Shown here: piece by piece, positions 1 through 60,060 of the stretch | Position numbering within the stretch: the stretch's first letter is position 1 | Layout of the letters: each line of letters opens with the position of its first letter | Assembly: GCA_964532285.1 (NCBI GenBank) | Contig: CAZHHB010000005.1 | Coordinates: 1 to 60,060 of the forward strand | Reading direction: 5' to 3' | DNA length: 60,060 bases | DNA from: an uncultured Candidatus Saccharibacteria bacterium | GTDB lineage: Bacteria; Patescibacteriota; Minisyncoccia; Phycocordibacterales; PALSA-1337 | The notes under the pieces: model-generated | The model's database searches: none | What the model saw: the letters and a program-made list of their open reading frames with translations, nothing else | What the model was told of the DNA's origin: nothing | Translations under genes and position numbers: made by a program

Positions 1-63
1 GTCCTCAAATATCAGGTGTTGTACCACTCTTCTTGATTTATTCTTCTTTTCCCTTACTTCTGC

Positions 64-69
64 TATAAT
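64..69 (+). promoter_or_regulatory. -10 box TATAAT 6 nt upstream of the radC ATG (leaderless-type promoter candidate)
   Basis: tgcTATAATtccaccATG. No Shine-Dalgarno sequence lies between the hexamer and the start codon. Confidence 0.4.
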
Positions 70-75
70 TCCACC

Positions 76-804
76 ATGCAGACATACGCTATACATCCAA
101 ATGTGATGTTTCTAGATCGGCCTTATCGCGAGTATCCACTCACGATACATGACCTGCCAGCTGATGAGAAACCTCGCGAAAAGCTGCTGTCACAAGGGCC
201 TGGAGCCTTGAGTTTGAAAGAGCTCCTTGCTGTCGTCCTGGTGACTGGTACGGTCAAGGAGGACCTACTGGAGATGTCTAGTCGGCTCATTCGGGATTAT
301 GGTGAGAAGAGTATTCTCTCTGAACTGAATCCGGCAAAACTTTCCAAAGAGATGGATATCCCCATCGTCAAAGCCTGCCAAATCGTGGCGACGGGAGAAT
401 TGGGTCGTAGATTATACGATCATCGTGAATCAGGATTCACGACTATCCGCAGTGCCAAAGATGTATATGAATATCTGCAAGATATGCGCAATTTACCAAA
501 AGAACACTTGCGAGGTTTGTATTTGAACAGTCACAGTCGTATTATCCGTGACGAGGTGATCTCTATCGGCACCGTCAATTCAAATATGATACATCCTCGT
601 GAAGTTTTCCGAGCCGCTATAGAGTCCAATTCTGCAGCCATTGTCCTCGCTCACAATCATCCGTCCGGAGAAGCAAATCCAAGTGCGGAGGATATAGAAG
701 TTACAAAGCAGCTTGTGGAGGCTGGTAAAATATTGGGTATTACACTATTGGATCATGTTATTATCGCCAAAGATACATTCGTAAGCATTAACGCTAGTTA
801 CTAA
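76..804 (+). CDS. radC: RadC-like JAB/MPN domain protein
   Basis: 242-aa ORF with the C-terminal JAMM-like motif VLAHNHPSGEANPSAEDIEVT typical of the RadC/UPF0758 family. Confidence 0.85.
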   Translation: MQTYAIHPNVMFLDRPYREYPLTIHDLPADEKPREKLLSQGPGALSLKELLAVVLVTGTVKEDLLEMSSRLIRDYGEKSILSELNPAKLSKEMDIPIVKACQIVATGELGRRLYDHRESGFTTIRSAKDVYEYLQDMRNLPKEHLRGLYLNSHSRIIRDEVISIGTVNSNMIHPREVFRAAIESNSAAIVLAHNHPSGEANPSAEDIEVTKQLVEAGKILGITLLDHVIIAKDTFVSINASY

Positions 805-809
805 ATAAA

Positions 810-1139
810 ATGTTTAAAGATTATCAGATAATTTCTCCTTCTCTGGAGGGTGTTTTGAACCATGAATCCATAACCTACGAAGGCATCAGACGACCATTAG
901 AGTTACTTCGTGTCTTGGATGGTCCTGCCACAAGAGGACGAAAGCAGGGATCAAAAAATGTTCACAATACAGACAAAAATAATAAGATTCTAGAAGAATA
1001 CTTCAACGATCTGCATGATGTATTTATGAAAAAATTCTCATCATTTGTGTTGGAGTCCGAGACATCTCCAAACGATACAGTCAAACTCCAGGCGATGCTC
1101 CAGGAGATGATCAAGGTCAAGACCTTGAAGGGAAGATGA
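810..1139 (+). CDS. hypothetical protein
   Basis: 109-aa ORF, 5 nt after the radC stop and co-directional. No recognisable motif. Confidence 0.4.
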   Translation: MFKDYQIISPSLEGVLNHESITYEGIRRPLELLRVLDGPATRGRKQGSKNVHNTDKNNKILEEYFNDLHDVFMKKFSSFVLESETSPNDTVKLQAMLQEMIKVKTLKGR

Positions 1140-1159
1140 GTATGCCGTAGACTGGTATT

Positions 1160-2479
1160 ATGACATCCAGGGACTATTTCAAGGGGAAGCGTATTGCCGT
1201 AATCGGTCTCGATCCTCATGGTGAAATGGTGGAAGATGTAAAGTTTCTAATAAAAGCAGGAGCTTTGGTGTCCGTCTATGATCTCAAAAGTGAGGCTCGT
1301 TTGAAGCATCATCTGGTGTTCTTGAGAACAGTTGGTCTGGCAAATTATGTTTGCAGTTCTATACCCGCAGATGATCTCTTGGATATGGATATGATCGTCT
1401 TGTCACATGAATACACCCGAGATTCTTCATTTTTGAAGGAGGTGATTAAAAAGGGTATTCCCATAGAATACCCTGAGACTTTGTTTTTCAAGAAAGCCCC
1501 GCCGGTCACGGTTATCGGTATTATGGGTGTCTGTGGAAAAGCTACCGTTATGTCAATGCTGGAGCCGATGTTGTCCAATATCTGTGCGTCTATAGAAGGG
1601 CAAGGATTCTTCGTTATAGATTCTGAGACGGGTGATGGGATCGTTGCATATCTAAAAAAGATAAAAAGTGGTGATATCGTACTCATGCGTATCACAGAGT
1701 CAATGATGAAAGAGCTGGCTTCCATAGGTATAAGTCCCCATGTGGCTGTTTTCACAACTATTCCAACAAAGGGCTCTTATGTCAGCACTCCATTTGAGAT
1801 TCTGGCCAATCAGACATACAACAATTTCATTATCGGTAATGATGAGATTATAGACATTATCTATTCATCAAAGACACAGCCAAAAGCAAAGATGTTACGT
1901 ACGAAACCCTCCATCGTTCCTGTTGATTGGGGTCTAGGCAATCAAAGTAATCATGATCGTGACAATGCCTCATTGGCTATCCAGGTAGCACGCCTATTTA
2001 AGGTAGATGATGATGTGATAAAACGGGTGCTTGATGGATGGAAATCTCTGAAGGGTCGTCTGGAATTGATTAAGAAGATTAAGGATGTAGAATTTTACAA
2101 TGATTCAGCATCAGTCTCTGCTATGTCTACGATCGCGGCAATAAAGTCACTCTCGGTAAATAGGAATTTGATCTTGGTTTTCGGTGGATCTATGACAATG
2201 GATGACTATCGTCCATTGTATTCTCTATTGCATAAGTATGTCCATACGGTGGTCTTGCTTCCTGGAAGCGGCACTCTACGTGAAAGGCCGTTTATTCAAG
2301 GGCTGGATAATATCACGGTATGCTCATCCCCCTCTGTTGAAGAAGCTGCCAATATCGCCAATGAGCATACTCATAGAGGTGACAGAGTTATATTCAGTCC
2401 TGGTTTTCAGGCTGTTGGAGCTGATGGTTCTAGGAAGAGTAGGGGAGAGAGATTTATTAAAGCAGTCAGAGCGTTGTGA
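1160..2479 (+). CDS. murD: Mur ligase family, MurD-like (UDP-MurNAc-L-Ala--D-Glu ligase)
   Basis: 439 aa. N-terminal Rossmann-like KRIAVIGLDPHG, a central P-loop-like GIMGVCGKAT and Mur-ligase length and architecture. Confidence 0.65.
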   Translation: MTSRDYFKGKRIAVIGLDPHGEMVEDVKFLIKAGALVSVYDLKSEARLKHHLVFLRTVGLANYVCSSIPADDLLDMDMIVLSHEYTRDSSFLKEVIKKGIPIEYPETLFFKKAPPVTVIGIMGVCGKATVMSMLEPMLSNICASIEGQGFFVIDSETGDGIVAYLKKIKSGDIVLMRITESMMKELASIGISPHVAVFTTIPTKGSYVSTPFEILANQTYNNFIIGNDEIIDIIYSSKTQPKAKMLRTKPSIVPVDWGLGNQSNHDRDNASLAIQVARLFKVDDDVIKRVLDGWKSLKGRLELIKKIKDVEFYNDSASVSAMSTIAAIKSLSVNRNLILVFGGSMTMDDYRPLYSLLHKYVHTVVLLPGSGTLRERPFIQGLDNITVCSSPSVEEAANIANEHTHRGDRVIFSPGFQAVGADGSRKSRGERFIKAVRAL

Positions 2480-2481
2480 TG

Positions 2482-2633
2482 AGTAAGTCGGGCAAGGTGT
2501 TATTTCTCGCGACGGCGAGTATGCGATGGGTGCGTCAGTCTATGCTTCTCTGAGGCAGACTATGGCTCGCCAACCAATAACTCGGAAGACTAACACGCAG
2601 CTGCGCGAGAAATAACACCTTGCCCGACTTACT
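2482..2633. repeat. Perfect 30-bp inverted repeat flanking a 92-nt structured spacer (nested palindrome A)
   Basis: Left arm agtaagtcgggcaaggtgttatttctcgcg (2482-2511) is the exact reverse complement of 2604-2633. It lies between convergent genes. Confidence 0.9.
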
Positions 2634-2641
2634 AAGTCCAC

Positions 2642-3571
2642 TCACTCCCCACAAATCATACATACAACCGCCCCATTAAATTCAAAATCTCTATAAACTG
2701 CCTGCATCGTACCAGCCACAGACAGAGCACTATTGACTGATATTCTAAGCCCTGTATGTTTTTCTGTCATTTCTTGTGCCATCTCTATGCCCTCGTTCGT
2801 AACTACCCAGCCATATCCACCAGTCTCTTTGACCAATGGGATAAGGGTTGGTTTGCGATTGGCCGTAATGTCGACGATTGCATCGGCCATAGACTTCTCA
2901 TCTGGTCCGTCGTAGTTTTCAAAGTCATCAGTCAGGGGATGGCATGAAGAAGTCTGAACAATATGGATCTGCGCCGTGGATTTCTCATCTTTAAAATGAT
3001 TGGCCAATGCCTGGGCTGTAGTCCCTGACGAGGTGCCTATGAATACGGCCGCGATATTTCCGATGGCGGCAAGTTCCTCGGCTAGACTTTTATAGCCTTC
3101 GAGGGCAATGTCGTCAGTAGACTGACGGAGGCTTCGCATGCCATCTTCTACGGCCAAAGTAAGAGCTTGGATAGGCCTCTCTTTCTTGAGTATGCGTATG
3201 TCTGCGTTCTCAAGATTTTTGAGTTTTTCTAGTTTGCGTGTCGCTATGTGTTGTCCCACGAATATATCTAGTTCAATTTGTCTCGGATCGCCGGACTGTT
3301 TCAGGTTTCTTATTTCATCATTCAATCTATTCACATGTAGAGCGGCGGCAAGAGCTGCATTACCAGAAGAAGAGATGGCAAAACGATGGTCACCTTTTGT
3401 ACGATAATGATCAATCATGAACGGGATAGAGCGTCCTTTGTGAGAGCCAAGGGGGTGTAGATCTTCGCGTTTGAAATATAAATCAGGCAGACCAAGGGCC
3501 TTGGCAAGAGATGGGTAATGTTCTGTTGGGGTGATCGCCGTGTTATTCATGATATTCCTCGTGGTTGTCAT
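2642..3571 (-). CDS. Fold-type II PLP-dependent enzyme (Trp-synthase beta / threonine dehydratase-like superfamily)
   Basis: 309 aa. YFKREDLHPLGSHKGRS (putative PLP lysine), SSSGNAALAAA and a GTSSGTT glycine loop. Confidence 0.6.
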   Translation of the reverse strand: MTTTRNIMNNTAITPTEHYPSLAKALGLPDLYFKREDLHPLGSHKGRSIPFMIDHYRTKGDHRFAISSSGNAALAAALHVNRLNDEIRNLKQSGDPRQIELDIFVGQHIATRKLEKLKNLENADIRILKKERPIQALTLAVEDGMRSLRQSTDDIALEGYKSLAEELAAIGNIAAVFIGTSSGTTAQALANHFKDEKSTAQIHIVQTSSCHPLTDDFENYDGPDEKSMADAIVDITANRKPTLIPLVKETGGYGWVVTNEGIEMAQEMTEKHTGLRISVNSALSVAGTMQAVYRDFEFNGAVVCMICGE

Positions 3572-3676
3572 CGTAGCGTATTTTAGGTACTATTGGAAGT
3601 GAGGTGACGGATCGATAAATATGTTGGATTCGTTAGGTAACCTCTTAATTATGTCATTAATGCTATTGATTATACG

Positions 3677-3874
3677 ATGATGTATTCTCAAAACTTCAAA
3701 TCTATGAACACACTTTTGATTTGTCCAGAATGTAAAAATACTGTGGATTTATCCAAGTATCCAAATTTGGTTATGGGCATGGTGGTTGAATGCAATCACT
3801 GCGGTATGACTTTGTTAGTTAAGGAAATGGGGGACAAAGAAATCAAGACAGTTATCGTTGATGAGGGAAAATAA
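3677..3874 (+). CDS. LysW-like zinc-ribbon protein (amino-group carrier protein-like)
   Basis: 65 aa. CPEC...(18 aa)...CNHCG zinc ribbon with an acidic C-terminus VIVDEGK, matching LysW length and layout. The start may instead be the Met at 3704. Confidence 0.45.
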   Translation: MMYSQNFKSMNTLLICPECKNTVDLSKYPNLVMGMVVECNHCGMTLLVKEMGDKEIKTVIVDEGK

Positions 3875-3882
3875 TAGGGTAT

Positions 3883-4048
3883 GTCCGGTAAATAAGTTCT
3901 CGAGACAGCCGAGGACATGTCTGAGCGCAGTAGAAATTGCTTGGTAAAAGGCGAATGTCGTTGGAATTATTCATAATTCCTGAGCCTTTTACCTAGCAAT
4001 TTCACGGAGCGAGTACCGCAGGCTGGCGAGAGGATTTATTTACCGGAC
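3883..4048. repeat. Nested palindrome element B: 114-nt core (3909-4022) inside the locus-specific IR gtccggtaaataa/ttatttaccggac
   Basis: The core is the reverse complement of 54283-54396 with a single mismatch. It has an internal 20-bp stem and an 8-bp stem. Confidence 0.9.
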
Positions 4049-5494
4049 TAGTTTCACGATCTCCTCGATCATACCCCTGAATCCGTGTGCTCCTAGAAAT
4101 ACAATGGCGTCGCCTTTTTTTGCCTGAGAAATCAGATATTTCACAAGGTCCGCGTCATCTTCAATGTATTTGACATTTGGATGAGTCTCGAAGATAATTG
4201 TCGCCAATTCAGCACCATCGATCGGCTGATTGGATTCGTTATCCGCCGTCTTCAATTTCGTCAGCCGTGGGATTATTACGGTATCGGCATCAGCAAAAGC
4301 ATTTTTATATTTGACCAGTGATTCTCTGCTACGACCCCCCATATTTGGTTCAAAGATAGCGATGATGTCACCAGTGTATGTTGATTTCAAAGTTTGTAAT
4401 ACCGCTGAAGCTTTCTCTGGAGAATGGGCGATATCATCAAATACCGTCACATCTCCATCTGACCGTTTCTCCAGGCGACGTTTTAGTCCCTTGAATGAGT
4501 TGATAGCAGCAATTATCTTGTCTGTGGCAACTCCCAACTCGCGTGCCATAGCGAAACACCCAGTGATATTTTCTGATTGATAAAGTCCAAGCATTGGAGA
4601 GTGAACTCTATATTTATTGCCATTATGAGATATGGTTAGCTCCAGACCATCTCTCGTTTGAACAGCATTTTCATAAGAATATTCTGGAGATATATTTCGA
4701 GATTCGAACTCAAGATCCGATCTTGGAAATCTGGCGCGTCCGTATTTGATGACCTTGCCTGCATATGAAGCCAGTGTCTCTTTGACACCTGGATTGTCTA
4801 TACACGCCAATACCAATCCCGTGGGCGATAACATCTCTAGAAGTTTTTTGAAAGCATTGAAATAATCTGATTCGGTGGGATATAAGTCAGCATGATCCCA
4901 CGAGACAGCCGTTAGGAGTAAATGCGTGGGTCTGTAATGAAAGAATTTGGCACGTGGTTCGGTCGGGGAGCTTTTGTATTCATCTCCTTCCAATACACTG
5001 AAATTTCCATTACCGATACGGGCCGAAGAGCCATGAGAAAGAGAAATACCACCGAACATATAAGTCGGATCTAGGAAGGCGTGATCCAGGATGTGAGACA
5101 AAAGGGCGGTGGAAGAAGTCTTGCCCCAAGTCCCAGTACATACGATAGAATTTTCCTTGATGAAGTATTTTCCCAATATCTCTGGATAGGAATAGCGGGG
5201 GATATTTTGTCCCTCGGCATACAGAGTTTCAGGATTTTTTGTGCCAGAAGCAGCACCGACGATCACAAGATCTGGTCTGTCATCGGCAACCATCTTGTCT
5301 GGATGCCAACCGGCATAAAAGTTTATGCCGTGTTTTTCCAATTCCGTGGAAACTGGTGGAAAGAATCCTTTGTCACTACCAGTCACAGTCACACCCTTTT
5401 CTTTGAAGGCAATAGCCACGGCGCTCATAGCTACACCACAAATACCTATTACATGTATACGCTTTGGTAAAGCCGATTCAGGTGAATTATTCAT
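4040..5494 (-). CDS. Mur ligase, MurC/Mpl type (UDP-MurNAc--L-Ala or tripeptide ligase)
   Basis: 484 aa. N-terminus RIHVIGICGVAMSAVA...GSDKGFFPPVSTELEKHGI resembles the Mpl/MurC N-domain. GTWGKTS P-loop. Confidence 0.8.
   Translation of the reverse strand: MNNSPESALPKRIHVIGICGVAMSAVAIAFKEKGVTVTGSDKGFFPPVSTELEKHGINFYAGWHPDKMVADDRPDLVIVGAASGTKNPETLYAEGQNIPRYSYPEILGKYFIKENSIVCTGTWGKTSSTALLSHILDHAFLDPTYMFGGISLSHGSSARIGNGNFSVLEGDEYKSSPTEPRAKFFHYRPTHLLLTAVSWDHADLYPTESDYFNAFKKLLEMLSPTGLVLACIDNPGVKETLASYAGKVIKYGRARFPRSDLEFESRNISPEYSYENAVQTRDGLELTISHNGNKYRVHSPMLGLYQSENITGCFAMARELGVATDKIIAAINSFKGLKRRLEKRSDGDVTVFDDIAHSPEKASAVLQTLKSTYTGDIIAIFEPNMGGRSRESLVKYKNAFADADTVIIPRLTKLKTADNESNQPIDGAELATIIFETHPNVKYIEDDADLVKYLISQAKKGDAIVFLGAHGFRGMIEEIVKLVR
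4711..4726. repeat. Short palindromic unit caagatccgatcttgg inside the Mur ligase CDS
   Basis: Read on the minus strand as ttc cca aga tcg gat ctt gag = FPRSDLE. Confidence 0.85.
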
Positions 5495-6147
5495 GCTTTC
5501 ATCTTATCAGATGAGAGGATTTTCTTCACGGCAGCTAGGTCTGTAGACCATTTTTTCTCATCGTACCATTCCAACCCTTCGAACTGTAACTTATAAACAT
5601 CTCCAAGCCGTTGCAATGAACCAAGATAGATGTATTTTAAGCCTAGATCTTTTGCATAAGTAATTGCACGGAGCATCATCCCCATTCCCATATCGTTTGG
5701 TGCCTTATTCAAATCATAAAATGGATATGAATAATGTAATAATGTCGATCCAACAAAGCATATGGCATAACCAATATCTGAATATGTAAACAAGGTATTC
5801 CAATTGCTATTTTCTCTGTCGGTGAGCATTTCTTTTATTTTTTGAGCGCTCATTATCTTTGGGCCAAATTTGGATTCATAGAAATCTTTGGCAAGTTTGC
5901 CGATGCTGTAGTTGTAGTTTTTTAACGGCAAATTTTCTACAACCATGACTAGGTCATCAGTCTTTTTCAAAATACGACGGTTCTCACTTGTAAGTTCAAA
6001 CTTCGACAGATCAATACGCACGCTTCTGGTCTGTTGCATAATACCTCTACCCAAGCGCGTGAAGACATATCCGTCATCATACATCTTGATAATGTTTTTG
6101 TCCGTGAAATCTGTTATTGTTTTTTCATTCCATTTAAGATAAGACAT
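5491..6147 (-). CDS. ATE_C-like (arginyl-tRNA-protein transferase / Bpt-like) GNAT-fold aminoacyl transferase
   Basis: 218 aa. HYSYPFYDLNKAPNDMGMGMMLRAITYAKDLGLKYIYLGSLQRLGDVYKLQFEGLEW fits the ATE C-terminal pattern (FYDP...G...YLGY...YK..F.P.E). Overlaps the Mur ligase start by 4 nt. Confidence 0.5.
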   Translation of the reverse strand: MSYLKWNEKTITDFTDKNIIKMYDDGYVFTRLGRGIMQQTRSVRIDLSKFELTSENRRILKKTDDLVMVVENLPLKNYNYSIGKLAKDFYESKFGPKIMSAQKIKEMLTDRENSNWNTLFTYSDIGYAICFVGSTLLHYSYPFYDLNKAPNDMGMGMMLRAITYAKDLGLKYIYLGSLQRLGDVYKLQFEGLEWYDEKKWSTDLAAVKKILSSDKMKA

Positions 6148-6149
6148 CT

Positions 6150-7349
6150 TTAGTGAAGGGCTAACCAGAATCCGAAAATGACGAATACAAAATGAACAAC
6201 CCAGAATCTCATCACGGTCTTCTCCTCACTCCATCCGATGAGTTCAAAATGGTGATGTAGGGGAGCCATGCGGAATACTTTACGACCGAATATATACTTG
6301 GAGACAATCTGGATTATGACTGATAGAGCTTCGACATAGAAGATGAATCCTAGGAACAATAGAGCACTAGTTTCTCCTATGGCCATAGCATTCACTGCCA
6401 GCAGAGCACCAAGTCCTAGGGACCCCACATCTCCCATCATAAATCTGGCAGGTTTGATATTGAAATAAGTATAAGTGATCAGAGCTCCAACAGTCGTAGC
6501 GTTTAGTATGGCGACTTCGCCGAAACCATTGATCCAAGACAGTATCATGAGAGAACTGAAAGTTATTATGAGTGAACCTCCAGCCAGACCGTCCATGCCG
6601 TCGGCTATGTTTACAGCATTAGCAGTAAACATGACGATGAATATGATGATCGGTACGACGAAAATACCAGCGTTTATACTGATATCGAAAGGTAGATATA
6701 TGAAATGCCAAGCGGGTCCTAGCTTCGCATAAATCCACCAGGCTGTTAGTGTTCCGGCGATAAATTGCAGAACAAGTTTTTCGTGCACGAATATACCTTT
6801 TTGTGTGCGTGACCCAAACCAGACGGACAATCTCTTGAAAGCTGTCCATGGAAGAGTGACAAAGAGCCAGATTCGCGTAGGCCATTCTTTGTGGACACGG
6901 ATGAGAGTCAATACATGCCCAAGTTTTCTGGAGCGACGTTCTTTGCCAAAAACATTTAACAGATCATCTAGGGCCCCCAAGGTGGCGGAGAAAAGCATGA
7001 CGCCTATCGGCACCCAGGTAAAGCTTCTAGACCAATTGAAAAAATAAGTCAGGATAGCCACAGTGATGACGATGAGGAGTCCTCCCATAACTGGTGTGGT
7101 GGCCTTGTAGGCATGTGATCCGAGATTGACGAGTTCGGTCTTGGCCCCTTTTATGACATTGAATCTATAGAGGGCTTTAGACAGAATCGGTGCCCAGACG
7201 AAGGCGGCAATGGTCCCCAAGAGTGCAAAACTGAGGATATAAGCCAAATCCGCGGTGCCTTGTAGAATGGTAATCATTGTATAAACGATACCATGAAATT
7301 GGAGAAAATGGGAGTAATTACTAACCGAACCAAACAAAACTAAAACCAC
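6150..7349 (-). CDS. mraY: Phospho-N-acetylmuramoyl-pentapeptide transferase
   Basis: NAVNIADGMDGLAGG, MGDVGSLGLGALLA, MAPLHHHFELIGWSEEKTVMRFW. The longest ORF starts at GTG 7349; an alternative ATG lies at 7277. Confidence 0.9.
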   Translation of the reverse strand: MVLVLFGSVSNYSHFLQFHGIVYTMITILQGTADLAYILSFALLGTIAAFVWAPILSKALYRFNVIKGAKTELVNLGSHAYKATTPVMGGLLIVITVAILTYFFNWSRSFTWVPIGVMLFSATLGALDDLLNVFGKERRSRKLGHVLTLIRVHKEWPTRIWLFVTLPWTAFKRLSVWFGSRTQKGIFVHEKLVLQFIAGTLTAWWIYAKLGPAWHFIYLPFDISINAGIFVVPIIIFIVMFTANAVNIADGMDGLAGGSLIITFSSLMILSWINGFGEVAILNATTVGALITYTYFNIKPARFMMGDVGSLGLGALLAVNAMAIGETSALLFLGFIFYVEALSVIIQIVSKYIFGRKVFRMAPLHHHFELIGWSEEKTVMRFWVVHFVFVIFGFWLALH

Positions 7350-8176
7350 TTCAGTCTTCGGATTTCTGTTTTTGAATTTTGTGCGCGAACGAATAGACGG
7401 TTGTCATTGTTGGTACGACCTTCTTCAGTCCACGCGGCTTCGGTGATAGATCCGTCTGGATTCATGACCTCTATTCCGCCCTGACGAATACCCGTCCCAT
7501 AAATACCGTCTTCTGGGTATGCGACGGCGTGTGAATAATGGATCTTTGTTGGAATGAAGTTTTGGTATTCGACTTGATGGATAATCAGAATATGATCTCT
7601 TTCATTCAGAGGATTGTTCTCAGGATTGATTGTATAAATATTCTTATCATTTAAACTCGTCATTGTGATCATGTCACCAGGTTGTACCTCTCGAATGGTG
7701 ATTGGTCTGCTATTTTTATCAGCGGCAAATGTAGAGACATCGCAATTCTCAACCGGGCGGAGAGAGCAGCGTATCTTGCCAATAACCCCTGAACAATTCA
7801 CGAATGAAATATGTTTGTCTAGTGATCCGTTGCCCCGCTCCTCGTTCTCGGCATTAAGAATATAATAAGCGAAACCGGAACACTCCACCCCGATATTATT
7901 ATCGGTTAATATCTTTTTAAGAGTTTGGCCGTCTAGATTCTTTGGATCAATACGATTCTTTATGATTATAGTTTCAACTTCTTCTAAGATATCATTAGGA
8001 CTGCCCTTGCCAATATTTGCGCGTAGAGCGGCTCGGGCACGAATAGTTTTGTTATTGAAATATGGTACAGAACATACAGCGTTACCTACTATGAAATGCA
8101 GATACTGTTCTATAACTGACAAACTGTGATTTGATAGAGTCTTTATATTCATATCTCTGGTTTTGTCAAATTTCAA
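7340..8176 (-). CDS. Putative NlpC/P60-like (papain-fold) peptidase
   Basis: 278 aa. GVECSGFAYYIL (Cys), QPGDMITM and DHILIIHQV (His) occur in the canonical NlpC/P60 order. The assignment is tentative. Confidence 0.4.
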   Translation of the reverse strand: MKFDKTRDMNIKTLSNHSLSVIEQYLHFIVGNAVCSVPYFNNKTIRARAALRANIGKGSPNDILEEVETIIIKNRIDPKNLDGQTLKKILTDNNIGVECSGFAYYILNAENEERGNGSLDKHISFVNCSGVIGKIRCSLRPVENCDVSTFAADKNSRPITIREVQPGDMITMTSLNDKNIYTINPENNPLNERDHILIIHQVEYQNFIPTKIHYSHAVAYPEDGIYGTGIRQGGIEVMNPDGSITEAAWTEEGRTNNDNRLFVRAQNSKTEIRRLKWF

Positions 8177-9443
8177 TTTTGAATTGAGAATCCTTTATTT
8201 TACTCAAGATTTCTCTCCCTTTTAAATTGAATACCCCATGATTTTCCATGATACTTACGGGGCTTTGGATACGGATGAGATCGGAATTGTATTCGGTGTT
8301 TTGGTAAATGATCACATCGTAGCCGGCCTTTTTTATAGTATCGCCAACATCATCGAAAACTCCTTGTATGCTTTTTGTAACCCGTTGAACAATTTGTGCC
8401 CCATCGTTTATCTCTATGAGTTCCTGATCGATAGGGAGGCCCAAGAGAGATCTTAGATGAGCTTCAAAAGAAGTCAGTCCGGGTCTGCCTTTTCTTCGCG
8501 TTTCTTCTTGTAGATGAGATTCGAAAGTTGTCGAAGCTGGTTGTCTGGCGTTAACTTCTATGAGATGGATGCGTCCATTCGAATTCTGTTTTATGACATC
8601 TATACCGAACAATCCACGCCACCCATCTGTCTGTAGCTTTTGTCCGACCTCTCTGGCTATATTTTGGATGTTCTGCTTGTCTTGTTCGTTTAAAAGAGTC
8701 GAAGCTAGTCCCCAGTCGTTACCAATGGTGCTGAATTCATTTTCTGTAAATGGAGCCAATCCTGTTATCTGATAGCTTATATTACCAACCAATATTTTGT
8801 CTGATGTCACAACAGAATTGACGGTATAAGATGCTCCTTGAACAAATGCGGAAAGTCTGGCCATCCTTTCTGGAAATTTTTCTTGTATAGATGCCAACTG
8901 TTCACGTGTTTTGACGAGAATCGTCCCGTCTCCGGTGTGTCCGTGAGACCATTGAATGATGAAGGGATCATTTTTCCACACGATACTTTTTACAATCTTG
9001 GTCACGTGCGACGGTAAATATTTTTGTCCGAGTTCATTAAGCCAGCGAATCTGACTTATTTTATTTTCTACTTTTTCGGAGAGGGAAGATTTCGGATTCA
9101 ATATGTTCCAGCCGTTACCCTGAGTAGCCGCTTCCACGCGCAAGGTGTTTTTGAAAACTAATATGGAGACCTGGATTTTTTCTCCAGAATCCGAAAGCTC
9201 TTCTTGCGCTTTGGATATTATAGATCTGGTTGTTGGATGATTGAGGAGTTCAGTTGTTCCTAACACCTTATCGTCGATCGGCTCTATCAATGTGATAAAA
9301 TCCGGGTATTGTTTCTGGGCGCTTTCTCCGTATGTGGTTCTGTTTGAGATTATCAGATAGTCTCTGCTCGGAACTACTCCTAAGGCCCGCTCTATTTCCC
9401 TGGTCACATATATGATTTTTTTACCTTGAAATGTCATGCTCAT
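8166..9443 (-). CDS. ATP-grasp domain ligase
   Basis: 425 aa. WRGLFGIDVIKQNSNGRIHLIEVNARQPAS is a typical ATP-grasp C-terminal motif. Overlaps the downstream gene by 11 nt. Confidence 0.7.
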   Translation of the reverse strand: MSMTFQGKKIIYVTREIERALGVVPSRDYLIISNRTTYGESAQKQYPDFITLIEPIDDKVLGTTELLNHPTTRSIISKAQEELSDSGEKIQVSILVFKNTLRVEAATQGNGWNILNPKSSLSEKVENKISQIRWLNELGQKYLPSHVTKIVKSIVWKNDPFIIQWSHGHTGDGTILVKTREQLASIQEKFPERMARLSAFVQGASYTVNSVVTSDKILVGNISYQITGLAPFTENEFSTIGNDWGLASTLLNEQDKQNIQNIAREVGQKLQTDGWRGLFGIDVIKQNSNGRIHLIEVNARQPASTTFESHLQEETRRKGRPGLTSFEAHLRSLLGLPIDQELIEINDGAQIVQRVTKSIQGVFDDVGDTIKKAGYDVIIYQNTEYNSDLIRIQSPVSIMENHGVFNLKGREILSKIKDSQFKIEI

Positions 9444-9567
9444 AGTCTAGTGTTTTGTGTGGAAGTTCGCAAGCGCCATCCATTCTTCCCTAAATGGATG
9501 GCGTCCTGAACGAAGTGAAGGATGTTCTATATTTTTAATAAAAAACCACACGGACCGCATCAGCGTA

Positions 9568-10002
9568 TCAGTGTGGCAAGACTCCTTTTCTGAGGAGTTT
9601 TTCCAAAGAACAGACATCCATACCTCTGTAGGATAGGATACAGATTTGCCCATTAGACTTGAGGAGAAGAACTCCCTCAGCGCTATTATCTGTTATCACC
9701 TCTGGGTTTTTGAGGGCATGTGGCGACGTCGAACCATTTATCGATTTGATGATTGGAATATCATCATTCGTTATCAAGGGTTCAACAAGACTGAGCTTGT
9801 CTCCATCTGTCGACGCTCTTTCGAACCGACATTCTTCAACGACATTCAAGTACAGTTCTTTGCTATTGCCATCTGATTCCAGTGATATAGCATGCAATCT
9901 GCCAGCAAACCAACCAAAGCCGTTGAAGATTCTCACGATGACGATCTTCAAGGGTCCGGTGAATGGTTCAAGATCGGTCACCATCAAAGGTTTTGTATTC
10001 AT
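9568..10002 (-). CDS. hypothetical protein
   Basis: 144 aa with a strong Shine-Dalgarno sequence (aaAGGAGaaactgagtcATG). The competing plus-strand ORFs are low-complexity. Confidence 0.5.
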   Translation of the reverse strand: MNTKPLMVTDLEPFTGPLKIVIVRIFNGFGWFAGRLHAISLESDGNSKELYLNVVEECRFERASTDGDKLSLVEPLITNDDIPIIKSINGSTSPHALKNPEVITDNSAEGVLLLKSNGQICILSYRGMDVCSLEKLLRKGVLPH

Positions 10003-10044
10003 GACTCAGTTTCTCCTTTCTAGCATAATCCTATCATCATAAGC

Positions 10045-10050
10045 TATAAT
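10045..10050 (+). promoter_or_regulatory. -10 box TATAAT 9 nt upstream of the ATG at 10060
   Basis: aagcTATAATggcaacatcATG; no Shine-Dalgarno sequence. Confidence 0.35.
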
Positions 10051-10059
10051 GGCAACATC

Positions 10060-10311
10060 ATGTCAAAGAGACAAGTCATAATGATACTCGGTGTTTGGGT
10101 GGCCGTTTTCCTGTTCCTAGGTTTCCCTACGGGCTGGGACAAGATACTGGCTGTTCTGACAGGGGTGATTATCACCGGTATATCTTATAAGAGTTTATCG
10201 CGAGATACTGGCGGCGCAACCAACCCCACTGGCAAATCCAACGTATCCATGAATAAGGACGTTCCGTATGTTGAATACAGGGCGGGGGAAATTAATAAAA
10301 TCAATCCATAG
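10060..10311 (+). CDS. small membrane protein
   Basis: 83 aa with two hydrophobic helices (VIMILGVWVAVFLFLGF, ILAVLTGVIITGI). Confidence 0.5.
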   Translation: MSKRQVIMILGVWVAVFLFLGFPTGWDKILAVLTGVIITGISYKSLSRDTGGATNPTGKSNVSMNKDVPYVEYRAGEINKINP

Positions 10312-10319
10312 AAATCATA

Positions 10320-11516
10320 ATGATGCGATTCTGGAAAGAGTACGGAGCGACGCGAGTGATCGCGATTCTGGTGGTCATTTGTTTGATTATTTTGATCGGT
10401 GTTCTGGTGATATGGTTTTCTCCATATGCAAAGGTGGTATATCCGAATAGCCAGCAAGGGGCAGTTGCTGTCGGAGATACTTCTAGAGATATTGTGTATC
10501 ATCTTCCTACACCCAAACCGTTGAAGGCTGTGTATATGAGTAGTTGGGCGGCCGGTAATGATAAATTCAGGAAACATCTCTTCGATCTCGTAGATACTAC
10601 AGAGATAAATGCTGTGGTAATAGATATCAAAGACTACACTGGTAGGATTAGTTTCCGTGTGGAAGATTCATTTTTGAATGAAATTGGTTCTTCGGAAAAT
10701 CGTATCTCAGATATCAAAGATTTTATTTCGAAATTACATGAAAAGAAAGTGTATGTGATCGGACGCATATCTTGTTTCCAAGACTCATATCTAGTGAAGG
10801 TTCGTCCAGATTGGGCTGTGAAGTCACAACAGGGTGGAGTATGGGCTGATTACAAAGGAGTGAAATGGCTGGATGCTGGAGCAAAGCCTGTGTGGGATTA
10901 TTTGGTCGCTATTGGTAAACAATCTTACGCCTACGGGTTTGACGAATTAAACTTTGATTACATTCGCTATCCTTCTGATGGTGATATGACCGATGTTTTT
11001 TATTCTTGGGATGATGGGTTTACTAGGCAGGAGGTGATGAAATCGTTCTTTATGTATTTGAGAGAAAGTTTTGATGGTACGAATATTCCATTATCCATAG
11101 ATCTCTTCGGTCTGACTACCAGTGCTTCCGGCGATCTTGGTATTGGTCAGAGTCTCATAGACGCTCTGCCTTATTTTGATTATGTCTCTCCAATGGTATA
11201 TCCGTCACATTTTGCTAAGGGATTCCTCGGTTTTCCGAAGCCTGCAACACACCCGTATGAGGTTATTAAAAGCTCTATGGATAGTGCTATATCTAAAGCT
11301 AATATAGCTTCCTCTAGTCCAGAAAAAATTAGACCATGGTTGCAGGCCTTTGATCTGGGGGCTGTTTATACTCCAGCTATGGTGCGCGCGCAAATACAAG
11401 CTACCTATGATTCGGGGCTGGATAGTTGGATGTTGTGGAATGCGGCGAGTGTCTATGATAAAGAAGGATTGATTTCGAAAGAGGCTGTCCAAGGTCCGAC
11501 CTCGGACAAAATATAA
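10320..11516 (+). CDS. Putative glycoside hydrolase, TIM-barrel DUF4015/GHL-type, N-terminal membrane anchor
   Basis: 398 aa. TEINAVVIDIKDYTGRISF and FDELNFDYIRYPSDG resemble the putative glycosyl hydrolase domain family. Confidence 0.55.
   Translation: MMRFWKEYGATRVIAILVVICLIILIGVLVIWFSPYAKVVYPNSQQGAVAVGDTSRDIVYHLPTPKPLKAVYMSSWAAGNDKFRKHLFDLVDTTEINAVVIDIKDYTGRISFRVEDSFLNEIGSSENRISDIKDFISKLHEKKVYVIGRISCFQDSYLVKVRPDWAVKSQQGGVWADYKGVKWLDAGAKPVWDYLVAIGKQSYAYGFDELNFDYIRYPSDGDMTDVFYSWDDGFTRQEVMKSFFMYLRESFDGTNIPLSIDLFGLTTSASGDLGIGQSLIDALPYFDYVSPMVYPSHFAKGFLGFPKPATHPYEVIKSSMDSAISKANIASSSPEKIRPWLQAFDLGAVYTPAMVRAQIQATYDSGLDSWMLWNAASVYDKEGLISKEAVQGPTSDKI
11486..11509. repeat. Short palindromic unit (24-mer tgtccaaggtccgacctcggacaa), identical to 40552-40575
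   Basis: Encodes the last residues (QGPTSDK) of the 10320..11516 CDS. Confidence 0.9.
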
Positions 11517-11664
11517 AGAACTCGGTGAATATTATTTTTCAGTTTTCCACAGGCACTTGCATGTTTTATAATAAGTGGTATGATGTTATACCAGACAATG
11601 CCTCGACGCTTTTGGAGAAAGCGGTCTGTGATGGGGTGTTGAAGTTTCAAAAAGTTAGTAAACA

Positions 11665-11901
11665 GTGTACAAACATATGGCACATGAAGTTGTTGGACAG
11701 AAGCCAGCAGGAAAACAATCTGCTGGAAATACGAAGGATGGTCTTGTCAAAGAGATCGTCAAAAGCAGTGTGGTTGTTTCGGGAGGAATCCTGGTCTTCA
11801 TGCCACAAAAAGACGGCGGTAAAAAGAATGTCGTGTTGAGTTGTATGATGCACGAAGTCCCTGCGGTGGTTCTCAACCATCTCAATGCGGTTCCTGCCTG
11901 A
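11665..11901 (+). CDS. hypothetical small protein (weak call)
   Basis: 78-aa ORF (or 74 aa from ATG 11677) followed by a rho-independent terminator at 11940-11974. No homology recognised. Confidence 0.3.
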   Translation: MYKHMAHEVVGQKPAGKQSAGNTKDGLVKEIVKSSVVVSGGILVFMPQKDGGKKNVVLSCMMHEVPAVVLNHLNAVPA

Positions 11902-11939
11902 ACGGTATTCTGTGGTCAACATAGTGTCAATTTTTAGTC

Positions 11940-11974
11940 AACCCGACGCCTGGAGGCCGTCGGGTTTGATTTTT
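11940..11974 (+). terminator. Rho-independent terminator
   Basis: aacccgacg-cctggaggc-cgtcgggtt followed by tgattttt. Confidence 0.6.
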
Positions 11975-12007
11975 GCGATATATTTTTATGATATACTTTA
12001 AAGAGCT

Positions 12008-13888
12008 ATGGACGAGAATAGAATTACATATTTCGCAGAGACTGATGCCCGCAATAAGCGAGTGAAATTTGGCATCAAAGCAAAAGATAGAACCCGACAT
12101 GTCTATGTGATCGGGAAGACCGGTATGGGCAAATCAACCATGCTGGAGAACATGGCTGTGCAGGACATCATGAACGGCGAAGGGATGGCTTTCATTGATC
12201 CTCACGGCAAGACTGCAGATCTATTACTTGAATATGTTCCCAAGGAACGCATACGCGATGTTATATACATTGCGCCATTTGATGTTGAACATCCTATTTC
12301 ATTCAATGTTCTGGAAAGTGTAGACAGAGACAAACGTCATCTAGTTTCATCAGGCTTGATGAGTACCTTCAAAAAGATCTGGGAAGATGCTTGGTCAGCG
12401 CGTATGGAATATATTCTGACAAACACTCTTTTGGCTCTTCTGGAATATCCTGGGTCAACTCTCTTGGGTGTCAACAGGATGCTTTCAGACAAAGAGTATA
12501 GGAAGGATGTTGTTGCGCATATTCAGGATCCATCAGTCAAAGCTTTTTGGGTCAAAGAATTTGCGAATTATACCGAGCGTCAAGCGGCCGAGGCTGTGCC
12601 TGCTATTCAGAACAAGGTCGGTCAATTCACCGCCAATCCACTCATCAGGAATATGATTGGTCAGCCAAATTCCTCTTTTGATTTTCGTAAAGCTATGGAT
12701 GAACGCAAGATTATCATTATCAACCTTTCAAAAGGGAAGATCGGCGATGAGAATATGAAACTTCTAGGAGGACTCCTCGTGACGAAGATTTATCTCGCTG
12801 CTATGTCACGAGCTGATGTGCCAGATAGGATCATGAAAGTCCTGCCAAATTTCTATCTGTTTGTAGACGAATTCCAAAATTTCGCGAACGCTTCGTTCGC
12901 AGACATACTCTCAGAAGCCAGAAAATATAAACTCAATCTAACCATCGCCCACCAATACATAGAACAGATGGATGAGATCGTTCGTCCGGCAGTATTTGGC
13001 AACGTCGGCACAATGATCGCTTTCCGTGTGGGGGCAACGGACGCCGAGGAATTGGAAAAAGAATTTGCCCCTGTCTTTGTTTTGGAAGATTTGGTCAATC
13101 TGGGCTTTGCTCAAATATATCTGAAATTGATGATTGATGGTTTGTCATCTTCGCCATTTTCTGCGACGACATTGCCGCCTATTGCTCATCCAGACACATC
13201 TTATGTCAAAGAGATTATAGATGTCTCGCGAGAACAATATGCCAAACCAAGAGCTGAGGTTGAAGTGGATATTATCAAATTCCATGAACCGACAGTGAAG
13301 AAGGTAGAAGTGATTAAGGGGCAGGTTGCGGAAGTCCCCCAGAGACGTACGCCGTCGTCGCTTGCTAGCGACGCGGCTCGTTCTCAGCCGCCTGCGCGGC
13401 TTCCGAAAGCCGTCTCTGAAGGACTTCCGCAACCTGCCCCAACCTCAACTTCTTCCGTTCCCGTACCACCGAAAATTCAATCGGCAACAACAAACCCAGT
13501 AACACCTTCAAAGGCCTCACCGGTGCCAGTTCAACCTCCACCGACACCTTCCAAGCCCATATCAGCACCTGTACAAACCAAGCCTATAATTTCCAATACA
13601 AATAATGTTTCTATTCCACTAGCGACACTTTCACCTAGACCCCCTTCACAGAGGACTGATCACAAGGTCCAGTCATCAGGAAATGTTAACGATTTACGAA
13701 ATGCTTTGCAGGCAGTCTTGAAGAAATCCGCACCAACATCTACAACACCTTCATTACCATCGTCTACTCCGGGTGTTTCGAATACTACCAAATTCACCCA
13801 AAAGTCTTCCGGAACAGCGTCATCTGATAGTAAACCCGCGAATGAAGTACCTAGAGATGTTCTTGAGAAGGTATTGAAAGTTGACTGA
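12008..13888 (+). CDS. TraD/TraG/VirD4-family P-loop ATPase (T4SS coupling-protein-like) with a Pro/Ser/Thr-rich C-terminal tail
   Basis: 626 aa. Walker A VIGKTGMGKST, Walker B FYLFVDEFQNF, LTIAHQY. The last ~190 aa are low-complexity P/S/T-rich. Confidence 0.7.
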   Translation: MDENRITYFAETDARNKRVKFGIKAKDRTRHVYVIGKTGMGKSTMLENMAVQDIMNGEGMAFIDPHGKTADLLLEYVPKERIRDVIYIAPFDVEHPISFNVLESVDRDKRHLVSSGLMSTFKKIWEDAWSARMEYILTNTLLALLEYPGSTLLGVNRMLSDKEYRKDVVAHIQDPSVKAFWVKEFANYTERQAAEAVPAIQNKVGQFTANPLIRNMIGQPNSSFDFRKAMDERKIIIINLSKGKIGDENMKLLGGLLVTKIYLAAMSRADVPDRIMKVLPNFYLFVDEFQNFANASFADILSEARKYKLNLTIAHQYIEQMDEIVRPAVFGNVGTMIAFRVGATDAEELEKEFAPVFVLEDLVNLGFAQIYLKLMIDGLSSSPFSATTLPPIAHPDTSYVKEIIDVSREQYAKPRAEVEVDIIKFHEPTVKKVEVIKGQVAEVPQRRTPSSLASDAARSQPPARLPKAVSEGLPQPAPTSTSSVPVPPKIQSATTNPVTPSKASPVPVQPPPTPSKPISAPVQTKPIISNTNNVSIPLATLSPRPPSQRTDHKVQSSGNVNDLRNALQAVLKKSAPTSTTPSLPSSTPGVSNTTKFTQKSSGTASSDSKPANEVPRDVLEKVLKVD

Positions 13889-13908
13889 AGGTGTGGAAGT
13901 ATGAAGAC

Positions 13909-15090
13909 ATGAATCCTTGCCGTATCCTTATATTCTCAACAGTTTACTACCCACGCTTTATAGGCGGGGCTGAGGTCGCTGTCAAAGAGATAACGGATAG
14001 AATTTCTCCTCAAAATATAGAGTTTGATATAGTGACACTGAGATTAGATTCCAGCCTGCCCAGATATGAAAAGATCGGTAATGTAAATGTGTATCGCGTC
14101 GGTTGGTCTTCTCGTCGCAACACATCACCGGATTCGCTATCGTGGTATTTACATTTGAATAAGTACGCTTTTCTCTTGACTGGTTTTTTGAAAGCCATTT
14201 CTCTCAACAGAAAGAGGAAGTACAATACCATCTGGTCTCTTATGGCAAGTTACAATTCGTTTGCGGCTATCTTCTTTAAGCTCACTCATCCGCGCATCAG
14301 GTTCATCTTCACTCTTCAAGATGGAGATCCTATACCTTATCTGAAGAAGCGTGCTCGACCATTGTATCCATTTTTTAGAATGTTTTTCACCAAGGCCGAT
14401 CATATCCAAGCCATTTCAAATTATCTGGCTGATTGGGCAAAAGATATGGGAGCAAGATGTCCTGTGAGCGTTGTACCAAATGCTGTAGATTACGATTTAT
14501 TTTCAAAAACTTATTCTACGACAGAGCTCGAGACTCTCAAAAAGTCTCTTGGGAAAAAAGACGGAGACGTTTTCCTTATCACGACTTCTCGGCTAGTCGC
14601 AAAAAATGGCATAGGAGATATTATAAATGCTCTTTCTTTTTTACCTTCCAATGTCAAACTGATAATCCTCGGTCAAGGCTATCAAGAAGATATATTGAAA
14701 TCACAGACGTCCAGATTGAAACTAGAAGATCGTGTTCGATTCATGGGTTTTATTACTCATGAGAAAATGCCGCAATATTTACAGATTTCTGATATCTTCA
14801 TCCGTCCAGCTCTTTCAGAGGGTTTGGGCAATTCATTTCTCGAAGCCATGGCGGCAGGGATTCCCATCATAGGAACACAGGTCGGAGGTATACTGGATTT
14901 TCTGAAAGATGGCGAAACAGGTTTATTCTGCGAAGTACAAAACCCAAAGAGTATTGTTCAAAAAATTGAAAAGCTGATGAAGGATAGGGAATCGCGAGAT
15001 TATATTGTAAAACAAGCGAGAAGTTTGGTGGAGAGAAAATATCAATGGGAAAAGATTGCGAAAGATATGGAAGGTATATTGAGATCATAA
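13909..15090 (+). CDS. Glycosyltransferase family 4
   Basis: EGLGNSFLEAMAAGIPIIGTQVGGILDFLKDGETG (GT4 E-x7-E region). The ATG at 13909 is preferred over the GTG at 13891. Confidence 0.8.
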   Translation: MNPCRILIFSTVYYPRFIGGAEVAVKEITDRISPQNIEFDIVTLRLDSSLPRYEKIGNVNVYRVGWSSRRNTSPDSLSWYLHLNKYAFLLTGFLKAISLNRKRKYNTIWSLMASYNSFAAIFFKLTHPRIRFIFTLQDGDPIPYLKKRARPLYPFFRMFFTKADHIQAISNYLADWAKDMGARCPVSVVPNAVDYDLFSKTYSTTELETLKKSLGKKDGDVFLITTSRLVAKNGIGDIINALSFLPSNVKLIILGQGYQEDILKSQTSRLKLEDRVRFMGFITHEKMPQYLQISDIFIRPALSEGLGNSFLEAMAAGIPIIGTQVGGILDFLKDGETGLFCEVQNPKSIVQKIEKLMKDRESRDYIVKQARSLVERKYQWEKIAKDMEGILRS

Positions 15091-15105
15091 TACATCATAT
15101 AACAT

Positions 15106-16200
15106 ATGAATAAGTGTAATAAAATTTTAATTGCTACGGGCATATATCCTCCAGAAATAGGTGGACCGGCCACATATGCGGAGATGATGGCGCGAGAATT
15201 GCCTAAGCGGGGAATTGCGGTAGGCATCCTACCTTTTAGGGAGGTGCGTGGATACCCGAAAGTCTTTAGGCACATTATGTATTTCTTTAAGGTTATAAGA
15301 CTCTCGCGTGAGGCTGATATTATATTTACTCAAGATCCGGTAAGCACAGGTGTGCCAGTCATATTCGCTTCATGGTTCACTGGTAAAAAAGTCGTTATGC
15401 GTGTCGCTGGTGATTATGCTTGGGAACAGGCGCGACAAAGATTTGGCGTTGCTGACTCCATAGATGATTTCCAGGACAAAAAATATGGATTGAGGGTTGA
15501 ATTGTTCAGATGTCTGCAGAGATTTTCTGTCAAACACGCTGGTGTGGTTATTACCCCGAGTAATTATTTCAATAGACTTGTAAGTGGTTGGTTAAAAAAT
15601 AAAAAAGAGATAAAGACCATCTATAATGGTATAGAGTTAAGTGATGCTTTTGAGAAGGCTCCAAAATATACAGACAAAACCATTATCACAGCAGGACGAA
15701 TGGTTCCGTGGAAAGGATTTGATGTGCTTATAAAAATTTTAGGGAAGTTGCCGGATTGGAGGCTGATCATCGCTGGTGATGGGGCTGATAAGGAAAGATT
15801 GGTTGATTTGGCTAAGCAAGCTGGAGTGGAGAAAAGAGTTGAGTTTACGGGTAATATTCCTCGCACGGAATTATTCTCAAAGATATATCGTTCTCATATC
15901 TTTGCTCTGCTTACGACTTTTGAGAGCTTTTCATTCCAGACAGTTGAAGCGATGCATGTGGGTGTGCCTGTGATCGCTTCCAATATCGGTAATCTGTCTG
16001 AAATCATAGATGATGGTAAGAATGGTGTCTTGGTAAATCCTACAGATGAAGATGGTGTCCGCGCTTTGATTGAAAAGATTGGTAGGGAGAATGGATATGC
16101 TGAAGCTTTGTCGCGCGAAGCTATTTTCAAAGCCAAGGATTTCTCTATAGAGAAGACTTTGAATAGTCTGATTGATGTATTTAATGAATGTGTTAAATAA
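15106..16200 (+). CDS. Glycosyltransferase family 4
   Basis: ESFSFQTVEAMHVGVPVIASNIGNLSEIIDDGKNG. Confidence 0.8.
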   Translation: MNKCNKILIATGIYPPEIGGPATYAEMMARELPKRGIAVGILPFREVRGYPKVFRHIMYFFKVIRLSREADIIFTQDPVSTGVPVIFASWFTGKKVVMRVAGDYAWEQARQRFGVADSIDDFQDKKYGLRVELFRCLQRFSVKHAGVVITPSNYFNRLVSGWLKNKKEIKTIYNGIELSDAFEKAPKYTDKTIITAGRMVPWKGFDVLIKILGKLPDWRLIIAGDGADKERLVDLAKQAGVEKRVEFTGNIPRTELFSKIYRSHIFALLTTFESFSFQTVEAMHVGVPVIASNIGNLSEIIDDGKNGVLVNPTDEDGVRALIEKIGRENGYAEALSREAIFKAKDFSIEKTLNSLIDVFNECVK

Positions 16201-16201
16201 T

Positions 16202-17317
16202 ATGAAACTTATAATACTTTCAATTGATCATAATTTGTTGAACAGAGAAAGTGCAACTTCTCTGCGCATGTCACATTATGGTACATATGTTGGAGAAATA
16301 GATGTTATTTTAGTTGGAGCCTCCGGTGAGTCTTTGAACCTCAGTCAAAATGTGAGAGTTTATCCGGTTGCCGGTACCAATAAGGCATCTAGTTCATTCA
16401 AGGCTTTATCTTTGGCCAGACAGCTTGTGAAATCAGACACGGTTATAGTTGTCCAAGATCCATTTGAGATGGGATTGTGGGGTTTGGTTGTCTCGTGGAT
16501 CACCAAGTGTCCATTAAATGTTCAAATTCATATAGATTTCTTCAGCCCGTACTTCAGGAGACAGTCTGTCCGTCAGTATCTGCAATCAATGATAGCTCCG
16601 TTTGTTTTGCGTCGTGCTGATTCTGTAAGAGCTGTCTCTGGGAAGATTGCTGAATATTTGAAAGATGAATTGGGCGTCGATGCCAAGAAGATTACCATCG
16701 CTCCGGTATTTGTAGATTTGAATATTATTAAGAATAAATCAGTGACGATAGATCTGCACAGTAAATTTCCACAGTTTGATTGGATAATCTTGGTGGCCTG
16801 TCGTTATGTAAAACAAAAGAATATACCGTTGGCTATAGAAGCATTTGAAATATTCAAAAAGACTCACCCGAAAGCAGGTTTGGTGATTGCTGGTTCTGGG
16901 CCTGAAGAATCAACAATCAAGGAGATTGTGGTTGAAAAAGACCTTGAAGAATCGGTCAAGATCGGATCTTGGGCAGATGAATTCGCTTCTTGTATGAAAA
17001 CTTGCGATACATTCCTATTGTCCTCTGATTATGAAGGTTGGGGAATGACGGTCATAGAGGCGGCCAGTCTCGGCAAGCCAGTAATCATGACTGATGTCGG
17101 GTGTGCCAATGAGTTCTTGATACATGAGAAGGATGGATTGATCGTACCGACCCGTGACCCTGAAGCCTTGGCGGTGGCTATGTCCAAATATTATGACAAT
17201 CGTGCCTTTGCTAAAAATATGGGGCTGGCGGCAGAGCGCAGCGCTTCAACTTATATGACCATGGAAGAAAATGATATGCTCATGAAGAAGTCGTGGGAGT
17301 CAGCTGTGAGAATATAG
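16202..17317 (+). CDS. Glycosyltransferase family 4
   Basis: EGWGMTVIEAASLGKPVIMTDVGCANEF. Start taken at MKLIILS. Confidence 0.8.
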   Translation: MKLIILSIDHNLLNRESATSLRMSHYGTYVGEIDVILVGASGESLNLSQNVRVYPVAGTNKASSSFKALSLARQLVKSDTVIVVQDPFEMGLWGLVVSWITKCPLNVQIHIDFFSPYFRRQSVRQYLQSMIAPFVLRRADSVRAVSGKIAEYLKDELGVDAKKITIAPVFVDLNIIKNKSVTIDLHSKFPQFDWIILVACRYVKQKNIPLAIEAFEIFKKTHPKAGLVIAGSGPEESTIKEIVVEKDLEESVKIGSWADEFASCMKTCDTFLLSSDYEGWGMTVIEAASLGKPVIMTDVGCANEFLIHEKDGLIVPTRDPEALAVAMSKYYDNRAFAKNMGLAAERSASTYMTMEENDMLMKKSWESAVRI

Positions 17318-17331
17318 TATTGAATATTATT

Positions 17332-18366
17332 ATGAATCTACTTATTTTTACTCAAAAAGTTGATTTGAACGATACGGTCCTGAGCTTTTTCCATCGCTGG
17401 ATTATAGAATTGGCCAAACATTTCAATCAGGTAACGGTCATTTGTCTATACAAGGGGAAGTCAGAATTACCATCCAATATCCGAGTTTTTTCACTTGGTA
17501 AAGAGTCAGGAGAATCAAGATTGAAATATCTGATCAATTTCCTTCGTTATATTATCCGACTCAGGAGAGATTACGATGTAGTTTTTGCACATCAAAATCA
17601 AGAATATCCAATTCTTGGAGGCATTATCTGGAAACTTCTGGGTAAGAGGGTCTACATGTGGCGTAATCATTATGCCGGTAGTTTGCTTACAGATGTGGCG
17701 GCACTCTTTTGCGACAAAGTTTTCTGTACATCGAGGTACTCATATACAGCTAAATACAAGAAGACGGTGTTTATGCCCGTAGGTATTGATACAGAAATGT
17801 TCAAACAAGATTCATCTGTGAAGCGTGTGCCGAATTCCGTCCTTTCCATCGGTCGCATATCTCCGTCCAAGAAGCTAGAACAATTCATTGAAGCATTAGA
17901 TACGGTAAAGAAAAATGGTTTTGATTTCACTGCTTCAATCGTGGGAGACGCATTACCGGAACACGAGAGTTATTATAAATCTCTCAAGGACAAGGTAAAT
18001 AAATTAGACTTGAATTCACGGATTGTATTTGTCGCTGGTGTGCCAAATGATAAAACGCCTGAAGTTTATTCCGCCCATAACATATTTGTAAATTTAAGTA
18101 AGAGTGGAATGTTGGACAAAACCATCTTTGAAGCTATGGCTTGCGGATCCATTGCAATCTCATGTAACAAAGATTTGATAGGCAAGATTGATACGGAGTA
18201 TTCATTCAGAGAAGATGATGTTGATGATCTAGCGGCAAAAATATCTGGTGTGCTCGGATTAGAACCGGAAGAATTGAAAGTACGCGGGGAGAAGTTGAGG
18301 AAGTTCGTCGTGGAAAATCATAGTCTAGCAACGCTAGCCAGTAAGTTAAAAGAAGAAATGTCATGA
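17332..18366 (+). CDS. Glycosyltransferase (GT4-like)
   Basis: GMLDKTIFEAMACGSIAISCN with GT-B length. Start taken at MNLLIFTQK. Confidence 0.65.
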   Translation: MNLLIFTQKVDLNDTVLSFFHRWIIELAKHFNQVTVICLYKGKSELPSNIRVFSLGKESGESRLKYLINFLRYIIRLRRDYDVVFAHQNQEYPILGGIIWKLLGKRVYMWRNHYAGSLLTDVAALFCDKVFCTSRYSYTAKYKKTVFMPVGIDTEMFKQDSSVKRVPNSVLSIGRISPSKKLEQFIEALDTVKKNGFDFTASIVGDALPEHESYYKSLKDKVNKLDLNSRIVFVAGVPNDKTPEVYSAHNIFVNLSKSGMLDKTIFEAMACGSIAISCNKDLIGKIDTEYSFREDDVDDLAAKISGVLGLEPEELKVRGEKLRKFVVENHSLATLASKLKEEMS

Positions 18367-19514
18367 AACCACTCTCTATATTCATGATCAATTTTGATTG
18401 GCGGGACATGTTCCGTACAGCTTTTGATGAGCTCAAAGACAAGCTGGATCGTGATCAATTGAATACAAATTTAAACAATTTCTTTTTCTTTTCCTGGGCA
18501 AATGAAAGTTATATTGTGAATGAAGGTCGTTTCAAGACTTTGCACAAAAAGACACGGCTTTATAAGCTGAAACCCGTCTTGGATATTCTCACGGTATTCT
18601 TTGTGCCACTAACTGTCCGGAAATACCGTCTACATCCAGATGCTTGGCTCACATATGATTTCGGTATGTTGCCGGCCTTGTGGTTGGCTAGTAAACTCTT
18701 CGGTGGCAAGGTCGTACTCTGTGTCAGCAATCAGCCAAGAGTTTATTCCAGAACGCGTAAGTTCGGAGCCATAAAGGGATTTTATTCATATGTATCAGAG
18801 AAGTTGTGGTGGAGGTTGGCTGATCATTTCTTCACGATAAATGAAACAATGCGTGGGTATTTAGAAGATATCGGCATACCAAAGAGTCGCATCACAGTCT
18901 TTTATGTAGACACTATTGACCGCGACAGGGAACATATTGAAGAAGCACACAAGGGAACCATACGCGCTAAGTTCAATATTCCAAATGATAAAAAGATTAT
19001 TTTATCTGTAGCCAGACTGGAAGCAGAGAAGAACTTTCCTAAACTTATTGAATTATTCGCTGGTCTAGGAGATGGGTATGTATTGGTAATAATAGGACGA
19101 GGCAGTTTGCTCTCACAGTTGGAAACACAGATCAAATCATTGGGTATTTCCAATAGAGTAATATTCGCTGGTTTCGTTGGTCGTGATCAGATCTGGAATT
19201 ATTTCATGGATGCCGATTTATTCATCCTCCTCTCCAAAGCAGAGGCTCTGGGTTTGGTTTTTTGGGAAGCAATGCATGTGAATGTGCCGGTTATCGGGAG
19301 TACCGCTGATGGTATAGTTGAAACTATAGGTAAAGATGGTGAGCGGGGCAGGATTTGGAAAGAATCAGCTGGTCAGGCAGGGTTCAATGAGATGGTAGAA
19401 TTTTGTGTCATGCCAAGTGTTGAGAGAGATAATATGATTAAGCGTGCCAAGGAATTCGTAGATAAACAAAGGGGGAATAAGGTTACATTTAATGACTTGA
19501 GAGTTTTCAAATGA
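18363..19514 (+). CDS. Glycosyltransferase family 4
   Basis: EALGLVFWEAMHVNVPVIGSTADGIVE. 4-nt start/stop overlaps with both neighbours. Confidence 0.75.
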   Translation: MKPLSIFMINFDWRDMFRTAFDELKDKLDRDQLNTNLNNFFFFSWANESYIVNEGRFKTLHKKTRLYKLKPVLDILTVFFVPLTVRKYRLHPDAWLTYDFGMLPALWLASKLFGGKVVLCVSNQPRVYSRTRKFGAIKGFYSYVSEKLWWRLADHFFTINETMRGYLEDIGIPKSRITVFYVDTIDRDREHIEEAHKGTIRAKFNIPNDKKIILSVARLEAEKNFPKLIELFAGLGDGYVLVIIGRGSLLSQLETQIKSLGISNRVIFAGFVGRDQIWNYFMDADLFILLSKAEALGLVFWEAMHVNVPVIGSTADGIVETIGKDGERGRIWKESAGQAGFNEMVEFCVMPSVERDNMIKRAKEFVDKQRGNKVTFNDLRVFK

Positions 19515-20566
19515 AAGTACTATATCTATTCAATAAACAAGTCGCTCCAACTATAGAAGCCTTCAATAAAGGTGTTGGTCATGACAGTTGGCTTTACGGC
19601 ATGTTACGCATGGAGAAATATGGTATTGAGTCTGATTATTTAGAGATTGAGAAATTCATACCAGTTAAGCTGGCGAAATTCTTGAAGAAACACATTTTAA
19701 CGATGCATTATGCGCACCTGCCTTTGTTTCCTTTATTTTTCAAATACGACATTGTCTTTACCTCTACTGCTTACGCGAGTTTGATCTTGAAAGCAATTCT
19801 ACGAATCAAAAAGTTCAAGTGGGTAGTTCTAGATTTCAATGTCCTAGGTACTATTGGAAATGGTAAAAAATTCCGTCAAAAACTGTATGCATGGGCTGTG
19901 TCCAAAGCAGATGGTATCGTCTGTATCTCCGAAGCAGCTGCCAGCGCCATGAAGAAAAGATTTCCACACCTGGCTGATAAGATAATCTTCTTGTATGAAG
20001 CAACTGATCCTAATTATTTCAAACCGAAGTCTGACATCAGCGAAAAAGATGTCGTTATATCTGTCGGTAATTTCGGTCGTGATTTTGAGACTTTGATTGA
20101 GGCCACCAAAGATCTCGGTGTCGAATGTCGTCTGGCTACGAAACTTATCTCTCCAGAAAAGATCAAATCACTTCCGTCTCATGTGACTGTAAAACTTTAT
20201 AGCCATGCGGAAATGCTTCAGGCTTATGTTGAAGCAAAGATCGCTGTCATTGGGATAGGTCTCAAGGATGATTATTACGACTCCGTAGGCACTTTTGCAC
20301 TTGGTGAAGCCTTGTCTATGGGCAAGGCGACCATAGTGACACACACAAAAAGCATGGAGTCTTATATAAAAGATGGGATTAATGGTTTTTTCGTCCCATT
20401 CAGAGATGTTGCAGTCATGAGAAGTAAAGTCTTGGAGCTCTTGAGAAATGATGAACTTAGATATAGGATAGGTGTTGAGGCACGCAAGTTTGCAGTAGAA
20501 TGTCTGGATAGTGAACAATTCACTCGTGATTTGGCGGCTTATTTCAAAAGCTTATATAGTAATTAA
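19511..20566 (+). CDS. Glycosyltransferase (GT4-like)
   Basis: GTFALGEALSMGKATIVTHTKSMESYIKDGINGF. Confidence 0.6.
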   Translation: MKVLYLFNKQVAPTIEAFNKGVGHDSWLYGMLRMEKYGIESDYLEIEKFIPVKLAKFLKKHILTMHYAHLPLFPLFFKYDIVFTSTAYASLILKAILRIKKFKWVVLDFNVLGTIGNGKKFRQKLYAWAVSKADGIVCISEAAASAMKKRFPHLADKIIFLYEATDPNYFKPKSDISEKDVVISVGNFGRDFETLIEATKDLGVECRLATKLISPEKIKSLPSHVTVKLYSHAEMLQAYVEAKIAVIGIGLKDDYYDSVGTFALGEALSMGKATIVTHTKSMESYIKDGINGFFVPFRDVAVMRSKVLELLRNDELRYRIGVEARKFAVECLDSEQFTRDLAAYFKSLYSN

Positions 20567-20571
20567 GGTGA

Positions 20572-20640
20572 AAGTTCGGTGAATGTGTGTCCCCCTCGGA
20601 ACGGAACATGTTCCTCGGAAGACACACATTCACCGAACTT
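20572..20640. repeat. Perfect 20-bp inverted repeat around a 29-nt palindromic centre (nested palindrome G)
   Basis: aagttcggtgaatgtgtgtc (20572-20591) pairs with gacacacattcaccgaactt (20621-20640). The centre contains ggaacatgttcc and two cctcgg motifs. Confidence 0.9.
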
Positions 20641-20653
20641 AAATAAACATAAT

Positions 20654-21595
20654 ATGAAAATATCAATAATTTTACCCATATTCAATGAAGAAGAAAATAT
20701 CCCCATTCTCTATAAAGAGATAAAGGAAGTTTGTGCAAAAGAAAAAGTCGAGTACGAGATTATTGCGATCAACGATGCTTCTAAAGATGGGAGTTTGAAT
20801 GTCTTGAAGACAATTGCTTCCAACGATAAAAATTTCAAGGTTATAAATTTCCGATTTAATTCTGGTCAAACAGCGGCCATGTCTGCTGGAATAAAAGCCG
20901 CTACGGGAGAAATTATAATCCCCATGGATGCAGATTTGCAGAATGATCCGTCCGATATTCCCAAATTCTTATTCAAAATCGCTGAAGGTCATGATGTTGT
21001 TTCTGGTTGGAGGCGAAATCGCAAAGACAAGATGATTATGAGGAAGATACCATCAATGTGCGCAAATTGGCTTATTGGGAAGATAACAGGAGTTAAGGTT
21101 CACGATTATGGTTGTTCTATGAAGGCTTACAAACGCGAGCTTATTCAGGGAATTAGTCTATACGGAGAGATGCATCGTTTCATCCCCGCATATGCTTCGT
21201 GGCATGGTGGTGAGGTTACAGAGATTGTAGTCAACCACCGAGCTCGTATTCACGGTAAAACAAAGTATGGAATTTCTAGAACATTCAAAGTCCTCCTAGA
21301 TCTGATTGTTGTAAAATTCTTGTCAAAATATATGAATAAGCCGATGCATTTCTTTGGTGGGTTAGGATTTGTATCATTAGGTTTAGGTATATTGGCAGGT
21401 TTGTGGGCGGTTATACTGAAATTGGCCAACCTGAAACCTCTTGTCTCTACACCGCTACCGACCTTCTCGGCTTTATTGATAATCGTCGGTGTACAGTTAG
21501 CAGCTATGGGTGTGATCGCAGAGATGATTATGCGTCTATACTACGAGGCACAAGACAAGACGCCGTATAGGATAAAAGATACAATTAATGTATAG
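20654..21595 (+). CDS. GT2 polyprenyl-phosphate glycosyltransferase (DPM1/GtrB/ArnC-like)
   Basis: ISIILPIFNEEENI, DADLQNDP and two C-terminal TM helices. The ORF-track start at 20579 lies inside the palindrome and is rejected. Confidence 0.85.
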   Translation: MKISIILPIFNEEENIPILYKEIKEVCAKEKVEYEIIAINDASKDGSLNVLKTIASNDKNFKVINFRFNSGQTAAMSAGIKAATGEIIIPMDADLQNDPSDIPKFLFKIAEGHDVVSGWRRNRKDKMIMRKIPSMCANWLIGKITGVKVHDYGCSMKAYKRELIQGISLYGEMHRFIPAYASWHGGEVTEIVVNHRARIHGKTKYGISRTFKVLLDLIVVKFLSKYMNKPMHFFGGLGFVSLGLGILAGLWAVILKLANLKPLVSTPLPTFSALLIIVGVQLAAMGVIAEMIMRLYYEAQDKTPYRIKDTINV

Positions 21596-21642
21596 CATGA
21601 AATTGACAGGTGCGGACGCGTGCCGCAGCGAGCTTTAAACAT

Positions 21643-23511
21643 ATGTGTGGAATAACAGGATACAGTGGTAAGGGAGACGAAATCATTCTAGGAAAGATGA
21701 ATGAGACTTTGTCGCATCGTGGTCCTGATGATGCCGGGTTGAAGATTTTCGAAACAGCAGGTCTCGCACAGTGTCGTCTTTCTATTCTCGATCTGTCACC
21801 AGCCGGACATCAGCCTATGAGCAATGAAGACGGAACGGTTTGGATCACTTTCAATGGAGAGATCTATAATTTCAAAGAACTGCGCAAGGGGTTGAAGCAG
21901 AAGCATGTATTTAAAAGCAGTAGTGATACCGAAGTTATTATTCATCTTTATGAAGAGATTGGTATAGAAGTTTTCTCCAAAATTCAAGGAATGTTCGCTA
22001 TCGCTATCTACGATTCAAGGAATGGTGAATTGATCTTGGGACGCGACAGGATGGGGAAGAAGCCGTTGTTTTGGGGAATACACAGCGGAACTTTTTTGTT
22101 TGGCTCAGAACTTAAATCTCTCATAGCCCACCCTTCATTTAAGAAAGAGATAGATCTCCAATCATTAAATAAATATTTCCTATATGAATATATACCAACT
22201 CCGCACACAATCTTCAAGGATACTTATAAATTAGAGCCCGGCACACTTTTAATATGGAATGGTAAGGAAGCAAAGAAAAAAGTCTTTTGGAAACCGACAT
22301 TTCTGCCCAAGGAGAATTCTTTTGCCAGCGCTATCAAAGGACTTGAAGAGACTTTACAATCAGCGGTGAAGGATCGTCTGGTATCTGATGTGCCGTTAGG
22401 AATTTTCCTGTCTGGAGGGCTCGATTCAAGTGCGGTCGCTTATTATGCTTCCAGAGCCAATCCCGGCAAGGTTAAAACATTTTCAATAGGATTCAAAGAG
22501 AAATCGTTTGATGAATCTGCTTACGCTAGACAAGTCGCCAAACATTTGGGTACGAAACATTATGAGAAGATTTTATCTGTCAAAGATTGCTTGGAGATTA
22601 TTCCAACGATTGGTCAGTTGCTAGATGAACCGATGGCAGATGCGTCAATCGTACCGACTTATCTACTTTCCAAGTTTACTCGCGAGAATGTGACGGTAGC
22701 ACTCGGCGGTGATGGCGGAGATGAACTATTTTGTGGTTATGACACTTTCTTGGCGCACAGACTGGCTCGGATGTATGAAAGACTGCCCGTTATAATTCGT
22801 GACGGCTTGATCAAGCGTCTGGTAAATAGTTTGCCGACCTCACATTCCAATATGAGCCTGGACTTCAAAGCAAAGAAATTCGTGGCGGGATTTGAAGGTA
22901 ATCAGAGTTATCGTAACCAGAGATGGTTGGGTGCATTTGATAAAGATGATCGCAAGAAATTATTCAATGATACAGTTTGGAATTCAGTAGGCACGAAGAA
23001 TGAATTTGACGACATTGACACTTATTTGAAATCCGCCGATTCGCACGATACTTATGATGAATTAGGTTTATTGTACGAGCGTATGTATATGATGGATCAA
23101 GTATTAGTGAAAGTCGATCGTGCTTCTATGATGAATTCACTGGAAGTGCGTGCGCCGTTCCTAGATACTCGCGTGGTAGATCTGGCGAACCATATGCCAG
23201 TCGGCTTCAAATTCAAGGGACTAGAGCGTAAATATATTCTGAAAAAGTTGATGGAGGGGAAGTTGCCGCACGATATTATTTATCGCAAGAAAAAAGGATT
23301 TGGTATGCCTATAGGCGAATGGATCAGAGGTGACTTGAAGCCGTTGGTGCTTGATTACTTGGGCAAGCCGTCTATTGAAAAGATGGGTTTATTCAAGGCG
23401 GATTATGTTGGTAAGCTTTTGCAAGAACACTTCAATGATGTTAAAGATAACCGCAAACAGATCTGGACTCTTCTCGTATTCGCGATGTGGTGGAGAAGGT
23501 GGATAGGATAG
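21643..23511 (+). CDS. asnB: Asparagine synthase (glutamine-hydrolysing) family amidotransferase
   Basis: Starts MCGITG (catalytic Cys2). SGGLDSS PP-loop. Confidence 0.9.
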   Translation: MCGITGYSGKGDEIILGKMNETLSHRGPDDAGLKIFETAGLAQCRLSILDLSPAGHQPMSNEDGTVWITFNGEIYNFKELRKGLKQKHVFKSSSDTEVIIHLYEEIGIEVFSKIQGMFAIAIYDSRNGELILGRDRMGKKPLFWGIHSGTFLFGSELKSLIAHPSFKKEIDLQSLNKYFLYEYIPTPHTIFKDTYKLEPGTLLIWNGKEAKKKVFWKPTFLPKENSFASAIKGLEETLQSAVKDRLVSDVPLGIFLSGGLDSSAVAYYASRANPGKVKTFSIGFKEKSFDESAYARQVAKHLGTKHYEKILSVKDCLEIIPTIGQLLDEPMADASIVPTYLLSKFTRENVTVALGGDGGDELFCGYDTFLAHRLARMYERLPVIIRDGLIKRLVNSLPTSHSNMSLDFKAKKFVAGFEGNQSYRNQRWLGAFDKDDRKKLFNDTVWNSVGTKNEFDDIDTYLKSADSHDTYDELGLLYERMYMMDQVLVKVDRASMMNSLEVRAPFLDTRVVDLANHMPVGFKFKGLERKYILKKLMEGKLPHDIIYRKKKGFGMPIGEWIRGDLKPLVLDYLGKPSIEKMGLFKADYVGKLLQEHFNDVKDNRKQIWTLLVFAMWWRRWIG

Positions 23512-23562
23512 CAAGGTCCGACCTAGAGGTATATTGGCAAGTATGCCTAGATCCGATCTTGG
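23512..23562. repeat. Two short palindromic units (caaggtccgacctagagg; cctagatccgatcttgg) in the asnB-methyltransferase spacer
   Basis: Direct reading. Same family as the units at 23846-23883. Confidence 0.85.
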
Positions 23563-23578
23563 TATATAATCTCAAATC

Positions 23579-24436
23579 ATGGATATTAATACAAAAGACC
23601 TAAAGACTGCAGACGCATTCGCTACCTCTTGGAATAATCTGCCCGAAGGTTCTGTCTACACAAAAGATCAGTTTGAAGACTGGATGACTCCGCTTACCAG
23701 GGATGTTGTTGTTGGTAAGAGGGTCTTGGAATTGGGTTGTGGTAATGCCAGCCTCATGGTTCATATGCTCAATTGGAGCCCTTCTTATCTGGAGGGCGTT
23801 GATTTAGGTGATTCGGTACTTTCGGCGGAAAAGAATCTCGGTATACCAAGATCCGATCTTGGTATATCTAGATCGGATCTTGGCAAGAACTGGAAAGTAA
23901 CAAAGGGGGATTTGGTTGAATTCAAGAGTGATGGATTCGACCTAGTCTACTGTATCGGTGTACTTCATCATTTGAAGGACCCCAAGAAAGGTTTCGATTC
24001 GGTCGTCAGAAATACCAAATCAGGTGGCATGTTCCACTGCTGGGTTTATGCTCGTGAGGGCAATGGTTTAATTGTATATGTTGTGGATCCTATCAGAAAG
24101 GTTGTCTCAAGATTACCCTGGTGGTTCACAAAATATCTCGTAGCAACACCGTTGGTCATCCCATTTTTCTTATACGCGAAACTAATGGCGACCTTGCCGA
24201 AGTATGGGTTTTTGAAGAAACTACCACTTTATGAGTATTCCTTATGGATCTCAAAAAGAGAATTTGCGTTCTTCCGTCATGTAGCCTTCGATCAACTCGT
24301 CACTCCACAGACTGCTTATATTTCCAAGCAGACTATTGAAGGTTGGTTGGCTGGAGATTCAAGGATAAACAAGGGATTGAAGTATATAATTATGAGAAAT
24401 GGTAATTCGTGGAAGTTTGGGGGGAGGGTTTTGTAG
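23579..24436 (+). CDS. Class I SAM-dependent methyltransferase
   Basis: VLELGCGNA, VYCIGVLHHL. TATAAT at 23565-23570 lies 8 nt upstream of the ATG. Confidence 0.7.
   Translation: MDINTKDLKTADAFATSWNNLPEGSVYTKDQFEDWMTPLTRDVVVGKRVLELGCGNASLMVHMLNWSPSYLEGVDLGDSVLSAEKNLGIPRSDLGISRSDLGKNWKVTKGDLVEFKSDGFDLVYCIGVLHHLKDPKKGFDSVVRNTKSGGMFHCWVYAREGNGLIVYVVDPIRKVVSRLPWWFTKYLVATPLVIPFFLYAKLMATLPKYGFLKKLPLYEYSLWISKREFAFFRHVAFDQLVTPQTAYISKQTIEGWLAGDSRINKGLKYIIMRNGNSWKFGGRVL
23846..23883. repeat. Tandem pair of short palindromic units inside the methyltransferase CDS
   Basis: ccaagatccgatcttgg-tatat-ctagatcggatcttgg, translated as GIPRSDLGISRSDLGK. Confidence 0.9.
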
Positions 24437-24460
24437 AGGTAGGACTTCTATAATTAAAAC

Positions 24461-25279
24461 ATGAAAATAAAATCAATAATTCCAAAATCGACTAGAGGAG
24501 TAATAAAGAAGGTCATATTCTATTTGAGTGTATTCCGTCTGGGCATATTTAAGTGGATTTTCTTGCGAGATGAAAAGAAATACGCCTATTTTCAAAAAAG
24601 GATGTTTGATTATTGGGCACGGCAGTCACAATACAAGCATAATGATAGTAGACAAGATCTAGTTGTCGGTTCTTATGCCGCACAAAATGAATGGGGGGAT
24701 TATGATGAATACATTATGAAATATGTAGACGGCTCATTCAGAAATAAAATAGCTTTGGACTTCGCCACGGGCCCAGGCAGGAACATCACCAAATATCATG
24801 ATAGATTCAAGAGGTTGGATGGTGTAGACATCAGTTCTGTAAATATAGAAAATGCCAAGAAAAATTTGATTGAACATGGTATCACTCTGCCAAATCTATA
24901 TGTGAATAATGGAATGGATTTGGAAGGAATACCATCGGATACTTATGATTTTGTATTCTCTACGATAGCTATGCAACATATATGCGTCTATAACACCCGT
25001 TTCAATTTGCTGAAGGAATTTTATAGAGTTCTGAAGCCGGGTGGACGCATGTCACATCAGATGGGATATGGTGTAGATTCTCCAAATTCCGTTGATTATT
25101 TCGTCAATGATTACGCGGCATTGAAGACGAATGGCCACAGAGATACTCAAGTGAAATCGCCTGATTTGGTTAAAAACGATTTGGAGAAAATTGGTTTCAA
25201 AAACTTCGAATACTGGATCCGTCCCTCTGGTCCTGGGGGAAAACATAAAGAGTGGATATACTTTACGGCAGTTAAATAA
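24461..25279 (+). CDS. Class I SAM-dependent methyltransferase
   Basis: ALDFATGPGRN, VFSTIAMQHI. TATAAT at 24449-24454 lies 6 nt upstream of the ATG. Confidence 0.65.
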   Translation: MKIKSIIPKSTRGVIKKVIFYLSVFRLGIFKWIFLRDEKKYAYFQKRMFDYWARQSQYKHNDSRQDLVVGSYAAQNEWGDYDEYIMKYVDGSFRNKIALDFATGPGRNITKYHDRFKRLDGVDISSVNIENAKKNLIEHGITLPNLYVNNGMDLEGIPSDTYDFVFSTIAMQHICVYNTRFNLLKEFYRVLKPGGRMSHQMGYGVDSPNSVDYFVNDYAALKTNGHRDTQVKSPDLVKNDLEKIGFKNFEYWIRPSGPGGKHKEWIYFTAVK

Positions 25280-25280
25280 C

Positions 25281-26420
25281 ATGAATATCTTAATCTTAAA
25301 CTACGAATTTCCCCCACTGGGCGGTGGTGCGGGCAATGCTACAAAAAATATTTCCAAAGAATTGGTGAAACTAGGACATCAAGTCATTGTCATCACGACT
25401 TGGTTCAAGGATTTACCTGATGAGGAAAATGTGGATGGTTATAAGGTTATAAGATTACATTCGAAACGCGCCAGAAAAGATCGATCCAATACTTTAGAGA
25501 TGCTTCATTATGTCATCTTGGCAAAGAGATATACGAAGCGTTTGGTGCTTGTAAATAAACCGGATCATATCATTTCTTTCTTTGCTTTACCTACAGGTCT
25601 TGTAGCTTGGTATTTGAATAAGAAATTCAAGATTCCATACACACTCTCTTTACGCGGTGGAGATGTTCCTGGTTTCTTGCCGAAGAATTTGAAACGATTG
25701 CATATGTTGACGATGCCATTTACGAATATGATTTGGAAAAAAGCGGCACATATTGTGGCAAATAGTATCGGCCTTAAACAATTGGCAGAAAAGACAGCTA
25801 GTCACTTCAATAAAAAAGTAGAATGTATTCCAAACGGTGTAGACACAGACATCTTCAAGCCGAATCAGAATCAAGGAAAGTCTAATAATTTTGAAGTATT
25901 GTTTGTTGGACGGTTAACCGAACAAAAGGGGGCTACTTATCTATTGAAGGCATTGGCGAAAATGAGTGGCGATAAATTAGAAGTCGTGAATACAATACAC
26001 TGTACTATTATCGGTGACGGCCCCCTCAGAAAAACGCTTGAGTCTGAAGCGGCTGAGTTGGGTATTGCAGATCGGGTCTCTTTTATAGGCTGGGTAGATC
26101 GCGATGAATTGCCCAAATATTATCAGAGCAGTGATGTATTCGTCCTGCCGACTTCTGAGGAAGGTATGCCAAATGTTGTATTGGAAGCGATGGCTTCTGG
26201 TCTGCCGATAATCACTACAAATGTGGCTGGCAACGAAGAGTTGGTACATAACAGTCAGAATGGTATTTTGATCAACAATCTCAGAGAACTATCGACGGCT
26301 ATCCTAGAGCTTTGCAATGATAGAGATAAGGCTGGACGATATGGTCAAGAGTCAAGAAAGCTGGCTCTACAGATGGGATGGAATAAAATTGCAGAAGAAT
26401 ATGCTAATCTGTGTAAATGA
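25281..26420 (+). CDS. Glycosyltransferase family 4
   Basis: MNILILNYEFPPLGGGAGNA, EEGMPNVVLEAMASGLPIITTNVAGNEELV. Confidence 0.85.
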   Translation: MNILILNYEFPPLGGGAGNATKNISKELVKLGHQVIVITTWFKDLPDEENVDGYKVIRLHSKRARKDRSNTLEMLHYVILAKRYTKRLVLVNKPDHIISFFALPTGLVAWYLNKKFKIPYTLSLRGGDVPGFLPKNLKRLHMLTMPFTNMIWKKAAHIVANSIGLKQLAEKTASHFNKKVECIPNGVDTDIFKPNQNQGKSNNFEVLFVGRLTEQKGATYLLKALAKMSGDKLEVVNTIHCTIIGDGPLRKTLESEAAELGIADRVSFIGWVDRDELPKYYQSSDVFVLPTSEEGMPNVVLEAMASGLPIITTNVAGNEELVHNSQNGILINNLRELSTAILELCNDRDKAGRYGQESRKLALQMGWNKIAEEYANLCK

Positions 26421-27319
26421 TTTCTGAAGAAGCAGTAAAAATCAGAGGTGAATTACAAAAGACTATTCTCGACAAGTACGGCGCTTTTTTCAATTCTATA
26501 AGTAAAATCAGTGCCCAAAAGATCACCGATGATGTTTTATCTCCAAAGAAGATAGATGAACAAGTCTCTATAATTGAACGTATCTCCGGAGAGAAGATTG
26601 CTGGCAAGAAAATTCTTGAAATAGGCTCAGGATTCGGTATCTTCACCATTGTTACAAACAAAACATATGGGGCCGATTCATACGGTGTAGAGCCTGGTAG
26701 TGAGGGGTTTGGTGGTTCGTATGAATTGTCCCAGACGATATTGAAAGATAGTGGTGTTGATCCAAAAAGAGTAAAGATGGGAGTGGGGGAGTCGTTACCA
26801 TTTCCAGACAATTCATTTGATATTGTCTACTCCACAAATGTTTTAGAGCATGTCACTGATCCAGCCAAAGTTATTTCTGAAGCGATCAGGGTTACCAAGT
26901 CTGGTGGATTCATTCAGATCGTATTCCCGAGTTATGGTTCTTTCTATGATGGTCATTATGCTTGCATGTATTTACCATACCAACCAAAATGGCTTTGGAA
27001 ATTGTGGCTGAAATATGTCTTGCGTCGCGACACGGCATTTGTGGATACTCTCCGTACAGAACTGAACTATTTCAGTATCAGGAAGATTTTAATGCCATTT
27101 ATAAACGCGAAGAAGATTGAAGTTGTGAGTACCGGTGAAGAAATATTCAGGGAACGCATGACCACGATTGCTTTCACTCCTTATGCTGGGCTGACCAAGA
27201 TCAAGAGATTGGTTGAGATAATGCACAAATTTAGAATTGTCCAGGTGGCCATTTGGACAATATTGCTCATAAAGGCACATTCACCACTGATTATTTCGAT
27301 CCGAAAATCGCCTTTTTGA
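26417..27319 (+). CDS. Class I SAM-dependent methyltransferase
   Basis: ILEIGSGFG, VYSTNVLEHV. Confidence 0.65.
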   Translation: MISEEAVKIRGELQKTILDKYGAFFNSISKISAQKITDDVLSPKKIDEQVSIIERISGEKIAGKKILEIGSGFGIFTIVTNKTYGADSYGVEPGSEGFGGSYELSQTILKDSGVDPKRVKMGVGESLPFPDNSFDIVYSTNVLEHVTDPAKVISEAIRVTKSGGFIQIVFPSYGSFYDGHYACMYLPYQPKWLWKLWLKYVLRRDTAFVDTLRTELNYFSIRKILMPFINAKKIEVVSTGEEIFRERMTTIAFTPYAGLTKIKRLVEIMHKFRIVQVAIWTILLIKAHSPLIISIRKSPF

Positions 27320-27962
27320 TCTTTAGTAATACAGGGAAGTTTGAAGCAAGTCTCGGTTTCAAATATATCCAAGCCCCGAACCAAACATAATAGTTGAGGC
27401 GATTTATTATCCACGACAGTTTGTCGATTAGACGCGTCCAGTTATCAGCTTGCTCTAGCCTGCCGATCCACATTTTGACTCCTGTAAAACGACTTCGTGG
27501 GTATTTTTTCAATGCACAGTGATAATATCTACGCTCTGCATCATGAAGTATTGTAACGCCGGTAGGATTTAAAGCCTCTCTGGCTGTAAGTAAACACGAA
27601 CGCCTCTTTCTCCCATCCACAAAAATCAAATCAATTTTTGTATTAAGTGTTTTTGGGTAATTTACATACTCGCTCATGTCAGTGTCATCTTGCTTTAGCT
27701 TATCATTACCAGAGTCAAACAAGACCAAGTTGATCTTTGAATTACCAGCAACCTTTTCTTTGACAGTCTCATACCAGCGTTTGTTGTATTCTATGCTGGT
27801 CCATGAATAATTTATGCCTTGTTTATTTAAGAAGTCAGTGAAGTATACAGTGCTGCCACCGCTACCCCATTCTAGAATATTAATCGATTGCGATTTGCTG
27901 GCCTGTTCTAACAGCAATCTTTCAAACTTGCGGATTTCCCCTTTCGACATAAGTGGTTTCAT
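27291..27962 (-). CDS. Putative SAM-dependent methyltransferase (Methyltransf_24-like)
   Basis: ILEWGSGGST, LIFVDGRKRRSC. Its 3' end overlaps the convergent gene by 29 nt. Confidence 0.5.
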   Translation of the reverse strand: MKPLMSKGEIRKFERLLLEQASKSQSINILEWGSGGSTVYFTDFLNKQGINYSWTSIEYNKRWYETVKEKVAGNSKINLVLFDSGNDKLKQDDTDMSEYVNYPKTLNTKIDLIFVDGRKRRSCLLTAREALNPTGVTILHDAERRYYHCALKKYPRSRFTGVKMWIGRLEQADNWTRLIDKLSWIINRLNYYVWFGAWIYLKPRLASNFPVLLKIKKAIFGSK

Positions 27963-28044
27963 GGCAAGCAGTATATCAGATAGTGCGCTTATAATATATT
28001 AGTAATATATTAGTAAAAAACATGGAATCTGATAGACTAAACTT

Positions 28045-29700
28045 ATGTTTAACTCAGGGAAAAGGCGTTTGGCGATTATCTTTGGAGTCGTAGCTCTTTC
28101 TGTTTGGATAGCCCTACACATACCAGCAATTCGCTACGGCACGCAAGATCTGCCTTTGCATCAATCTTATATAGGTGATGAACAGTCTCCGATCAATGGG
28201 GCACTTCATATTTTGGAGACGAAGAATCTTCTAGGATTGAGAAATTTGCCAACCGTTTACTATGGTCCAGTCTTTTCTGCTATCGCCCTACCAGGTATTG
28301 TTGTAGATTTTGCACAAAAATACATTACGGGTGCAATACACAGTACAGTTGATTATAAGAATTATATCTTATGGGATTGGGGTGGAATACTACGCAATTC
28401 GCGTCTATTATCGGTTTTGGTTGGATTTTTGGGTTTATGGGCACTGTATCTACTCTTGATGACCGATACGGTGAATCCGAGCAAGAATAGGTCCTTGGCA
28501 TTGATTGGTGTGGCACTACTTGCTTTTAATTTTTATTTCTTTGAGTACACGTCTTTCTTCAGGCATTGGATATACGTGATCACTGGATTGATTGCTCAAA
28601 TATATTTCCTAGTGAGAATGATTGAAGACAGAGAACACTTGAAAAAGTATTACATTTGGCAGGGAATGTTGTTTGTGGGCACATTCGGAATAAGCTATTT
28701 AAGTGTTTTGTCTCAGATTATTTTCTTGCCAGTTCTCATTAAATGGTTCAAAGACAAAGATAAGGAGATGCTCAAGGCCTTCAGTATCTATGTGATGTGT
28801 CTAGTTATTCCATTGGTTTTGGTTGTACTATGGCATCCGCGATCTTTTCTGCGTCTGATCAATCTTACAGGCGGAGATCTGACTGGTCTGGGTAATGGTG
28901 GCTGGACATCAGAACCTGAGGTGGCAGGCTTTTCATTCCTCTATTACGCGCAGATAATATTTTACAATCACATAGCTTTGATAGGGACATGGGCTATTTT
29001 ACTGTTTGTAGCCATCAAACAAAGACTCCATAAGCAGTATATTTTTTGGTTGCCGATTTCATTGGCTCTAATCTATTATCTAGCATTTGCTCTTATGGGT
29101 CATCATGAGGCCCGTTACATATTACCCGTAATTGTTGCACTGATTGTAAGCACTTCCATTTTATTTGTAATGAATTTCCAGAGATTACTGCGTCCATTTA
29201 AAATTGTAGCAACCCTATTGCTGATCTCATCTTTCTTATATCACATAATTTCTATTTGTTTCTTTGAGAAAGCAATGATTGCTGGGCCGATTGAAAAACA
29301 AGCTATTGCCGAAGCCTTGGCTTATCAAGGGATACATCCGGATGCACGCCAATTATTCATAGAATGGTATTTGCTAGGTTATCCGCATACAAAAGAATCT
29401 TACAAGGATTATGCGGACAACTATATTTATTCTAGAACGAAAAATCCTACGGGTGGTGATCTGTATCAAGCCATGTTGGCCACACCATTTCCAAATAATG
29501 TAATACCTTTGAATGTTTTTGAAATGCACCCAGATGTGGCATCTTCAAGCAATGATTTGATCAAATCATATGACCGTGTCGTGTACCGCCACCAGCCTGC
29601 TATAGATAATAAATTACCGCCTGATTTCCTAGAGATAAATCTGACCAGATACTGGATGCGCGACGCTTGGTCTGATACATTTACTACTATAAAAGAATAA
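28045..29700 (+). CDS. Polytopic membrane protein, probable GT-C fold glycosyltransferase (ArnT/PMT-like)
   Basis: 551 aa with more than 10 predicted TM helices and an acidic first-loop motif (IGDEQSP). Inferred partner of the GT2 polyprenyl-P glycosyltransferase. Confidence 0.45.
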   Translation: MFNSGKRRLAIIFGVVALSVWIALHIPAIRYGTQDLPLHQSYIGDEQSPINGALHILETKNLLGLRNLPTVYYGPVFSAIALPGIVVDFAQKYITGAIHSTVDYKNYILWDWGGILRNSRLLSVLVGFLGLWALYLLLMTDTVNPSKNRSLALIGVALLAFNFYFFEYTSFFRHWIYVITGLIAQIYFLVRMIEDREHLKKYYIWQGMLFVGTFGISYLSVLSQIIFLPVLIKWFKDKDKEMLKAFSIYVMCLVIPLVLVVLWHPRSFLRLINLTGGDLTGLGNGGWTSEPEVAGFSFLYYAQIIFYNHIALIGTWAILLFVAIKQRLHKQYIFWLPISLALIYYLAFALMGHHEARYILPVIVALIVSTSILFVMNFQRLLRPFKIVATLLLISSFLYHIISICFFEKAMIAGPIEKQAIAEALAYQGIHPDARQLFIEWYLLGYPHTKESYKDYADNYIYSRTKNPTGGDLYQAMLATPFPNNVIPLNVFEMHPDVASSSNDLIKSYDRVVYRHQPAIDNKLPPDFLEINLTRYWMRDAWSDTFTTIKE

Positions 29701-29701
29701 T

Positions 29702-30316
29702 ATGCCCACACCCTGGAGGAGAGGATTATATAAAGAGATTGAAAGGTTGGATCTTTCCGGCAAGGTTTTAGACCTGGGCGGTTCTAGAAAGTCTGGCTAT
29801 CATGAACTTATAAAAGGCACGCACACGATTGAAGTTGCCAATCTAGACGAATCATCCGGTTTGAATATTAAATGTGATTTAGAAAAGCCATTTCCAATAA
29901 CAGATAGTTCATATGATTCATTGCTAGCCTTCAATGTTATAGAACATATTTTTAATTACCAGGGGTTTTTTATGGAGTGCCATAGGGTCTTGAAATCAAA
30001 AGGCCAGCTGATTATCGGTGTACCATTCCTGATGCATGTTCACCCATCACCACATGATTATTGGAGGTATACAGAAGAGACCCTGCGCAAAATATTGGAA
30101 ATCGCGAAATTCAACAACATCACCATAACTCCAGTCGGCAATGGTCTATTAACAGCTTCGGTACAACATTTGAGTGGAATACTACGATTTGCACCTATCA
30201 GAGTGGTCTTGGAATACACAGCCAAATTTCTAGATGCTATTCTTTCCCTGTTTTCTCCAAGAGAAAAATTAAAAAAGATGTATCCAATGGGATATTTTGT
30301 TATTGCTCATAAGTAG
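29702..30316 (+). CDS. Class I SAM-dependent methyltransferase
   Basis: VLDLGGS, LLAFNVIEHI. Confidence 0.6.
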   Translation: MPTPWRRGLYKEIERLDLSGKVLDLGGSRKSGYHELIKGTHTIEVANLDESSGLNIKCDLEKPFPITDSSYDSLLAFNVIEHIFNYQGFFMECHRVLKSKGQLIIGVPFLMHVHPSPHDYWRYTEETLRKILEIAKFNNITITPVGNGLLTASVQHLSGILRFAPIRVVLEYTAKFLDAILSLFSPREKLKKMYPMGYFVIAHK

Positions 30317-30328
30317 TATTATAGAGAC

Positions 30329-31423
30329 ATGGAAAATCAAAGATTAAAAGATGATCAGACAAAGCCGTTACGCGTCCTATATTTCGGTATATTCAATCCT
30401 AGTTTTTCGCGCAATCATGTCTACATCGAAGGACTAAGGAGAAATGGTCTCGAGATTACAATCTGTACTGATACAAGCAGGGGGTTGTTGAAGTATTGGC
30501 AACTCTTCAAAAAGCATTGGAAGATTCGTCGTGATTACGACTTCATGATAGTGGGATTCCCTGGATATATCATTGTGCCATTTGCAAAATTGATAACCAG
30601 AAAGCCTGTCATATTCGATGCCCTGTGTTCTTTCTACGAGACTCAGATCATTTCAAGAGATGCATATAGAGGCAATCCATTCAGGATTCCGTATGTAAGG
30701 ATGATAGATTGGTTGGCCACAAGATTTGCGGACAAGATCCTAGTTGAGACTTTCAGGCAAAAAGAGTATTTTGTGAAAGAATTGGGTGCGAAAGAAGATA
30801 AATGTATTGTCACCTATACTGGTGTTAGCGATACTGATTTTTATGTTGATTCTAGTGTGGAAAGGTTCAATAAGTTTACGGTCCTATTCCGTGGGCGTAT
30901 CACCAGAGAATCTGGAGCTACGACTGTGATCCGAGCAGCAAAATTGTTGGAGAATTACGATGTAGATTTCTTGATAGTTGGTTTTGGTTGGGACGATGTA
31001 ATGGAAGAATTTTATGCGACTATGGATCAAGTCAAACCAAGGAATGTTAGACATATCTTGGGGCAGTTGCCGATAGACGGGCTACGCCGTATGATGTTGG
31101 AGTGTCATGTTAGTTTGGGTCAATTTGGTGACAATGAGAGGTTAGACAGGACTATTCCTCACAAGGCATTTGAGGCTATGGTAATGAAGCTCCCATATAT
31201 CACAGCCAGGACAAGTGGAATCGCGGAGATATTCAAAGATAATGAGAATTGTCTCATGGTGAATGTGAATGATCCGAGAGATCTTGCGGATAAGGTTTTA
31301 CAACTTACGAATGATAGCTCCCTAGCAAACAGACTCGCAGAAAACTCTCACAATCTATATCTAGAGAGGTTCACTCCGGAGAAGATTGTGCAGCCAATTA
31401 TTGAATTTATGATAAACAGATAG
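30329..31423 (+). CDS. Glycosyltransferase (GT-B, GT4-like)
   Basis: 364 aa. HKAFEAMVMKLPYITARTSGIAEIF in the position of the GT4 E-x7-E region. Confidence 0.55.
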   Translation: MENQRLKDDQTKPLRVLYFGIFNPSFSRNHVYIEGLRRNGLEITICTDTSRGLLKYWQLFKKHWKIRRDYDFMIVGFPGYIIVPFAKLITRKPVIFDALCSFYETQIISRDAYRGNPFRIPYVRMIDWLATRFADKILVETFRQKEYFVKELGAKEDKCIVTYTGVSDTDFYVDSSVERFNKFTVLFRGRITRESGATTVIRAAKLLENYDVDFLIVGFGWDDVMEEFYATMDQVKPRNVRHILGQLPIDGLRRMMLECHVSLGQFGDNERLDRTIPHKAFEAMVMKLPYITARTSGIAEIFKDNENCLMVNVNDPRDLADKVLQLTNDSSLANRLAENSHNLYLERFTPEKIVQPIIEFMINR

Positions 31424-31429
31424 ATTGTT

Positions 31430-32284
31430 ATGAAAAATATCCTGAAGAAAACCCTGCCACCTTTTATTTGGAATAATGCCAGAGATACTTATTATGGCTT
31501 TTCTCATATCCTATGTAGGATTGGTCCGCAGACGAAAACTCGCAATTATTGTGGATTCAGATTGTATTACAATTGCGGCAATTCCATAATTGACAGACTG
31601 AAGTTTGAACCCGTCTTCGAAAAAGAGATGTGTGAGATGATCGTCTTTGATTTGAATAAAAGTAAGACACCAAAGATGTTAGATATCGGTGCGAATATCG
31701 GTTTTATCAGCCTTTATGTTGTTTCAGAAGTTTCTGCAATCAAGATTTATGCTTTTGAGCCGGGGTTGAAACAGGCGGGGTATTTTAAGAAAACTATAGA
31801 AGCCAATGCCTTGAGCGAGCGTGTGGTCTTGAATACTTTTGCCCTCTCAGATTCAAATGGCACCCAGACCTTCTATAGTCATCCTAGACGCGATATGTCG
31901 AAAGATGGTCTAAAAGATACAGGAAGGGGAGAAAGGACGGTTGTAACAGAGGTAAAGACCATGACGTTGGATTCTTGGTGGAAAGGGGTGGGTATGCCGA
32001 ATATTGATGTTGTGAAGATTGATACAGAGGGGGCGGAGTTATTGATCTTGCGTTGTGCAAAGGAATTCCTGGCGAAAGTGAAACCGATTATTTATCTGGA
32101 GATAGCGCCGAGTAATCTGAAAGCATACCCGTACAAGGTCTCAGATATTTTGAAATATTTAGGCGAGGCTGGTTACAGATTGGTAACGTTGTCAGGTGAA
32201 TTGGTTACAGCAGATAATTTAAATGAATTGTTGGTTGTTAATGAGACTTTCCGTGCCATTTCAGATGGTCAGGTCGCAAAGTGA
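31430..32284 (+). CDS. FkbM-family methyltransferase
   Basis: MLDIGANIGFISLY, AFEP, VVKIDTEGAE. Confidence 0.75.
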   Translation: MKNILKKTLPPFIWNNARDTYYGFSHILCRIGPQTKTRNYCGFRLYYNCGNSIIDRLKFEPVFEKEMCEMIVFDLNKSKTPKMLDIGANIGFISLYVVSEVSAIKIYAFEPGLKQAGYFKKTIEANALSERVVLNTFALSDSNGTQTFYSHPRRDMSKDGLKDTGRGERTVVTEVKTMTLDSWWKGVGMPNIDVVKIDTEGAELLILRCAKEFLAKVKPIIYLEIAPSNLKAYPYKVSDILKYLGEAGYRLVTLSGELVTADNLNELLVVNETFRAISDGQVAK

Positions 32285-32432
32285 TTTTTATGAGACCTGC
32301 GGGACTCGCTATCGTTAAATTGCAAGGTTTTTGTGCTCATGGGCATGTAAGGTTCCGAGCACAAAAACCTAGCAATTTATACTCTGCTCAGACAGGTCCT
32401 CGGTCTCATAAAAATCACCTTGCGACCTGACC
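32267..32432. repeat. Nested palindrome element C: core 32296-32403 inside a 31-bp IR (1 mismatch) that includes the last 5 codons and stop of both flanking genes
   Basis: ggtcaggtcgcaaagtgatttttatgagacc pairs with ggtctcataaaaatcaccttgcgacctgacc. The core termini cctgcgg.actcgct / ctgctcagacaggtcctcgg are shared with elements B and D. Confidence 0.9.
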
Positions 32433-33128
32433 TCTTCGAGTAAAGATAGAATCCTCAAATAGTATTTCACCAGTTTTTGGATGCCTTTTATTTTGCAAAC
32501 CTCCGTGATATTCAAATCCTTTTTCCGTCAAAAAATTGTAAATATTACTGAATAAAGGTTGGTTCTCATACAGCGCACGGAATGAAGTTTCAGCCAAGAC
32601 GATTGAAACATGAGGTAATAGATTTACAGCTCCACGCAAAACTTTCTCTTCATAACCCTGAACATCTAGTTTCAATAGTATATTCCTCTTAATATTTGAG
32701 GCTTGAAGTATGGAATCTAGAGTCTTCACAATAATTTTTTCGTCTGTTGAATCTTTTGTAAAAGGGAAGGCATCTTCCAAAAGCTCCGTGTTGGATAACA
32801 TGGAAGAGCTGGGTGCGTATGAATTTTTATGGATTACAGAAGTACCGGCAATATCGCCAAGGCCGATATTGTAAGAAGTGAAGTTGCGATCATTCTTCCT
32901 AGAGATATTCAATTTAGCGAAACATTCCTTCATGGGCTCAAAAGAGTAAATATGAGCATCAGGCAAAACGGCACGGATCTCGGAGGCAAATTGCCCGACA
33001 TTGGCCCCAACATCTATGACTGTATTTACCTCATAGTTTTTAAAGAAACCAAAAGGGTTTATCTTGTGGCGATAACGGATGATGTCTACGCCGATCTTTT
33101 GTAGTAATGACTTAATTGTTTTTTTCAT
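32415..33128 (-). CDS. FkbM-family methyltransferase
   Basis: VIDVGANVGQFASE, SFEP, LLKLDVQGYEE. Confidence 0.75.
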   Translation of the reverse strand: MKKTIKSLLQKIGVDIIRYRHKINPFGFFKNYEVNTVIDVGANVGQFASEIRAVLPDAHIYSFEPMKECFAKLNISRKNDRNFTSYNIGLGDIAGTSVIHKNSYAPSSSMLSNTELLEDAFPFTKDSTDEKIIVKTLDSILQASNIKRNILLKLDVQGYEEKVLRGAVNLLPHVSIVLAETSFRALYENQPLFSNIYNFLTEKGFEYHGGLQNKRHPKTGEILFEDSIFTRRGQVAR

Positions 33129-34128
33129 TGTGATTTATCGTACCACGAAATGGCAAATCCAATATTTCTTCAGGGACATTCCTGTCTCTATGTGTATACA
33201 TGTTGAGCCACTCTCTGAATGTTAGATCTTGATCAGTGCGTATATGATCGTAAAAAGTGAAGCGATTTTCTATATAATGTTCATACTTTCTCCAATACAG
33301 ATCCAAACTCTCTTTGTCGGCGATGATGAAATGGTTCGCGAAGAAATCCCAAGAATCTCGAATGGTCCACAATATAGGACGGCCCAATTTCTTCATGAAT
33401 TCTGTCGTTAGATATATCTCACAGATTCGCGCCTTGGCGAAATCACGGATCGTAGGTGTAACCTTGCCTGTACCTTGTGGGCGTTCATCTAGTGGGGCAC
33501 CCCAATATACGAGCATGTCGTCTATATGACCGAAGATATTCATGTCTGTAATTCCATAAGGTCTATATTTTAGTGTTGCTAAACCAGAGGCTACGAGTCT
33601 CTTTTTTTGTTTATTGAATGGTGTGGTGTATGGAAATGTCTCTATTAGGCTCAGCATGAATTCTAGACTGTTTGGCGCATTCAAACGCTGATCAGTACGA
33701 GTCTTCAAGACATATTCAGCTTTCATGTCGCGTGCTTTCAGTATTCCAGCATACGAGGAGACCAATTGCATATTTATATTGAACGGTCCACGATATCCAG
33801 GCTTCGGGGATCGTACGATTGTCGCTCCAGTCTTTTCTATACTCACCAAGGTATTTTCATCCTCACCATTCCATGTTGAAAGAATAATTTTCGCCAGAGG
33901 GAAGATCTTCTTATAAAGTTTAACAGTCTCTAATGTGAAGTCATTTTCCAAAAGCAGTGGTCCTTGGATGACGATCGCTGTGGAAGGAAAGTTTTTTGGC
34001 AGATTTGGCCAGAGATCCATGGTGTCAGCAGATTTTGGTCTGGTATGGTAGGTGAAGAATTTGTGAGAGAACTTCTCATATAAAGTTACGCTCTTTTCTA
34101 TTAAATTTCTTTTAATTTTTTTCCACAT
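33112..34128 (-). CDS. WavE-like polysaccharide biosynthesis protein (tentative); paralogue of 43475..44464
   Basis: AIVIQGPL...STWNGED...KTRTDQ here and VIIQGPL...STWDPQD...KIRTDM in the other copy. Confidence 0.4.
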   Translation of the reverse strand: MWKKIKRNLIEKSVTLYEKFSHKFFTYHTRPKSADTMDLWPNLPKNFPSTAIVIQGPLLLENDFTLETVKLYKKIFPLAKIILSTWNGEDENTLVSIEKTGATIVRSPKPGYRGPFNINMQLVSSYAGILKARDMKAEYVLKTRTDQRLNAPNSLEFMLSLIETFPYTTPFNKQKKRLVASGLATLKYRPYGITDMNIFGHIDDMLVYWGAPLDERPQGTGKVTPTIRDFAKARICEIYLTTEFMKKLGRPILWTIRDSWDFFANHFIIADKESLDLYWRKYEHYIENRFTFYDHIRTDQDLTFREWLNMYTHRDRNVPEEILDLPFRGTINHNEKNN

Positions 34129-34132
34129 GAAC

Positions 34133-35020
34133 TTATTTTTTAGCTTTATGCTTCTTCTTGGTGTGCGTTATCCTTTTCTGCTTATTTATATTCGACTTCT
34201 TTTTTCTTAGTGGTGTTTTCAATATCTTTGACGATTTATTAGAAGTGACCTTATTTGTTTGTGTTTCCAAATTGATCTTGTTGTCGGTCAAGTCCTTCTG
34301 AAATACTGATAGATCCTCTGGCGTTCCTAGTCCGTATAAATGATGGGCGGGTATCTCGTGTATGCATACCTTTTTATTGACCAAAATGAATTCGTTATAT
34401 GCCGGACAGATATAGAATTCATTATTGTGTCTGATGTTCTTCTCTATCATAGACTGTGTAGCTGTCACAAAATCTCTGCCATTCTTGTAATAATAAATTC
34501 CGGCAGTTGCGTGGTTGGAAATAACTTTCTTCTCAGCTACTTCCATGACCTCATTTCCAGAAATTATCCGAGCATAACTCCAACGAGGGTGACTGGAAGG
34601 GAAGGTCAATATATATCCATCAGCCTTTATTTTCCTAGCTTTATCTATGAATGCATCCAAACCACCTACGATGAATTGATCAGCATTGGCAATAAGTAAT
34701 TCCTCATCATTATTTATATGTTCTATGGCTGATAGAGCAGTGAGGGCGGCACCCTCGGTCTTGCCATTGATAGTTACGACCTCGAATAGATTTTTGCTAG
34801 ATTGTTTGAAGATATTATAGAAATCATATTTATCGTATTGCTCTTTCAGACAAACGAAAATGAATCTGTGCGGCACTTTTGGTCGGAGATTATTCACGAC
34901 GACTTCTATCATGGTTTTGCCGGCTATATCTATCATGGGCTTTGGAAAAGCGAAACCAGCTTCTATGAAAGCTCCACCTCTCCCCGCCATTGGTATGAGA
35001 ATGTTTATTTTCTTTTCCAT
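34133..35020 (-). CDS. Nucleotidyltransferase-fold (sugar-phosphate nucleotidyltransferase/GT-A-like) protein with a Lys-rich tail
   Basis: INILIPMAGRGGAF, GLGTPEDL. The last ~45 aa are K-rich (KKKSNINKQKRITHTKKKHKAKK). Confidence 0.55.
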   Translation of the reverse strand: MEKKINILIPMAGRGGAFIEAGFAFPKPMIDIAGKTMIEVVVNNLRPKVPHRFIFVCLKEQYDKYDFYNIFKQSSKNLFEVVTINGKTEGAALTALSAIEHINNDEELLIANADQFIVGGLDAFIDKARKIKADGYILTFPSSHPRWSYARIISGNEVMEVAEKKVISNHATAGIYYYKNGRDFVTATQSMIEKNIRHNNEFYICPAYNEFILVNKKVCIHEIPAHHLYGLGTPEDLSVFQKDLTDNKINLETQTNKVTSNKSSKILKTPLRKKKSNINKQKRITHTKKKHKAKK

Positions 35021-35024
35021 TGGA

Positions 35025-35852
35025 TTATGGATTTTCCGCTTCGCAATGCATGAAGAAATGCTCTAGATCTTCTGGTGTGCCGAGTCCCCAAACCTTACCC
35101 TTTGGCATCACGGCGGCTTCGACTCTATAGCCTTTTTCTATGAGATTCTGATATAGAGGAGCGATATAGAATTCAGCCTTGCCGGGGTCACCAAATCTGC
35201 GATCTTTCGTTATGACATCATAGGCTTCTTTGAAGAAATGTTTTGCTTTTGAGAAATAATAAGCTCCGATATTGGCATAGGCGCCGGCATCTCTCAGGAT
35301 GGGATCTTTCTCGGCTACTTTGATGATAACATTGTCTTTTTCGCCGATAAGTGAATAACTCCACTTTGCTGGACCATCCTTGGGTGCGGAGAAAACGGGG
35401 ATAATGCCGGCTGTTTTCGGATGACGATTGATGATGACTTTGTCCAAATAACGACCATCGAAATAATGATCGGAATCGGTTATGAGTAATTCTTCGTTAT
35501 CATTTACGAGATCTTTGGCTTTGTAGGCTGTCTCTGCGGCGCCTCTAGTGACCGCATCCAAAACGATTACATTGATTTGTGGGGAATAAAGTTGTCGGAG
35601 TTGTTCTTCTAAATGATGTGCCTCGTTATGTTCTTTTAGAATTATGAAAATTAGATCTTGTGGGAAGACGCGGTGTTTCTTATTCTTTTTCTGATCTGCA
35701 TGTGCTACGAATGGGAGTGAACCGGTAGCCCACCTTACCATGGGTCTTTTCTTGACCATGATGAATGGTTTGGGTTTGAAATATTCGGGATTTAGGTGAG
35801 CGACCTTTGCAAACCGTGTTCCTAGGCCTGCCATTGGTATGATGATTTTCAT
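35025..35852 (-). CDS. Nucleotidyltransferase-fold protein, paralogue of 34133..35020
   Basis: MKIIIPMAGLGTRF, WGLGTPEDL. Start taken at ATG 35852. Confidence 0.55.
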   Translation of the reverse strand: MKIIIPMAGLGTRFAKVAHLNPEYFKPKPFIMVKKRPMVRWATGSLPFVAHADQKKNKKHRVFPQDLIFIILKEHNEAHHLEEQLRQLYSPQINVIVLDAVTRGAAETAYKAKDLVNDNEELLITDSDHYFDGRYLDKVIINRHPKTAGIIPVFSAPKDGPAKWSYSLIGEKDNVIIKVAEKDPILRDAGAYANIGAYYFSKAKHFFKEAYDVITKDRRFGDPGKAEFYIAPLYQNLIEKGYRVEAAVMPKGKVWGLGTPEDLEHFFMHCEAENP

Positions 35853-36017
35853 GAACGGAAGTATACACCATTGTCTGTATTTGTGAATAATAAAAAGCCC
35901 TATCAAGAATTTGACAGAGTTTGTGTGGTCGTGTTAACCAAATATTTTCGTAGGGTGCAACATCCCATTCCGAACCCACGATCGGCCCTGCTCGTACAAC
36001 GGAACACCTCGCAGGGC

Positions 36018-36143
36018 CGTCTCTTCTCGCGCTGGTGTCATCAATATGCGGAGTTAATCTTCAACAGCGCTCCGAAAGGGGTGTCGTCATGGGATGTTAC
36101 ACCCTACTGCAATCATTATATACTCGCTCAGACAGGTCCTCGG
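36018..36143. repeat. Partial or degenerate copy of the nested-palindrome core (element E)
   Basis: cctactgcaatcattatatactcgctcagacaggtcctcgg resembles the element C 3' end cctagcaatttatactctgctcagacaggtcctcgg. No flanking IR was found. Confidence 0.6.
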
Positions 36144-36178
36144 CTGATTCGAAGACATGTTTGCCAAGTCCTACCTAC

Positions 36179-37084
36179 TTAATTGTTTTTGTCTTCAATC
36201 AACCTCCGCACAAAATCAGGGTGATCAGTACACATAGCACCTGGTTTCAAAGCGACAATCTCTGCGAGGCGGGCGTTCAATCTCTCGCGAGGTGAGCCGT
36301 CTTCGTGGAGATGGTCGGGTTGTACGCCAGTTGGCTGGGATGGGGAAGTGGTGTGAAGCTCTGGAGTTACGAGAGCTATACCGATACCGTGATCGCGGAG
36401 TTTTCCGAAGATCTCGGTGTTGAGTAATGTCTTCTCACCATCGTTTTTGTCCTTACGATCCCATTCATCCAACCACGCCCAACTGAAGAGATCCTTGTTT
36501 TCCAACAATTGTTCCATGGTGATGAGTGTACCACCAGCGGCATTGTTGAAACGCTCGATGTCATAAGGATGCGAGACAGAAGCGGCCAGACGGATACCCG
36601 GAACTTTGTCCACGAGATACTTGGCGGAGGGGATGGTGGCATCGAAGACGATGAGTTTGTCCCATGCACTGAACTCTTCCAGTGTCCCAGCCAATATCTC
36701 CAAACCTTCCGGAGTTTGATTGGCGGACTTGAGGTGCAAGGCAGAGATACTCCTCGGCGCGCCCTTCTCCGCAATTAATTCCAAGAGATGGGGGATAGAG
36801 GTTAGGTGTTGACCGTCGAAGTCTGTAGCGACGAGTCGGGCCAGTGGAACTTCGTTGATCTTCCTTTTGTCCCGACCTCCGGTCAGGCGTTCGAGACTAG
36901 AATCATGGATAGCGGTCATTTGACCATCAGCGGTGACACGCATGTCGAATTCCAAACCATACCCGCGCGCAAGTTGGTCGGTGAAAGCCTCCAGAGAGCT
37001 TTCTTTGAAGTAGCGGGGTCGATCAGGATCTAGGCCACGATGGGTGATGATTCGGGTGGTAGTGTTTCGCTGATTATCCTTCAT
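36179..37084 (-). CDS. Glycerophosphodiester phosphodiesterase (GDPD family)
   Basis: ITHRGLD...ESSLEAF...GLEFDMRVTADGQMTAIHD. Start at ATG 37084, with TATAAT (minus strand, 37096-37091) 6 nt upstream. Confidence 0.8.
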   Translation of the reverse strand: MKDNQRNTTTRIITHRGLDPDRPRYFKESSLEAFTDQLARGYGLEFDMRVTADGQMTAIHDSSLERLTGGRDKRKINEVPLARLVATDFDGQHLTSIPHLLELIAEKGAPRSISALHLKSANQTPEGLEILAGTLEEFSAWDKLIVFDATIPSAKYLVDKVPGIRLAASVSHPYDIERFNNAAGGTLITMEQLLENKDLFSWAWLDEWDRKDKNDGEKTLLNTEIFGKLRDHGIGIALVTPELHTTSPSQPTGVQPDHLHEDGSPRERLNARLAEIVALKPGAMCTDHPDFVRRLIEDKNN

Positions 37085-37099
37085 ATGTACATTATAGTA

Positions 37100-37141
37100 C
37101 CACAAGGTCCGACCTAGGAGTTCCTAGGTCGGACCTTGTGG
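37100..37141. repeat. 42-nt near-perfect palindrome made of two short palindromic units
   Basis: ccacaaggtccgacctagga-gt-tcctaggtcggaccttgtgg (20-bp arms). It lies between the divergent GDPD and IMPase-family promoters. Confidence 0.9.
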
Positions 37142-37143
37142 TA

Positions 37144-37172
37144 TTGACTACCTCTTACTATTAGTATATAAT
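37144..37172 (+). promoter_or_regulatory. Canonical sigma70-type promoter
   Basis: TTGACT, 17 nt, TATAAT. It sits 63 nt upstream of ATG 37235. Confidence 0.55.
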
Positions 37173-37234
37173 CTTTGACAGCTAAATAGGGCTTTTTGAA
37201 AGCTGAAAACAACGAAAACAAGGCTGGTAAGTGA

Positions 37235-38179
37235 TTGCCAGCCACAACCATAAGGAACAAAGTGAAAAACAGTCCAATATTGGATGTAATATTAGAAGCT
37301 GTGAAAGCTTCGATGACAGTGGTTCGTGGCAGGCAGGGTGGTTTTGGTTTTGATGTTGAGATAAAGAGGGATAAGTCTCTTCTAACCACGACCGACAAGG
37401 CAAGTGAAAAGATTGCCATGGAGATTCTTCTCAATAATCTTCCTCAGGACTTGGGTATCCATGCAGAGGAGAGGGGAAAAATCAGGATGGGTAATAAGAG
37501 GATCCTCTTCGATCCGATTGATGGGACAAAACCATTTATTGTTGGGGCGACCACATCAACTGTTATCGCTGCACTCTACGATGAAATTCTGAATAAAATC
37601 ACTATCTGTGTCGTCGGCGATCCAGCGACGGGTCGTATCTGGAGTGCGGAAACAGAAAAAGGGGTGACTCTGAGAGAACATGATTTCTCTGACGACAACG
37701 GAGAGTACACGAATGCGATCTCATCCTTTTGCCGTGTCACCCCGCCGGCAACTCTTGGTGAAACTGGTCGAACGGTCTTCTGCGACTTCTATCCGGATTT
37801 CAAACGGAAGGGTCGCACGGTCCTCTCCAACTTCGAGATCGCCATGTTGTTCGAAGGACTGTTCGGTATCTATGGCGTCACCATGTTGGGCTCCAACGGT
37901 GCCCATCACGCTCTGGTTGCGAATGGTGCGCAGGGTATCGCCGGTGCGATCACGACGGCGATCGGCGGACCATGGGATGTGGCGCCGGCGCTCCTGGTCA
38001 CGGAGGCGGGTGGTTTCGCCAGAGCATTCACCGTCCTGCCGGACGGCGAACTCGCAGATCGTGATCCGTTGGATCCGGAGAGTTTCGATATCCTGATCAC
38101 CGCTGTTACGGAGACAGATCTCACGGCGATGGTCTCGATACTCTTCAAGGCCAAGTCCGCCTGCGAAGGTGAAAAATGA
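37235..38179 (+). CDS. Inositol monophosphatase / FBPase-family phosphatase
   Basis: ILFDPIDGTKPF, GGPWDVAPALLVTEAGG. An alternative GTG start at 37262 follows aagga. Confidence 0.75.
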   Translation: MPATTIRNKVKNSPILDVILEAVKASMTVVRGRQGGFGFDVEIKRDKSLLTTTDKASEKIAMEILLNNLPQDLGIHAEERGKIRMGNKRILFDPIDGTKPFIVGATTSTVIAALYDEILNKITICVVGDPATGRIWSAETEKGVTLREHDFSDDNGEYTNAISSFCRVTPPATLGETGRTVFCDFYPDFKRKGRTVLSNFEIAMLFEGLFGIYGVTMLGSNGAHHALVANGAQGIAGAITTAIGGPWDVAPALLVTEAGGFARAFTVLPDGELADRDPLDPESFDILITAVTETDLTAMVSILFKAKSACEGEK

Positions 38180-38212
38180 GTGCGAGGTGACTAAAAATAT
38201 TTAAAAAACAAC

Positions 38213-38242
38213 CCCCACGATGCAAGCATCGTGGGGATTTTT
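38213..38242. terminator. Bidirectional rho-independent terminator
   Basis: An 11-bp stem (ccccacgatgc-aa-gcatcgtgggg) preceded by an A-run and followed by attttt, between convergent genes. Confidence 0.7.
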
Positions 38243-38287
38243 GTAAGAGTTCTAACTAATTGCGTTATCTCAGTGGTGTCAAACCAC

Positions 38288-39577
38288 CTATTCATCGGGC
38301 TGGAGTTCTCTCCCAAGCTGTTCATAGAAGGGGTTTCTGATATTGTCTGCAGAGAAACTCCCACCATTTTCGCTCAAATACCCCATATGATATTTCCTCT
38401 GCCAGACTGAATGGGCAAAGGCAATATACGCACCGCGGAGAAAAGTTGGGATGAACGGGGCGAGTTCTTCGGAATCAAACTGACTGACGAAGTTTTGCCC
38501 GCTTCCATTCATCTCAGTTCCGACGATCACCGGCCAGCCTATTTTATTCGCGGCCGAGATTATCTCCCAGAGATTTTTCAGCTTTTGATCTTTGATCCCT
38601 GGTGTGAAGTTGCGATCGGGAATAATATTGATGGCTGATATTCCATTTCCAACAGCCATCTTTATCAAAACCGAAACATCTCGTTCTCCATCACTCATGC
38701 CGTCAAGCCAAGCCAAAGTCGGTATACCTCCACACTCCAGGATGAATTCATTCATCTCTCGGAGAGTGGGGAACATGCTCTTGCTGATCTTTGGATGTTT
38801 TACCACGCCGCCACGCTTCATTGTCTTGGTTCTTATGAGTGCCTGAAGTGCGGAATCTAAAAAAGGACAGCTACCAAGTTTGTTATACCAAAAATCCTGG
38901 CGTTCACCTTCTTTCGGAAAGACATCTTCTGCTTTGCGCGCATACGCTTGGCAGACATGTCGTTCCGTGACATTGCCTCGTGGTGTAAGGGCGACGACAT
39001 CTTTTTCGTAGTCCAATTTGACCGGATAGAGATATCTATTCACTCGTTCAAGCATTGCTAGGATGCGTTCCTTGGCGAGCTTTTGGGCTCGATCTAGGAA
39101 TGGGTGACTAATCCCTCTGGTAATTCCCAAACCTATGTGATACATGATCCCTGGTTCACCGGGGGAATTAATTACCTTGTCCTTGAATTCTGGGACGAAG
39201 ACGCGTGATTCAATACTGGCGCAGGCCTTGAGACCGATTAGTCTCGCGGCCTCCAGGAATTCGTTGACACCATGTAGGGCATCAAAGTCCACTATACCAG
39301 CAACTGCCAGTCCTTCTTTGCGTGCTTTCCATGCGAAGCCTGTCGGATAATATCCGAAGGTATTGTAGGAATAATTGGTGTGAGCATGCAGATTGACTCG
39401 GCTACCTGATGATGTCATCTCAATGCCCCCCTTTTTGATCAGACGGCAGAGGGCGAGCAGTGCCTTGCGGCGTACAGTAGGATCTTTATCGTCCAGCTCT
39501 CTTTCGAGAGATATGATACGAGAGGTGATATCCCGGCTATCTTTTTTCAGCGTTTTTTTCATAGAATTAGTTGTCAA
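38288..39577 (-). CDS. PHP-domain metal-dependent phosphoesterase
   Basis: RVNLHAHTNYSYN (PHP motif I) plus downstream His/Asp-containing motifs. Confidence 0.55.
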   Translation of the reverse strand: MTTNSMKKTLKKDSRDITSRIISLERELDDKDPTVRRKALLALCRLIKKGGIEMTSSGSRVNLHAHTNYSYNTFGYYPTGFAWKARKEGLAVAGIVDFDALHGVNEFLEAARLIGLKACASIESRVFVPEFKDKVINSPGEPGIMYHIGLGITRGISHPFLDRAQKLAKERILAMLERVNRYLYPVKLDYEKDVVALTPRGNVTERHVCQAYARKAEDVFPKEGERQDFWYNKLGSCPFLDSALQALIRTKTMKRGGVVKHPKISKSMFPTLREMNEFILECGGIPTLAWLDGMSDGERDVSVLIKMAVGNGISAINIIPDRNFTPGIKDQKLKNLWEIISAANKIGWPVIVGTEMNGSGQNFVSQFDSEELAPFIPTFLRGAYIAFAHSVWQRKYHMGYLSENGGSFSADNIRNPFYEQLGRELQPDE

Positions 39578-39757
39578 AGGTTGATGTTTTCTGAACTAGT
39601 AGTACCATTTTTTGCAGTTTATATCGAGTTGACAATATGGTGTATGATGTGTCAGTATGTTTGGCAGTAAACAGTAAACAGGAGGTGTGTACTTAGGAGT
39701 ATATGCTGTGATTGAAAAAACAATAGCCCTCAACAAGGGTAGACAGAAAGATTTTTT

Positions 39758-40462
39758 ATGAATGAAGACATAAAGCCTGGACAACAGGTCGTAGGTGAAA
39801 ATCCGGTTCTAAAAAAGATAATGACGATCCGGGCTGGTGGTGAGAGGATGTTTGAGTCTGGCGTCATGAAACTTTTCGAGGGTTTCCCCGAAAGTCTCAA
39901 GTATCGGGCGAATGTTTCGCTCAAGATGAAAATATTCCTCTCGCCCATCATCTGGGAAGTTTACAAGACAGCGTACCGTCTGGGATTGGTTCCTTTGACG
40001 GCGGAACTGCACTTCCCGTTGCACATGACGCTTCTCGAGGCAAATTGCGACCAGAGCGAGTGGGCGGAGAAAACCGCGATGTGGCATGAATTGGAGAAAG
40101 TGTCCTTTGTTTGTTTGCCTCAAACCGATGCGGATTTGCGTTTCTCGCACCTGGTGATCAATAATTCCAACGATGTCCTGCTCATGTCCGATCAGATCCC
40201 GTCTTGCATAGTCAATTTCCGCAAGAAGATTGCGGAAGTATATGAACGCCATGGATTGCAGGTTCTACCTTTGGATGACAGCATGCATATGAGCATTCAG
40301 CGGTTGCCGGAGGCGAGCAACAAGGAAGTCGGCCAGCTATTCAATCTGAAAGAATATTACCAGGGGATCAGGGCTTTGGAGAAGATTCAGCCTCAGATCG
40401 TCAGGGTAATTGGATTATATTGTGGCCCTGCCATGAGCTTACTTACCCAAAAGCCGAGCTAA
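39758..40462 (+). CDS. Putative 2H phosphoesterase (LigT/cyclic phosphodiesterase-like)
   Basis: Two H-x-[ST]-x motifs, HFPLHMTLLE and DSMHMSIQRL, about 100 aa apart. Confidence 0.4.
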   Translation: MNEDIKPGQQVVGENPVLKKIMTIRAGGERMFESGVMKLFEGFPESLKYRANVSLKMKIFLSPIIWEVYKTAYRLGLVPLTAELHFPLHMTLLEANCDQSEWAEKTAMWHELEKVSFVCLPQTDADLRFSHLVINNSNDVLLMSDQIPSCIVNFRKKIAEVYERHGLQVLPLDDSMHMSIQRLPEASNKEVGQLFNLKEYYQGIRALEKIQPQIVRVIGLYCGPAMSLLTQKPS

Positions 40463-40491
40463 AAATCTGTAGAGGTCCAACCTCTGCACCC

Positions 40492-40552
40492 CCCCCGAGA
40501 TCACTTGCCCTACGAAGCTTCAAGCGTAGTAGGGGATCTCGGGGGATTTTTT
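40492..40552 (+). terminator. Rho-independent terminator (compound hairpin plus T-run)
   Basis: cccccgagatc...gatctcggggg followed by attttttg. Confidence 0.6.
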
Positions 40553-40575
40553 GTCCAAGGTCCGACCTCGGACAA
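40552..40575. repeat. Short palindromic unit, 24-mer identical to 11486-11509
   Basis: tgtccaaggtccgacctcggacaa, intergenic between convergent genes. Confidence 0.9.
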
Positions 40576-40577
40576 GT

Positions 40578-40994
40578 TTACTCAAGTAGATACTTGTCCC
40601 CCTTAACCGAAGGTCTCTTGATGGCTACCAGAGCCCCATCTTCCAGACATTCAAAATATTCCATGACCGTACCCGGTGTGAAATGTATAATATCTCCAGG
40701 TTCTATAATCTCACCATTCATCATATGTTTGCCTGATACTACTACCGTTATCTCATCTGCTACTTTGTGCAAGTGTCCAGGATCAACCTCACCTTTCTTA
40801 TAAAAACGAACCATAACTTCAAAGTCTTTGCTTTTGAGTATGGCAGGATCAAAGTCACCTACTATCCAACCACGGGTGAAATTTTCCAAACGCTGTTTTT
40901 CCAAACGCTTCTTAATTGGCGACTTTGTTGAGGAATTTTTCTCTCCGAGATTATTCTTCACCGCTTTTTGATTATTTTTGATTATTTTAGGCAT
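40578..40994 (-). CDS. Cupin-domain protein with a basic N-terminal tail
   Basis: GHLHKVADEITVVVSGKHMMNGEIIEPGDIIHF has the cupin two-motif layout. Confidence 0.5.
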   Translation of the reverse strand: MPKIIKNNQKAVKNNLGEKNSSTKSPIKKRLEKQRLENFTRGWIVGDFDPAILKSKDFEVMVRFYKKGEVDPGHLHKVADEITVVVSGKHMMNGEIIEPGDIIHFTPGTVMEYFECLEDGALVAIKRPSVKGDKYLLE

Positions 40995-41005
40995 CTGATT
41001 GTCTT

Positions 41006-41623
41006 TTATTTGTTGAATAACAACTTTTCAAAAAGTGAAATGTTAACATCTTCTACACCGCGGACTTCATAGACTATACCACCACTAGCTTTTGCCGAAG
41101 CAATACCATGAGGCGCATCTTCCACTATTATGCATTCTTGGGGTTTGAGCTTCAGGCGATCAAAGGCTGTGAGATATATCTCCGGATGAGGTTTGGAATT
41201 TTTCACCTCATCATTACCTATAATGAGATCAAAGAAATGAAATATCTGAGCAGAGTGTAGCATCAGATGCAGAGTTTCTTTTATAGAATTTGAACAACAA
41301 CCCAATTTTAATCCTTTATTTTTCAGATGTTGCAATAGGATTATCTTCGAATAATCAGGTACACAATATCTCGGTATGATCTGCTTGGTGTGTTTTTGTT
41401 TTAATCCATTTATGAATTCTCGCAAACCTTTTGGCAGACGACCCTGGCGCTCCAGTTCTTCTAGTTTCTTGCGTGTAGTCAGGCCGTTGAAGTATGAATT
41501 ATGCTCATCTTTATTTATCTCCGTACCAAAAAGCCTTAGGACATTATTCAGTGCCTCATAGTGTCCGTCTGGCATATTGACCAGTACACCATCTAGATCA
41601 AATAATACAGCTTTTATTTTCAT
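41006..41623 (-). CDS. HAD-superfamily phosphatase (beta-phosphoglucomutase-like subfamily)
   Basis: AVLFDLDGVLVNM (DxD), CCSNS, VEDAPHGIASAKASG. Confidence 0.75.
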   Translation of the reverse strand: MKIKAVLFDLDGVLVNMPDGHYEALNNVLRLFGTEINKDEHNSYFNGLTTRKKLEELERQGRLPKGLREFINGLKQKHTKQIIPRYCVPDYSKIILLQHLKNKGLKLGCCSNSIKETLHLMLHSAQIFHFFDLIIGNDEVKNSKPHPEIYLTAFDRLKLKPQECIIVEDAPHGIASAKASGGIVYEVRGVEDVNISLFEKLLFNK

Positions 41624-43473
41624 TTTCTGGTGATTAACAATCCTTCAATAATGACATAATCCATGTCTGTGTCCAAAAAGTCAACTATAGCATCTCTCGG
41701 TGTCTCTACGATTGTTCTGCCATGCTTATTGAATGAAGTGTTGATAATTACACCGTAGCCTGTCAAATCTTTCACTTTCTTTAGTAACCTATAATAATTG
41801 GGATTATCTTCGGCAGTTACGAACTGCGCTCTGGCTGTACCGTCTATATGTATAGCGGACGGCAGTTTGTTCCAGAATTCTCTCTTCATCCGGAAAGCGC
41901 AAGTCATGTGTCTATTTAAATAATATTTTTCAAACAGGCGGGGAGCTTCTTCAGCCAATATAGAAGGGCAGAATGGTTGGAATGCTGGACGGCGCTTGAT
42001 CTCTCGATTTATCTTTTCCCTGAAGTCTGGTCGGCGTGGATCAGCGATGATACTCCTGTTGCCGAGTGCGCGTGGCCCCCATTCCATCTTGCCGTGGAAT
42101 ATGGCGCCGATCTTGCCGTCAGATAGTAATTTCGCGGCATGTTCTGGCCAGGAGTCACCCAGATCTTTTGCTTGAACACTATTAGAATAAGTATTTGCAA
42201 TCTTCGTTATCTCAGTTTTTGAATACGATGTTCCGTAATAAGGTACCTTCTCTCCCCTTAGCCACTCCAAGTCTTTCATTGAATAGCCATGCTTCATAAG
42301 TGAAAGTATCACAGCACCTTGTGAAGTTCCGTCATCTGCCATGGCGGGTGTGATGTGGATCTTGTCTGTTAATTTTTCAAATATCATCAGATTCATAATG
42401 ACATTTGCTGTTGCACCGCCGGATAGGCATAGATTTCTCTGATCTGTGATCGTAAATATATGCGTTAAATATTTGAAGGTAATGTCATCTAGGAATTTTT
42501 GTACTGATGCGGCGATTTCTTCTCGCTTATATTTATTCACAAACTTAATCATCTCCGTACGCGGAATAATCTTTTCAGCTTTTGTGACATCGCATACCAG
42601 TGAATGACTTTTCTTATCAATAGAGAATAGAGACATGAAAATGTTGTAGAGTTCTTCGTTTGGTTTTGCGAATGCTGCCAATGCCTCCACCTTACCTTCT
42701 TCGGATGTTGGCTTAAATCCCAGAAGGTCAGTGACATAAGCGTAAATACCGGCAGGGGAACCGAGGATAATATTCGGATATGAAGTGCTACTGATCTTCA
42801 CATAATGACACGGAGACTTCGCTATCTCAGTGAATCCACCATCCTTTACACTTATCACGCGTGAGAATAAATCATCGCCCCAAGCGTCATATGAAAAAAG
42901 CAAAGCGTCTTTGAATGGCGAAGAGAAATAAGAAGAAGTGGCGTGGCACTGTTGATGATCGTAATATTCAATGACAAGATTTGCGTTGGGGAAGAGCCTC
43001 TTCAAATGTTTGCGCATAATGTCTTCCACGCGGATCTTCTTCTTACCAAATACACTGGTGAATTTGTGCCACAAAATAAATCTGCCGTGGCTAGTTTTCA
43101 GTAGATCAAATATTCTGGCAAGGGGTTTCCCGTAAAACTGTTTCTTTTTGGTTTCTAAATCTTTTGTAAATCTGGCATTCCAATGTTTGCGTTCGGCAAG
43201 CTGCAATTCATATTCCACAGGGTGACAAGTCTCTTTCTCTCTAGTCAAGAAAGAATTAGCGAAATAAATATTCTTTACACCAGCCGGATCTATCCTACTT
43301 GCTGTCACGTATTTCTCCAAGACTGGAATAGCGAAAAGCTTGTCATGTTTGTGTCTGGTCAGTCTTTCGGTAGAAACTGCGAATATCTTGTGAGCTTCCG
43401 GCTCCACAACGAAGATGGCACTGTCGTGTTCGTGGAAGTTGCTGCCAATATATATACTTTCTATATTTCTCAT
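41620..43473 (-). CDS. Carbamoyltransferase (NodU/CmcH family)
   Basis: HEHDSAIFVV, HQQCHATSSY, MEWGPRALGNRSIIADPR, HIDGTARAQFV, INTSFNKHG. Confidence 0.85.
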   Translation of the reverse strand: MRNIESIYIGSNFHEHDSAIFVVEPEAHKIFAVSTERLTRHKHDKLFAIPVLEKYVTASRIDPAGVKNIYFANSFLTREKETCHPVEYELQLAERKHWNARFTKDLETKKKQFYGKPLARIFDLLKTSHGRFILWHKFTSVFGKKKIRVEDIMRKHLKRLFPNANLVIEYYDHQQCHATSSYFSSPFKDALLFSYDAWGDDLFSRVISVKDGGFTEIAKSPCHYVKISSTSYPNIILGSPAGIYAYVTDLLGFKPTSEEGKVEALAAFAKPNEELYNIFMSLFSIDKKSHSLVCDVTKAEKIIPRTEMIKFVNKYKREEIAASVQKFLDDITFKYLTHIFTITDQRNLCLSGGATANVIMNLMIFEKLTDKIHITPAMADDGTSQGAVILSLMKHGYSMKDLEWLRGEKVPYYGTSYSKTEITKIANTYSNSVQAKDLGDSWPEHAAKLLSDGKIGAIFHGKMEWGPRALGNRSIIADPRRPDFREKINREIKRRPAFQPFCPSILAEEAPRLFEKYYLNRHMTCAFRMKREFWNKLPSAIHIDGTARAQFVTAEDNPNYYRLLKKVKDLTGYGVIINTSFNKHGRTIVETPRDAIVDFLDTDMDYVIIEGLLITRK

Positions 43474-43474
43474 A

Positions 43475-44464
43475 TTATTTGACTGAGTTGGCCCCTCTCT
43501 TTAATTGCCCCTTCAATCTCTTGATTACACCATATATCTTAATAGTAAGAGGCAAAGCCTTTCTTTTGCCGAAGCATATTTCATAATTACCCATCAGTGT
43601 ATTCCATTTCAACCACTTTTCTTTGATTGAACTCTTTTTTATGGTAAATGGCAAGGTGTCGTATTTGAATTTGTCTGGACTGACGAAGAAAGACATGGGG
43701 TGTCCACGCCAGATGGTTTCTGTCCAAATATCTTTTGGCAAGACTTTCAATTCTCGGGAAATGAATTTATTCCAGACATCCGTCAAATACTTTTCCTTAA
43801 ATATAAATAGATACGTAGTATATATTTTCTGAAAATACGATTGGAAATTCCCATATTTCTTATGATGACAATATTTCATTGCATCATCTATGCCGATAGT
43901 TGGATAGAGGAGTCGTGGACCAAATCCTACTATACATTCTATAAAATCTCGAAAGACTTCTTTTTTGCCCGCATATATGAAATCGCCCATGAAAAATGGC
44001 ATAGTGCTGGACATCTCTGATATGTGTAATTTGTCCGAGCTGGAATCCATCGCTTTGGCAATCCATTTCCAAAAGTTTGTTGACATCAGCATATCTGTGC
44101 GGATTTTCACCAAGAAATTTGGCAATTCATTATTCGGTCTATTCTTCTCCAGTTCTTTCAGTCCCAATAAGGTTCCGAATCTTTGTTTGTATCTGTGATC
44201 GGGATCGCTAGGGAAATTATTGGGAGTGGTGATAGTCGGTATACGAGCTTCTTTCAATCCTTTTAAAATACTCCTCTCTTCGTCATCTTGAGGATCCCAT
44301 GTGGAAACAATAACAGCTCCACCCAATGACGTAATGATCTGGTAGTTTTTTTGTATCGTCTCTAGGTTGTTGAAGTGTTTTATCGGATTACCTGGAATTT
44401 GCCCAGCCAAAGATACGAGAGGACCTTGGATGATAACGCCAAATTTAGTCGCAGGAATATTCAT
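43475..44464 (-). CDS. WavE-like polysaccharide biosynthesis protein (tentative)
   Basis: Shares its motifs with 33112..34128 (see that entry). Confidence 0.4.
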   Translation of the reverse strand: MNIPATKFGVIIQGPLVSLAGQIPGNPIKHFNNLETIQKNYQIITSLGGAVIVSTWDPQDDEERSILKGLKEARIPTITTPNNFPSDPDHRYKQRFGTLLGLKELEKNRPNNELPNFLVKIRTDMLMSTNFWKWIAKAMDSSSDKLHISEMSSTMPFFMGDFIYAGKKEVFRDFIECIVGFGPRLLYPTIGIDDAMKYCHHKKYGNFQSYFQKIYTTYLFIFKEKYLTDVWNKFISRELKVLPKDIWTETIWRGHPMSFFVSPDKFKYDTLPFTIKKSSIKEKWLKWNTLMGNYEICFGKRKALPLTIKIYGVIKRLKGQLKRGANSVK

Positions 44465-44473
44465 GGCGTTGCA

Positions 44474-45730
44474 TTATATCTCATAATCTTTCCTGACCAA
44501 TAGGACGAATATCAATAATATTAGATATGCGGATATCACTCGGGCGAAAACTACTCCAGAAAGTCCCCATATACGAAGGAATATATAAGTGATAACGATT
44601 TGGAAAAGGGGATTGGCGATACTGATAACTAGGAGTTCTTTGGTTTTCTTGTGTGCCAGAAGCACGGATGAAAAAACTATTGATAGTGTTGCGGCTATGG
44701 ATAACGCATACATCTGTGAATACCAAACAGCCTCCATGTATTTCGGGAAGAATATCTGGAATAAGTACGGAGCCAAGAATATATATAATGCCGTGGCAAG
44801 TACGAGAAGCGCGCTGAATATGAAGATTTTTCTCTTCATACCAAGATTTGTATGCCCCTCGCCTTTTTCTGCCAGCTTGGGTATCAGGATGGTGCCGATA
44901 TTCCTGACTATGGCCTTTGCATGTTCGGGGAACGCTACAGCAATGGCATATATAGCCAATTCAGGTGCGCCTATGACGGTAAAGATCAAGACGCGATCGG
45001 CTTGGACAGCGATGAGGCCGATAATATTCAGTAGACTCATTTTCTTGCTGTATCCATACATACCGCTATCTTCTTCCGATCCCGGATTGAATGTTTTGAG
45101 AGTTTTCCTATAAAGCGCGAGAGCAACTATCACATTTGATATAAAATATACAGCCACTATCACAAATATACTCTTGTTGATGAATAGTGCTCCGAGAATA
45201 AGTAGGGTGGGGATGACATTATCTAGGAAATTGTAAATACTGAGTCTCCTATAATCTTTTTTACCATTTATATAACTGGCGAAGAGACCGGCACTGACCA
45301 TGAAAGGTGAACAGACGGCCGCGATGAGGAGGGAAACGCCGAGGATATTATTTTGATGTAGAAAGTAATAGACAGCGGTTCCTATGGAAATAATTATCAT
45401 CGGAACACTCCACTTCATTGACAATCGAAATGCGGACCTGAGTGAGCCTTCAAATCCTCTGGCTACGGACTGGAGAACTGCTGTTGAAAGTCCTGTCAAT
45501 GAAAATGCTGTCATTACAGAAGCAATGGATAATATGTATCTATAAGTACCGTAAGTGTCTTTGGTGAGGAAATAAGCAAAAGCTATAGAAAGTATGAAAT
45601 TGACAGAAGTGGTCAAGATCTGTCCTCCCGTCAGCCAAAAACCTCCATGAGTCAGATAGACCATGTCTGTTTTCGTGTATTTCTCGGTCCAGCGTAGGAA
45701 TCGGTATGCCTTATCTTTAACTTTTTGCAT
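44474..45730 (-). CDS. Polysaccharide flippase (Wzx/MOP superfamily)
   Basis: 418 aa with about 12 TM helices. TAGAAT (minus strand, 45743-45738) lies 7 nt upstream of the ATG. Confidence 0.7.
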   Translation of the reverse strand: MQKVKDKAYRFLRWTEKYTKTDMVYLTHGGFWLTGGQILTTSVNFILSIAFAYFLTKDTYGTYRYILSIASVMTAFSLTGLSTAVLQSVARGFEGSLRSAFRLSMKWSVPMIIISIGTAVYYFLHQNNILGVSLLIAAVCSPFMVSAGLFASYINGKKDYRRLSIYNFLDNVIPTLLILGALFINKSIFVIVAVYFISNVIVALALYRKTLKTFNPGSEEDSGMYGYSKKMSLLNIIGLIAVQADRVLIFTVIGAPELAIYAIAVAFPEHAKAIVRNIGTILIPKLAEKGEGHTNLGMKRKIFIFSALLVLATALYIFLAPYLFQIFFPKYMEAVWYSQMYALSIAATLSIVFSSVLLAHKKTKELLVISIANPLFQIVITYIFLRIWGLSGVVFARVISAYLILLIFVLLVRKDYEI

Positions 45731-45804
45731 AGAGGTTATTCTAGAGCAAATCAGAGGTTTTTACTAGCATTCCTGAATTGCCTTATGATATAGTGTCGTT
45801 TATC

Positions 45805-48054
45805 ATGTCTATCAAAAAAATAACCCACCATATAGCTATCGCCGCCCTATTTCTCATTCCTTTATTCGCTCTCTTCCCAACACCAAATACACCGTTCAAT
45901 ATAGCTGATTCCTTCTTCTTCCCATTCATTACAGGTAAAGCTTTCTATTTTCGTACTCTAGTAGAGATTGCTTTTGCTTCATGGATTATTCTAGCTTTCT
46001 TGGATCCTAGATACAGGCCGAAGATTTCAGTCATTACGATTGGGGTAACACTCTTCGCTATGGTCGCTCTTTTGGCAGACCTACTCGGCGTCAATCCGAT
46101 ACGCAGTCTTTGGTCCAACTTCGAGCGTATGGAAGGGTGGATGGTCATCGTGCATCTTTGGGCTTTCTATATGACAGCTTCGAATATGTTTTCCTCGACT
46201 CTTCTCGATTCTGCTCGAGATTCTGCTAGAAATAAATCGCTCGGAACAGGCGGTTCACGCATGTGGCGTTATTGGTTGAATTTCTCCATTTTCGTGGCCC
46301 TAATCGTATCGATTTACGGATTGGCTCAATTGTTTGGTTGGACGGCTACACACCAAGGTGCGACTCGTATCGATGCTTCTCTGGGCAATGCATCCTACAT
46401 GGCGGTATACATGTTTTTCCATGCTTTTGCGGCCGCGTATCTATTTTTCACACGCTCTAGGAAAAATGGCGGTACATTATTCGGACAATGGGTATACGCT
46501 ATAAGTGCTTTGCTGTTTGGTTTCCTTATCTTTGAGACTCAGACTCGTGGTACGACCCTGGGTCTTATAGGGGGGGTAATGTTAGCGTTGACTTTGTACG
46601 CAATCTTCGGCAAGGGTGAATCAAAAAAGAAGCGTTATATTTCAGCAGGCATTGTTATCGCAATTATTCTTATCGGAGCAATATTCTGGATGAATCGCAA
46701 AGCTGAGTTTATTCAGCGCAGCCCAATATTAGGTCGTTTGGCTACTATTTCTTGGAGTGATGCCAGCAATCAAGCTCGTCAATACATCTGGCCGGCAGCT
46801 TTGAATGGAGCTATGGAACGACCGATATTGGGTTGGGGTCAGGAGAATTTCAATTATATATTCAATGCAAACTACAACCCGAAAATGTGGTCTCAGGAAC
46901 AATGGTTTGACCGCGCACACAGCGTCTTTCTGGACTGGTTGGTGGCTTCCGGCTTCTTGGGTTTGATTGCCTATCTGGCTTTGTATGGATTGTTCCTTGT
47001 CGTTTTGTGGAAGTCTTCATTGGGCATCACAGAGAAGAGTGTCTTGACTGGACTCCTGGCCGGATATTTTGTACACAATCTCTTCGTCTTCGATAACCTG
47101 GCAAGTTATATTATGTTCTTTGCTTTCCTCGGACTGGTCAATTCATTGCGAGAAAACAAGCCTATGCGTATCATGGGTCAAAATCCAGTCCGTGTCGATG
47201 CTGTCGAATACATCGTAGCTCCTATCGCCATTATCATTCTGGTTGGAGTGGTCTATTTCTTCAATGTCAGACCGATGCAGGCCAATACCAAATTGATCTC
47301 AGGTCTCATGGCTTGTGGTGGATCCAATCCGGATATTACTCTTTTTAAGAAGGCTTTGTCTGTGAATACTTATGTTGCAAATCAAGAGATCCGTGAACAA
47401 TTGATGAACTGTTCCGGAAGGGTGATAGCTTCACAGCAGGTTGCCATGCCGACAAAGGAAGCATTCTTCGCAGAGGTGATGAGTGACTTGAATACCCAGA
47501 TAACACTGACTCCGAAGGATGCTCGCATATATGTTTTGTTTGGAACTTTCCTGAACAGTCTCGGACAATATACACAATCGAAGCCTATCCTCGAAAAGGC
47601 TTATGAACTGACACCAAGAAAGCAGACGGTAGCTTTTGAATTGGGAACAGCCTATCTGAATACTGGAGAAACCGAGAAGGCTCTGGCTCTTTTGAAAGAA
47701 GCTTATGATTTCGCGCCGGAATATTTCCAAGCCAAAAATGCCTATGTCATAGCTATGGTAATTGCCGGTAGAGAGACGGAAGCAAGGAAGATTTTCGATA
47801 ATGACAAGAATATATTTGAGACAGCACAGATGGCCCAGGTGTATATGTCGTTGAAGCAATATTCCAAAGGAATTGTTATATATAAAAAGCTTGTCGAATC
47901 CAATCCAACCGATGTCAATGCGAAAGTTCAGCTTGCTCAGGCACAGTATGTTGCGGGACTGAAAGATGAGGCTATTGAGACAATGCGTTCTATCATCAAG
48001 ACAAATCCAGAGTTGAAAGATCAGATAGAAGCCTCTATCAAGCAGATAAAGTAG
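45805..48054 (+). CDS. O-antigen ligase-like (Wzy_C) membrane protein with C-terminal TPR repeats
   Basis: Polytopic N-terminal ~480 aa including SVFLDWLVASGFLG, with C-terminal TPR-like repeats (AYELTPRKQTVAFELGTAYLNTGETEKALALLKEAY). Confidence 0.65.
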   Translation: MSIKKITHHIAIAALFLIPLFALFPTPNTPFNIADSFFFPFITGKAFYFRTLVEIAFASWIILAFLDPRYRPKISVITIGVTLFAMVALLADLLGVNPIRSLWSNFERMEGWMVIVHLWAFYMTASNMFSSTLLDSARDSARNKSLGTGGSRMWRYWLNFSIFVALIVSIYGLAQLFGWTATHQGATRIDASLGNASYMAVYMFFHAFAAAYLFFTRSRKNGGTLFGQWVYAISALLFGFLIFETQTRGTTLGLIGGVMLALTLYAIFGKGESKKKRYISAGIVIAIILIGAIFWMNRKAEFIQRSPILGRLATISWSDASNQARQYIWPAALNGAMERPILGWGQENFNYIFNANYNPKMWSQEQWFDRAHSVFLDWLVASGFLGLIAYLALYGLFLVVLWKSSLGITEKSVLTGLLAGYFVHNLFVFDNLASYIMFFAFLGLVNSLRENKPMRIMGQNPVRVDAVEYIVAPIAIIILVGVVYFFNVRPMQANTKLISGLMACGGSNPDITLFKKALSVNTYVANQEIREQLMNCSGRVIASQQVAMPTKEAFFAEVMSDLNTQITLTPKDARIYVLFGTFLNSLGQYTQSKPILEKAYELTPRKQTVAFELGTAYLNTGETEKALALLKEAYDFAPEYFQAKNAYVIAMVIAGRETEARKIFDNDKNIFETAQMAQVYMSLKQYSKGIVIYKKLVESNPTDVNAKVQLAQAQYVAGLKDEAIETMRSIIKTNPELKDQIEASIKQIK

Positions 48055-48103
48055 AGAATAGAAAGTGAAGAGATAAGCTTGTTAGATATAAAATCCAACC
48101 ATA

Positions 48104-48136
48104 ACGCAAAAAGACCCGAGGCGGGTCACTTTGCGT
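48104..48136 (+). terminator. Terminator-like compound hairpin without a U-run
   Basis: acgcaaa-aa-gacccg-agg-cgggtc-ac-tttgcgt. Confidence 0.35.
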
Positions 48137-48242
48137 AGACATTTATGGAGAGTGCCCACACGGGTACTCATGACGCTATTATAGCACACAATACTCCCAT
48201 CGCAAAATAATTATCCACATGTTACAATATTCTAGGATTGTA

Positions 48243-48316
48243 CCAAATGATGGCGACGGCTGTACTCATAAAATTTAGACATTTTATTTGGAGCTCACAC
48301 CCGTCGCCATCATTGG
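48243..48316. repeat. ~16-bp inverted repeat with an inner 7-bp hairpin (nested palindrome H)
   Basis: ccaaatgatggcgacgg ... ccgtcgccatcattgg, with inner ataaaat/attttat. It lies upstream of murB. Confidence 0.8.
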
Positions 48317-48356
48317 GCGCAAATTGAGCGTGAACTTAGGAGATAATTTTACTTAC

Positions 48357-49361
48357 ATGAATATCCAAGAAAACATCACGCTTGCTCAATACACTACATT
48401 CAAGATTGGTGGACCAGCCAAGTTTTTCTGTATATGTAAGAGCGAAGGTGATCTTGTAGAAATTGTGAATTTCGCAAAAGGGAAGAAGTTGCCAATTTTT
48501 ATATTGGGTGGTGGATCCAATATCCTAATCTCTGATAAAGGTTATAAGGGATTAGTGATAAAGATGGAAATTGGGGGCACGGACTTGTCGGTAGTATCCG
48601 CTGGCGCCGGCGTAATATGGGATGATTTTGTTGCGGAAATAGTTGCAAATGGTCTGTATGGTCTGGAAAATCTCTCCGCTATACCTGGAACAGTCGGTGC
48701 GGCACCGGTGCAGAATATCGGTGCTTATGGGATGGATGTCTCGCGTGCGGTACAGTCGGTGCGAGCTCTGGATACAAAGTCTATGAAATTTATTGAATTA
48801 TCCAATGCCGACTGTAAATTTGATTATCGGGATAGTGTCTTTAAGCATGAGAAGGGTCGTTATGTTATAACGCGAGTTGACTTCAAACTTTCCAAGAAGG
48901 GTAAGGTGAATATTGAGTACAAGGATTTGAAGGAGTATTTCCAAGATCCGATCTCGGTACCAAGATCGGATCTAGTTGGAGTTCGCGAAGCTGTGGTCAA
49001 TATTCGCGCAGCGAAATTGCCGGATTGGAAAAAGTGGGGGACAGCGGGATCGTATTTCAAGAATCCGATCATCTCAAAGAAAAAGTTTGAAAGCTTGAAG
49101 AAAAAGTATTCCGAGTTGCCAGGATTCCCAGAATCCAATGGAGATATCAAGATTTCTCTGGGTTGGGTTCTGGACAAAGTATGTAATTTCAAGGGTCTGA
49201 GCATGGGCAGGGTGAAAATATATGAAAAACAGGCTTTGGTTATCGTAGCTTCGGCTGGAGCAACAGCAGAAGAAGTCATGAAATTGGCGCAAGAATTGAT
49301 GCGCGAAGTCAAGAAAAAAACAGGTATTATGATAGAAGGTGAGGTGGAATGGGTGAATTAA
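48357..49361 (+). CDS. murB: UDP-N-acetylenolpyruvoylglucosamine reductase
   Basis: LAQYTTFKIGGPAKFF, LGGGSNIL, GSYFKNP. Start taken at MNIQEN. Confidence 0.85.
   Translation: MNIQENITLAQYTTFKIGGPAKFFCICKSEGDLVEIVNFAKGKKLPIFILGGGSNILISDKGYKGLVIKMEIGGTDLSVVSAGAGVIWDDFVAEIVANGLYGLENLSAIPGTVGAAPVQNIGAYGMDVSRAVQSVRALDTKSMKFIELSNADCKFDYRDSVFKHEKGRYVITRVDFKLSKKGKVNIEYKDLKEYFQDPISVPRSDLVGVREAVVNIRAAKLPDWKKWGTAGSYFKNPIISKKKFESLKKKYSELPGFPESNGDIKISLGWVLDKVCNFKGLSMGRVKIYEKQALVIVASAGATAEEVMKLAQELMREVKKKTGIMIEGEVEWVN
48941..48975. repeat. Inverted pair of short palindromic units inside murB
   Basis: ccaagatccgatctcgg-ta-ccaagatcggatctag, translated as QDPISVPRSDLV. Confidence 0.9.
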
Positions 49362-49388
49362 TACGCCAAATGTGATAAAGTGCCATTT

Positions 49389-51959
49389 ATGGCATTTTTC
49401 AGCAAAATATTCAGTTCATCCAAGACGAGCAATCCAAAGAAGTTTGAGCCGATTGTGGTGGAGATAAATAAACTGGAAAACAAAATCCAGGCTCTTTCTG
49501 ATGCAGAACTTCGAGCGAAGACAGCAGAGTTTAAGAGTAAACTGAGTACTTCTACCTCTAGGTCGGACCTAGAGGTGTTGATGAATGAAATCCTCCCTGA
49601 AGCTTTCGCTGTAGTTCGCGAAGCCTCTCGCCGTACTCTCGGTCAGCGTCATTTTGATGTTCAACTTATCGGGGGGATGATCTTGAATTCAGGATCAATC
49701 GCCGAGATGAGGACTGGTGAAGGTAAAACTTTGGTGGCAACACTGCCAGCTTATTTGAATGCACTTACCGGTAATGGTGTACATATTGTCACGGTCAACG
49801 ATTATCTATCACGACGCGATGCTGTGTGGATGGGACAGATCTACGATTTTCTCGGACTTACAGTCGGAGTGATCAACCATGAATCATCTTTTATATATGA
49901 TGCGGAACATAAAAGTAAAGAAACAGTAGAAAGTGATGGTGAAGACAAACTAGACAAAGAACGCGATGATCTGGGTGCCTTCAAAGTCGTTCATGAATTC
50001 TTAAGACCAGTTACTAGACACGAAGCCTACATGGCCGATATCACTTACGGCACGAACAATGAATTCGGTTTTGATTACCTCCGAGACAATCTAGAGTATA
50101 GTCCAGACCGTCTGCGTCAGAGGGAATTCAACTATGCCATAGTAGACGAGATAGACTCTATTTTGATCGATGAAGCGCGTACGCCACTCATCATCTCCGC
50201 GCCGACTCGTGACGCCGAAAGTACTTACAAACAGTTTGCTGCGCTCGTAGGTTCATTCAAAGAAATAGAAGACTATATAGTAGAAGAAAAACACAAAAGT
50301 ATATCTCTGACGCAGGATGGTATAACTAAAGCTGAAAAGGCTCTGGGCATAGAGAATATCTATACAGACAAGGGCATCAAGTCGGTTCATCATCTCGAGA
50401 CGGCCATCAAAGCCCGAGCCTTGTATCACAAAGACAAAGAATATGTAGTAAAAGAAAATCAGATTGTAATAGTAGATGAATTCACTGGGAGATTGCAGCC
50501 TGGCCGTAGATGGTCAGATGGTCTGCATCAAGCCATTGAAGCCAAAGAAGGTGTGAGTATTCAGCAAGAATCTAGAACTTATGCTTCCATTACATTCCAA
50601 AACTTCTTCAGAATGTACCCGAAGCTTTCCGGTATGACTGGTACGGCCGTGACTTCATCTGAGGAATTCCACAAAGTCTATGGCCTGGAAGTTTATAGTG
50701 TACCGACCAATGTTCCAACGGTGAGGAAAGATCAAAATGATCAGATATTCAGAACAGAGGTTGGTAAATTCAAAGCTATTGCAAGAAAGGTCAAAGAATT
50801 GCACAGCAAAGGTCAGCCGGTTCTGATCGGCACGGTCTCTATTGAGAGGAATGAAGTCTTGTCACAATTCTTGAAAGCAGAAGGTATCCCGCATGAGATA
50901 TTAAATGCAAAAAATCACGAGAGAGAAGGAGAGATCATCGCTCAGGCTGGTAGGGTTGGTGCGGTTACTATCGCCACCAACATGGCGGGTCGCGGTGTGG
51001 ATATCAAACTTGGCGGCAATCCAAATACTCCAGAATCACACGATGAAGTCAATAAAGCTGGGGGACTTTTTGTCCTCGGCACTGAACGCCATGAAGCTCG
51101 TCGTATAGACGACCAACTACGAGGTCGTTCTGGCCGTCAGGGTGATCCGGGTGAGACACAGTTCTTTGTCTCTCTAGAAGATACTTTGATGCGTGTTTTT
51201 GCTTCGGATACTTTGAAGTCAATGATGGTTAGGTTGAATGTGCCAGAAGATGAAGCTATAGAGCATAAGTTTATTTCCAAAGCTTTGGAATCTGCACAAG
51301 AGAAGATTGAAGGTTTCAACTTCGATTCCCGCAAACATGTTTTGGAATTTGATGATGTCATAAATCATCAGCGCGGTAGTATTTACGGTAGACGCAGAAA
51401 ACTTTTGCTTGGGACGGTAGAGGATGTGGAAGAGGAGTTCAGGATTATCATAGAAGCTGCCGCTTTTGAAACCGATATATTAAAGGTCGTAGAAAATAAA
51501 ATAAATGAATTTGGTCGTGAGTCATTCCTCAATGCTGTTAGAGTGATTCTCCTGCAGACAATTGATATGTATTGGGTGGAACATCTGGAGGTTATGGATT
51601 ATACGCGTTCCAGCGTCAATCTGCGCGCTTACGGTCAACGAGATCCTTTGGTTGAATACAAAAAGGAGGGGCTGAGGCTTTTCAAAGAGATGCAGGGTGT
51701 TATGAGTGCGCAGGTGATCAAAATCATTCCACATATAGTCCCGATGGTAAACGGGGAACCTGTTTCCAAGAAGATTGCAGGTGACGCTGCTGATTTGAGG
51801 GAAGTTCATGAAAATGCTCAGATTATCGGTGCCGGTGATGGTTCCGCGAATAATTCAAAGTCAGTCAGTGATTCCAAGTCCGTTGGTCGCAACGATCCAT
51901 GTTGGTGTGGTAGTGGGAAGAAGTATAAGAAGTGTCATGGGCAGTCAAAGATCGTGTAA
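49389..51959 (+). CDS. secA: Preprotein translocase ATPase SecA
   Basis: AEMRTGEGKTLVATLPAYLNAL, IVDEIDSILIDEARTPLIIS, C-terminal CWCGSGKKYKKCHG. Confidence 0.95.
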   Translation: MAFFSKIFSSSKTSNPKKFEPIVVEINKLENKIQALSDAELRAKTAEFKSKLSTSTSRSDLEVLMNEILPEAFAVVREASRRTLGQRHFDVQLIGGMILNSGSIAEMRTGEGKTLVATLPAYLNALTGNGVHIVTVNDYLSRRDAVWMGQIYDFLGLTVGVINHESSFIYDAEHKSKETVESDGEDKLDKERDDLGAFKVVHEFLRPVTRHEAYMADITYGTNNEFGFDYLRDNLEYSPDRLRQREFNYAIVDEIDSILIDEARTPLIISAPTRDAESTYKQFAALVGSFKEIEDYIVEEKHKSISLTQDGITKAEKALGIENIYTDKGIKSVHHLETAIKARALYHKDKEYVVKENQIVIVDEFTGRLQPGRRWSDGLHQAIEAKEGVSIQQESRTYASITFQNFFRMYPKLSGMTGTAVTSSEEFHKVYGLEVYSVPTNVPTVRKDQNDQIFRTEVGKFKAIARKVKELHSKGQPVLIGTVSIERNEVLSQFLKAEGIPHEILNAKNHEREGEIIAQAGRVGAVTIATNMAGRGVDIKLGGNPNTPESHDEVNKAGGLFVLGTERHEARRIDDQLRGRSGRQGDPGETQFFVSLEDTLMRVFASDTLKSMMVRLNVPEDEAIEHKFISKALESAQEKIEGFNFDSRKHVLEFDDVINHQRGSIYGRRRKLLLGTVEDVEEEFRIIIEAAAFETDILKVVENKINEFGRESFLNAVRVILLQTIDMYWVEHLEVMDYTRSSVNLRAYGQRDPLVEYKKEGLRLFKEMQGVMSAQVIKIIPHIVPMVNGEPVSKKIAGDAADLREVHENAQIIGAGDGSANNSKSVSDSKSVGRNDPCWCGSGKKYKKCHGQSKIV
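49554..49576. repeat. 23-nt perfect palindrome (short palindromic unit) inside secA
   Basis: acctctaggtc-g-gacctagaggt, translated as TSRSDLEV. Confidence 0.9.
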
Positions 51960-52113
51960 CCCCTCACATTGTTTCCTCACTCACTCGCACTCCACTCATC
52001 ACATATCGGAATTTTCACAAATGATGTCTTCCAAGGCTTCAGCCATCATTTGGAAAATTCAACGATATGTTCTTCGCGGATTATGCTCGCTCGTGGATAA
52101 ACAATGTGAGGGG
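51960..52113. repeat. Nested palindrome element F: 15-bp outer IR and 17-bp inner hairpin
   Basis: Outer IR cccctcacattgttt / aaacaatgtgagggg; inner hairpin gaattttcacaaatgatg / catcatttggaaaattc. The 5' motif cctcactcactcgcactcc resembles cctgcggtactcgctcc of element D. Confidence 0.85.
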
Positions 52114-52163
52114 GTACACGATCTCAGATTCACAAAACTCTGTAGATGTGGTAGAGTAAACTT

Positions 52164-53225
52164 GTGAAATTAAATATTACGACATACTTCTTCTTCGCCT
52201 TACTTCTGTGTGCCGCAGTCGCCGCAGTGGTTATTTTCCTGCCATTCATAACACCACTATTACTTGCCGCAGCTGCAGCTGTCATTTCATATCCTCTATA
52301 CAAATTTATATTGCGTTCGCTCGGCCATGGTGGTACTAGAAAGAATATTGCAGCTCTCGCCACCACAATCTTCATTCTCGTCGTTGTCCTAATCCCACTT
52401 TTCTTCCTTATCGCAAAGATTTACTCAGAAATACAATCTCTGTATCTATTACTTATAGACGAATCAGGTCGTTCTCAAGTCATCTCAGGTCTCAACTCCC
52501 TATCACAGTCTCTGTCGCATACTCTGTTTGATGCTTTCCCCGCGTATTCATTCGACTCTCTCAATGTGACCGAATATATGAAGGGGACACTTGTATGGGT
52601 GTTCAGTAACTTGGACACGGTCTTCTCGGGCCTAGCCAAGGTTGCCGCCTACGTCTTCGTATTCTTGATGGCTACTTTCTATTTCCTACGTGATGGAGCA
52701 GAGATCAAGAGGAAGTTTGTCTCTTGGAGTCCTCTTTTGGATACTCACGATGAATTCATAACGGAAACTTTCAGACGAGCTATCAAATCAGTCTTCGTCG
52801 GGACTATCACGGTCAGTGTTGTGCAGGGGATTATGACAGGTCTTGGATTCTTGGTATTCGGTATTCCTGCACCGGCAGTCTGGGGAAGTGTAGCTGCTGT
52901 GGCATCATTGATTCCTGGAATCGGAACGAGTCTAGTCATTATACCGGGTATAGTTTACCTGTTTTTCATCGGTCAGAATATTTTTGCTATCGGACTCCTC
53001 ATTTGGGGGATTTTCGCTGTCGGGCTTATAGACAATTTCTTGGGTCCGTATATGGTCAATCGCGGCATCAACGTTCATCCGTTTCTCATCCTCATCTCTG
53101 TCCTTGGTGGATTGGTAACCTTCGGTATCATAGGTTTTATCCTAGGGCCGATCATTCTATCTCTGTTATTCGCTCTAATGGATATTTACAAGACATCATT
53201 CAGTGGTGATCAGAAATTGGCATAA
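52164..53225 (+). CDS. AI-2E family transporter (PerM/UPF0118)
   Basis: 353 aa, polytopic. YFLRDG, GLIDNFLGPYMV. GTG start preceded by tagagtaaactt. Confidence 0.7.
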   Translation: MKLNITTYFFFALLLCAAVAAVVIFLPFITPLLLAAAAAVISYPLYKFILRSLGHGGTRKNIAALATTIFILVVVLIPLFFLIAKIYSEIQSLYLLLIDESGRSQVISGLNSLSQSLSHTLFDAFPAYSFDSLNVTEYMKGTLVWVFSNLDTVFSGLAKVAAYVFVFLMATFYFLRDGAEIKRKFVSWSPLLDTHDEFITETFRRAIKSVFVGTITVSVVQGIMTGLGFLVFGIPAPAVWGSVAAVASLIPGIGTSLVIIPGIVYLFFIGQNIFAIGLLIWGIFAVGLIDNFLGPYMVNRGINVHPFLILISVLGGLVTFGIIGFILGPIILSLLFALMDIYKTSFSGDQKLA

Positions 53226-53277
53226 TAATATTTATCGTCCGGTTGAGATTCTTCAGACGGACAACTAAAACACAAAT

Positions 53278-54249
53278 ATGGCTTTTATTGACGAAATACA
53301 ATTCCATGCCAAAGCTGGCAACGGTGGGAAAGGCGTAGTGCGCTGGCGACATGAGCGCGGCAAAGAATTTGCCGGTGCTGCGGGTGGCAATGGCGGCAAG
53401 GGCGGCGATGTCTATGTCCGCGCCGTGCGAGATATAAATATTCTTTCACGCCACAAAGCCGTGAAGATCTTTTCTGCCAGTAATGGGCGGGACGGGCAAA
53501 ATCTGAGCATGCAGGGAGGAAGCGGTGAAGATCGCACGATAGATTTGCCAATAGGTTCTGTGGTTACAAATCTGAATTCAAAAAGAGTTGTGGAGCTCAT
53601 AGAAGACGGACAGGTGTCAAAGATTTTACACGGAGGCCGTGGCGGTCTGGGTAACGAATATTTCAAAGCCTCCACCAATGTTCGTCCAGAACAATCTACT
53701 CCAGGAATGGATGGGGAAGAAGCAGGCTTCGAAGTTGAACTAGATCTGATCGCTGATGCAGGACTGATAGGTTTGCCGAATGCCGGCAAGTCTAGTTTAT
53801 TGAATGCACTTACGAATGCAGAAGCCAAAGTTGGTAATTACGCCTTTACGACTCTGGATCCTAACCTCGGAGCTTTGGCTGGCGGATACATCCTGGCTGA
53901 TCTGCCGGGGTTGATAGATGGTGCGGCAGAAGGCAAGGGACTCGGTTACAAATTCCTCCGCCATGTGAAGCGCACAAAGATGCTCCTGCATTTAGTTTCT
54001 CTGGAAAATGAAGATGTCGAAGCGGCTTATACATCCGTGCGTCATGAATTGGAAAAATATGGCAATGGTTTGGGTGAGAAGAAAGAAACTATTATCTTGA
54101 CGAAAACTGACATGGTGACATCTGCAATTGTAAAGAAAGCACGAAAAGTTCTAGGTAAACATAATAAAGATATTTTGGAAGTTACTATACTAGATGATTC
54201 TTCAGTGAAGGTATTGGGGAAAGAATTGGTTGGGAAGTTAAGGGGGTAG
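53278..54249 (+). CDS. obg: GTPase Obg/CgtA
   Basis: AKAGNGGKGVVRWRHE, GGNGGKGGDVY, GLPNAGKSSLLNA, DLPGLIDGA. Confidence 0.9.
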   Translation: MAFIDEIQFHAKAGNGGKGVVRWRHERGKEFAGAAGGNGGKGGDVYVRAVRDINILSRHKAVKIFSASNGRDGQNLSMQGGSGEDRTIDLPIGSVVTNLNSKRVVELIEDGQVSKILHGGRGGLGNEYFKASTNVRPEQSTPGMDGEEAGFEVELDLIADAGLIGLPNAGKSSLLNALTNAEAKVGNYAFTTLDPNLGALAGGYILADLPGLIDGAAEGKGLGYKFLRHVKRTKMLLHLVSLENEDVEAAYTSVRHELEKYGNGLGEKKETIILTKTDMVTSAIVKKARKVLGKHNKDILEVTILDDSSVKVLGKELVGKLRG

Positions 54250-54253
54250 GTGA

Positions 54254-54424
54254 AGAGCCCAACAACTAACTCGCAAAGCTCACCTGCGGTACTCGCTCCG
54301 TGAAATTGCTAGGTAAAAGGCTCAGGAATTATGAATAATTCCAACGACATTCGCCTTTTACCAAGCAATTTCTACTGCGCTCAAACATGTCCTCGGTGAG
54401 CCTTGCGATTAGTTGTTGGGCTCT
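54254..54424. repeat. Nested palindrome element D: 114-nt core (54283-54396) inside a ~31-bp locus-specific IR
   Basis: The core matches the reverse complement of 3909-4022 at 113/114 positions. Arms are agagcccaacaactaactcgcaaagctcacc / ggtgagccttgcgattagttgttgggctct. Confidence 0.9.
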
Positions 54425-54429
54425 AGAGA

Positions 54430-55884
54430 TTACCCCAACTTCTCTATGAGGAGTTTCTTCACTACTTCTGGGTTGGCGGAGCCTTTTGTAGCTTTCATAG
54501 CTTGACCAATAAGATACTGAAGAGAGGTGGTCTTGCCGGATTTGTAGTCGTTTACCACCGAGGAATTATCAGAGATGATCTTCTCAATGATTGGTAGAAT
54601 GTCCGCGGAATCACTCTTTTGAATAAGTCCGTGCTTTTTGGCAAGTTCATTTGGTGGAGTATCTTTCTCGGTTATTAGTAATGTCAGGAGGTCTTTGGCT
54701 CCGCGAGATGATACTGTGCCGTCATGAACCATTGTTATGAGTTCAGCGAAAGATTCGGGCGAGATATCTTTCAATGACGCTCCGATTTCTGACATTGTGG
54801 TGTTCGGTTTTTTCTTCAACATTCCCAGGTAATCACTAAGAAGATAGTTGATCGTCAATTTTATTTTCTTGGTGTCTGCAGGATATGATGAAATTATTGA
54901 TTCGAAGTATTCAGCGATTTTGATATTCTCAATAAATACAGCTACCTCTTTGTCGGTCATACCGAAATCTTTTTTGTAGCGAGCTTCCTTGTTCCATGGA
55001 AGTTCCGGAATTTCTTTTTTTAATGTAGCGACGGAAAATTCTTTTATCTCCGACAATTTTAATTTTGGAATATCTGGATCAGGAAAATACCTGTAGTCGT
55101 GAGAACTTTCTTTGCTGCGCTGAGAATATGTTTCTCCTTTTGTATCATCCCAGCCGCGAGTTTCTTGGGCGACTGTATGACCATCATCGAGTAGGGAAGA
55201 CTGGCGAGTAACTTCATATTCGATAGCGCGTTCAACAGAACGAAATGAATTTAAATTTTTCACTTCAGTTTTTGTGCCGAATTTTCCGGCGGCAGTATCT
55301 TTCTCTGAAGCTATAGAAATATTTGCTTCAATGCGCATCTCACCCTTTTCCATATTGGCCAAACCGGCTCCGAGATAACGGAGGAGGAGCTGTAGTGATG
55401 AAGCGAACTTCACAGCCGAGGATGCATCATGTATGACAGGCTTCGTGACTAATTCCATGAGTGGGACACCGGAACGATTGAAGTTGACCAGACTCTTGTG
55501 ATGCGTGTCATGAGTGGACTGAGCGGTGTCTTCTTCTAGGTGGATACGCTCGATCTCTACGTCTGATAATTTTCCACCGGATACGAGAGGGTACTTGTAC
55601 TGACTGATTTGATAGCCCTTCGGTATGTCTGGATAGAAATAATTCTTACGATCCCATTCTGTGAAGTCGGCGAGAGTTCCACCTACAGCGACACCGACTT
55701 TGAGTACATGCTTGATAGCTTCCATATTCAGAACAGGTAGTGTCCCAGGATGTCCCAAACAGATGGGGCAGATATTTACGTTCGGTTTTTCTTCGTCGGG
55801 ATTATTTCTGCAGGCACAAAACATTTTTGACGTAGTCTTCAATTCAGCGTGGATCTCCAAACCAATAGTGGGTATGTAACTCAT
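54430..55884 (-). CDS. gatB: Asp/Glu-tRNA amidotransferase subunit B
   Basis: MSYIPTIGLEIHAELKT, CPICLGHPGTLP, NRSGVPLMELV, C-terminal GatB/YqeY domain. Confidence 0.9.
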   Translation of the reverse strand: MSYIPTIGLEIHAELKTTSKMFCACRNNPDEEKPNVNICPICLGHPGTLPVLNMEAIKHVLKVGVAVGGTLADFTEWDRKNYFYPDIPKGYQISQYKYPLVSGGKLSDVEIERIHLEEDTAQSTHDTHHKSLVNFNRSGVPLMELVTKPVIHDASSAVKFASSLQLLLRYLGAGLANMEKGEMRIEANISIASEKDTAAGKFGTKTEVKNLNSFRSVERAIEYEVTRQSSLLDDGHTVAQETRGWDDTKGETYSQRSKESSHDYRYFPDPDIPKLKLSEIKEFSVATLKKEIPELPWNKEARYKKDFGMTDKEVAVFIENIKIAEYFESIISSYPADTKKIKLTINYLLSDYLGMLKKKPNTTMSEIGASLKDISPESFAELITMVHDGTVSSRGAKDLLTLLITEKDTPPNELAKKHGLIQKSDSADILPIIEKIISDNSSVVNDYKSGKTTSLQYLIGQAMKATKGSANPEVVKKLLIEKLG

Positions 55885-55928
55885 AGACCATTCAAGTTTA
55901 TAGATTCCGGAGATTAAAAGCAATATAG

Positions 55929-56171
55929 TCAGAGATGCTGGACTATAAGCTTCTTGACCTGTTTTCTGGTAGGCCTTTTGCCTTTGTTGGTTTCTATCTC
56001 CAGGAGAAGTTTCTCAATGTCAGCAACCTTATAGACCCTATAGTTATTGATCGGATGTCTAGAAGCAGGGAATTTGCCACTATTATCCCAATTACGTAAG
56101 GTAAGAGGAGTGACGCCTAGTATGTTGGCGGCTTGTTGTACAGTTACTAATTTTCTTTCTATATTTTCCAT
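55929..56171 (-). CDS. Excisionase/MerR-type HTH DNA-binding protein
   Basis: 80 aa. LVTVQQAANILGVTPLTLRNWDNSGKFPA. Confidence 0.7.
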   Translation of the reverse strand: MENIERKLVTVQQAANILGVTPLTLRNWDNSGKFPASRHPINNYRVYKVADIEKLLLEIETNKGKRPTRKQVKKLIVQHL

Positions 56172-56533
56172 AAAATTTAAACCTATATAAACATTGATAA
56201 AATAAGCATACTTTATATCAATAATTATACAAAGTTATCAACGTTTAGTATAGCAGAGTTGTTAGACCTATCTTAGAGAAATCAAATACGTATAAATACA
56301 TATGACTGAAACAACTTACATTTGATTTTTTTAAAGCATTTTTTCTATGGATAGCGGATCTCGCCAAAGGCTCAAAAATGCGTTTTAAGCGATTTTGTAT
56401 TTAAAAAACAAGAAGTGTTGATCAATAAATAATAGAATAAATACTTTTTGCCTTTTGTGTGTCACAATTTTTTGTCCACAGTTTTTCCGTCATTTTTTGG
56501 CATAAAAATGGCTATAATTAGCATTGAAACAAA

Positions 56534-57802
56534 ATGAAAGATATCTTTATTTTTGAAGGTAAAAAATACATCTCGGCTAGGCGAGCATCCGAAATCTCGG
56601 ACTATTCTTCTGATTACATTGGCCAACTTTGCCGCTCTGGAAAGCTTGATTGTCGCATGGAGGGAAGATCGTGGTTTGTAACAGAAGAGTCTCTCAATCT
56701 ACACAAGACCAATGTTTTGGAAGATGAAGTTTACAGGAACCGTATCGAAAATCTTCGTGGGAAGAAACCGAAAGACACAACAGAAGAGAAAGTTAAAATT
56801 TCCGAAAATAAAAAATCCGAGTCTGAATCAGTAGAACAGACTACTCCATTCATCTCTACAAAACGGGCATCCGAAATCTCGAACTATTCTCCAGATTACA
56901 TCGGTCAACTTTGTCGTTCCGAAAAGCTTGATTGTCGTATGGTGGGACGGTCATGGTTTGTAACAGAAGAATCTCTCAATCTATACAAGGTCAATGTTTT
57001 GCACGATGAAGTTTACAGGAACCGCATCGAAAATCTTCGCGGGAAAAAATCAAAAGATATAACAGGAGAGGAAATCGGCGCTCAGGTTCCCGATCCCCAA
57101 CCTTCTCTCTCGGAACAATTCATCTCATCTGAAATGAGATCTTTCTTGGCAAGCAAGATGACATATGAACACGCTGACGATCCTCTGCTTCCAGCATTGA
57201 ATAAATATGCAGACAAGACAACAGAGGGGGCTTTGTCTGATTCGACAGAGATTGTGGGGGGGGCGATGATTCCGATTAAAACTCCCTACACCAATCTTGC
57301 TCGCTCCATCATTTTGAAAAGAGCATTGAGACCCGCTGTGATGATAGCCATGTTCCTGGTTGTCTTCGGCGGAACGACGATTGTATTCAATAAGATCAAA
57401 AATAGTAGCAATATATCGGTGGCCAAAATCTCCGAACTCAATGCGACTATTTTAGACGCTTTCAAGTCAACCAGTTCTTTTTTGCAGAGAGAGTATGATG
57501 GCTTGCTGGCTCTATTCAAATACAGAAGTGAGTTGGCTTTGAACACAACCGATGATGGCGCAGAAATATCGGACGTCGAAACCCCTACAAATAATCCTTC
57601 TCAAGGAATAGCGATAGTGCCTTCGACGGGACTTGCCGCGGATGATGAGGCGGCAAAACAGAAGATTCAAGATTCTTTCTCTGATCAGATAGAAGTTCAT
57701 CCTGACAATAGCGGTACATCAGGTATCATCACCCCTGTCTTCCGCACCACGAAGGGTAATGATTTCGTATACGTTCTCGTTCCGATCAATGAGCAAAAAT
57801 AA
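56534..57802 (+). CDS. Membrane-anchored protein with two tandem excisionase-like HTH modules
   Basis: 422 aa. The module ISxxRASEISxYSxDYIGQLCRSxKLDCRMxGRSWFVTEESLNL occurs twice, followed by a TM helix (AVMIAMFLVVFGGTTIVF) and a C-terminal extracytoplasmic part. Confidence 0.6.
   Translation: MKDIFIFEGKKYISARRASEISDYSSDYIGQLCRSGKLDCRMEGRSWFVTEESLNLHKTNVLEDEVYRNRIENLRGKKPKDTTEEKVKISENKKSESESVEQTTPFISTKRASEISNYSPDYIGQLCRSEKLDCRMVGRSWFVTEESLNLYKVNVLHDEVYRNRIENLRGKKSKDITGEEIGAQVPDPQPSLSEQFISSEMRSFLASKMTYEHADDPLLPALNKYADKTTEGALSDSTEIVGGAMIPIKTPYTNLARSIILKRALRPAVMIAMFLVVFGGTTIVFNKIKNSSNISVAKISELNATILDAFKSTSSFLQREYDGLLALFKYRSELALNTTDDGAEISDVETPTNNPSQGIAIVPSTGLAADDEAAKQKIQDSFSDQIEVHPDNSGTSGIITPVFRTTKGNDFVYVLVPINEQK
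56569..57070 (+). repeat. Intragenic tandem duplication: two ~220-bp units offset by 282 bp (94 codons)
   Basis: 56569-56788 and 56851-57070 align base for base with scattered substitutions. Confidence 0.9.
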
Positions 57803-57803
57803 T

Positions 57804-60060
57804 ATGACGCTATCTATTAATCACAAAAAGATTTTGAACAATCTCTCGCAGAGGATATCTTTTCTGGTTATATTTTTCTTTGTTCTGACTATGGTTACTT
57901 TCGTCCTGACGAATCATGTTCATGCCGCAGTCATGTCTAGTTCGGCATATCAGCTCCAGAGTGACAGTATGAATTTCGGAGGATCACTCTCCACCTCTAC
58001 TTCTTATAAGGCTGAAGACACTCTCGGTGAGGTCGGTACTGGTAGATTACTCGGCACCAGTTACAAGACTAATGCTGGTTACCAGCAAATAGGTCCAGTT
58101 TCGATAGCGGCCGTGCCCACACCAACTCCGACGCCGACTTCATCGCAGACGACCACACCTGGTTCTTCTTTGTCTGGCGGATATATTGTCCCCATAGAGA
58201 ATCCTTCCAACTTCGTTGCACAAACTCTGGAGAATGCCGTCGTCTTGAGCTGGCTCAACCCGAACGATCCGCGATTTATAGGTGTCCGTTTGGTTCGTTC
58301 AGATAAATTCTTTGTTACCGATCCATCTCTAGGCGATATTATATATGAGGGCAACGGTATGGGTTTCGTCGATATGAGCGTTAAGTCCGGTACGGTTTAC
58401 TATTACACCTTGTTCTCCAAAGGTCTGGATGGAAAATATTCTTCTGGAGCTCTGACTTGGGTCCGTATTCCTATTGTTGGTGAACAGGTGATTTTGCTTG
58501 CCAATCCATTCGTCGATGTTCCTATGGCCGAAAAATTGGATCCGATAATCAGCGCGCTCAAGCTTTCTGATTTTGATTTCATACAAAGCGGTAGGAGACT
58601 GGAAGTTCTGGATGATTCAATCGCTATCAATGGATCGGAAAATCTTACGATTCGCCTGGCTTACAACAAGGTTCCTGAAATTTTGAAGACTGTCGCCGTA
58701 ACACTTACTGATCCACAGGATAGTTCGAAAGTGTTTCCGTTTCTTCTCCGAGTCAATGACGACAAGACATCCTATGAAGCAACCATAGCTCCTCTGGGAC
58801 GATCGGGTAATTATGCTCTTAATATTGTCATCCTTGATTATAAAAATCAGGGTTTGAAAAAGTTATCCGGCTCCATGCACGCATTGGCCTTCGAGGCCCT
58901 CCAGGAAAATATCGGTCAGGGATTCAATTGGCTGATTCTACTTCTCATTGTCGCCTCATTTATAATCCTGATAGTCATACTTGTCCGCAATCGCAAGAAG
59001 AGACATGTCACTATCGCAAGCTGTATTGTCTTTGTTCTCATCTCCGTCTCTTCTATATATATAGTACACGCGGCTTTCAATCAGGAGATCAACTATCAGG
59101 GCAAGTTACTCACGAATACTGGTGATGTGATTGGTGACGGTTCCTACAATATCCGTTTCGGATTGTATACAGTGGCGAGTGGAGGGTCGCCTATATGGAC
59201 GGAAACACATTGCTATTCTCCCGATAATGGGACAACTTGTGATGGTACGGGTGTTGATGGTCGTCCGGTATTGACTAGCGGACTTTTCAGTACAATGTTA
59301 GGTTCGGTAACATCATTTGCTGGTGTTGATTTCAATCAGACCTTGTATTTGGGTGTTGATATCGGTGCTTCTAGTACGGCTCCAGTATGGGACGGTGAGA
59401 TGACACCGCGCAAGGTTCTTGGTATGGTACCGGTGGCTTTTCTCTCCGCTACTTCGACGGTCGCTCTCTCCGCGAATGCTTTGCAGAACTTGAGCGCACA
59501 ACAGTTTCTACGCAGTGATGTGCAGAACTCAACATCTACAGCAACAACTTTTGTCTCAATCTTGCAGTCTGGAACAGGCAAGATTGCAGAGTTTTTCGGT
59601 ACGGCGAGTCAGAGTGTTTTGTCTGTTCTGTCTGGCGGTAATGTTGGTATCGGCACCACTACTCCTTCGGCCAAGTTGGCCATATCCGCCAACGGTTCTG
59701 ATACGAACACAGACATCTTCCTGATCTCATCTTCAACTGCGGCTGGAGCCACGACGACTTTATTCTCCATAAATAATACCGGTTCCACCACCGCCGCAAA
59801 TGGATTCAACATCACCGCCGGATGTTATGCCTTGAATGGTAATTGTGTAGGTGGTTCAAGTCTCACTGGTTCTGGTTCACCAAACACTCTCACATACTGG
59901 ACCAGTACTGGAGATGTTGGTGCCACATCTTCGCCAACCGTTGGGTATATTACAGCCACTTCTACCACAGGGACTTCTACGTTTGCCGGTTTCTTCTCAG
60001 TCGGCTCAACCACCCCAAATGACCAGAGTATGTTCTCTGTAGGTACAACCACACCATTAC
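57804..60060 (+). CDS. Large secreted/surface protein, 5' partial at the window edge (absent from the ORF track)
   Basis: I translated frame 57804 by hand and found no stop through 60059 (752 codons). N-terminal signal anchor ISFLVIFFFVLTMVTFVLTNHVHA, PTPTPTPT linker, FN3-like WLNPNDPRFIGVRLV...YYYTLF, then INYQGKL..., NVGIGTTTPSAKLAI and T/S/G-rich repeats. Confidence 0.65.
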   Translation, partial: MTLSINHKKILNNLSQRISFLVIFFFVLTMVTFVLTNHVHAAVMSSSAYQLQSDSMNFGGSLSTSTSYKAEDTLGEVGTGRLLGTSYKTNAGYQQIGPVSIAAVPTPTPTPTSSQTTTPGSSLSGGYIVPIENPSNFVAQTLENAVVLSWLNPNDPRFIGVRLVRSDKFFVTDPSLGDIIYEGNGMGFVDMSVKSGTVYYYTLFSKGLDGKYSSGALTWVRIPIVGEQVILLANPFVDVPMAEKLDPIISALKLSDFDFIQSGRRLEVLDDSIAINGSENLTIRLAYNKVPEILKTVAVTLTDPQDSSKVFPFLLRVNDDKTSYEATIAPLGRSGNYALNIVILDYKNQGLKKLSGSMHALAFEALQENIGQGFNWLILLLIVASFIILIVILVRNRKKRHVTIASCIVFVLISVSSIYIVHAAFNQEINYQGKLLTNTGDVIGDGSYNIRFGLYTVASGGSPIWTETHCYSPDNGTTCDGTGVDGRPVLTSGLFSTMLGSVTSFAGVDFNQTLYLGVDIGASSTAPVWDGEMTPRKVLGMVPVAFLSATSTVALSANALQNLSAQQFLRSDVQNSTSTATTFVSILQSGTGKIAEFFGTASQSVLSVLSGGNVGIGTTTPSAKLAISANGSDTNTDIFLISSSTAAGATTTLFSINNTGSTTAANGFNITAGCYALNGNCVGGSSLTGSGSPNTLTYWTSTGDVGATSSPTVGYITATSTTGTSTFAGFFSVGSTTPNDQSMFSVGTTTPL

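Follow-up and report, generated by a model that had tools for sequence, protein, structure and literature searches.

We lean toward the view that the 114-nt core of a long hairpin in the 60,060-nt stretch of DNA analysed here (the window) is an example of a structured nucleic-acid module that is widespread, absent from Rfam 15, and active in the form of a folded single strand. The module would consist of two helices, free in sequence, that a near-invariant, asymmetric junction connects. The first-pass annotation had presented a conserved core with variable arms as the reverse of an ordinary MITE; deep conservation, however, is confined to the first 18 and the last 14 nt of the core, that is, to the motifs M1 (CCGAGGACNUGUYUGAGC) and M2 (GCGAGUNCCGCAGG). 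Both motifs are near-invariant across at least 51 instances, M2 even though it lay outside the search pattern. The combination of a conserved core and variable arms therefore marks a conserved junction flanked by free helices and not an inverted MITE; this arrangement is typical of small ribozymes and structured RNAs.

Hairpin copies in the window

The core at 3909–4022 on the forward strand (copy A; Table 1) had been described as the reverse complement of 54283–54396 (copy B) at 113 of 114 positions, and our comparison agrees; the sole difference (G/A) is C/U on the sense strand and is located at the Y position of M1. The description of the fold is also largely correct. The element at 3883–4048 folds on itself (−77.2 kcal/mol, z = −9.3; 0 of 200 shuffles are as good), its 20-nt inner stem (GAAATTGCTTGGTAAAAGGC / GCCTTTTACCTAGCAATTTC) contains one mismatch, and the cores of copies A and B are nested in locus-specific inverted-repeat arms; however, the apical stem was given as 8 bp and is 7 bp in the fold (GGAAUUA/UAAUUCC, with a 4-nt loop). 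The inner-stem 20-mer has 4 matches within the window compared with 0.02 expected. The arms of copy A (3883–3910 and 4021–4048) are 28 nt in length and 82% complementary, and, as had been noted, the right arm supplies the GTC CGG TAA (Val-Arg-stop) of the Mur ligase ORF at 4040–5494. The flanks of copy B are the end of obg at 54249 and the stop codon of gatB at 54430. The arms of copies A and B are statistically unrelated (∼60% of shuffles reach an equal score).

Table 1. Positions of the M1/M2 copies and their parts in the window.
Feature	Position	Strand	Description
Copy A, 5′ arm	3883..3908	+	Outer helix, locus-specific; starts with 9 nt (GTCCGGTAA) that mirror the Mur ligase gene end
Copy A, M1	3909..3926	+	CCGAGGACATGTCTGAGC
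Copy A, inner hairpin	3927..4008	+	82 nt; 20-bp stem and 7-bp apical stem; identical in copy B
Copy A, M2	4009..4022	+	GCGAGTACCGCAGG
Copy A, 3′ arm	4023..4048	+	Last 9 nt are the two final codons and stop of the minus-strand Mur ligase gene
Copy B	54254..54424	− (sense strand)	Fills the gap between convergent obg and gatB
Copy B, 5′ arm	54397..54424	−	
Copy B, M1	54379..54396	−	
Copy B, inner hairpin	54297..54378	−	
Copy B, M2	54283..54296	−	
Copy B, 3′ arm	54254..54282	−	
Copy C	32267..32432	− (sense strand)	M1 at 32386–32403, M2 at 32296–32309; different inner hairpin with compensatory changes
Copy D	36126..36143	−	Exact M1 alone, then a long minus-strand hairpin at 35950–36107
Probable deletion derivative	20572..20640	−	20-bp perfect arms around CCGAGGaACAUGUU..GUUCCG-AGG

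Five more diverged relatives had also been proposed, with mixed outcomes. The stretch at 32267–32432 is a true third copy in which M1 and M2 are exact and the core is 69% identical. The arms of copy C (29–31 nt) extend into two convergent FkbM methyltransferase genes and take in the final 18 nt of each, with the result that the FkbM proteins end in GQVAK-stop and GQVAR-stop; the arms of A and C are no more alike than shuffled sequence. The stretch at 36018–36143 contains M1, but no M2 was found there, so copy D is truncated or aberrant; a 5S-like stretch beside it (35950–35985) was dropped when Rfam gave no match. The stretch at 20572–20640 is a probable internal-deletion derivative in which the outer portions of M1 and M2 remain and both the GAGC...GCGA kernel and the inner hairpin are missing. 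A covariance model matches 20584–20628 (E = 0.0066); this model, built from a rearranged pseudo-alignment, is weak on inner hairpins of 76–82 nt and gives low scores to the true copies in the window, so it was used for this match only. The other two proposed relatives (2482–2633 and 51949–52124) share a similar architecture, but M1 and M2 are both absent from them at the numbers of mismatches allowed in the search, and they do not belong to this family.

The same genome carries a second core family (family 2) in which, as in the M1/M2 family, a shared core occurs with different arms. One copy (E2) is located in a 16S rRNA helix, within an insertion of 145 nt that stands in place of the apical loop, and at this position is necessarily transcribed; its outer helix contains five G·U pairs on the rRNA-sense strand. 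The family-2 core has no meaningful match in a plasmid collection. An Rfam check of the window and 18 other loci identified no M1/M2 copies inside rRNA genes. Separately, a hairpin at 13318–13440 is located, in frame, inside a VirD4-like ORF; neither this hairpin nor the one in 16S rRNA is an M1/M2 copy, and both come from other core families.

Sequence, pairing and permutation of the junction

The strands of the junction are CCGAGGAC-NUGUYU-GAGC (5′) and GCGA-GUNCC-GCAGG (3′). The pairing that we propose comprises C1-G14′, C2-G13′, G3-C11′, G5/G6 with C9′/C8′, A7-U6′, C8-G5′, a six-base bulge, tandem G·A/A·G, G17-C2′, and C18-G1′. The outer helix (the arms) and the inner helix vary freely, with compensatory changes: their positions are paired in 77% of cells, compared with 27–44% when the partner columns are slid, and the covariation score is 0.312, compared with 0.098 for shuffled and 0.06–0.11 for slid alignments (0 of 500 shuffles reach 0.312). 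Changes on both sides are found in 12 of 17 outer-helix pairs and in 21 of 27 pairs overall; within the motif, C1-G14′, C2-G13′, and G17-C2′ have compensatory changes. Helices with compensatory changes are, therefore, present across diverged sequences, as expected for a structured RNA. The first-pass annotation had staked its proposal on covariation among the copies, and covariation does support the structure.

The junction occurs in two circular permutations, that is, with the outer helix open in one and the inner helix open in the other; because it is circularly permuted, no terminal-inverted-repeat transposon model fits. Minimal forms are ∼36 nt and carry a GNA or GNRA loop in their sense strand alone, and the outer helix of the minimal copies is just 7–10 bp. 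The evidence for strand asymmetry is modest: outside the motif, G·U pairs number 93 on the sense strand and 62 on the antisense strand (13 vs 6 by genome, p = 0.02); in the ungapped alignment, the comparison of G·U with A·C (46 to 37) is not significant. The sense strand has the better fold for 41 of 48 instances and for all three copies in the window, an energy difference that is confounded by the motif itself.

The module has no counterpart in Rfam 15 or in the phage collections that we searched. Rfam 15 gave no match to the window at the gathering threshold; cmscan at E ≤ 10 (the element) or E ≤ 1 (minimal and variant copies), as well as Rfam at permissive E-values for 18 other loci, returned only spurious miRNA-hairpin matches; no tRNA or tmRNA was found. 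Motif strings retrieved only chance primer matches from the full-text literature, one Breaker-lab motif paper contained no match, and topical literature searches located no description of the motif. A phage origin was rejected (no match among viral contigs or GenBank phages), as was a sequencing-adapter or MDA artefact, because the family has compensated variation, coherent gene contexts across 34–70% GC, and representatives in finished Ralstonia genomes. Several other comparisons were also abandoned: the sarcin-ricin/bulged-G motif, because its key A is usually U in our motif; the hammerhead, because its three-way junction is absent; and resemblances to hairpin-ribozyme loop A, SRP domain IV, the Ro-binding site of Y RNA, the T-loop, attC sites, and retron a1/a2.

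Distribution and genomic setting

A scan for the 18-mer using one genome per species identified at least 112 loci, for which, by our arithmetic, ∼70 chance matches are expected; with M2 within 200 nt at ≤2 mismatches, at least 47 loci (51 instances) are obtained compared with ∼0.3 expected. The motif is found in at least 20 genomes from at least nine phyla, including Bacillota, Myxococcota, Patescibacteria, Spirochaetota, Planctomycetota, and Omnitrophota, and ∼30 bases of the junction are invariant in genomes that range from 34% to ∼70% GC. Among the matches listed, the genomes with an exact M1 are all metagenome-assembled. Ralstonia, the carriers of which include finished genomes, has a shorter, multicopy variant on megaplasmids in which covarying helices enclose the kernel CUGUCUGAGC-GNA-GCGAGUUU alone. 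The element is patchily distributed and is often located at contig ends.

The arms behave differently in different lineages. In Lachnospiraceae RGIG8364, the element is multicopy and the arm variation is compensated. In the MJ lineage, identical arms are found at two loci with a differing apex; given that the arms travel with the element in that lineage, free-helix arms alone do not explain the difference between the arms of copies A and B. The whole core of copy A is 73% identical to that of a copy in another organism (L115), and the apparent likeness of its arms to those in the lineage of L114 and L115 is not significant. The element is absent from the 14–21 kb stretches of relatives that we compared. 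An orthologous empty site was not found: the closest GatB proteins are 74–75% identical, and the gene order downstream of gatB in these relatives differs and lacks the element, so the boundaries of the insertion are not definable. Exact-protein look-ups identified matches from the same genome only.

The reported siting between convergent genes mostly holds (convergent, 8–9; tandem-antisense, 6–7; tandem-sense, 4). The element has no preferred orientation relative to its flanking genes, a result that speaks against a cis-acting element in mRNA and that would fit a role for single-stranded DNA equally well. No gene is linked to the element: the 127 ORFs near 33 loci fall into 150 Pfam families with three members or fewer each, and no transposase recurs among these ORFs. 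The neighbors of the copies in the window are a LysW-like gene, the Mur ligase gene, obg, gatB, and the FkbM genes. The window had been said to contain no transposase; this is true of the best 25 of the 84 families listed.

Proposed function, alternatives and comparison with known systems

The conservation, structure, permutation, and distribution of the module and its lack of a linked gene are direct observations. Judged from sequence, the module is probably an RNA that is carried on selfish hairpin repeats; we infer that it acts as RNA rather than as single-stranded DNA, and its activity and mode of copying are proposed on the same footing. The arms would be the outer helix of the module, constrained for pairing only, and for this reason would differ between loci. 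The invariance of ∼30 bases, together with the freedom of the helices and the existence of circular permutations, may reflect an intrinsic activity, e.g., self-processing, or, alternatively, recognition by a very slowly evolving cellular partner. The module would have spread with small, selfish palindromic repeats, which build up between genes, mostly at gene 3′ ends; the A/B twin would have arisen when the segment spanning M1, the inner hairpin, and M2 was recently copied into a different hairpin context, either by insertion at a hairpin apex or through M1- and M2-anchored recombination or template switching. Because the boundary of A/B identity coincides with the edges of the invariant motifs, transposition of a 114-nt unit is not proven; recombination or template switching anchored in the motifs fits this boundary equally well. 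As a more speculative proposal, and one that we advance tentatively, the kernel YUGUCU-GA-GC...GC-GA-GUU could provide the catalytic or recognition core for a small functional RNA of a new class. This RNA would be a self-cleaving/self-processing ribozyme or a module read by a universal cellular machine and, in either case, would tolerate circular permutation and have spread on hairpin repeats through at least nine bacterial phyla.

The element might instead be a REPIN- or IS200-like non-autonomous mobile element, the junction being the folded single-stranded DNA site that is recognized or cleaved by a trans-acting HUH/Y1-type or other structure-specific enzyme and the hairpin serving for mobilization only. 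We regard this explanation as possible but doubtful. It is consistent with the multicopy, patchy distribution, the frequent position at contig ends, the lack of orientation bias relative to transcription, and the lack of a linked gene; also, GNA triloops and tandem sheared G·A pairs are very stable in DNA. The compensated arm variation likewise fits, having been reported for REPINs (PMC3116915). However, no candidate enzyme was found among 25 of the 84 families in the window or beside the 33 loci, the GTAG or CGTC tag is absent, and ∼30 invariant bases amid randomized helices are unusual for a protein-DNA recognition site. REP families and RAYT transposases co-evolve and are lineage-specific, and we know of no precedent for circular permutation of transposon ends.

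That the elements are spacer hairpins like intervening sequences, with arms that are RNase III substrates, excised or tolerated as insertions, and a junction that is a processing determinant, is improbable. The arms (26–33 bp) are long enough for RNase III, and a family-2 element is located within an insertion in a 16S rRNA apical loop; CPR rRNA genes contain short, ORF-less, uncharacterized insertions at stem-loop tips that have been likened to RNase III-cleaved intervening sequences (PMC11270868). Yet no M1/M2 copy was found inside an rRNA gene, the outer helices of the minimal copies measure only 7–10 bp, a conserved 30-nt junction is unnecessary for RNase III, and a long flanking duplex on the same side is lacking in the permuted forms. 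Enrichment between convergent genes and a position directly past stop codons would suit ordinary bidirectional terminators or mRNA-stabilizing hairpins that share a core only as the result of recent horizontal spread of one repeat; this is very unlikely, because no U-tract follows the 3′ arm on the sense strand of copies A, B, and C, as an intrinsic terminator would have, copies also occur between tandem genes in either orientation, and recent spread cannot yield randomized helices around an invariant junction or permuted forms. Finally, a simple local duplication confined to this contig, suggested by the presence of only two near-identical copies in the window and by the possibility, raised in the first-pass annotation, that the core occurs at those two loci and in no relative, is refuted: the window contains a third copy, which is full, and a fourth, which is partial; a 73%-identical core is found in another organism; and the family of the core is widely distributed.

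Should the junction prove to be an active RNA, it would represent a novel class of small ribozyme or RNA-recognition element found outside the usual comparative pipelines, and the material for experiments is at hand, i.e., the 36-nt minimal form, the natural permuted forms, and the variant in cultivable, genetically tractable Ralstonia. If it is a mobilization signal in single-stranded DNA, it would be the first bacterial palindromic repeat with a recognition motif conserved across phyla, implying an equally widespread enzyme. Either reading would account for a class of long hairpins that lie between the genes of reduced CPR genomes, overwrite the C-termini encoded by adjacent genes, and break assemblies, and would tie these hairpins to the short uncharacterized insertions at the tips of CPR rRNA helices.

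Among known systems, REPs and REPINs resemble the M1/M2 element in being long, imperfect, multicopy intergenic hairpins (∼100–180 nt) with compensated arm mutations and no gene inside. REPs are palindromes of 20–40 nt, one end of which bears a conserved GTAG or CGTC tag (PMC3733652). No such tag is found at the helix foot in the motif or the arms, and no RAYT/Y1 gene was seen in 70 kb of this genome or in 8-kb loci of others; also, the element is not two inverted REPs, and its junction is invariant across phyla whereas REP sequences are lineage-specific. MITEs (Correia, ERIC, and RUP) are likewise small palindromic repeats that are intergenic and non-coding and that may extend into the ends of genes; however, the termini of copies A, B, and C are not conserved, the conserved part is internal and asymmetric, and permuted forms exist. 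No direct repeat that would represent a target-site duplication was found outside the arms of A, B, C, or the Lachnospiraceae copies; the ends of all these elements are approximate. Rickettsia palindromic elements, similar to the hairpins in this genome, land intergenically, in RNA genes, and in frame in coding genes, but their families are confined to Rickettsia and relatives and have no sequence in common with M1/M2. With rRNA intervening sequences and CPR rRNA insertions, E2 shares an extended hairpin in place of an apical loop and a sporadic distribution; to our knowledge, intervening sequences have no pan-phylum junction motif. Retron ncRNAs differ in that their locus-specific a1/a2 inverted repeats enclose msr-msd beside a reverse transcriptase gene; no reverse transcriptase was found among the 127 neighbors or beside the copies in the window.

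The kink-turn, in which a 3-nt bulge precedes tandem sheared G·A, A·G pairs and the −1b/−1n pair is adjacent, has the same strand topology as the junction, that is, helix, bulge, and GA on one strand and GA followed by helix on the other; however, the bulge in M1/M2 is 6 nt instead of 3, the flanking helix is itself conserved in sequence, and the Ralstonia variant has extra unpaired bases (GUU) on the other strand. We know of no L7Ae-type partner across the phyla that carry the motif. In cmscan searches, the element did not match the consensus of the hammerhead, twister, twister-sister, pistol, hatchet, HDV, or hairpin ribozymes, and its two-helix junction lacks the three-way junction or pseudoknot-forming loops of the hammerhead and twister. 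The hammerhead (types I–III) and twister (types P1, P3, and P5), which are small self-cleaving ribozymes, nevertheless resemble the M1/M2 module in having a short, near-invariant junction or loop in distant phyla, helices that are free in sequence and length with compensatory changes, natural circular permutation, and many intergenic copies, often within repeats, that have no consistent gene association.

Hairpin copies in the window

Copy A folds as a single long hairpin (−77.2 kcal/mol, z-score −9.3; none of 200 shuffles is as stable). As the first-pass annotation had it, its 114-nt core is the reverse complement of the core of copy B with a single difference. The 20-nt inner stem has four matches in the window (two arms in each of two copies; 0.02 in shuffled sequence); the apical stem, which had been given as 8 bp, comprises 7 bp and a 4-nt loop in the predicted fold. 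The arms that enclose the two cores (28 nt and 82% complementary in A; in B about 28 nt, in which one pair is G.U and one G is bulged) are indeed unrelated, that is, no more similar than shuffled sequences are to each other, and the right arm of copy A does end in the 9 nt that form the Val-Arg-stop codons of the minus-strand Mur ligase gene.

Among the more diverged relatives that had been proposed, one proves to be a third full copy (copy C). What A, B and C have in common is limited to 18 nt at the start of the core (M1, CCGAGGACNUGUYUGAGC), 14 nt at its end (M2, GCGAGUNCCGCAGG) and the base of the inner stem; the distal inner stem of C differs from that of A and B by compensatory changes. 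M1 occurs four times in the window (0.12 expected) and M2 three times (0.48 expected). The proposed relative at 36018-36143 contains M1 with no M2 partner; the hairpin at 20572-20640, the covariance model's strongest hit within the window (E = 0.0066), keeps CCGAGGaACAUGU and GUUCCG-AGG and has lost everything between them, and its sequence makes it a likely internal-deletion relic. The two remaining candidates (2482-2633 and 51949-52124) have unrelated cores that lack both M1 and M2 within the mismatches allowed in the search. The arms of copy C overwrite the ends of both convergent FkbM methyltransferase genes, so the two proteins end with the same type of pentapeptide (GQVAK and GQVAR, each followed by the stop).

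The window contains further hairpins and repeats. The hairpin at 51949-52124 overlaps the final codons and the stop of secA and is much more stable on the minus strand (−91.9 vs −77.0 kcal/mol). The hairpin at 13318-13440 is also more stable on the minus strand (−97.2 vs −88.8 kcal/mol); it lies in frame (41 codons) within ORF 12008-13888, which encodes a VirD4/TraG-like coupling protein, at a position C-terminal to the ATPase domain, and it resembles the Rickettsia palindromic elements found inside genes. Short palindromes (CCAAGATCCGATCTTGG / AAGGTCCGACCTTGG) are scattered across the window, some within ORFs; one member of this family, at 37098-37143, is a perfect 22-bp palindrome, and the 24-mers at 11486 and 40552 are identical. 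The two copies of the direct repeat (84% identity, 282-nt spacing) are probably an internal protein repeat.

Positions of the hairpins, repeats and related features (L122, second assembly of the same genome; L124 and L125, Ralstonia megaplasmids)
Feature	Sequence	Position	Description
Copy A	window	3883-4048 (+)	core 3909-4022
Copy B	window	54254-54424 (−)	core 54283-54396
Copy C	window	32267-32432 (−)	FkbM gene ends at 32267-32284 and 32415-32432, in the complementary arms
M1 alone	window	36126-36143 (−)	
Long hairpin	window	2482-2633	30-nt perfect arms
Long hairpin	window	51949-52124	26-nt arms, 96% complementarity
GC-rich hairpin	window	13318-13440	123 nt; 30-nt arms, 93% complementarity
Short palindromes	window	4710, 11486, 16956, 23541, 23841, 23862, 37098-37143, 40552, 48938	
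Direct repeat	window	56566-57073	226 nt, in ORF 56534-57802
E1, right arm	window; L122	1-33; 9926-9958	33-nt perfect arms, 55-nt core
E1, partner arm	L122	9838-9870	
16S rRNA gene	L122	3035-4697	
16S insertion	L122	4190-4334	145 nt
E2	L122	4209-4313	inner 105 nt of the insertion; 25-nt arms, 55-nt core
Ralstonia variant hairpins	L125	1239-1364, 1448-1572	about 125 nt
Ralstonia variant hairpin	L124	1448-1572	about 125 nt

The M1/M2 junction and its distribution

We scanned one genome per bacterial and archaeal species (596 Gb) with the reverse complement of M1 and found at least 112 loci. By our arithmetic, an 18-mer with four-fold degeneracy is expected to have about 70 chance matches in 596 Gb, so many single M1 matches, especially those in coding regions, are noise. 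M2, which was not part of the query, is located within 200 nt with at most two mismatches at no fewer than 47 loci (51 instances including those in the window), where about 0.3 loci are expected by chance. The carriers among the matches listed include Lachnospiraceae, Oscillospiraceae, Eubacteriales, Clostridiales, Coriobacteriia, Myxococcota (four genomes), Patescibacteria (two genomes besides that of the window), Spirochaetota, Planctomycetota, Omnitrophota, Eisenbacteria, one Pseudomonadota genome and unclassified bins, with GC contents from 34% to about 70%. Several genomes have many copies: in Lachnospiraceae RGIG8364, 13 are spread over 10 contigs, and they frequently lie at contig ends. 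UBA5187, a relative identified by its GatB match, has a minimal copy. At five loci (L038, L039 and L056 in bacterium 8_bin.22, and L022 and L060 in Eubacteriales) M1 is exact and its partner is divergent, e.g., GCGCAGUUAUCUCCCGCAGG or CGAGUCGUACCGG; therefore, further variant classes of the junction exist.

In every instance the motif halves lie between two helices. The standard arrangement has an open outer helix (the arms) and an inner helix capped by a loop, which may be as small as a GNA triloop or GNRA tetraloop or as large as an 83-nt hairpin; the permuted arrangement runs M2, hairpin, M1, and here the flanks make up the inner helix. When all 46 distinct instances are rearranged into one register, standard pairs occupy 77% of the cells (27-44% with the partner columns slid), the covariation score is 0.312 (0.098 when shuffled, with none of 500 shuffles reaching 0.312, and 0.06-0.11 when slid), and 12 of the 17 outer-helix pairs have changes on both sides. 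Compensatory changes also occur within the motif, at C1-G14' (to U-A and A-U), C2-G13' and G17-C2'. We propose that C1-G14' and C2-G13' are followed by a bulged A12' and G3-C11'; A4 then lies opposite G10', G5-C9' and G6-C8' are followed by the bulged, variable N7', and A7-U6' and C8-G5' lead to a six-base bulge (N-U-G-U-Y-U), the tandem G15.A4' / A16.G3' and, finally, G17-C2' and C18-G1'. We infer the non-canonical pairs, and within the invariant part there is no sequence variation on which covariation could act. The topology is similar to that of a kink-turn, with a bulge of double the length, and we do not class the junction as one.

When plasmids were searched by BLAST with the minimal motif, a shorter variant, helix-CUGUCUGAGC-GNA-GCGAGUUU-helix, appeared in 126 Ralstonia megaplasmid records, with 2-7 occurrences per record, and its flanking helix covaries among copies; the most widely shared kernel is thus YUGUCU-GA-GC ... 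GC-GA-GUU. In the annotation table no feature underlies the variant hairpins in L124 and L125. One Ralstonia locus, between cbiE and a magnesium chelatase gene, has two copies in head-to-head orientation with about 85 nt between them.

Possible exchange of modules and a second hairpin family

The identity of copies A and B begins and ends precisely at the outer edges of M1 and M2. The 32 bases of M1 and M2 are invariant everywhere, so the informative identity is that of the 82-nt inner hairpin, and a boundary at invariant edges is expected under more than one mechanism. In a lineage whose core is 73% identical to that of A (L033/L114/L115), two different loci have identical 24-nt arms, and at the apex one copy has a 51-nt hairpin where the other has a 3-nt loop. 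In Lachnospiraceae the proximal arms are conserved and the distal ~25 nt differ, always with compensation; one distal variant is found at two loci. An 8-bp box (UCGCAAGG/CUUUGCGA), including its G.U pair, recurs in the arms of B and of C at unequal distances from the core; only 5-8 of 2000 shuffles match this. These sequence comparisons suggest that modules are swapped at several levels of the nested hairpin; insertion at hairpin apices, loss of apical hairpins by deletion, and recombination or template switching at M1 and M2, whose invariant sequence would serve as the anchor, are candidate mechanisms. No relative is close enough to supply an empty site: the best identity of the window's GatB in the protein collection is 74-75%, and its nearest named matches are Parcubacteria, Paceibacterota or Patescibacteria. 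The window belongs to a Paceibacteria-like member of the Patescibacteria. In relatives (L119-L121, GatB 75% identical) the gene order is gatB, EamA, a 92-aa gene, obg, AI-2E transporter, NUDIX, TrpR, secA; at 51949-54424 in the window, gatB adjoins obg and AI-2E adjoins secA, and copy B and the hairpin at 51949-52124 occupy exactly the two spots of the missing genes.

Upstream of the window, the second assembly of this genome adds 9.9 kb, and the two are identical where they overlap. It completes E1, a hairpin between pyruvate kinase and radC within which the window's contig starts; apparently, the assembly broke there. The core of E2 is ~85% identical to that of E1 (by eye), and the arms are unrelated. 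E2 lies inside the 16S rRNA gene, in an insertion that replaces the 5-nt apical loop of a hairpin at model positions about 1150-1169, which we take to be helix 40; as part of this gene, E2 is necessarily transcribed. The outer part of the insertion has five G.U wobbles on the rRNA-sense strand, and the core of E2 (family 2) contains the hairpin UGC-GA-GCGC-GACG-GCGC-GA-GCA, likewise with tandem GA. A common core with different arms is thus seen in at least two families of this genome. For CPR bacteria, short insertions that lack ORFs and sit at stem-loop tips of rRNA have been compiled and likened to intervening sequences cleaved by RNase III, with no conserved motif described (PMC11270868).

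Strand, gene context and interpretation

The CCGAGG...CCGCAGG strand is the more stable of the two when folded, both in the three window copies and in 41 of 48 instances, a comparison confounded by the motif's own contribution; the predicted helices outside the motif include 93 G.U pairs when read on this strand, compared with 62 on its complement (excess in 13 vs 6 genomes, p = 0.02), and GNA and GNRA closing loops occur on this strand only. These asymmetries suggest that the module acts as one particular strand in folded form. DNA, too, accommodates stable G.U-type wobbles and GNA loops, and the strand may therefore be RNA or single-stranded DNA. The 127 ORFs within 2.5 kb of the motif at 33 loci represent 150 Pfam families, each at three loci or fewer, with no recurrent transposase, integrase or reverse transcriptase; in the window the neighbors are housekeeping genes (a LysW-like gene and the Mur ligase; obg and gatB; the two FkbM methyltransferases). 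The earlier statement that the window lacks a transposase holds for the 25 families listed, of 84, for its 54 ORFs.

The conserved core with variable arms noted in the first-pass annotation stands; its framing as an inverted MITE does not. Local duplication, which it had already doubted, is refuted by the occurrence of M1/M2 far beyond this genome. The observation leads to a widespread motif for which neither Rfam 15, at all thresholds tried, nor phage collections gave a match, and of which we found no description in the literature searched. The main rival to the reading that we prefer is a single-stranded-DNA mobilization signal for a putative structure-specific enzyme, which is possible but rather unlikely; the multicopy, patchy distribution and the absence of orientation bias speak for it. 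Relative to flanking genes, 8-9 copies are convergent, 6-7 tandem-antisense, four tandem-sense and one divergent, which argues against a cis-acting element of the neighboring mRNAs; no U-tract follows hairpins A, B or C, and we regard a plain terminator as highly improbable. A spacer processed by RNase III is improbable as well.

By analogy with known RNAs, the M1/M2 module would on balance be a folded single strand, probably RNA, that is carried by selfish hairpins and has either an activity of its own or a highly conserved partner in the cell. Transposon ends and REP sequences co-evolve with their enzymes and are lineage-specific; the module is unlike them in being invariant across phyla. 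In its ~30 bases invariant across phyla, randomized but compensated helices, natural circular permutation, 36-nt minimal forms and lack of gene linkage, the module is like the hammerhead and twister ribozymes, and this set of features therefore favors an intrinsic activity or such a partner.

Follow-up and report, generated by a model that had tools for sequence, protein, structure and literature searches.

The window (the whole stretch of 60,060 nucleotides that was analysed) comes from an uncultured Candidatus Saccharibacteria bacterium, a Taylorbacteria-like member of the Patescibacteria. It contains a locus in which peptidoglycan-precursor genes are mixed with genes for non-canonical peptide-forming and peptide-cutting enzymes (Table 1), as the initial annotation had proposed and as the family calls bear out: the assignments to the ATP-grasp, NlpC/P60, MraY, ATE_C and MurC/Mpl-type ligase families all held in profile or fold comparisons. 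All six minus-strand open reading frames that had been listed lie where they were placed, and five of these are conserved around mraY, i.e., those for the ATP-grasp ligase, the NlpC/P60 hydrolase, MraY, the ATE/Bpt-like transferase and the MurC/Mpl-type ligase. The sixth, called hypothetical, did not survive: neither this frame (9568-10002) nor the one overlapping it (9447-9653) had a match in Pfam or NCBIfam, or by tblastn in 10 same-genus loci or 80 further species. Having no family match and not being conserved, 9568-10002 was rejected as a sixth module gene; both frames are probably not genes and would lie outside the module. Of the junctions described, the 4-nt overlap between the transferase and ligase genes and the 2-nt gap between mraY and the transferase gene stand, with ATG starts from which relatives align (from residue 1 to 3). 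The overlaps of 10 and 11 nt hang on the most upstream GTG or TTG starts; relatives of MraY align only from about residue 20-25, and the database gene call P0121 starts the P60 protein at Met9 (8152), which gives a 13-nt gap instead of an overlap.

Table 1. Features at the locus (positions in the window)
Feature	Position	Strand	Length	Remarks
Degenerate MurD relic	1160..2479	+	439 aa	TIGR01087 113.7 bits (cut-off 212)
Fold-type II PLP enzyme	2642..3571	-	309 aa	PF00291 116.6 bits
LysW-family zinc-ribbon mini-protein, candidate carrier	3677..3874	+	65 aa	ends ...VDEGK
Mpl-like UDP-MurNAc ligase ('MurC*')	4040..5494	-	484 aa	three Mur-ligase domains all found
ATE/Bpt-like aminoacyl-tRNA transferase	5491..6147	-	218 aa	PF04377
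MraY	6150..7349	-		PF00953 82 bits; probable start near 7277
NlpC/P60 cysteine hydrolase, likely cytoplasmic	7340..8176	-	270-278 aa	probable start 8152
ATP-grasp ligase	8166..9443	-	423-425 aa	PF02655 43 bits
Two overlapping ORFs, probably not genes	9447..10002	-	68 + 144 aa

The neighbours were also named correctly: a LysW-like zinc ribbon, a PLP enzyme of fold-type II and a MurD-like gene with the P-loop GVCGKAT. The first two of these are part of the same module, which has as its members the LysW-like, Lys-tailed mini-protein, the ATP-grasp ligase, the PLP enzyme, the ATE/Bpt-like aminoacyl-tRNA transferase, the P60 hydrolase and the Mpl-like ligase. The expected conservation was borne out in that the set was found in other families and classes, at least 8 Patescibacteria families in all, though its gene order changes. 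In one arrangement (f46, f119) the order is ATP-grasp-P60-MraY-ATE-ligase, carrier, PLP; in another (f60, f83) it is MurE-ATE-ligase-P60-MraY-PLP-ATP-grasp, within the dcw cluster; and G083 and G413 have additional variants. Among 80 species of the bacterium's own group, the ATP-grasp ligase was found in 78, MraY in 77, the transferase in 75, the ligase in 66, and the PLP enzyme and the carrier in 62 each, where a missing member largely reflects a locus cut by short contigs or contig ends. In a phylum sample of 401 genomes, the transferase and P60 each occurred in 19 genomes, and both in 18. Some members are fused: transferase and ligase in G337 (a 688-aa frame with ATE_C and three Mur domains), ligase and P60 in G118 (695 aa) and probably also in G182, where both match within one open frame of 704 aa. 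There are also partial sets: G083 has all members except the transferase, G086 and G027 have transferase and ligase only, and G019 has the ligase only. MurD is absent from these four genomes too.

The ligase is the only MurC/Mpl-type enzyme of the genome. Its best match in the PDB is Mpl (3hn7, 177.6 bits), as against 136 bits for the best MurC, and it has FEPNMGGRS where MurC has its alanine-binding motif, FQPHxxxRT; an EP... motif in place of QPH..RT is a feature shared with Mpl. In a tree, its clade stands apart from canonical CPR MurC (support 97/96), and each module genome has one ligase of MurC/Mpl type, scoring 204-271 bits as against 368-464 for canonical CPR MurC. The NCBIfam scores place the protein closer to MurC (TIGR01082, 259 bits, cut-off 335) than to Mpl (TIGR01081, 215 bits, cut-off 389), which counts against the bypass reading given below. 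Like Mpl of E. coli and Psychrobacter arcticus, it is a three-domain Mur ligase predicted to act on UDP-MurNAc; unlike Mpl, it falls under the NCBIfam Mpl cut-off and is linked or fused to the transferase and P60. As it is the sole UDP-MurNAc ligase in the genome, it would be a biosynthetic enzyme rather than an accessory recycling enzyme like Mpl. The Psychrobacter Mpl uses L-Ala-D-Glu weakly, at a low rate (PMC3060825).

Directly upstream of the ligase gene, in every lineage that has it except one in which the genes are scattered (G413), lies the transferase gene. The protein scores 24.6 bits against ATE_C (cut-off 25), its orthologues score 39.3 and 30.0 bits, and an NCBIfam arginyltransferase match has an E value of 5e-14. 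Its predicted structure resembles Bpt (TM 0.79 over residues 3-213), so that it shares both domain and predicted fold with Bpt/ATE1 transferases, although no ATE_N domain was matched. A role in N-degrons is unlikely, since the genome has no ClpS.

MraY (TIGR00445 182 bits, cut-off 192) is encoded at a single locus in the genome. All of the 24 best fold matches of the P60 model (AF2, pLDDT 86) are NlpC/P60 proteins, mostly peptidoglycan DL-endopeptidases (MepS, Z 10.8), and they include the YkfC-type 3h41 (Z 9.7) and the DPP-VI-type 3pvq (Z 8.7); its sequence gave no significant match to solved P60 proteins. The Cys of the CSG motif, a His and a second His in a YxHS motif are kept across lineages. 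No signal-like segment was seen at the N-terminus, where the model has folded strands and a helix, and the hydrolase is likely to be cytoplasmic. Thus, it resembles YkfC and dipeptidyl-peptidase VI in fold, in its Cys-His-His triad and in its likely location, but has its own N-terminal part of about 85 residues and a C-terminal W.E...RRL motif, and its gene adjoins mraY and is sometimes fused to that of the ligase.

The ATP-grasp model (AF2, pLDDT 92) matched over its full length PurK (Z 28.5), PurT, the peptide ligase 8ynd, the L-amino-acid ligase 3vot and PylC (4ffl, Z 23.0). It had been considered that this protein might be a plain Ddl orthologue; it is not Ddl, and a canonical Ddl is encoded elsewhere (contig C6, 261 bits). 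Its resemblance to PurK/PurT, and not to the LysX/RimK partners of LysW, counts against the bypass scheme.

The candidate carrier is a homologue of LysW/ArgW, being a zinc-ribbon mini-protein with an acidic tail. All 12 members compared across lineages match Pfam Zn_ribbon_LysW (best E 1.2e-13), the copy in the window scoring 25.9 against a cut-off of 27, and the best PDB matches of the family profile are LysW 3wwl (E 2.5e-9) and 5k2m. The only invariant columns are four Cys, one Gly and the C-terminal Lys. As for LysW/ArgW, the cluster around the gene includes an ATP-grasp ligase and a hydrolase which could in principle free the product, but here the ligase is of PurK/PurT/PylC rather than RimK/LysX type, the set lies among cell wall genes, and the last residue of the tail is an invariant Lys where LysW has Glu. 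A tether here would join a carboxyl to an amine, with a polarity opposite to that of LysW. The gene for the PLP enzyme adjoins that of the carrier and/or the ATP-grasp ligase in all module lineages. This enzyme has just weak threonine-synthase-like matches in NCBIfam and the PDB, and its GSxKxR lysine motif and SSSGN motif are invariant over seven lineages. That it could supply a D-amino acid is plausible, because neither the glutamate racemase MurI nor a D-amino-acid transaminase was found in the genome. The absence of MurI does not track the module, as same-order genomes retaining MurD also have none.

The genome has MurA, MurB, MurE, MurF, Ddl, Alr, MurG and FtsI, so that canonical ddl, murE and murF, which the initial annotation had suggested looking for, are present; no FemAB match was found. 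MurE has the motif EDPY where DAP-type enzymes carry DNPR, a possible sign of a wall of the Lys or Orn type. The MurD-like gene is a relic whose catalytic motifs have been lost, present, among module lineages, solely in the genus of the window. Over the whole protein, identity is 30% with the canonical MurD of genomes from the same order, and within the genus it is 57-72%; in alignment its P-loop reads G[VISM][CA]GK[AS][TS] as against GTRGK[ST]TT, the Glu of LELDS is replaced and a 9-residue segment (DDHLNYYKG) is deleted, and the C-terminal domain is retained. As it is under purifying selection in the genus, it may still act. In the phylum sample, MurD (E <= 1e-30) was found in 324 of 401 genomes, and in none of the 20 module genomes of the sample, which span 8 families (Fisher 5e-16, uncorrected for kinship); these 20 were the ones examined among the 77 MurD-negative genomes. 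Module genomes have only three intact Mur ligases.

Since MurC and MurD are missing or degenerate in module genomes, the most likely role of the accessory genes is to take over the first two steps of stem-peptide synthesis, not to decorate its product. The protein identities, their co-occurrence and fusions, and the fact that MurC and MurD have been lost or have decayed, point to a bypass of these steps, to which we give a probability of roughly 0.6; the supply of D-glutamate is probably bypassed as well.

Patescibacteria are commonly regarded as episymbionts with minimal biosynthesis, and such a lifestyle would also suit salvage: the Mpl-like ligase would serve recycling, P60 would trim L-Ala-gamma-D-Glu-X, imported from the host or the cell's own, to L-Ala-D-Glu (or whole peptides would be ligated), MurC, MurD and MurI would have been lost since D-Glu is host-supplied, and the carrier, ATP-grasp, PLP and ATE proteins would act elsewhere. 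Mpl being the closest relative of the ligase with a solved structure, the cytoplasmic gamma-D-Glu-diamino-acid peptidases of YkfC and DPP-VI type among the P60 matches, the ligase-P60 fusion and the genome with the ligase alone and no MurD all agree with this. However, it accounts neither for these last four, strictly co-occurring genes nor for the ATE-ligase fusion; the genes annotated in and around the module include no peptide transporter or amidase, the one exception being an MFS transporter next to the G083 ligase; and canonical MurE is kept, so that whole tripeptides are not simply re-used. Salvage is thus unlikely.

Transferases of the ATE, Fem and L/F types have a common fold and use aminoacyl-tRNA as donor, and Aslfm is an example of an ATP-grasp side-chain ligase. 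The initial annotation saw a modified stem peptide or side-chain chemistry. Spelled out as decoration atop a normal Mur pathway, this reading would have the transferase, FemX-like, add a side chain or branch residue at position 3, the ATP-grasp ligase attach a D-amino acid from the PLP enzyme, like D-aspartate ligase, P60 trim, and an unrecognised enzyme replace MurD. Branches are frequent in walls of the Lys or Orn type at which MurE hints. This reading was not borne out, as genomes with the module either lack canonical MurC and MurD or have them only in degenerate form, and it leaves unexplained why branch enzymes should be found only where MurD is absent and the ligase is not a MurC. Furthermore, the transferase has no FemAB domain, and adjoins or fuses with the first ligase and not MurE, MurF or MurG, tying it to MurD loss and not to late branch formation; and with three intact Mur ligases, nothing else remains to add residue 2. 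Decoration is therefore quite improbable. It is very improbable that the carrier, ATP-grasp, PLP and P60 proteins, merely located in a cell wall cluster, belong to amino-acid biosynthesis or secondary metabolism (e.g. of the position-3 diamino acid): the carrier is genuinely homologous to LysW, an ATP-grasp loader (LysX) and a release hydrolase (LysK) are usual LysW parts and the MurE motif is atypical, but no kinase, reductase or aminotransferase candidates were seen within the module or next to it, the last residue of the carrier is Lys rather than Glu, and both the association with MurD loss and the ligase fusions would be coincidence.

For the bypass of MurC and MurD, family chemistry suggests a series of steps, the exact order of which is tentative. 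The ATP-grasp ligase would load L-Glu onto the carrier through an amide between the gamma-carboxyl of Glu and the epsilon-amine of the C-terminal Lys, for which PylC, an ATP-grasp enzyme that acylates the epsilon-amine of lysine, is a precedent. The PLP enzyme, needing a free alpha-amine, would then epimerise the tethered Glu to D-Glu. ATE/Bpt enzymes act on substrates with N-terminal Asp or Glu, and FemX is evidence that aminoacyl-tRNA can supply peptidoglycan precursors; the ATE-like enzyme would put L-Ala from Ala-tRNA on the alpha-amine of the tethered Glu. P60 would cleave the gamma-D-Glu-Lys bond, a bond type cut by its structural relatives, and, either before or after this release, the Mpl-like ligase would couple L-Ala-D-Glu to UDP-MurNAc. 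Canonical MurE, Ddl/MurF, MraY and MurG would complete the precursor. As components vary (G083, G086, G027, G019), no single six-step scheme suits all genomes.

No published description of this route was found in the literature. Xanthomonas has an alternative pathway to D-Glu, in which L-Glu is incorporated first, by MurD2, a MurD paralogue, and then epimerised by MurL, an enzyme that depends on ATP and has no known domains (PMC8788868). The module proteins are wholly different, matching no named epimerase family, and no intact MurD-type ligase is present in the module genome. Like MurD2/MurL, however, the module, in a genome lacking D-Glu-forming enzymes, would replace the logic of canonical MurD and MurI.

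The minus-strand open reading frames of the module lie where the initial annotation had placed them, and the tight packing that it described stands in part: the overlap of 4 nucleotides and the gap of 2 nucleotides are firm, whereas the overlaps of 10 and 11 nucleotides require upstream GTG or TTG starts, at junctions where both the alignments and the gene calls in databases point to ATG starts farther into the gene. The hypothetical gene with which that operon was said to begin has fallen away, as the open reading frames at 9447-9653 and 9568-10002 have no profile match and are present in none of 80 further species. A scan for promoters and terminators gave a signal no better than that in shuffled sequence. 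The genome carrying the window comprises 805,730 bases in 18 contigs (the window being contig C5) and is rated 100% complete; close homologues are labelled as Candidatus Taylorbacteria, Paceibacterota or Parcubacteria.

Genes of the module and other features located in the window
Feature	Position	Strand	Basis or remark
Weak MurD-like ligase	1160-2479		Flanking gene
PLP fold-type II enzyme	2642-3571		Flanking gene
65-amino-acid zinc ribbon (carrier)	3677-3874		Flanking gene; LysW match below threshold
Three-domain Mur ligase (Mpl-like ligase)	4040-5494	-	Profile searches
ATE_C-like protein	5491-6147	-	Profile searches
MraY	6150-7349	-	Profile searches
278-amino-acid protein (P60)	7340-8176	-	Family not given by profile searches
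ATP-grasp protein	8166-9443	-	Profile searches
DUF4015 glycosyl-hydrolase-like membrane protein	10320-11516		Follows the module
Orphan VirD4/TraG-like ATPase	12008-13888		Follows the module
Run of GT4 glycosyltransferases	13891-21595		Follows the module
MurB	48288-49361		TIGR00179, 209 bits; 40 kb from module

The gene order described in the initial annotation proved to be conserved: nine of ten same-genus genomes share a single arrangement (RadC, a small open reading frame, MurD-like, PLP, zinc ribbon, ligase, ATE, MraY, P60, ATP-grasp and, after an interval, DUF4015, VirD4-like and GT4). Among the loci of the 80 further species, which were retrieved via the P60 protein, the ATP-grasp gene is present in 78, MraY in 77, ATE in 75, the ligase in 66, the PLP enzyme and the zinc ribbon in 62 each and the MurD-like gene in 58, the shortfalls coinciding for the most part with loci truncated by contig ends or short contigs. 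Outside the genus, the same gene set occurs in families from other classes of the phylum: two (f46 and f119) keep the gene order of the window at 30-60% identity, and two others (f60 and f83) have the order MurE, ATE, ligase, P60, MraY, PLP, ATP-grasp at 21-41% identity, with the module 3′ of ftsI and murF, i.e., inside the dcw cluster. One genome (G083) has the order ligase, PLP, ATP-grasp, P60, MraY, with ATE missing, and in another (G413) the module genes are dispersed as pairs. The pairs that recur are ATE-ligase, P60-MraY, PLP-ATP-grasp and zinc ribbon-PLP. Some partners are fused: ATE and ligase form one open reading frame of 688 amino acids in genome G337, ligase and P60 form one of 695 amino acids in G118, and a single open frame of 704 amino acids in G182 holds both ligase and P60 matches.

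In several relatives, module genes come as two neighbouring fragments (MraY in G017, locus L019, and G016, locus L023; the ligase and the PLP enzyme in G001, locus L018; P60 in G083, locus L092; ATE in G003 and G016), which may reflect assembly frameshifts or true decay. In the L092 locus, the ligase and PLP genes are separated by a 23S-rRNA-intervening-sequence-protein/bAvd-like gene (9960-10316). The DUF4015, VirD4/TraG-like and GT4 genes adjoin the ligase also in two same-order genomes that are without the full module (G019 and G027).

MurA, MurB, MurE, MurF, Ddl, Alr and MurG are all present in the genome, the canonical ddl, murE and murF genes among them, and lie on scattered contigs; murF is found 3′ of mraZ-rsmH-ftsI, and the wall genes do not form one dcw cluster. 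A recognisable Mur-ligase central domain occurs in only three proteins: MurE, MurF and the module ligase. MurE (contig C1:143929-145221; locus L001, 7930-9222, minus strand) carries TNEDPYDEDP at the site where DAP-type MurE enzymes carry DNPR; given this difference, the residue at position 3 of the stem may be other than meso-DAP. Neither a glutamate racemase (MurI) nor a D-amino-acid transaminase was found in the genome. Loss of MurI was considered as the driver of the module and rejected, since MurI was found in none of the 31 relatives searched, with or without the module. An archaeal pseudomurein (pMur) cluster was likewise rejected, as scores with the pMur models are only 23-107 bits where 450-610 would be needed, and the genome, which has mraZ-rsmH-ftsI-murF, is bacterial.

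MraY is present as a single copy (PF00953, 82 bits) and reaches 182.3 bits with TIGR00445, against a cut-off of 192.05 that no sampled genome of this order attains. In this genus, the alignment of MraY to its model is broken in two (model positions 27-88 and 86-315), the DD motif being followed by some 40 additional residues; in non-module relatives the match is contiguous. The MraY of genome G094 (339 amino acids) is seemingly without the insert, which is thus not universal among module genomes.

In the genomes sampled, canonical MurD and the module do not occur together. Of 22 chosen genomes, only the five that lack the module have a canonical MurD, scoring over the cut-off. In an even sample of 401 genomes of the phylum, MurD was found at E ≤ 1e-30 in 324, but neither in G083 nor in any of the 19 genomes with ATE. 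The Fisher value for this anticorrelation (5e-16) overstates it, as related genomes do not count as independent; these 20 genomes belong to eight families. The tally takes in one unpublished, MurD-positive genome (G184), on which no claim rests.

The MurD-like gene that flanks the module scores 113.7 bits with TIGR01087 (cut-off 212), and a search for Mur_ligase_M gave no match on its product. Its P-loop reads GVCGKAT, the Glu of LELDS and the nine-residue segment DDHLNYYKG have been lost, and the C-terminal domain has been kept. Judged by its sequence, it is a genuine descendant of MurD, sharing 30% identity along its entire length with MurD from genomes of the same order. Other module lineages lack a counterpart; the gene is conserved inside the genus, and purifying selection is seen in this genus only. 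The protein is apparently catalytically dead, and our reading is that of a relic with impaired catalysis or of a binding protein put to new use; it may act as a pseudoenzyme or scaffold.

The Mpl-like ligase scores below both equivalog models: 259.2 bits with that for MurC (TIGR01082, cut-off 335.1) and 215 bits with that for Mpl (TIGR01081, cut-off 388.7). Its best solved relative is 3hn7 (177.6 bits, E 4e-51, as against 136 bits for the highest-scoring MurC), which is the Psychrobacter Mpl (PaMpl), an enzyme that makes weak use of L-Ala-D-Glu (PMC3060825). In every module genome tested, the ligase is the sole gene of MurC/Mpl type, at 204-271 bits, whereas the MurC of CPR genomes without the module scores 368-464 bits. 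The residues that bind the amino acid in the C-terminal domain of Haemophilus influenzae MurC are His376, Arg377 and Arg380 (PMC3060825), and these were taken to lie within the FQPHxxxRT motif of canonical CPR MurC, the H. influenzae sequence being outside the alignment. This motif is present in five of five canonical MurCs, together with GTHGKTTTT, and in none of the 14 module-type ligases, which have G[TSN][YFW]GK and FEP (FEPNMGGRS in the window) and are missing the His and Arg residues. In a maximum-likelihood tree of loci L056-L074, rooted with MurD, the 14 form one clade (97/96), separate from the five canonical MurCs (94/98). The module ligase is not an ordinary MurC. Within the clade, the ligase of the window clusters with those of f46 and f119, from another class (100/100), and not with same-order G019 and G027, which hints at transfer of the whole module and suggests that it reached the genus horizontally.

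The ATE-like protein falls just short of the ATE_C domain (PF04377) in the window (24.6 bits, gathering score 25), and its orthologues in G094 and G086 pass it (39.3 and 30.0 bits). With the NCBIfam arginyltransferase model it gives E 5e-14, far under that model's cut-off, and its predicted structure aligns with Bpt at a TM score of 0.79. Profile searches gave no match to ATE_N in this protein, none to FemAB (PF02388) in it or anywhere in the genome, and none to ClpS (PF02617), the N-degron partner, in this 100%-complete genome. Against representatives at 50% identity, the ATE profile found 475 clusters at E ≤ 0.001, and fusions were rare. One protein, P0507 (809 amino acids), joins a distant ATE_C relative to PPDK_N and a PEP-utilizer mobile domain; it was rejected as an ATE-ligase fusion, its partner domain being PPDK_N. 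As we take PPDK_N to be ATP-grasp-like (PPDK fold), P0507 is possibly a second pairing of an ATE-like with an ATP-grasp-type domain.

The family placement of P60 and of the ATP-grasp protein comes from structure prediction, since searches of PDB sequences with these two and the ATE-like protein, by single sequence and by profile, gave nothing significant, and Pfam PF00877 (NlpC/P60) has no match on the P60 protein of the window. A model of P60 built from 40 homologues (pLDDT 86) was searched against representative structures: the best 24 matches were all NlpC/P60, mostly peptidoglycan DL-endopeptidases, led by MepS (Z 10.8, rmsd 3.3, 127 residues aligned), with cytoplasmic YkfC-type and DPP-VI-type enzymes also among the fold matches; Foldseek returned only weak papain-like matches. 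A CSG motif holds the catalytic Cys, and this residue, a His and a second His are kept across nine lineages, down to those just 21-30% identical to the genus of the window, except for a Q in G413; no signal-like segment was seen at the N-terminus. The model of the ATP-grasp protein (pLDDT 92) has full-length fold matches to PurK, PurT, biotin carboxylase, peptide ligases, L-amino-acid ligase and PylC (Z 28.5-22); the 50 matches listed include PurD and do not include LysX. That this protein is a divergent Ddl was rejected, in line with its non-canonical place in the initial annotation: it has no bacterial Ddl match in an NCBIfam profile search, and the only match of TIGR01205 in the genome is the canonical Ddl on contig C6 (261 bits).

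When all module loci were screened for small CxxC...CxxC open reading frames, one was found adjoining the PLP gene in every full-module lineage, and none in G069, G086, G027 or G019. All 12 sequences match Zn_ribbon_LysW (PF21344; best E 1.2e-13; 25.9 bits for the copy in the window, cut-off 27), and the best solved matches of their profile are LysW proteins (3wwl, E 2.5e-9). The only invariant columns of the alignment are four Cys, one Gly and a terminal Lys, which ends all 12 tails (..VDEGK, ..V[VM]DEGK, ..LMIEK, ..LYVQK, ..LLVEK, ..VEEEK, ..IEEEK). In LysW, the carboxyl of a C-terminal Glu (EDWGE tail) holds an amine. The carrier resembles LysW/ArgW in its LysW-type zinc-ribbon domain but has no such Glu, and by analogy the invariant Lys suggests reversed polarity, i.e., an amine that holds a carboxyl. 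The PLP enzyme conserves the motifs GSxKxR and SSSGN, which would fit a fold-II enzyme of racemase type such as serine racemase.

An intact MurD and a canonical MurC are both missing from module genomes, although a canonical MurE is retained. A scheme can be drawn up that would employ every part of the module according to the chemistry of its family. The ATP-grasp enzyme would join the gamma-carboxyl of Glu to the Lys of the carrier; the PLP enzyme, for which the alpha-amine must be free, would turn the tethered Glu into D-Glu; the ATE-like enzyme would place L-Ala from tRNA on the Glu amine; the Mpl-like ligase would couple the alanine amine to UDP-MurNAc; and P60 would cleave the gamma-D-Glu-Lys bond, before or after that ligation. 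The scheme fits with the ATE-ligase and ligase-P60 fusions and with the tolerance of PaMpl for L-Ala-D-Glu. It is weakened by the variants (G083 without ATE; G086 and G027 with ATE and ligase only; G019 with the ligase alone), by the failure to find MurI in relatives that do have MurD, and by the ATP-grasp enzyme, whose listed fold matches include PurK and not LysX. Carrier-templated, partly tRNA-dependent synthesis of L-Ala-gamma-D-Glu, replacing MurC, MurD and MurI across a considerable share of the Patescibacteria, is put forward tentatively, at a probability of about 0.3, which covers the Lys-tethered Glu, epimerisation on the carrier, extension from Ala-tRNA and hand-over by the Mpl-like ligase and P60.

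A staple of biochemistry textbooks, the cytoplasmic Mur pathway is also a drug target, and to our knowledge few natural departures from it exist: MurD2/MurL and Mpl salvage. Full-text literature searches found no paper describing the module; what comes closest in print is the route through MurD2/MurL in Xanthomonas (PMC8788868), the proteins of which are unrelated to those of the module. A large group of ultra-small, uncultured bacteria seems to have exchanged the first two ligases of the pathway for other enzymes, a carrier protein and a tRNA-dependent transferase among them. If confirmed, this would be a new way to build a peptide bond sequence in primary metabolism and a new role, of reversed polarity, for LysW-type carriers; it would correct the automatic annotations “MurC” and “arginyltransferase” in these genomes, and would explain how D-glutamate is supplied to the wall without a racemase.

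Follow-up and report, generated by a model that had tools for sequence, protein, structure and literature searches.

Two convergent genes encoding FkbM-family methyltransferases, FkbM1 and FkbM2, end within the two arms of a long hairpin, copy C, in the 60,060 nt stretch of DNA that was analysed (hereafter the window; Table 1). The arms are complementary at 30/31 positions, a match equalled in none of 100 shuffles, and the complementarity stops at the arm boundary; the 31 bp arms with one difference and the abrupt end of similarity described in the first-pass annotation are thus both borne out. Each gene finishes with ggt cag gtc gca aRg tga, the last five codons and stop of FkbM1 (GQVAK) occupying positions 32267-32284 inside the left arm and the corresponding end of FkbM2 (GQVAR) sitting inside the right arm, and the ORF ends agree with the earlier reading in this respect as well. 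The non-coding tail that follows the stop codon in both arms is 13 nt long (TTTTTATGAGACC), not 14 nt as had been annotated, and its final CC/GG is part of the conserved core boxes. The arm sequence of copy C (GGTCAGGTCGCAARGTGATTTTTATGAGA) is found at no second site within the window, and none of the arm sequences of the other elements recurs there either. The whole feature is 166 nt long, with a folding z of -14 on either strand. An independent Logan assembly is identical to the copy C region over 7996 nt and ends inside the element at position 32324, and an assembly artefact is therefore unlikely for this copy.

Table 1. Positions of the FkbM genes, of the parts of copy C and of other elements in the window (protein ends are given up to the stop codon)
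Feature	Position	Strand	Description
FkbM1, FkbM-family methyltransferase	31430..32284	+	ORF, 284 aa; Pfam Methyltransf_21; ends ...ISDGQVAK
Copy C, left arm	32267..32297	.	31 nt; would supply FkbM1 with five codons and stop
Copy C, box M1	32296..32309	+	CCTGCGGGACTCGC; read as GCGAGUCCCGCAGG, the 3' box, on the GA-sense strand
Copy C, apical hairpin P2	32316..32379	.	Stems 32316-32338 / 32357-32379; 18 nt loop
Copy C, box M2	32386..32403	+	GCTCAGACAGGTCCTCGG; read as CCGAGGACCUGUCUGAGC, the 5' box, on the GA-sense strand
Copy C, right arm	32402..32432	.	31 nt; holds the end of FkbM2 (5 codons and stop) and 11-13 nt of its 3' UTR
FkbM2, FkbM-family methyltransferase	32415..33128	-	ORF, 237 aa; Pfam Methyltransf_21; ends ...TRRGQVAR
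Copy B	3883..4048	+	Core 3909-4022; M1 to M2 on minus strand, GA-sense on plus strand
Copy B, arms	3883-3908 and 4023-4048		21/26 complementary
Sister element I3	13318-13440		123 nt, in frame inside a coding gene
Exact M2 box, degenerate or partial copy	36126..36143	+	Adjoins a 36 nt imperfect inverted repeat, 35950-36107
Copy D	54254..54424	-	Core 54283-54396, 113/114 identical to the core of B

Between the arms lies a bipartite core, in which box M1 (CCTGCGGnACTCGC) and box M2 (GCTCArACAkGTCCTCGG) are separated by a variable hairpin, P2. The P2 stem of copy C is paired at 22 of 23 positions; its base, AAATTGC.AGG, is common to copy C, to copies B and D and to a copy in the relative L119 (see below), and its distal part differs in sequence among copies with the pairing kept. 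Shared core termini, covariation of the distal stem and a mismatch held at nearly the same place had all been proposed for C, B and D beforehand; the termini do recur in the cores of B and D, the distal stem of C pairs with a sequence different from theirs, and its A.A mismatch is one position away from that of B and D. The P1 covariation score is 0.415 versus 0.142 when shuffled (0/500 reached 0.415), with slid controls at 0.15-0.18; covariation of the arms could, however, stem from the copying mechanism proposed below, without selection. Of the mismatches in the arms, 21 would form G.U on the strand that reads CCGAGGACCUGUCUGAGC...GCGAGUUCCGCAGG (the GA-sense strand) against 5 on the opposite strand, and in the closed hairpins the corresponding numbers are 5 and 2, so that wobble-type mismatches favour the GA-sense strand. 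Read in this sense the core looks, by eye, like a k-turn, with a GGAC/G(U)UCC helix, a bulge in the 5' strand, tandem G.A / A.G pairs adjoining it and then a G-C/C-G helix, although the bulge is of 6 nt (MUGUYU) and conserved in sequence, whereas that of a k-turn has 3 variable nucleotides. Minimal copies, of which a 49 nt form in Lachnospiraceae is an example, end in GC-GNA-GC mini-hairpins. We note that a transcript of FkbM2 would enter the element in the GA-sense.

The window holds at least seven long inverted-repeat elements, compared with none in 45 kb from relatives. In copy B the arm on the Mpl side contains the last two Mpl codons and stop, and copy D lies between the stop codons of Obg and GatB, its arms being non-coding, about 29 nt long with one mismatch and one indel, and unrelated to those of B. 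Global alignment of C with I1 and I3, two further elements, gave no convincing common core. The C arms weakly resemble those of I1 (20/20000 shuffles were equally good) and of I3 (GGnCAGGTnGC, also read as GQVA), likenesses that are lost after correction for the number of comparisons, and GAGAC adjoins the core in C, L119, B and I3; an arm carried in part by the element, or a target preference, could account for both. No direct repeat is present at the outer boundaries inspected, which were those of C, B, D, I1 and L119. Sequences beside the cores that resemble outward-facing type IIS sites (GAGACC/GGTCTC, CGTCTC) were considered as a sign of a cloning or adapter artefact and rejected as such, given the host-matched G+C, the accumulated mismatches and the agreement of two assemblies.

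The nearest relatives are only 56-70% identical in the flanking proteins, and none gives a pre-insertion sequence at nucleotide resolution. Three of them (L115, L116 and L117) have the FkbM pair without an element and with the genes overlapping by 4 nt, and on the P0002 contig the element-free pair is separated by a 5 nt gap. The tails of FkbM2 and FkbM1 orthologues at element-free sites are GLKNASVN/FRAVSN and GLYKTD/FRAAPLP, with GLKISK also seen, and never GQVA[KR]. This comparison of C-termini had been set beforehand as a possible refutation, and with its outcome the claim of a discrete event, as opposed to an old inverted gene duplication, stands. At the Mpl/LysW junction, the site of copy B, the gap in L241 is 26 nt, and at the PALP/MurD-like junction, the site of I1, it is 27 nt in L241 and 12 nt in L240; the empty junctions of relatives at these three places are all free of palindromes.

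L119 has independently acquired an insertion at this FkbM junction, with arms that are 26/26 complementary. One arm encodes AVPLS and stop, a tail homologous to AAPLP and ASPL of the orthologues and hence native, and the other, which lies 12 nt past the stop of the neighbouring gene, is its perfect inverted copy. For copy B the Mpl-side arm can be identified as the native one: the Mpl tail, IVKLVR, is of the usual length for its family, and the ancestral gap deduced for the site, 25 nt, agrees with the 26 nt in L241. The native arm is on the M2 side in L119 and on the M1 side in B, so a single simple polarity fails; a rule that places the native arm always on the 5' side of the core, read in the GA-sense, fits L119 and probably C, and is contradicted by B. 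Taken together, the unrelated arms of B and D, the native tail in L119 and the empty sites indicate that the arms are inverted duplications of one flank, 24-31 nt long, and not transposon ends.

In copy C the right arm is probably the native flank, since the FkbM2 tail RGQVAR is about as long as RGLKISK and RGLYKTD of close orthologues and keeps their Gly. The left arm is probably the inverted copy made at insertion, a direction drawn from the orthologue tail lengths and from analogy with L119 and copy B. FkbM1 orthologues end in FRAVSN, FRAAPLP and FRAVPLS, and the native portion of FkbM1 probably once ended near ...FRAISD; as the gene reads in frame into the copy, it most likely gained five codons (GQVAK) and a new stop. 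The donor of the copied end would on this evidence of tail lengths probably be FkbM2, the minus-strand gene. A precise insertion would imply an ancestral gene overlap of 29 nt, unlike those of the relatives, and a small deletion must therefore be assumed.

Elements were assigned to one family if M1 and M2 lie no more than 160 nt apart, with one closed hairpin between them and a second helix enclosing both, and C, B, D and the L119 copy belong here together with 44 loci from GTDB genomes (type 1 or permuted type 2). When GTDB genomes were scanned with an 18-mer, 115 matches were obtained, 47 of which have M1 (three mismatches at most) within 160 nt, against about 1.5 expected by chance from simple arithmetic. 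The 18-mer used for retrieval fixes M2; M1 is nearly invariant in the 47 copies, which come from many phyla. The core occurs in two circular permutations and is found, patchily and in multiple copies, in Bacillota, Myxococcota, Patescibacteria, Omnitrophota and further phyla. No mobilising enzyme, and no IS or transposase, was found in the window or in the 8 kb flanks of the 44 loci, nor did Pfam scans of the window and copy flanks reveal a RAYT / Y1 transposase domain; clustering of the ORFs around the 44 loci brought out ABC transporters as their only common feature. Scans with M2 gave no match in viral contigs, E. coli genomes gave none, and a metagenome scan with ACTCGCTN{4,6}AAATTGC returned 120 loci, all of them chance matches and none with M1 and M2 together. 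Apart from PCR primers, searching the literature by sequence string retrieved nothing but eukaryotic 5.8S rRNA, in which CCUGUCUGAGCG is also present. That stretch of 5.8S rRNA is Watson-Crick paired with 28S rRNA in the ribosome, and the match is for this reason treated as due to chance.

We think it somewhat more probable than otherwise that a small non-coding hairpin mobile element has multiplied within this Patescibacteria-like genome, that C is one of its copies, and that the arms of C represent an inverted copy of one flank. The mobile unit would be the hairpin, with a variable stem-loop at its apex and the two conserved boxes at the open end, and at each landing site 24-31 nt of a single flank would reappear inverted across the core, prolonging the hairpin by a locus-specific stem. 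Copy C would have landed in the tail-to-tail junction of the FkbM genes (a 4 nt overlap in relatives), and the flank copied would most likely be the FkbM2 end, from the fifth-last codon to 11 nt past the stop. We infer that fold-back (hairpin-primed) DNA synthesis makes the copy: the hairpin would be joined to one flank, its paired 3' end extended by about 25-30 nt along that flank, and synthesis would then return to the original template. Priming of this fold-back kind at inverted repeats is well established as a way in which inverted duplications arise (PMC10622511). The hairpin might later be kept by selection acting on one single strand, either RNA or ssDNA. Several points speak against this explanation: no mobilising enzyme was found in the window or beside copies elsewhere, the native arm is not consistently on one side, a small deletion has to be assumed for C, whose donor gene is deduced from tail lengths, the C arms weakly resemble those of I1 and I3 and GAGAC recurs next to several cores, the long stems are conserved between copies in Lachnospiraceae and Polyangia, and the nearest relatives are distant. 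The wider proposal, that a permutable, k-turn-like core defines a hairpin family spanning phyla, spreads by hairpin-primed copying, leaves an inverted flank duplication of 24-31 nt and rewrites C-termini as a by-product, is put forward tentatively, as possible and not as likely. The core could then be the recognition site of a mobilising enzyme, which may be a widespread one, or may constitute a new RNA module with a catalytic or protein-binding role.

It is rather unlikely that the elements are primarily functional structured RNAs of 3' UTRs (a stabiliser or processing site, a k-turn-like protein-binding module or an unrecognised self-cleaving ribozyme), with stems kept and perhaps built by selection, although such a role would be compatible with mobility. 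It would suit a conserved bipartite core that is set between two variable helices in either circular permutation, the patchy multi-copy spread, the covarying stems with their G.U bias towards one strand, and the tandem G.A pairs beside the bulge with the mini-hairpins of the minimal copies. However, no Rfam 15 family, all ribozyme classes included, matches the window or 20 family loci at the gathering threshold, and the only matches in E-value mode were to miRNA models, of the generic hairpin kind; perfect stems of 26-34 bp cannot arise by point mutation under selection; close relatives are entirely without elements, which are thus dispensable; and the diverged copy I6 is antisense to its flanking genes. 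Insertion of the core at the apex of pre-existing palindromes or bidirectional terminator hairpins between convergent genes, with arms older than the element, is quite improbable. All three canonical copies and many of those in other genomes do lie between convergent genes with their arms abutting stop codons, hairpins without a core are present in the window (a perfect 46 nt palindrome at 37098-37143 and a hairpin with 31 nt arms at 20572-20640), and insertion sequences are known to target REP elements (PMC3184786). Yet the orthologous junctions are without palindromes and their gaps of -4 to 27 nt are too short for two arms, and the arms of L119 and C include coding sequence of the flanking genes. 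Nor do the arms have the G+C-rich stem and T-run of a terminator: a scan of 31900-32800 found no terminator-like site, and the T5 run in copy C lies inside the arm and not after the stem.

That copy C is a classical MITE whose 31 bp terminal inverted repeats (TIRs) travel along with it, both gene tails being derived from the element, seems very improbable. MITEs are TIR-flanked cores that form long hairpins and can extend gene 3' ends (PMC3184786), and the arm likeness of C, I1 and I3, the GAGAC beside the core and the stems conserved between copies in Lachnospiraceae and Polyangia, where the whole hairpin is therefore the repeated unit, would all agree with such an origin. But there is no direct target-site duplication around any copy inspected, the cores of B and D are 99% identical with unrelated arms, the L119 arm is a native gene tail, and the C arm is unique in the window with likenesses that fail the multiple-comparison correction. 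An old inverted FkbM duplication, or gene conversion between paralogues, is hardly credible: both genes belong to Pfam Methyltransf_21, but their identity ends exactly at the arm boundary with the upstream parts unalignable, they fall in different orthologue groups that are syntenic in relatives, the arm contains 13 non-coding nt, and the same architecture is present at unrelated loci. One might suspect an artefact of assembly or of the library (a hairpin adapter or chimeric read, for instance), because every canonical family member found comes from a metagenome-assembled genome (MAG) and contigs often break at the elements. Such an artefact is extremely implausible, since the inverted copy extends for only about 30 nt before unrelated native sequence, variable stems match the host G+C, subfamilies are lineage-specific, mismatches have accumulated with a strand bias, two assemblers give the same sequence, and a related hairpin tip is present in finished Ralstonia replicons.

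The family recalls several known systems without coinciding with any of them. Like MITEs, its members are small, non-coding, multi-copy and mostly intergenic, with long hairpins and with in-frame fusion to, or 3'-end extension of, genes (PMC3184786); MITEs, however, carry family-specific TIRs and direct target duplications, whereas here near-identical cores have differing stems, no direct duplication is seen, one arm is native and no parent IS or transposase was seen in the window or in the flanks scanned. REP/REPIN sequences are likewise extragenic hairpins that prefer the space between convergent genes, but theirs is a stem conserved within each genome, with a RAYT gene alongside, whereas the present family has a bipartite internal-loop sequence conserved across phyla, a locus-specific outer stem and no RAYT in the Pfam scans. 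Fold-back duplications and quasi-palindrome template switching also place an inverted copy of adjacent sequence beside a hairpin-forming sequence (PMC10622511), although the cases on record arise as repair accidents and vary in size, and here 24-31 nt are copied regularly with the insertion of one conserved element. Circularly permuted self-cleaving ribozymes (hammerhead, twister) share the split core, variable helices, natural permutations, many copies and patchy occurrence over phyla, but no Rfam ribozyme model (hammerhead, twister, twister-sister, pistol, hatchet, hairpin or HDV-like) matches the window or the 20 family loci. Three resemblances noticed by eye were dropped: to the hammerhead, whose core CUGANGA...GAAA is absent; to helix 8 of SRP RNA, which shares CAGGUCC..GGAA but with AGCA missing and a different pairing; and to the tRNA D-arm. 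Integron attC sites are imperfect hairpins at gene 3' ends that have a variable terminal structure, are read as a single folded strand and in many cases overlap the stop, but their R''/R' consensus (RYYYAAC...GTTRRRY) is absent here, there is no integrase or cassette array, and the flanking genes are convergent and of housekeeping or polysaccharide function. The sister element I3, in frame inside its gene, is reminiscent of Rickettsia palindromic elements and BRE, which are nevertheless an unrelated sequence family, and the canonical copies here are at gene ends. In the literature we found no description of a one-flank inverted duplication as an insertion signature of prokaryotic mobile elements.

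The elements break short-read contigs and may thereby affect MAG assemblies. If the explanation favoured here is correct, an inverted duplication of one flank would be a signature outside the reach of standard MITE and transposon detection, which looks for TIRs and direct duplications. A bipartite sequence of about 32 nt would be conserved from Patescibacteria to Myxococcota and Bacillota and yet absent from Rfam, and conservation of this kind would call for a shared enzyme or RNA function. Small selfish hairpins would also rewrite the ends of protein-coding genes, the last codons and stop of one gene being transplanted, inverted, onto its convergent neighbour.

Element C (32267-32432) lies between two convergent genes, FkbM1 on the plus strand and FkbM2 on the minus strand, both members of Pfam Methyltransf_21, the FkbM family. 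The two arms, each 31 nt long, are inverted repeats mismatched at a single position, as the first-pass annotation had noted, and shuffling the sequence yields nothing comparable. FkbM1 closes with GGT CAG GTC GCA AAG TGA (GQVAK and stop) on the plus strand and FkbM2 with GGT CAG GTC GCA AGG TGA (GQVAR and stop) on the minus strand, so the five-codon pattern and stop claimed for both genes are borne out; the shared 3′ tail is 13 nt rather than the 14 nt originally given, its final two bases being conserved core. All 166 nt fold as a single rod (z = -14 on both strands, as RNA or DNA). A Logan assembly made independently for this organism gives identical sequence across 8 kb and breaks within element C, and since the two assemblies agree the structure is present in the reads and is not the product of one assembler.

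Inverted-repeat elements and related features in the window, with the loci of one repeat family elsewhere
Feature	Position	Structure or sequence	Setting
FkbM1 ORF	31430..32284 (+)		ends in left arm of C
FkbM2 ORF	32415..33128 (-)		ends in right arm of C
C, arms	32267-32297 / 32402-32432	31 nt, one mismatch
C, box M1		CCTGCGGGACTCGC	between arms
C, core hairpin	32316-32338 / 32357-32379	23 bp
C, box M2		GCTCAGACAGGTCCTCGG	between arms
Copy B	core 3909-4022	orientation opposite to C	between convergent Mpl and LysW-like zinc ribbon genes
Copy D	core 54283-54396		between convergent Obg and GatB genes
I1	2482-2633	perfect 30-nt arms, 92-nt core, M1/M2-like stretches only faint
I3	13318-13440	arms 30 nt (28/30), core 63 nt, total 123 nt = 41 codons
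I6	51949-52124	arms 26 nt (25/26)	between two same-strand genes, antisense in GA terms
Core-less hairpin	20572-20640	arms 31 nt (27/31), loop 7 nt, CCGAGGAAC twice
Core-less hairpin	37098-37143	perfect 22+2+22 palindrome	divergent intergenic region
Imperfect repeat	35950-36143	36-nt inverted repeat around 86 nt, then ACTC-GCTCAGACAGGTCCTCGG (exact M2 box)
RGIG8364 repeat copies	L001, L020, L037, L046, L047, L066, L075, L101, L108, L111		several at contig ends

Four lines of evidence point to arms made on the spot at insertion, neither carried in with the core nor already present at the site. Arms vary independently of the core, since the other canonical copies, B and D, have near-identical cores (113/114) and unrelated arms; each core is 68-69% identical to that of C, in agreement with the shared core proposed earlier, and the arms of all three are mutually unrelated (26 nt with 21 positions paired in B; ~29 nt in D, where a mismatch and an indel interrupt the pairing). 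The FkbM gene pair is syntenic in relatives, where the genes overlap by 4 nt (TTAA in L115, CTAG in L116 and L117) or leave a 5-nt gap (P0002 contig). Element-free orthologues of both genes end otherwise (...GLKNASVN and ...FRAVSN, ...GLYKTD and ...FRAAPLP, and ...GLKISK, each before the stop), which upholds the repeat-driven origin suggested for the GQVA(K/R) ends. In L241, a close relative whose T4SS coupling protein is ~93% identical across the first 430 residues, the Mpl/LysW junction measures 26 nt and contains no palindrome; the PALP/MurD-like junction is 27 nt there and 12 nt in a second relative, L240, likewise with no palindrome. No long inverted-repeat element was found in 45 kb from four relatives, as against at least seven in the 60-kb window.

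The same FkbM junction is also occupied in the relative L119 (FkbM2 orthologue 70% identical), by an element that is turned the other way with respect to the genes; this is an independent insertion, with a B/D-type core (84% identical) and arms complementary at 26/26 positions. One arm, GCG GTT CCT TTG TCA TAA, is the gene's own tail (AVPLS and stop), homologous to the orthologue tails AAPLP, ASPL and ASPLR; the other is an inverted copy, 12 nt past the neighbouring gene's stop. The Mpl-side arm of copy B is also native, since the Mpl tail (IVKLVR and stop) has the length and pattern typical of the family, and the gap without its core and second arm would be 25 nt, close to the 26 nt of L241. 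Every insertion thus adds the core plus an inverted copy of one flank, 24-31 nt long. For C, tail lengths make the right arm (FkbM2 tail plus 11 nt) the probable native one, in which case FkbM1 would have lost its own stop and run in frame into the copy: FkbM2 has six residues (RGQVAR) after the conserved ...SIFxR and its closest orthologues seven to nine with the same R/K-G start, whereas FkbM1 has eight (ISDGQVAK) after ...TFRA and its closest orthologues three or four, FRAISD equalling the complete orthologue tail FRAVSN in length. A few bases were probably lost at C, since a perfectly precise insertion implies an ancestral FkbM overlap of 29 nt.

The sister elements I1, I3 and I6 are built like B, C and D, with arms of 26-31 nt and cores that are diverged or different. 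I1 occupies all of the space from the stop codon of a MurD-like gene to that of a gene for a PALP enzyme. I3 lies in frame within a VirD4/TraG-like T4SS coupling protein ORF (12008..13888); its left arm encodes GQVA (GGG CAG GTT GCG), as the C arms do, and its right arm, which encodes ...GLPQPAP, may be native, since the L241 orthologue has LPKP in the aligned position. The final three codons of SecA, with its stop, fall in the I6 left arm, and in I6 the start (CCTCACTCACTCGC) and end (GCTCGCTCGTGG) of its core may be diverged M1 and M2. The repeat at 35950-36143, which contains a degenerate M1-like CGGAACACCTCGC and is flanked by minus-strand genes, is probably a decayed or rearranged copy; the two core-less hairpins could be remnants, targets or unrelated. 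We also note an 85-nt hairpin at 48238-48322 (arms 26 nt, 22/26), just upstream of or overlapping the annotated murB start (48288..49361), and an ORF at 56534-57802 (422 aa) with only a weak excisionase-type HTH_17 match, the sole gene noticed in the window that might be related to mobile DNA.

The type IIS enzymes BsaI and BsmBI recognise GAGACC and GAGACG. Outward-facing GAGACC...GGTCTC bracket the core in C (32291-32297 / 32402-32408) and L119 (733-739 / 849-855), GAGACG...CGTCTC bracket that of I3 (13342-13347 / 13411-13416), and GAGAC also adjoins the copy B core; target preference, a few carried bases or chance could account for this. Since the mobile unit is itself a hairpin, its 3′ end is paired beside its 5′ end. 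Were the 5′ end to join a DNA strand at the target, extension of the 3′ end would copy the joined strand backwards and yield an inverted arm as observed, after which synthesis would have to return to the first template. Inverted duplications are documented to arise by fold-back priming (PMC10622511), and bacterial group II intron-like reverse transcriptases with a role in repair are reported to carry out snap-back synthesis (PMC12337344). That arm lengths vary so little points to a ruler, or to selection for ~2.5-3 turns of stem. Against fold-back in this simple form, no mobilising enzyme was found in the window or beside copies elsewhere, and the native arm adjoins M2 in L119 whereas in B it adjoins M1; the GAGAC motifs, which hint at target preference or a few carried bases, likewise count against it, and to these we add that the C arms are weakly like the arms of I1 and I3, a likeness that is not significant once multiple testing is allowed for.

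When left arms were aligned to the complement of right arms and transition-type mismatches counted, 21 would be G.U wobbles on the GA-sense strand (CCGAGGACMUGUYUGAGC...GCGAGUUCCGCAGG) versus 5 on the other (one-sided binomial ~0.001, our arithmetic); closed hairpins gave 5 versus 2. The GA-sense core runs helix, 6-nt bulge, tandem G.A/A.G pairs, G-C/C-G helix, an order reminiscent of a k-turn, albeit with a bulge of 6 nt. Minimal copies close with GC-GNA-GC (e.g. GCGAAGC, GCGCAGC), mini-hairpins that are unusually stable in DNA. The core-adjacent helix covaries strongly: at arm positions 1-4 all four Watson-Crick pair types occur, with 1-4 of 21 sequences unpaired per position, and a covariation score of 0.415 versus 0.142 for shuffles (0/500 reached it) and 0.15-0.18 for slid partners shows that the stem is real; this covariation fits selection and equally a mechanism in which one arm serves as template for the other. 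The GA-sense stretch CCUGUCUGAGCG (e.g. 32386-32397, minus strand) exactly matches the region at the 3′ end of eukaryotic 5.8S rRNA, even to the C/U variation between human and yeast, which we judge a coincidence.

A scan of GTDB (one genome per species, 596 Gb) with the pattern GCTCARACAKGTCCTCGG gave at least 115 matches, most of them by chance, as an 18-mer should in that much sequence. M1 (up to 3 mismatches) lies within 160 nt of the pattern in at least 47, where our arithmetic gives ~1.5 by chance; the conservation of M2 is overstated, because the pattern fixes it. Members are ordered M1, closed hairpin, M2 (type 1) or, as a circular permutation, M2, closed hairpin, M1 (type 2), with pairing flanks in both. 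Among the matches listed, all canonical members come from MAGs, of Lachnospiraceae, Oscillospiraceae, Eubacterium, Coriobacteriia, Polyangia, Myxococcales, Anaeromyxobacteraceae, Patescibacteria, Omnitrophota, Planctomycetia, Spirochaetales, Eisenbacteria and others, and the G+C of the variable stems matches that of the host. A motif relative does occur in cultured, finished genomes: the Ralstonia solanacearum PSI07 megaplasmid (L118, 1424-1560) and 70 other Ralstonia replicons have a long hairpin (~34 bp) with the tip AACTCGC-TGC-GCTCAGACAGG, also given as AAACTCGC-TGC-GCTCAGACAGG, which is the core's central part without the CCTGCGG/GTCCTCGG portion. The repeated unit in Lachnospiraceae and Polyangia is the entire long hairpin, with compensatory changes between copies; the Lachnospiraceae MAG RGIG8364 has at least 10 copies of a ~270-nt repeat centred on a minimal 35-nt core, with such changes in two stem segments and a second, degenerate inverted core adjoining the first. 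The MAG 'bacterium 8_bin.22' (L038, L039, L056) has a type-2 variant with an insertion within M1 (CCTGCGGGAGATAACTGCGCG), and L038 has two inverted copies on either side of a 520-nt non-coding stretch that separates convergent genes.

Searches of IMG/VR and E. coli found no copy of the element, and literature searches by its sequence returned nothing relevant. Rfam 15 gave no match at gathering thresholds or in E-value mode, so membership fails for all its families. Like MITEs and REPs, the element is small and non-coding, forms a hairpin, is present in multiple copies and often lies between convergent genes, and repeats that extend gene 3′ ends or lie in frame inside genes are known (PMC3184786). 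It has neither the terminal inverted repeats conserved among copies nor the direct target duplications of a MITE, however, and lacks the defining features of REP/REPIN and attC sequences, as element C does those of an intrinsic terminator. We file it as a kind of small palindromic repeat with two unusual features, namely a bipartite core that is conserved across phyla and circularly permutable, and the inverted duplication of one flank.

Follow-up and report, generated by a model that had tools for sequence, protein, structure and literature searches.

What kind of element is the perfect palindrome that lies in the reading frame of secA in this genome, and did it reach the gene by insertion? 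The sequence ACCTCTAGGTCGGACCTAGAGGT at positions 49554-49576 of the window (the whole stretch of 60,060 nt analysed here) is a 23-nt perfect palindrome in which a central G is flanked by 11-nt arms. Its position in frame in secA and the encoded peptide T-S-R-S-D-L-E-V, both given in a preliminary description of this DNA, were confirmed in the sequence. The palindrome found 0 matches in 100 dinucleotide-preserving shuffles, and as an RNA hairpin it has a calculated folding energy of -16.4 kcal/mol (z = -3.1). The gene and its palindrome, the latter without strand, are as follows.

49380..51959, + strand: secA host gene, an ORF of 859 aa; the called product has 856 aa, from the ATG at 49389
49554..49576: secA palindrome, G-type core AGGTCGGACCT with the stem ACCTCT/AGAGGT, in frame, TSRSDLEV

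The palindrome had been interpreted as an in-frame insertion that lengthened the segment between the TAEF and PEAF motifs. PDB alignments bear out that this segment is 7 residues longer here than in E. coli SecA, but the palindrome cannot be credited with these residues, and insertion of the secA copy is not supported by the comparison of SecA homologues: among the 120 closest ones the segment is hypervariable (21-76 aa, mode 28-34), the NJ neighbours of the window SecA have 36 aa versus 29 aa in the window, and two relatives (L002 and L004) possess a segment of equal length that is encoded by non-palindromic DNA. The long SecA inserts of other relatives were considered as palindromic elements at the same site and rejected, since those of L092 and L094 are neither notably palindromic nor repeated within their loci; the insert of L093 is the only one of the three that recurs, and it does so within L093's own secA. 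These results point to a hypervariable loop and not to a shared hairpin-insertion hotspot. The expected placement in a surface loop was recovered in part, as the structural model puts the copy on loop 53-57 but also on the start of helix 58-84 of NBD1. The secA copy falls within a helix-loop-helix part of NBD1 that is hypervariable, and its effect on the protein is probably neutral; either insertion or the overwriting of an existing loop of 28-29 aa may have brought it there, and other genes show both. The next homologues of the SecA, methyltransferase and GT4 glycosyltransferase of the window, all three singletons, are at most 80%, 76% and 62% identical, respectively, and the contigs from the same species are all 100% identical to the window.

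The secA palindrome belongs to a repeat family. The core AGRTCSGAYCT occurs 13 times in the window, far above the 0.10 occurrences expected by chance (~130-fold), and a 17-mer consensus with up to 2 mismatches yielded 23 strand-matches versus 0.13 expected. The family reported previously is therefore real and over-represented, although it occupies 9 loci instead of 8 (4713; 11492; 16959; 23514 and 23549; 23849 and 23870; 37105 and 37126; 40558; 48944 and 48963; 49560). Counting every odd palindrome of the window whose arms reach 5 nt or more gave 76, among which 15 have TCSGA at the centre; the family accounts for 13 of those. One-mismatch variants of the core number 2 in 69 kb (the window plus 8.8 kb upstream), which is the chance level, against 13 perfect cores, and the 8.8 kb upstream of the window hold no family copies. 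The window itself is a cluster of cell-envelope and glycosylation genes. The members other than the secA copy are listed below, again without strand for the palindromes themselves.

4711..4725: 15-nt palindrome CAAGATCCGATCTTG within the MurC-like ligase ORF (4040-5494, - strand), encoding FPRSDLEF
11486..11508: near-palindrome of 23 nt, TGTCCAAGGTCCGACCTCGGACA, within the final 6 codons of the DUF4015 ORF (10320-11516)
16957..16971: 15-nt palindrome CAAGATCGGATCTTG within the GT4 glycosyltransferase ORF (16172-17317)
23512..23567: pair in the 67-nt spacer between asnB and the methyltransferase gene, with cores at 23514 (G-type) and 23549 (A-type)
23842..23883: methyltransferase doublet, a 25-nt perfect palindrome TATACCAAGATCCGATCTTGGTATA and a second, inverted core at a spacing of 21 nt
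37098..37143: 46-nt perfect palindrome consisting of two inverted G-type cores, with 22-nt arms and a 2-nt centre
40552..40574: second copy of TGTCCAAGGTCCGACCTCGGACA, between the convergent gene ends of 39821-40462 (+ strand) and 40578-40994 (- strand)
48941..48976: murB inverted doublet around GGTACC, spacing 19 nt, within murB (48288-49361), reading QDPISVPRSDLV

Family members lie in frame within several housekeeping genes, as had been anticipated, namely secA, murB and the genes for the MurC-like ligase, the GT4 glycosyltransferase and the methyltransferase. Nevertheless, 8 of the 13 cores fall within ORFs while 88% of the sequence is coding, so that cores are under-represented in ORFs (P = 0.015). 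The reading of the core as R-S-D-L was correct and is used by five of the eight coding cores, a bias that is only suggestive (P ~0.09). The methyltransferase doublet is situated within the ORF 23579-24436 and encodes IPRSDLGISRSDLG, and the copy of TGTCCAAGGTCCGACCTCGGACA at 11486 falls in the non-conserved C-terminal tail of the DUF4015 ORF. Between genes, the core at 23514 adjoins the stop codon of asnB, the one at 23549, next to TATATAAT, has its centre 25 nt ahead of the ATG of the methyltransferase gene, and the 46-nt palindrome is located in the divergent spacer of a GDPD gene (- strand) and an inositol-monophosphatase gene (+ strand), where it folds with -45 kcal/mol (z = -10.8).

The conserved feature of the family is the hairpin and not only the sequence, as follows from the symmetry of the stem and the covariation of its outer part. 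Across 25 copies from three lineages, of which those of the relatives were retrieved with a 21-mer pattern and are thus biased towards one subfamily, position +-3 was symmetric in every case (A-T in 17, G-C in 8, no hybrids), for which the probability under independence is ~6e-7, and position +-7 was always paired (C-G in 23 copies, A-U and G-C in one each). The covariation score was 0.33 versus 0.15 for shuffles and was reached by 0 of 500 of them, and 76.7% of the cells were paired versus at most 44% with slid partners. The outer stems are complementary in a copy-specific manner (ACCTCT/AGAGGT, TATACC/GGTATA, TGTCC/GGACA, AAA/TTT, ACG/CGT). All copies fold stably, with z-scores of -3 to -10.8. 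Three of the four doublets (23849/23870, 37105/37126 and 48944/48963) are inverted, with a C-centre followed by a G-centre at a spacing of 19-21 nt, and fold as hairpins of 30-46 nt. In three copies (11492, 48944 and 40558) the + strand carries an A.C mismatch and the - strand the G.U-compatible version. An identical 24-mer that includes this mismatch is found at 11486 and 40552, and the 27-mers at 23541 and 23841 are 93% identical.

Chance, or an artefact of sequencing or assembly, is effectively refuted as an explanation of the palindrome. The A-type core does include AGATCGGA/TCCGATCT, which we take to be the terminal 8-mer of Illumina TruSeq adapters on their ligation side, and this 8-nt identity is an uncomfortable coincidence; however, the rest of the adapter is absent after the 8-mer, the G-type variant, to which the secA copy belongs, has no similarity to the adapter, the copies within conserved genes keep the reading frames, and shuffles lead to an expectation of only 0-0.1. 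Moreover, independent assemblies from at least four samples, made with two assemblers, gave identical sequence: independent ENA and Logan assemblies of several samples match the window at 100% identity, four of them include the two-copy methyltransferase, and the family appears in JGI, NCBI and Hainich data sets alike.

At least two lineages beyond that of the window carry the family, at non-orthologous sites: it was found in contigs from Hainich groundwater and in the L008/Ga0172379 organism. It is common to genera whose SecA proteins are 72% identical. In 20 other Paceibacteria loci, comprising 315 kb, there was one core only. Over the few syntenic kb that could be compared, the copies of L008 (upstream of secA; between an obg-like and a gatB-like gene) are not matched by copies in the window, nor are those of the window matched in L008; 8 of the 10 copies of the L008 organism are intergenic. 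In another relative, L086, a ComEC-like ORF has one copy at its 5′ end. A viral origin was considered and rejected, as the 17-mer matches, one in each of 10 unrelated IMG/VR contigs of mostly high GC, are at the chance level.

The intergenic copies raise the possibility of a cis-acting element, either a dyad operator at promoters or an RNA stem-loop that stabilizes, terminates or processes transcripts, with the intragenic copies as secondary or internal sites. The centres of intergenic copies lie repeatedly 23-26 nt upstream of an ATG and abut a -10-like TAnnnT, as seen for the methyltransferase and GDPD genes in the window and for secA (L008), gyrA (L083) and pnp (L084) in relatives, other copies (23514, 11492 and 40558) are positioned after stop codons or between convergent genes, and the stable folding of all copies would suit such a role. 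On the other hand, 8 of the 13 window cores are intragenic, some of them in doublets placed mid-domain in enzymes, the A.C mismatch falls on the mRNA sense strand at 11492 and 48944 while the copy at 40558 separates convergent genes, and the covariation of the outer stems disfavours a dimeric protein that reads the sequence. No U-tract follows the hairpins, and the role of a classical terminator was rejected for the lack of such a T-run. Rfam at the gathering threshold matched no family, and together with tRNA and tmRNA scans it returned nothing in the whole window. We therefore consider a regulatory hairpin unlikely.

We favour the reading, with a probability of about one half, that the secA palindrome is a member of a lineage-restricted family of short hairpin repeats of Paceibacteria-type Patescibacteria for which REP/REPIN sequences are the closest known kind. 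The units measure 15-25 nt and the doublets 30-46 nt; the copies are dispersed, non-orthologous between genera, often arranged as inverted pairs and enriched in spacers. The conserved unit is a stem-loop with an invariant apical AG-R-TCSGA-Y-CT, in which the R:Y pair covaries, and with an outer stem that varies in sequence among the copies while its self-complementarity is kept. A trans-acting factor would recognize this hairpin in single-stranded DNA or in RNA. The identical 24-mers at two unrelated loci suggest that the copies arise by templated copying and not independently; one candidate route is a RAYT-like Y1 transposase, another is template-switch/short-patch conversion. Survival within genes would be favoured by a core that is stop-free in all six frames and mostly reads as hydrophilic R-S-D-L, and by the placement of copies in variable loops, linkers and tails.

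REPs are repetitive extragenic palindromes that are mobilized by RAYT Y1 transposases, which are usually REP-flanked. The family shares with REP/REPIN sequences the short, dispersed, multi-copy stem-loop palindromes with compensatory changes in the stem, the frequent arrangement as inverted dimers, which form one longer hairpin on folding, and the enrichment in spacers (8 of 10 copies intergenic in L008; 8 of 13 within ORFs in the window, yet under-represented there). It differs in that it is shorter (core hairpin of 15-25 nt), in that no unpaired GTAG or CGTC tag is conserved beside the stems in the flanks of the 25 copies, in that no transposase domain or RAYT is encoded in the 69 kb examined, and in that most window copies are intragenic and several replace resident codons. 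The intragenic majority, unlike classical REPs, counts against the REP-like reading, as do the copies that leave protein length unchanged, which simple cut-or-copy insertion does not predict, and the scarcity of one-mismatch variants, of which decaying selfish copies should leave more. Occasional in-frame intragenic REP units and dimers that encode 20-30 aa have been documented in other phyla (PMC3733652). We found no report of REPs in Patescibacteria in the literature searched.

The resemblance to Rickettsia palindromic elements (RPE) proposed in the preliminary description holds for behaviour, as in-frame palindromic repeats are tolerated in housekeeping genes, the peptides fall in surface or variable segments, and occurrence is lineage-specific. 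It does not extend to membership: elements of the RPE-1 type are ~100-150 bp long and form clear insertions of 30-50 residues, compared with 15-25 nt and 5-8 codons here, the phylum is a different one, and the tag of tagged REPs is missing. This separation rests on the description of size, tag and host (here a Paceibacteria-type Patescibacteria MAG), and the definition of the RPE size class and of the CGTC-tagged REP-like units (RPE-4/6) was taken partly from PMC3733652. MITEs such as Correia/NEMIS are likewise non-autonomous, dispersed and bounded by inverted repeats, but they measure 70-300 bp, far more than the members of this family, and have terminal inverted repeats as well as target-site duplications. 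Longer MITE-like hairpin units that occur elsewhere in the window constitute a different family.

Lineage-specific insertion, as postulated for secA, applies to at least one member of the family, the methyltransferase doublet, which adds 10 aa relative to 119 homologues and shows no visible flanking direct duplication. Likewise, a variable loop of the MurC-like ligase has an insert of ~13 aa that is specific to the window and contains the copy at 4711..4725. Insertion is shown for only 2 of ~8 genes. The murB doublet leaves the protein within 1-2 aa of the length of 10 orthologues, and these already carry CCAAG/CCGAG and GAT codons at the homologous positions; the GT4 copy encodes a conserved V-K-I-G-S-W without any indel, and one orthologue has the same peptide with 4 synonymous differences. 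In MurB, GT4 and the relatives' RsmE-like and 6PGL-like proteins, the palindromes overlie existing alignment positions with a net change of 0-2 aa, so simple insertion is not the general mode.

One explanation for such copies is a signature motif that builds up in place, as selection, or a drive such as competence-mediated preferential uptake and recombination, converts or fixes near-matches, which would leave the motif within genes of unchanged length, preferably at tolerant positions and in tolerant frames. The copies in the four proteins just named agree with this, as do the pre-existing codons of the MurB orthologues, the VKIGSW reached via synonymous codons (although the GT4 match taken alone has an estimated chance probability of ~0.02-0.1), the perfection of all cores with mismatched variants at the chance level, and the sharing of the motif by genera with SecA 72% identical. 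Two known systems come to mind. HIP1 (GCGATCGC) of cyanobacteria is also a short perfect palindrome that is hyper-abundant (15-300-fold over-represented) within and between ORFs (PMC5861425), often via codon choice, and the A-type core, like HIP1, contains GATC; a link to a methylase is unlikely as the G-type core does not. HIP1 is, however, an 8-mer without stem covariation or variable stems, and its sites are conserved between genomes, unlike the non-orthologous sites of the window and L008. The DUS/USS uptake sequences similarly have a sharp core of 10-12 nt, genus dialects (CCAAG.. here, TACCGAG.. in relatives), copies at coding positions and in frames that tolerate them, inverted intergenic pairs and a host group with competence genes; CPR bacteria share conserved com genes, and Saccharibacteria have been shown to undergo natural transformation (PMC10633639). 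Yet the Neisseria DUS and Pasteurellaceae USS are asymmetric and free of a pairing constraint, and a receptor that reads sequence would not enforce strictly symmetric, covarying, copy-specific stems. The identical 24-27-mers at distant loci point to copying instead, and the insertions of 10-13 aa at two loci are real. On this balance we regard build-up in place as possible but rather improbable.

It is doubtful, in our estimation, that the hairpins spread by overwriting rather than by insertion or, more boldly, that they serve naturally competent Patescibacteria as a signature for self-recognition or uptake. Under overwriting, sites that nearly match a conserved 11-nt apical hairpin may receive a copy of it or nucleate it, and template switching may then turn the flanks into their own reverse complement; if true, conserved enzymes would acquire perfect palindromes whose stems are specific to each locus, at unchanged protein length.

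At the practical level, the family palindromes and the longer hairpin units interrupt metagenome assemblies (public contigs stop at ~52.1 kb and ~60.1 kb in window coordinates, one end lying just after secA, at a hairpin), and PRSDLG-type peptides that derive from palindromes can mislead alignments and annotation. The copies without added length suggest a templated overwrite process which, if confirmed, would be a source of rapid, localized change in protein sequence, and the overwriting or uptake-signature reading, if true, would represent a propagation mode or a function that has not been described for Patescibacteria. The genomes of Patescibacteria are tiny and streamlined, with short spacers. 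The persistence of the family across genera and its in-frame copies in secA, murB, the murC-like gene and further conserved enzymes show that selfish or structure-selected DNA can colonize even such streamlined genomes, with protein loops serving as landing space.

The 23-nt palindrome at 49554-49576, ACCTCTAGGTCGGACCTAGAGGT, is odd and perfect, has arms of 11 nt and is translated in frame as T-S-R-S-D-L-E-V, exactly as the preliminary description had read it. Its host ORF (49380-51959) encodes a product that carries all SecA Pfam domains in the precomputed annotation and aligns to solved SecA structures, and this SecA is a singleton in a collection of 5.8 billion proteins, the next match being at most 80% identical. 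In the AlphaFold model (mean pLDDT 64, modest overall, and 79-88 around the palindrome residues), the eight residues are predicted to occupy loop 53-57 and to continue into helix 58-84, covering its first turn, in the N-terminal motor domain, in agreement with the expectation of a tolerant site. The window DNA recurs with 100% identity in several ENA and Logan assemblies, so the palindromes are not assembly artefacts; these assemblies offer neither polymorphic nor empty sites. The G+C content of the window is about 42%, and genes for the cell envelope and for glycosylation predominate in it; neither RNA genes nor a transposase domain were found in it.

The palindrome belongs to a family with the core AGRTCSGAYCT, which has 13 matches in the 60-kb window compared with 0.10 expected from dinucleotide-preserving shuffles; the previously proposed 17-mer consensus, with at most two mismatches, gave 23 strand-matches against 0.13 expected. 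The repeat family described earlier is thus real, but the count of eight loci was one too low: the 13 cores form nine loci, four of them doublets. The window has 76 odd palindromes whose arms reach 5 nt or more; TCSGA forms the centre of 15, and the family accounts for 13 of those 15. When the centre is oriented as C, nine core positions (AG.TCCGA.CT) are invariant in 25 distinct copies, and the pair at core ±3 is A-T in 17 (A-type), G-C in eight (G-type) and mixed in none (P ~6e-7 under independent sides; 1.3e-4 for the window alone). The outer stems are complementary yet copy-specific, with ACCTCT/AGAGGT in the secA copy, TATACC/GGTATA in the methyltransferase copy, TGTCC/GGACA in two occurrences and AAA/TTT and ACG/CGT in a relative. 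In the 25-copy alignment, a sample biased to one stem type by retrieval of the relatives' copies with a 21-mer pattern, 76.7% of cells are paired versus 65% with shuffled 3′ letters (0 of 500 shuffles as high), sliding partners pair at most 44% of cells, and the covariation score is 0.33 versus 0.15. By these pairing and covariation statistics, the conserved object is a hairpin whose apical part is fixed.

Three of the four doublets are inverted, a C-centred copy being followed at 19-21 nt by a G-centred copy, and fold into a single long hairpin; the doublet at 37.1 kb is a 46-nt perfect palindrome (-45 kcal/mol, z = -10.8). One 24-mer recurs unchanged, its A.C mismatch included, at 11486 and 40552, and 27-mers with 93% identity occur at 23541 and 23841. 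One-mismatch core variants are at chance level, with only two in 69 kb. The core, read from sequence, contains no stop codon in any frame, and five of the window's eight coding cores are translated as R-S-D-L (P about 0.09). A-type cores (e.g., window 16959-16969) include AGATCGGA/TCCGATCT, identical to the terminal 8-mer on the ligation side of Illumina TruSeq adapters; we judged this match a coincidence.

The SecA segment between the TAEF and PEAF motifs is indeed 7 residues longer than in E. coli SecA, a difference that had been taken to fit an in-frame insertion. Across the 120 closest homologues, its length ranges from 21 to 76 residues with a mode of 28-34, the canonical 21-22 being a minority. 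In a neighbor-joining tree of 830 well-aligned columns, the window SecA clusters with the homologues P0005 and P0011, in which the segment has 36 residues versus 29 in the window, and the related loci L004 (29 residues) and L002 (28) encode a segment of equal or almost equal length with non-palindromic DNA. These three results undercut the inference of insertion and make the extra length a feature of the whole clade; the palindrome may have entered a short ancestral segment as an insertion or may have overwritten a resident loop of 28-36 aa. The hypervariability of the segment extends throughout this Paceibacteria clade (homologues P0002-P0120), and many of the inserts are of low complexity, such as KSETNSKSEIQNSKK and PKPYPLNSKPYTLNP; at the relative's locus L093 (10001-12790), ~42 nt of the SecA insert reappear ~600 nt further downstream within that gene.

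Copies inside other genes and their effect on protein length
Methyltransferase, 23579-24436: +10 aa, doublet as a clean insertion absent from 119 of 119 homologues
MurC-like ligase: about +13 aa, palindrome inside a variable-loop insert specific to the window
DUF4015 protein: net length change not applicable, palindrome in the non-conserved C-terminal tail
MurB: change of at most 1-2 aa, doublet over positions aligned with residues of 10 orthologues
GT4 glycosyltransferase: net change 0, 15-nt palindrome forming the codons of the conserved VKIGSW
RsmE-like gene of a relative: no length change against solved homologues, reading IPRSDLG
6-phosphogluconolactonase-like gene of a relative: two copies, 0-2 aa against solved homologues

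This gene-by-gene length comparison reveals two outcomes among coding copies, the addition of residues and the replacement of resident codons. The closest methyltransferase homologue (76% identity) reads NLGSV----------HFKNW at the insertion site. MurB orthologues already have CCAAG or CCGAG (Pro-Ser/Thr) and GAT at the matching codons, and a GT4 orthologue reaches VKIGSW with four synonymous differences; the GT4 copy taken alone could be due to chance (P about 0.02-0.1 by our own estimate). The methyltransferase insertion (23835-23890) can alternatively be parsed as 2.5 tandem copies of the 21-nt unit ATCTYGGTATAYCWAGATCSG, yielding the heptad LGIPRSD-LGISRSD-LGK; the first unit begins in the ancestral ...AATCTCGG, a hint of junctional microhomology.

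ORFs contain fewer copies than expected, with eight of the 13 cores in the 88% of the window that is coding (P = 0.015). Several of the copies between genes are centred 23-26 nt 5′ of an ATG and directly adjoin a -10-like TAnnnT, with very short leaders or none.

Promoter-proximal copies
Window 23549: methyltransferase gene
Window 37105-37126: GDPD gene
L008:9971 (Paceibacterota MAG): secA
L083:3516 (relative): gyrA
L084:9470 (relative): pnp

These copies possibly have a regulatory role, perhaps as promoter or operator elements. The copy at 23514 follows a stop codon and that at 40558 lies between convergent genes; no U-tract was found 3′ of the hairpins. With regard only to the idea of uptake sequences, we mention a copy in a further relative (L086:2367), 83 nt into the 5′ end of a predicted ORF for a ComEC-like competence channel (L086:2289-3926), possibly just 5′ of the true start.

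In the genome collection, the top 80 secA loci come from MAGs of Patescibacteria, which carry the labels Paceibacterota, Saccharibacteria or Patescibacteria group; SecA of the closest ones is 72-78% identical to that of the window. Only one of the 80, L008 (SecA 72% identical), contains the core. It carries ATACCGAGATCCGATCTCGGTAT and a second copy whose centre precedes the secA ATG by 25 nt; its copy positions do not match those of the window. A metagenome scan with TACCRAGATCSGATCTYGGTA returned eight loci. One of them matches L008 at 100% identity, four others from the same JGI sample probably belong to the L008 genome because they share repeats with it, and two come from a Hainich groundwater organism with 50% G+C. 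A single core was present in 315 kb from 20 other Paceibacteria-like loci, and viral contigs gave only isolated matches at chance level.

The window also holds MITE-like spacer units of 150-180 nt with terminal inverted repeats of 26-31 nt.

MITE-like units
2482-2633
3883-4048: inner part inverted at 54283-54396, 99% identical
32267-32432
51949-52124: begins within the last secA codons

The last unit is the point at which two public contigs of this genome terminate with an overlap, which suggests that it breaks assemblies. At 13318-13440, ORF 12008-13888, encoding a VirD4/TraG-like coupling protein, contains a 123-nt hairpin rich in G+C (30-nt arms, 93% complementary). This hairpin forms the codons of a Pro/Ala/Ser-rich linker of similar length in two orthologues and is a further palindrome that covers a variable stretch of coding sequence with no net insertion. 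An inverted repeat at 20572-20640 (31-nt arms, 87% complementary, 7-nt loop) extends across the beginning of ORF 20579-21595, which encodes a GT2 glycosyltransferase. A 226-nt tandem direct repeat (56566-57073, 84% identical, spacing 282) lies in a 422-aa HTH_17-containing ORF (56534-57802), which may, together with the adjoining 80-aa MerR/excisionase-like gene (55929-56171) and a large adjacent unannotated ORF, be the remnant of an integrated element.

The nearest known kind of element is the REP/REPIN class, as the family combines a short hairpin of fixed apex and covarying stem with inverted pairing of units, extended copies that are identical at loci far apart, a patchy distribution over lineages at sites that are not orthologous, enrichment in spacers and, occasionally, intragenic units in frame. 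Intragenic REP units and dimers are on record in other phyla (PMC3733652). The family is not a strict member, however, as it lacks a GTAG or CGTC tag, and no RAYT was found in the 69 kb examined. The preliminary description had likened the palindromes to Rickettsia palindromic elements; that interpretation is supported in part: the repeat family and the tolerance of in-frame copies in essential genes stand, whereas insertion in secA and this kinship are not shown. Only in-frame tolerance is shared with those elements; size and host differ, as apparently does sequence, and insertion is shown in two genes only. The searchable literature yielded no account of repeats of this kind in Patescibacteria.

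A motif arising in place, such as HIP1 (PMC5861425) or uptake sequences, would better fit the copies without added length and the lack of decayed ones, but it accounts poorly for symmetry this strict, for stems that differ from copy to copy and for the identical 24-27-mers. Both kinds of behaviour could be reconciled if the hairpin were copied by a templated process into near-matching sites and the flanks were then corrected by template switching, whereby one arm would become the complement of the other at constant length. Any regulatory role of the promoter-proximal copies may be a secondary co-option.
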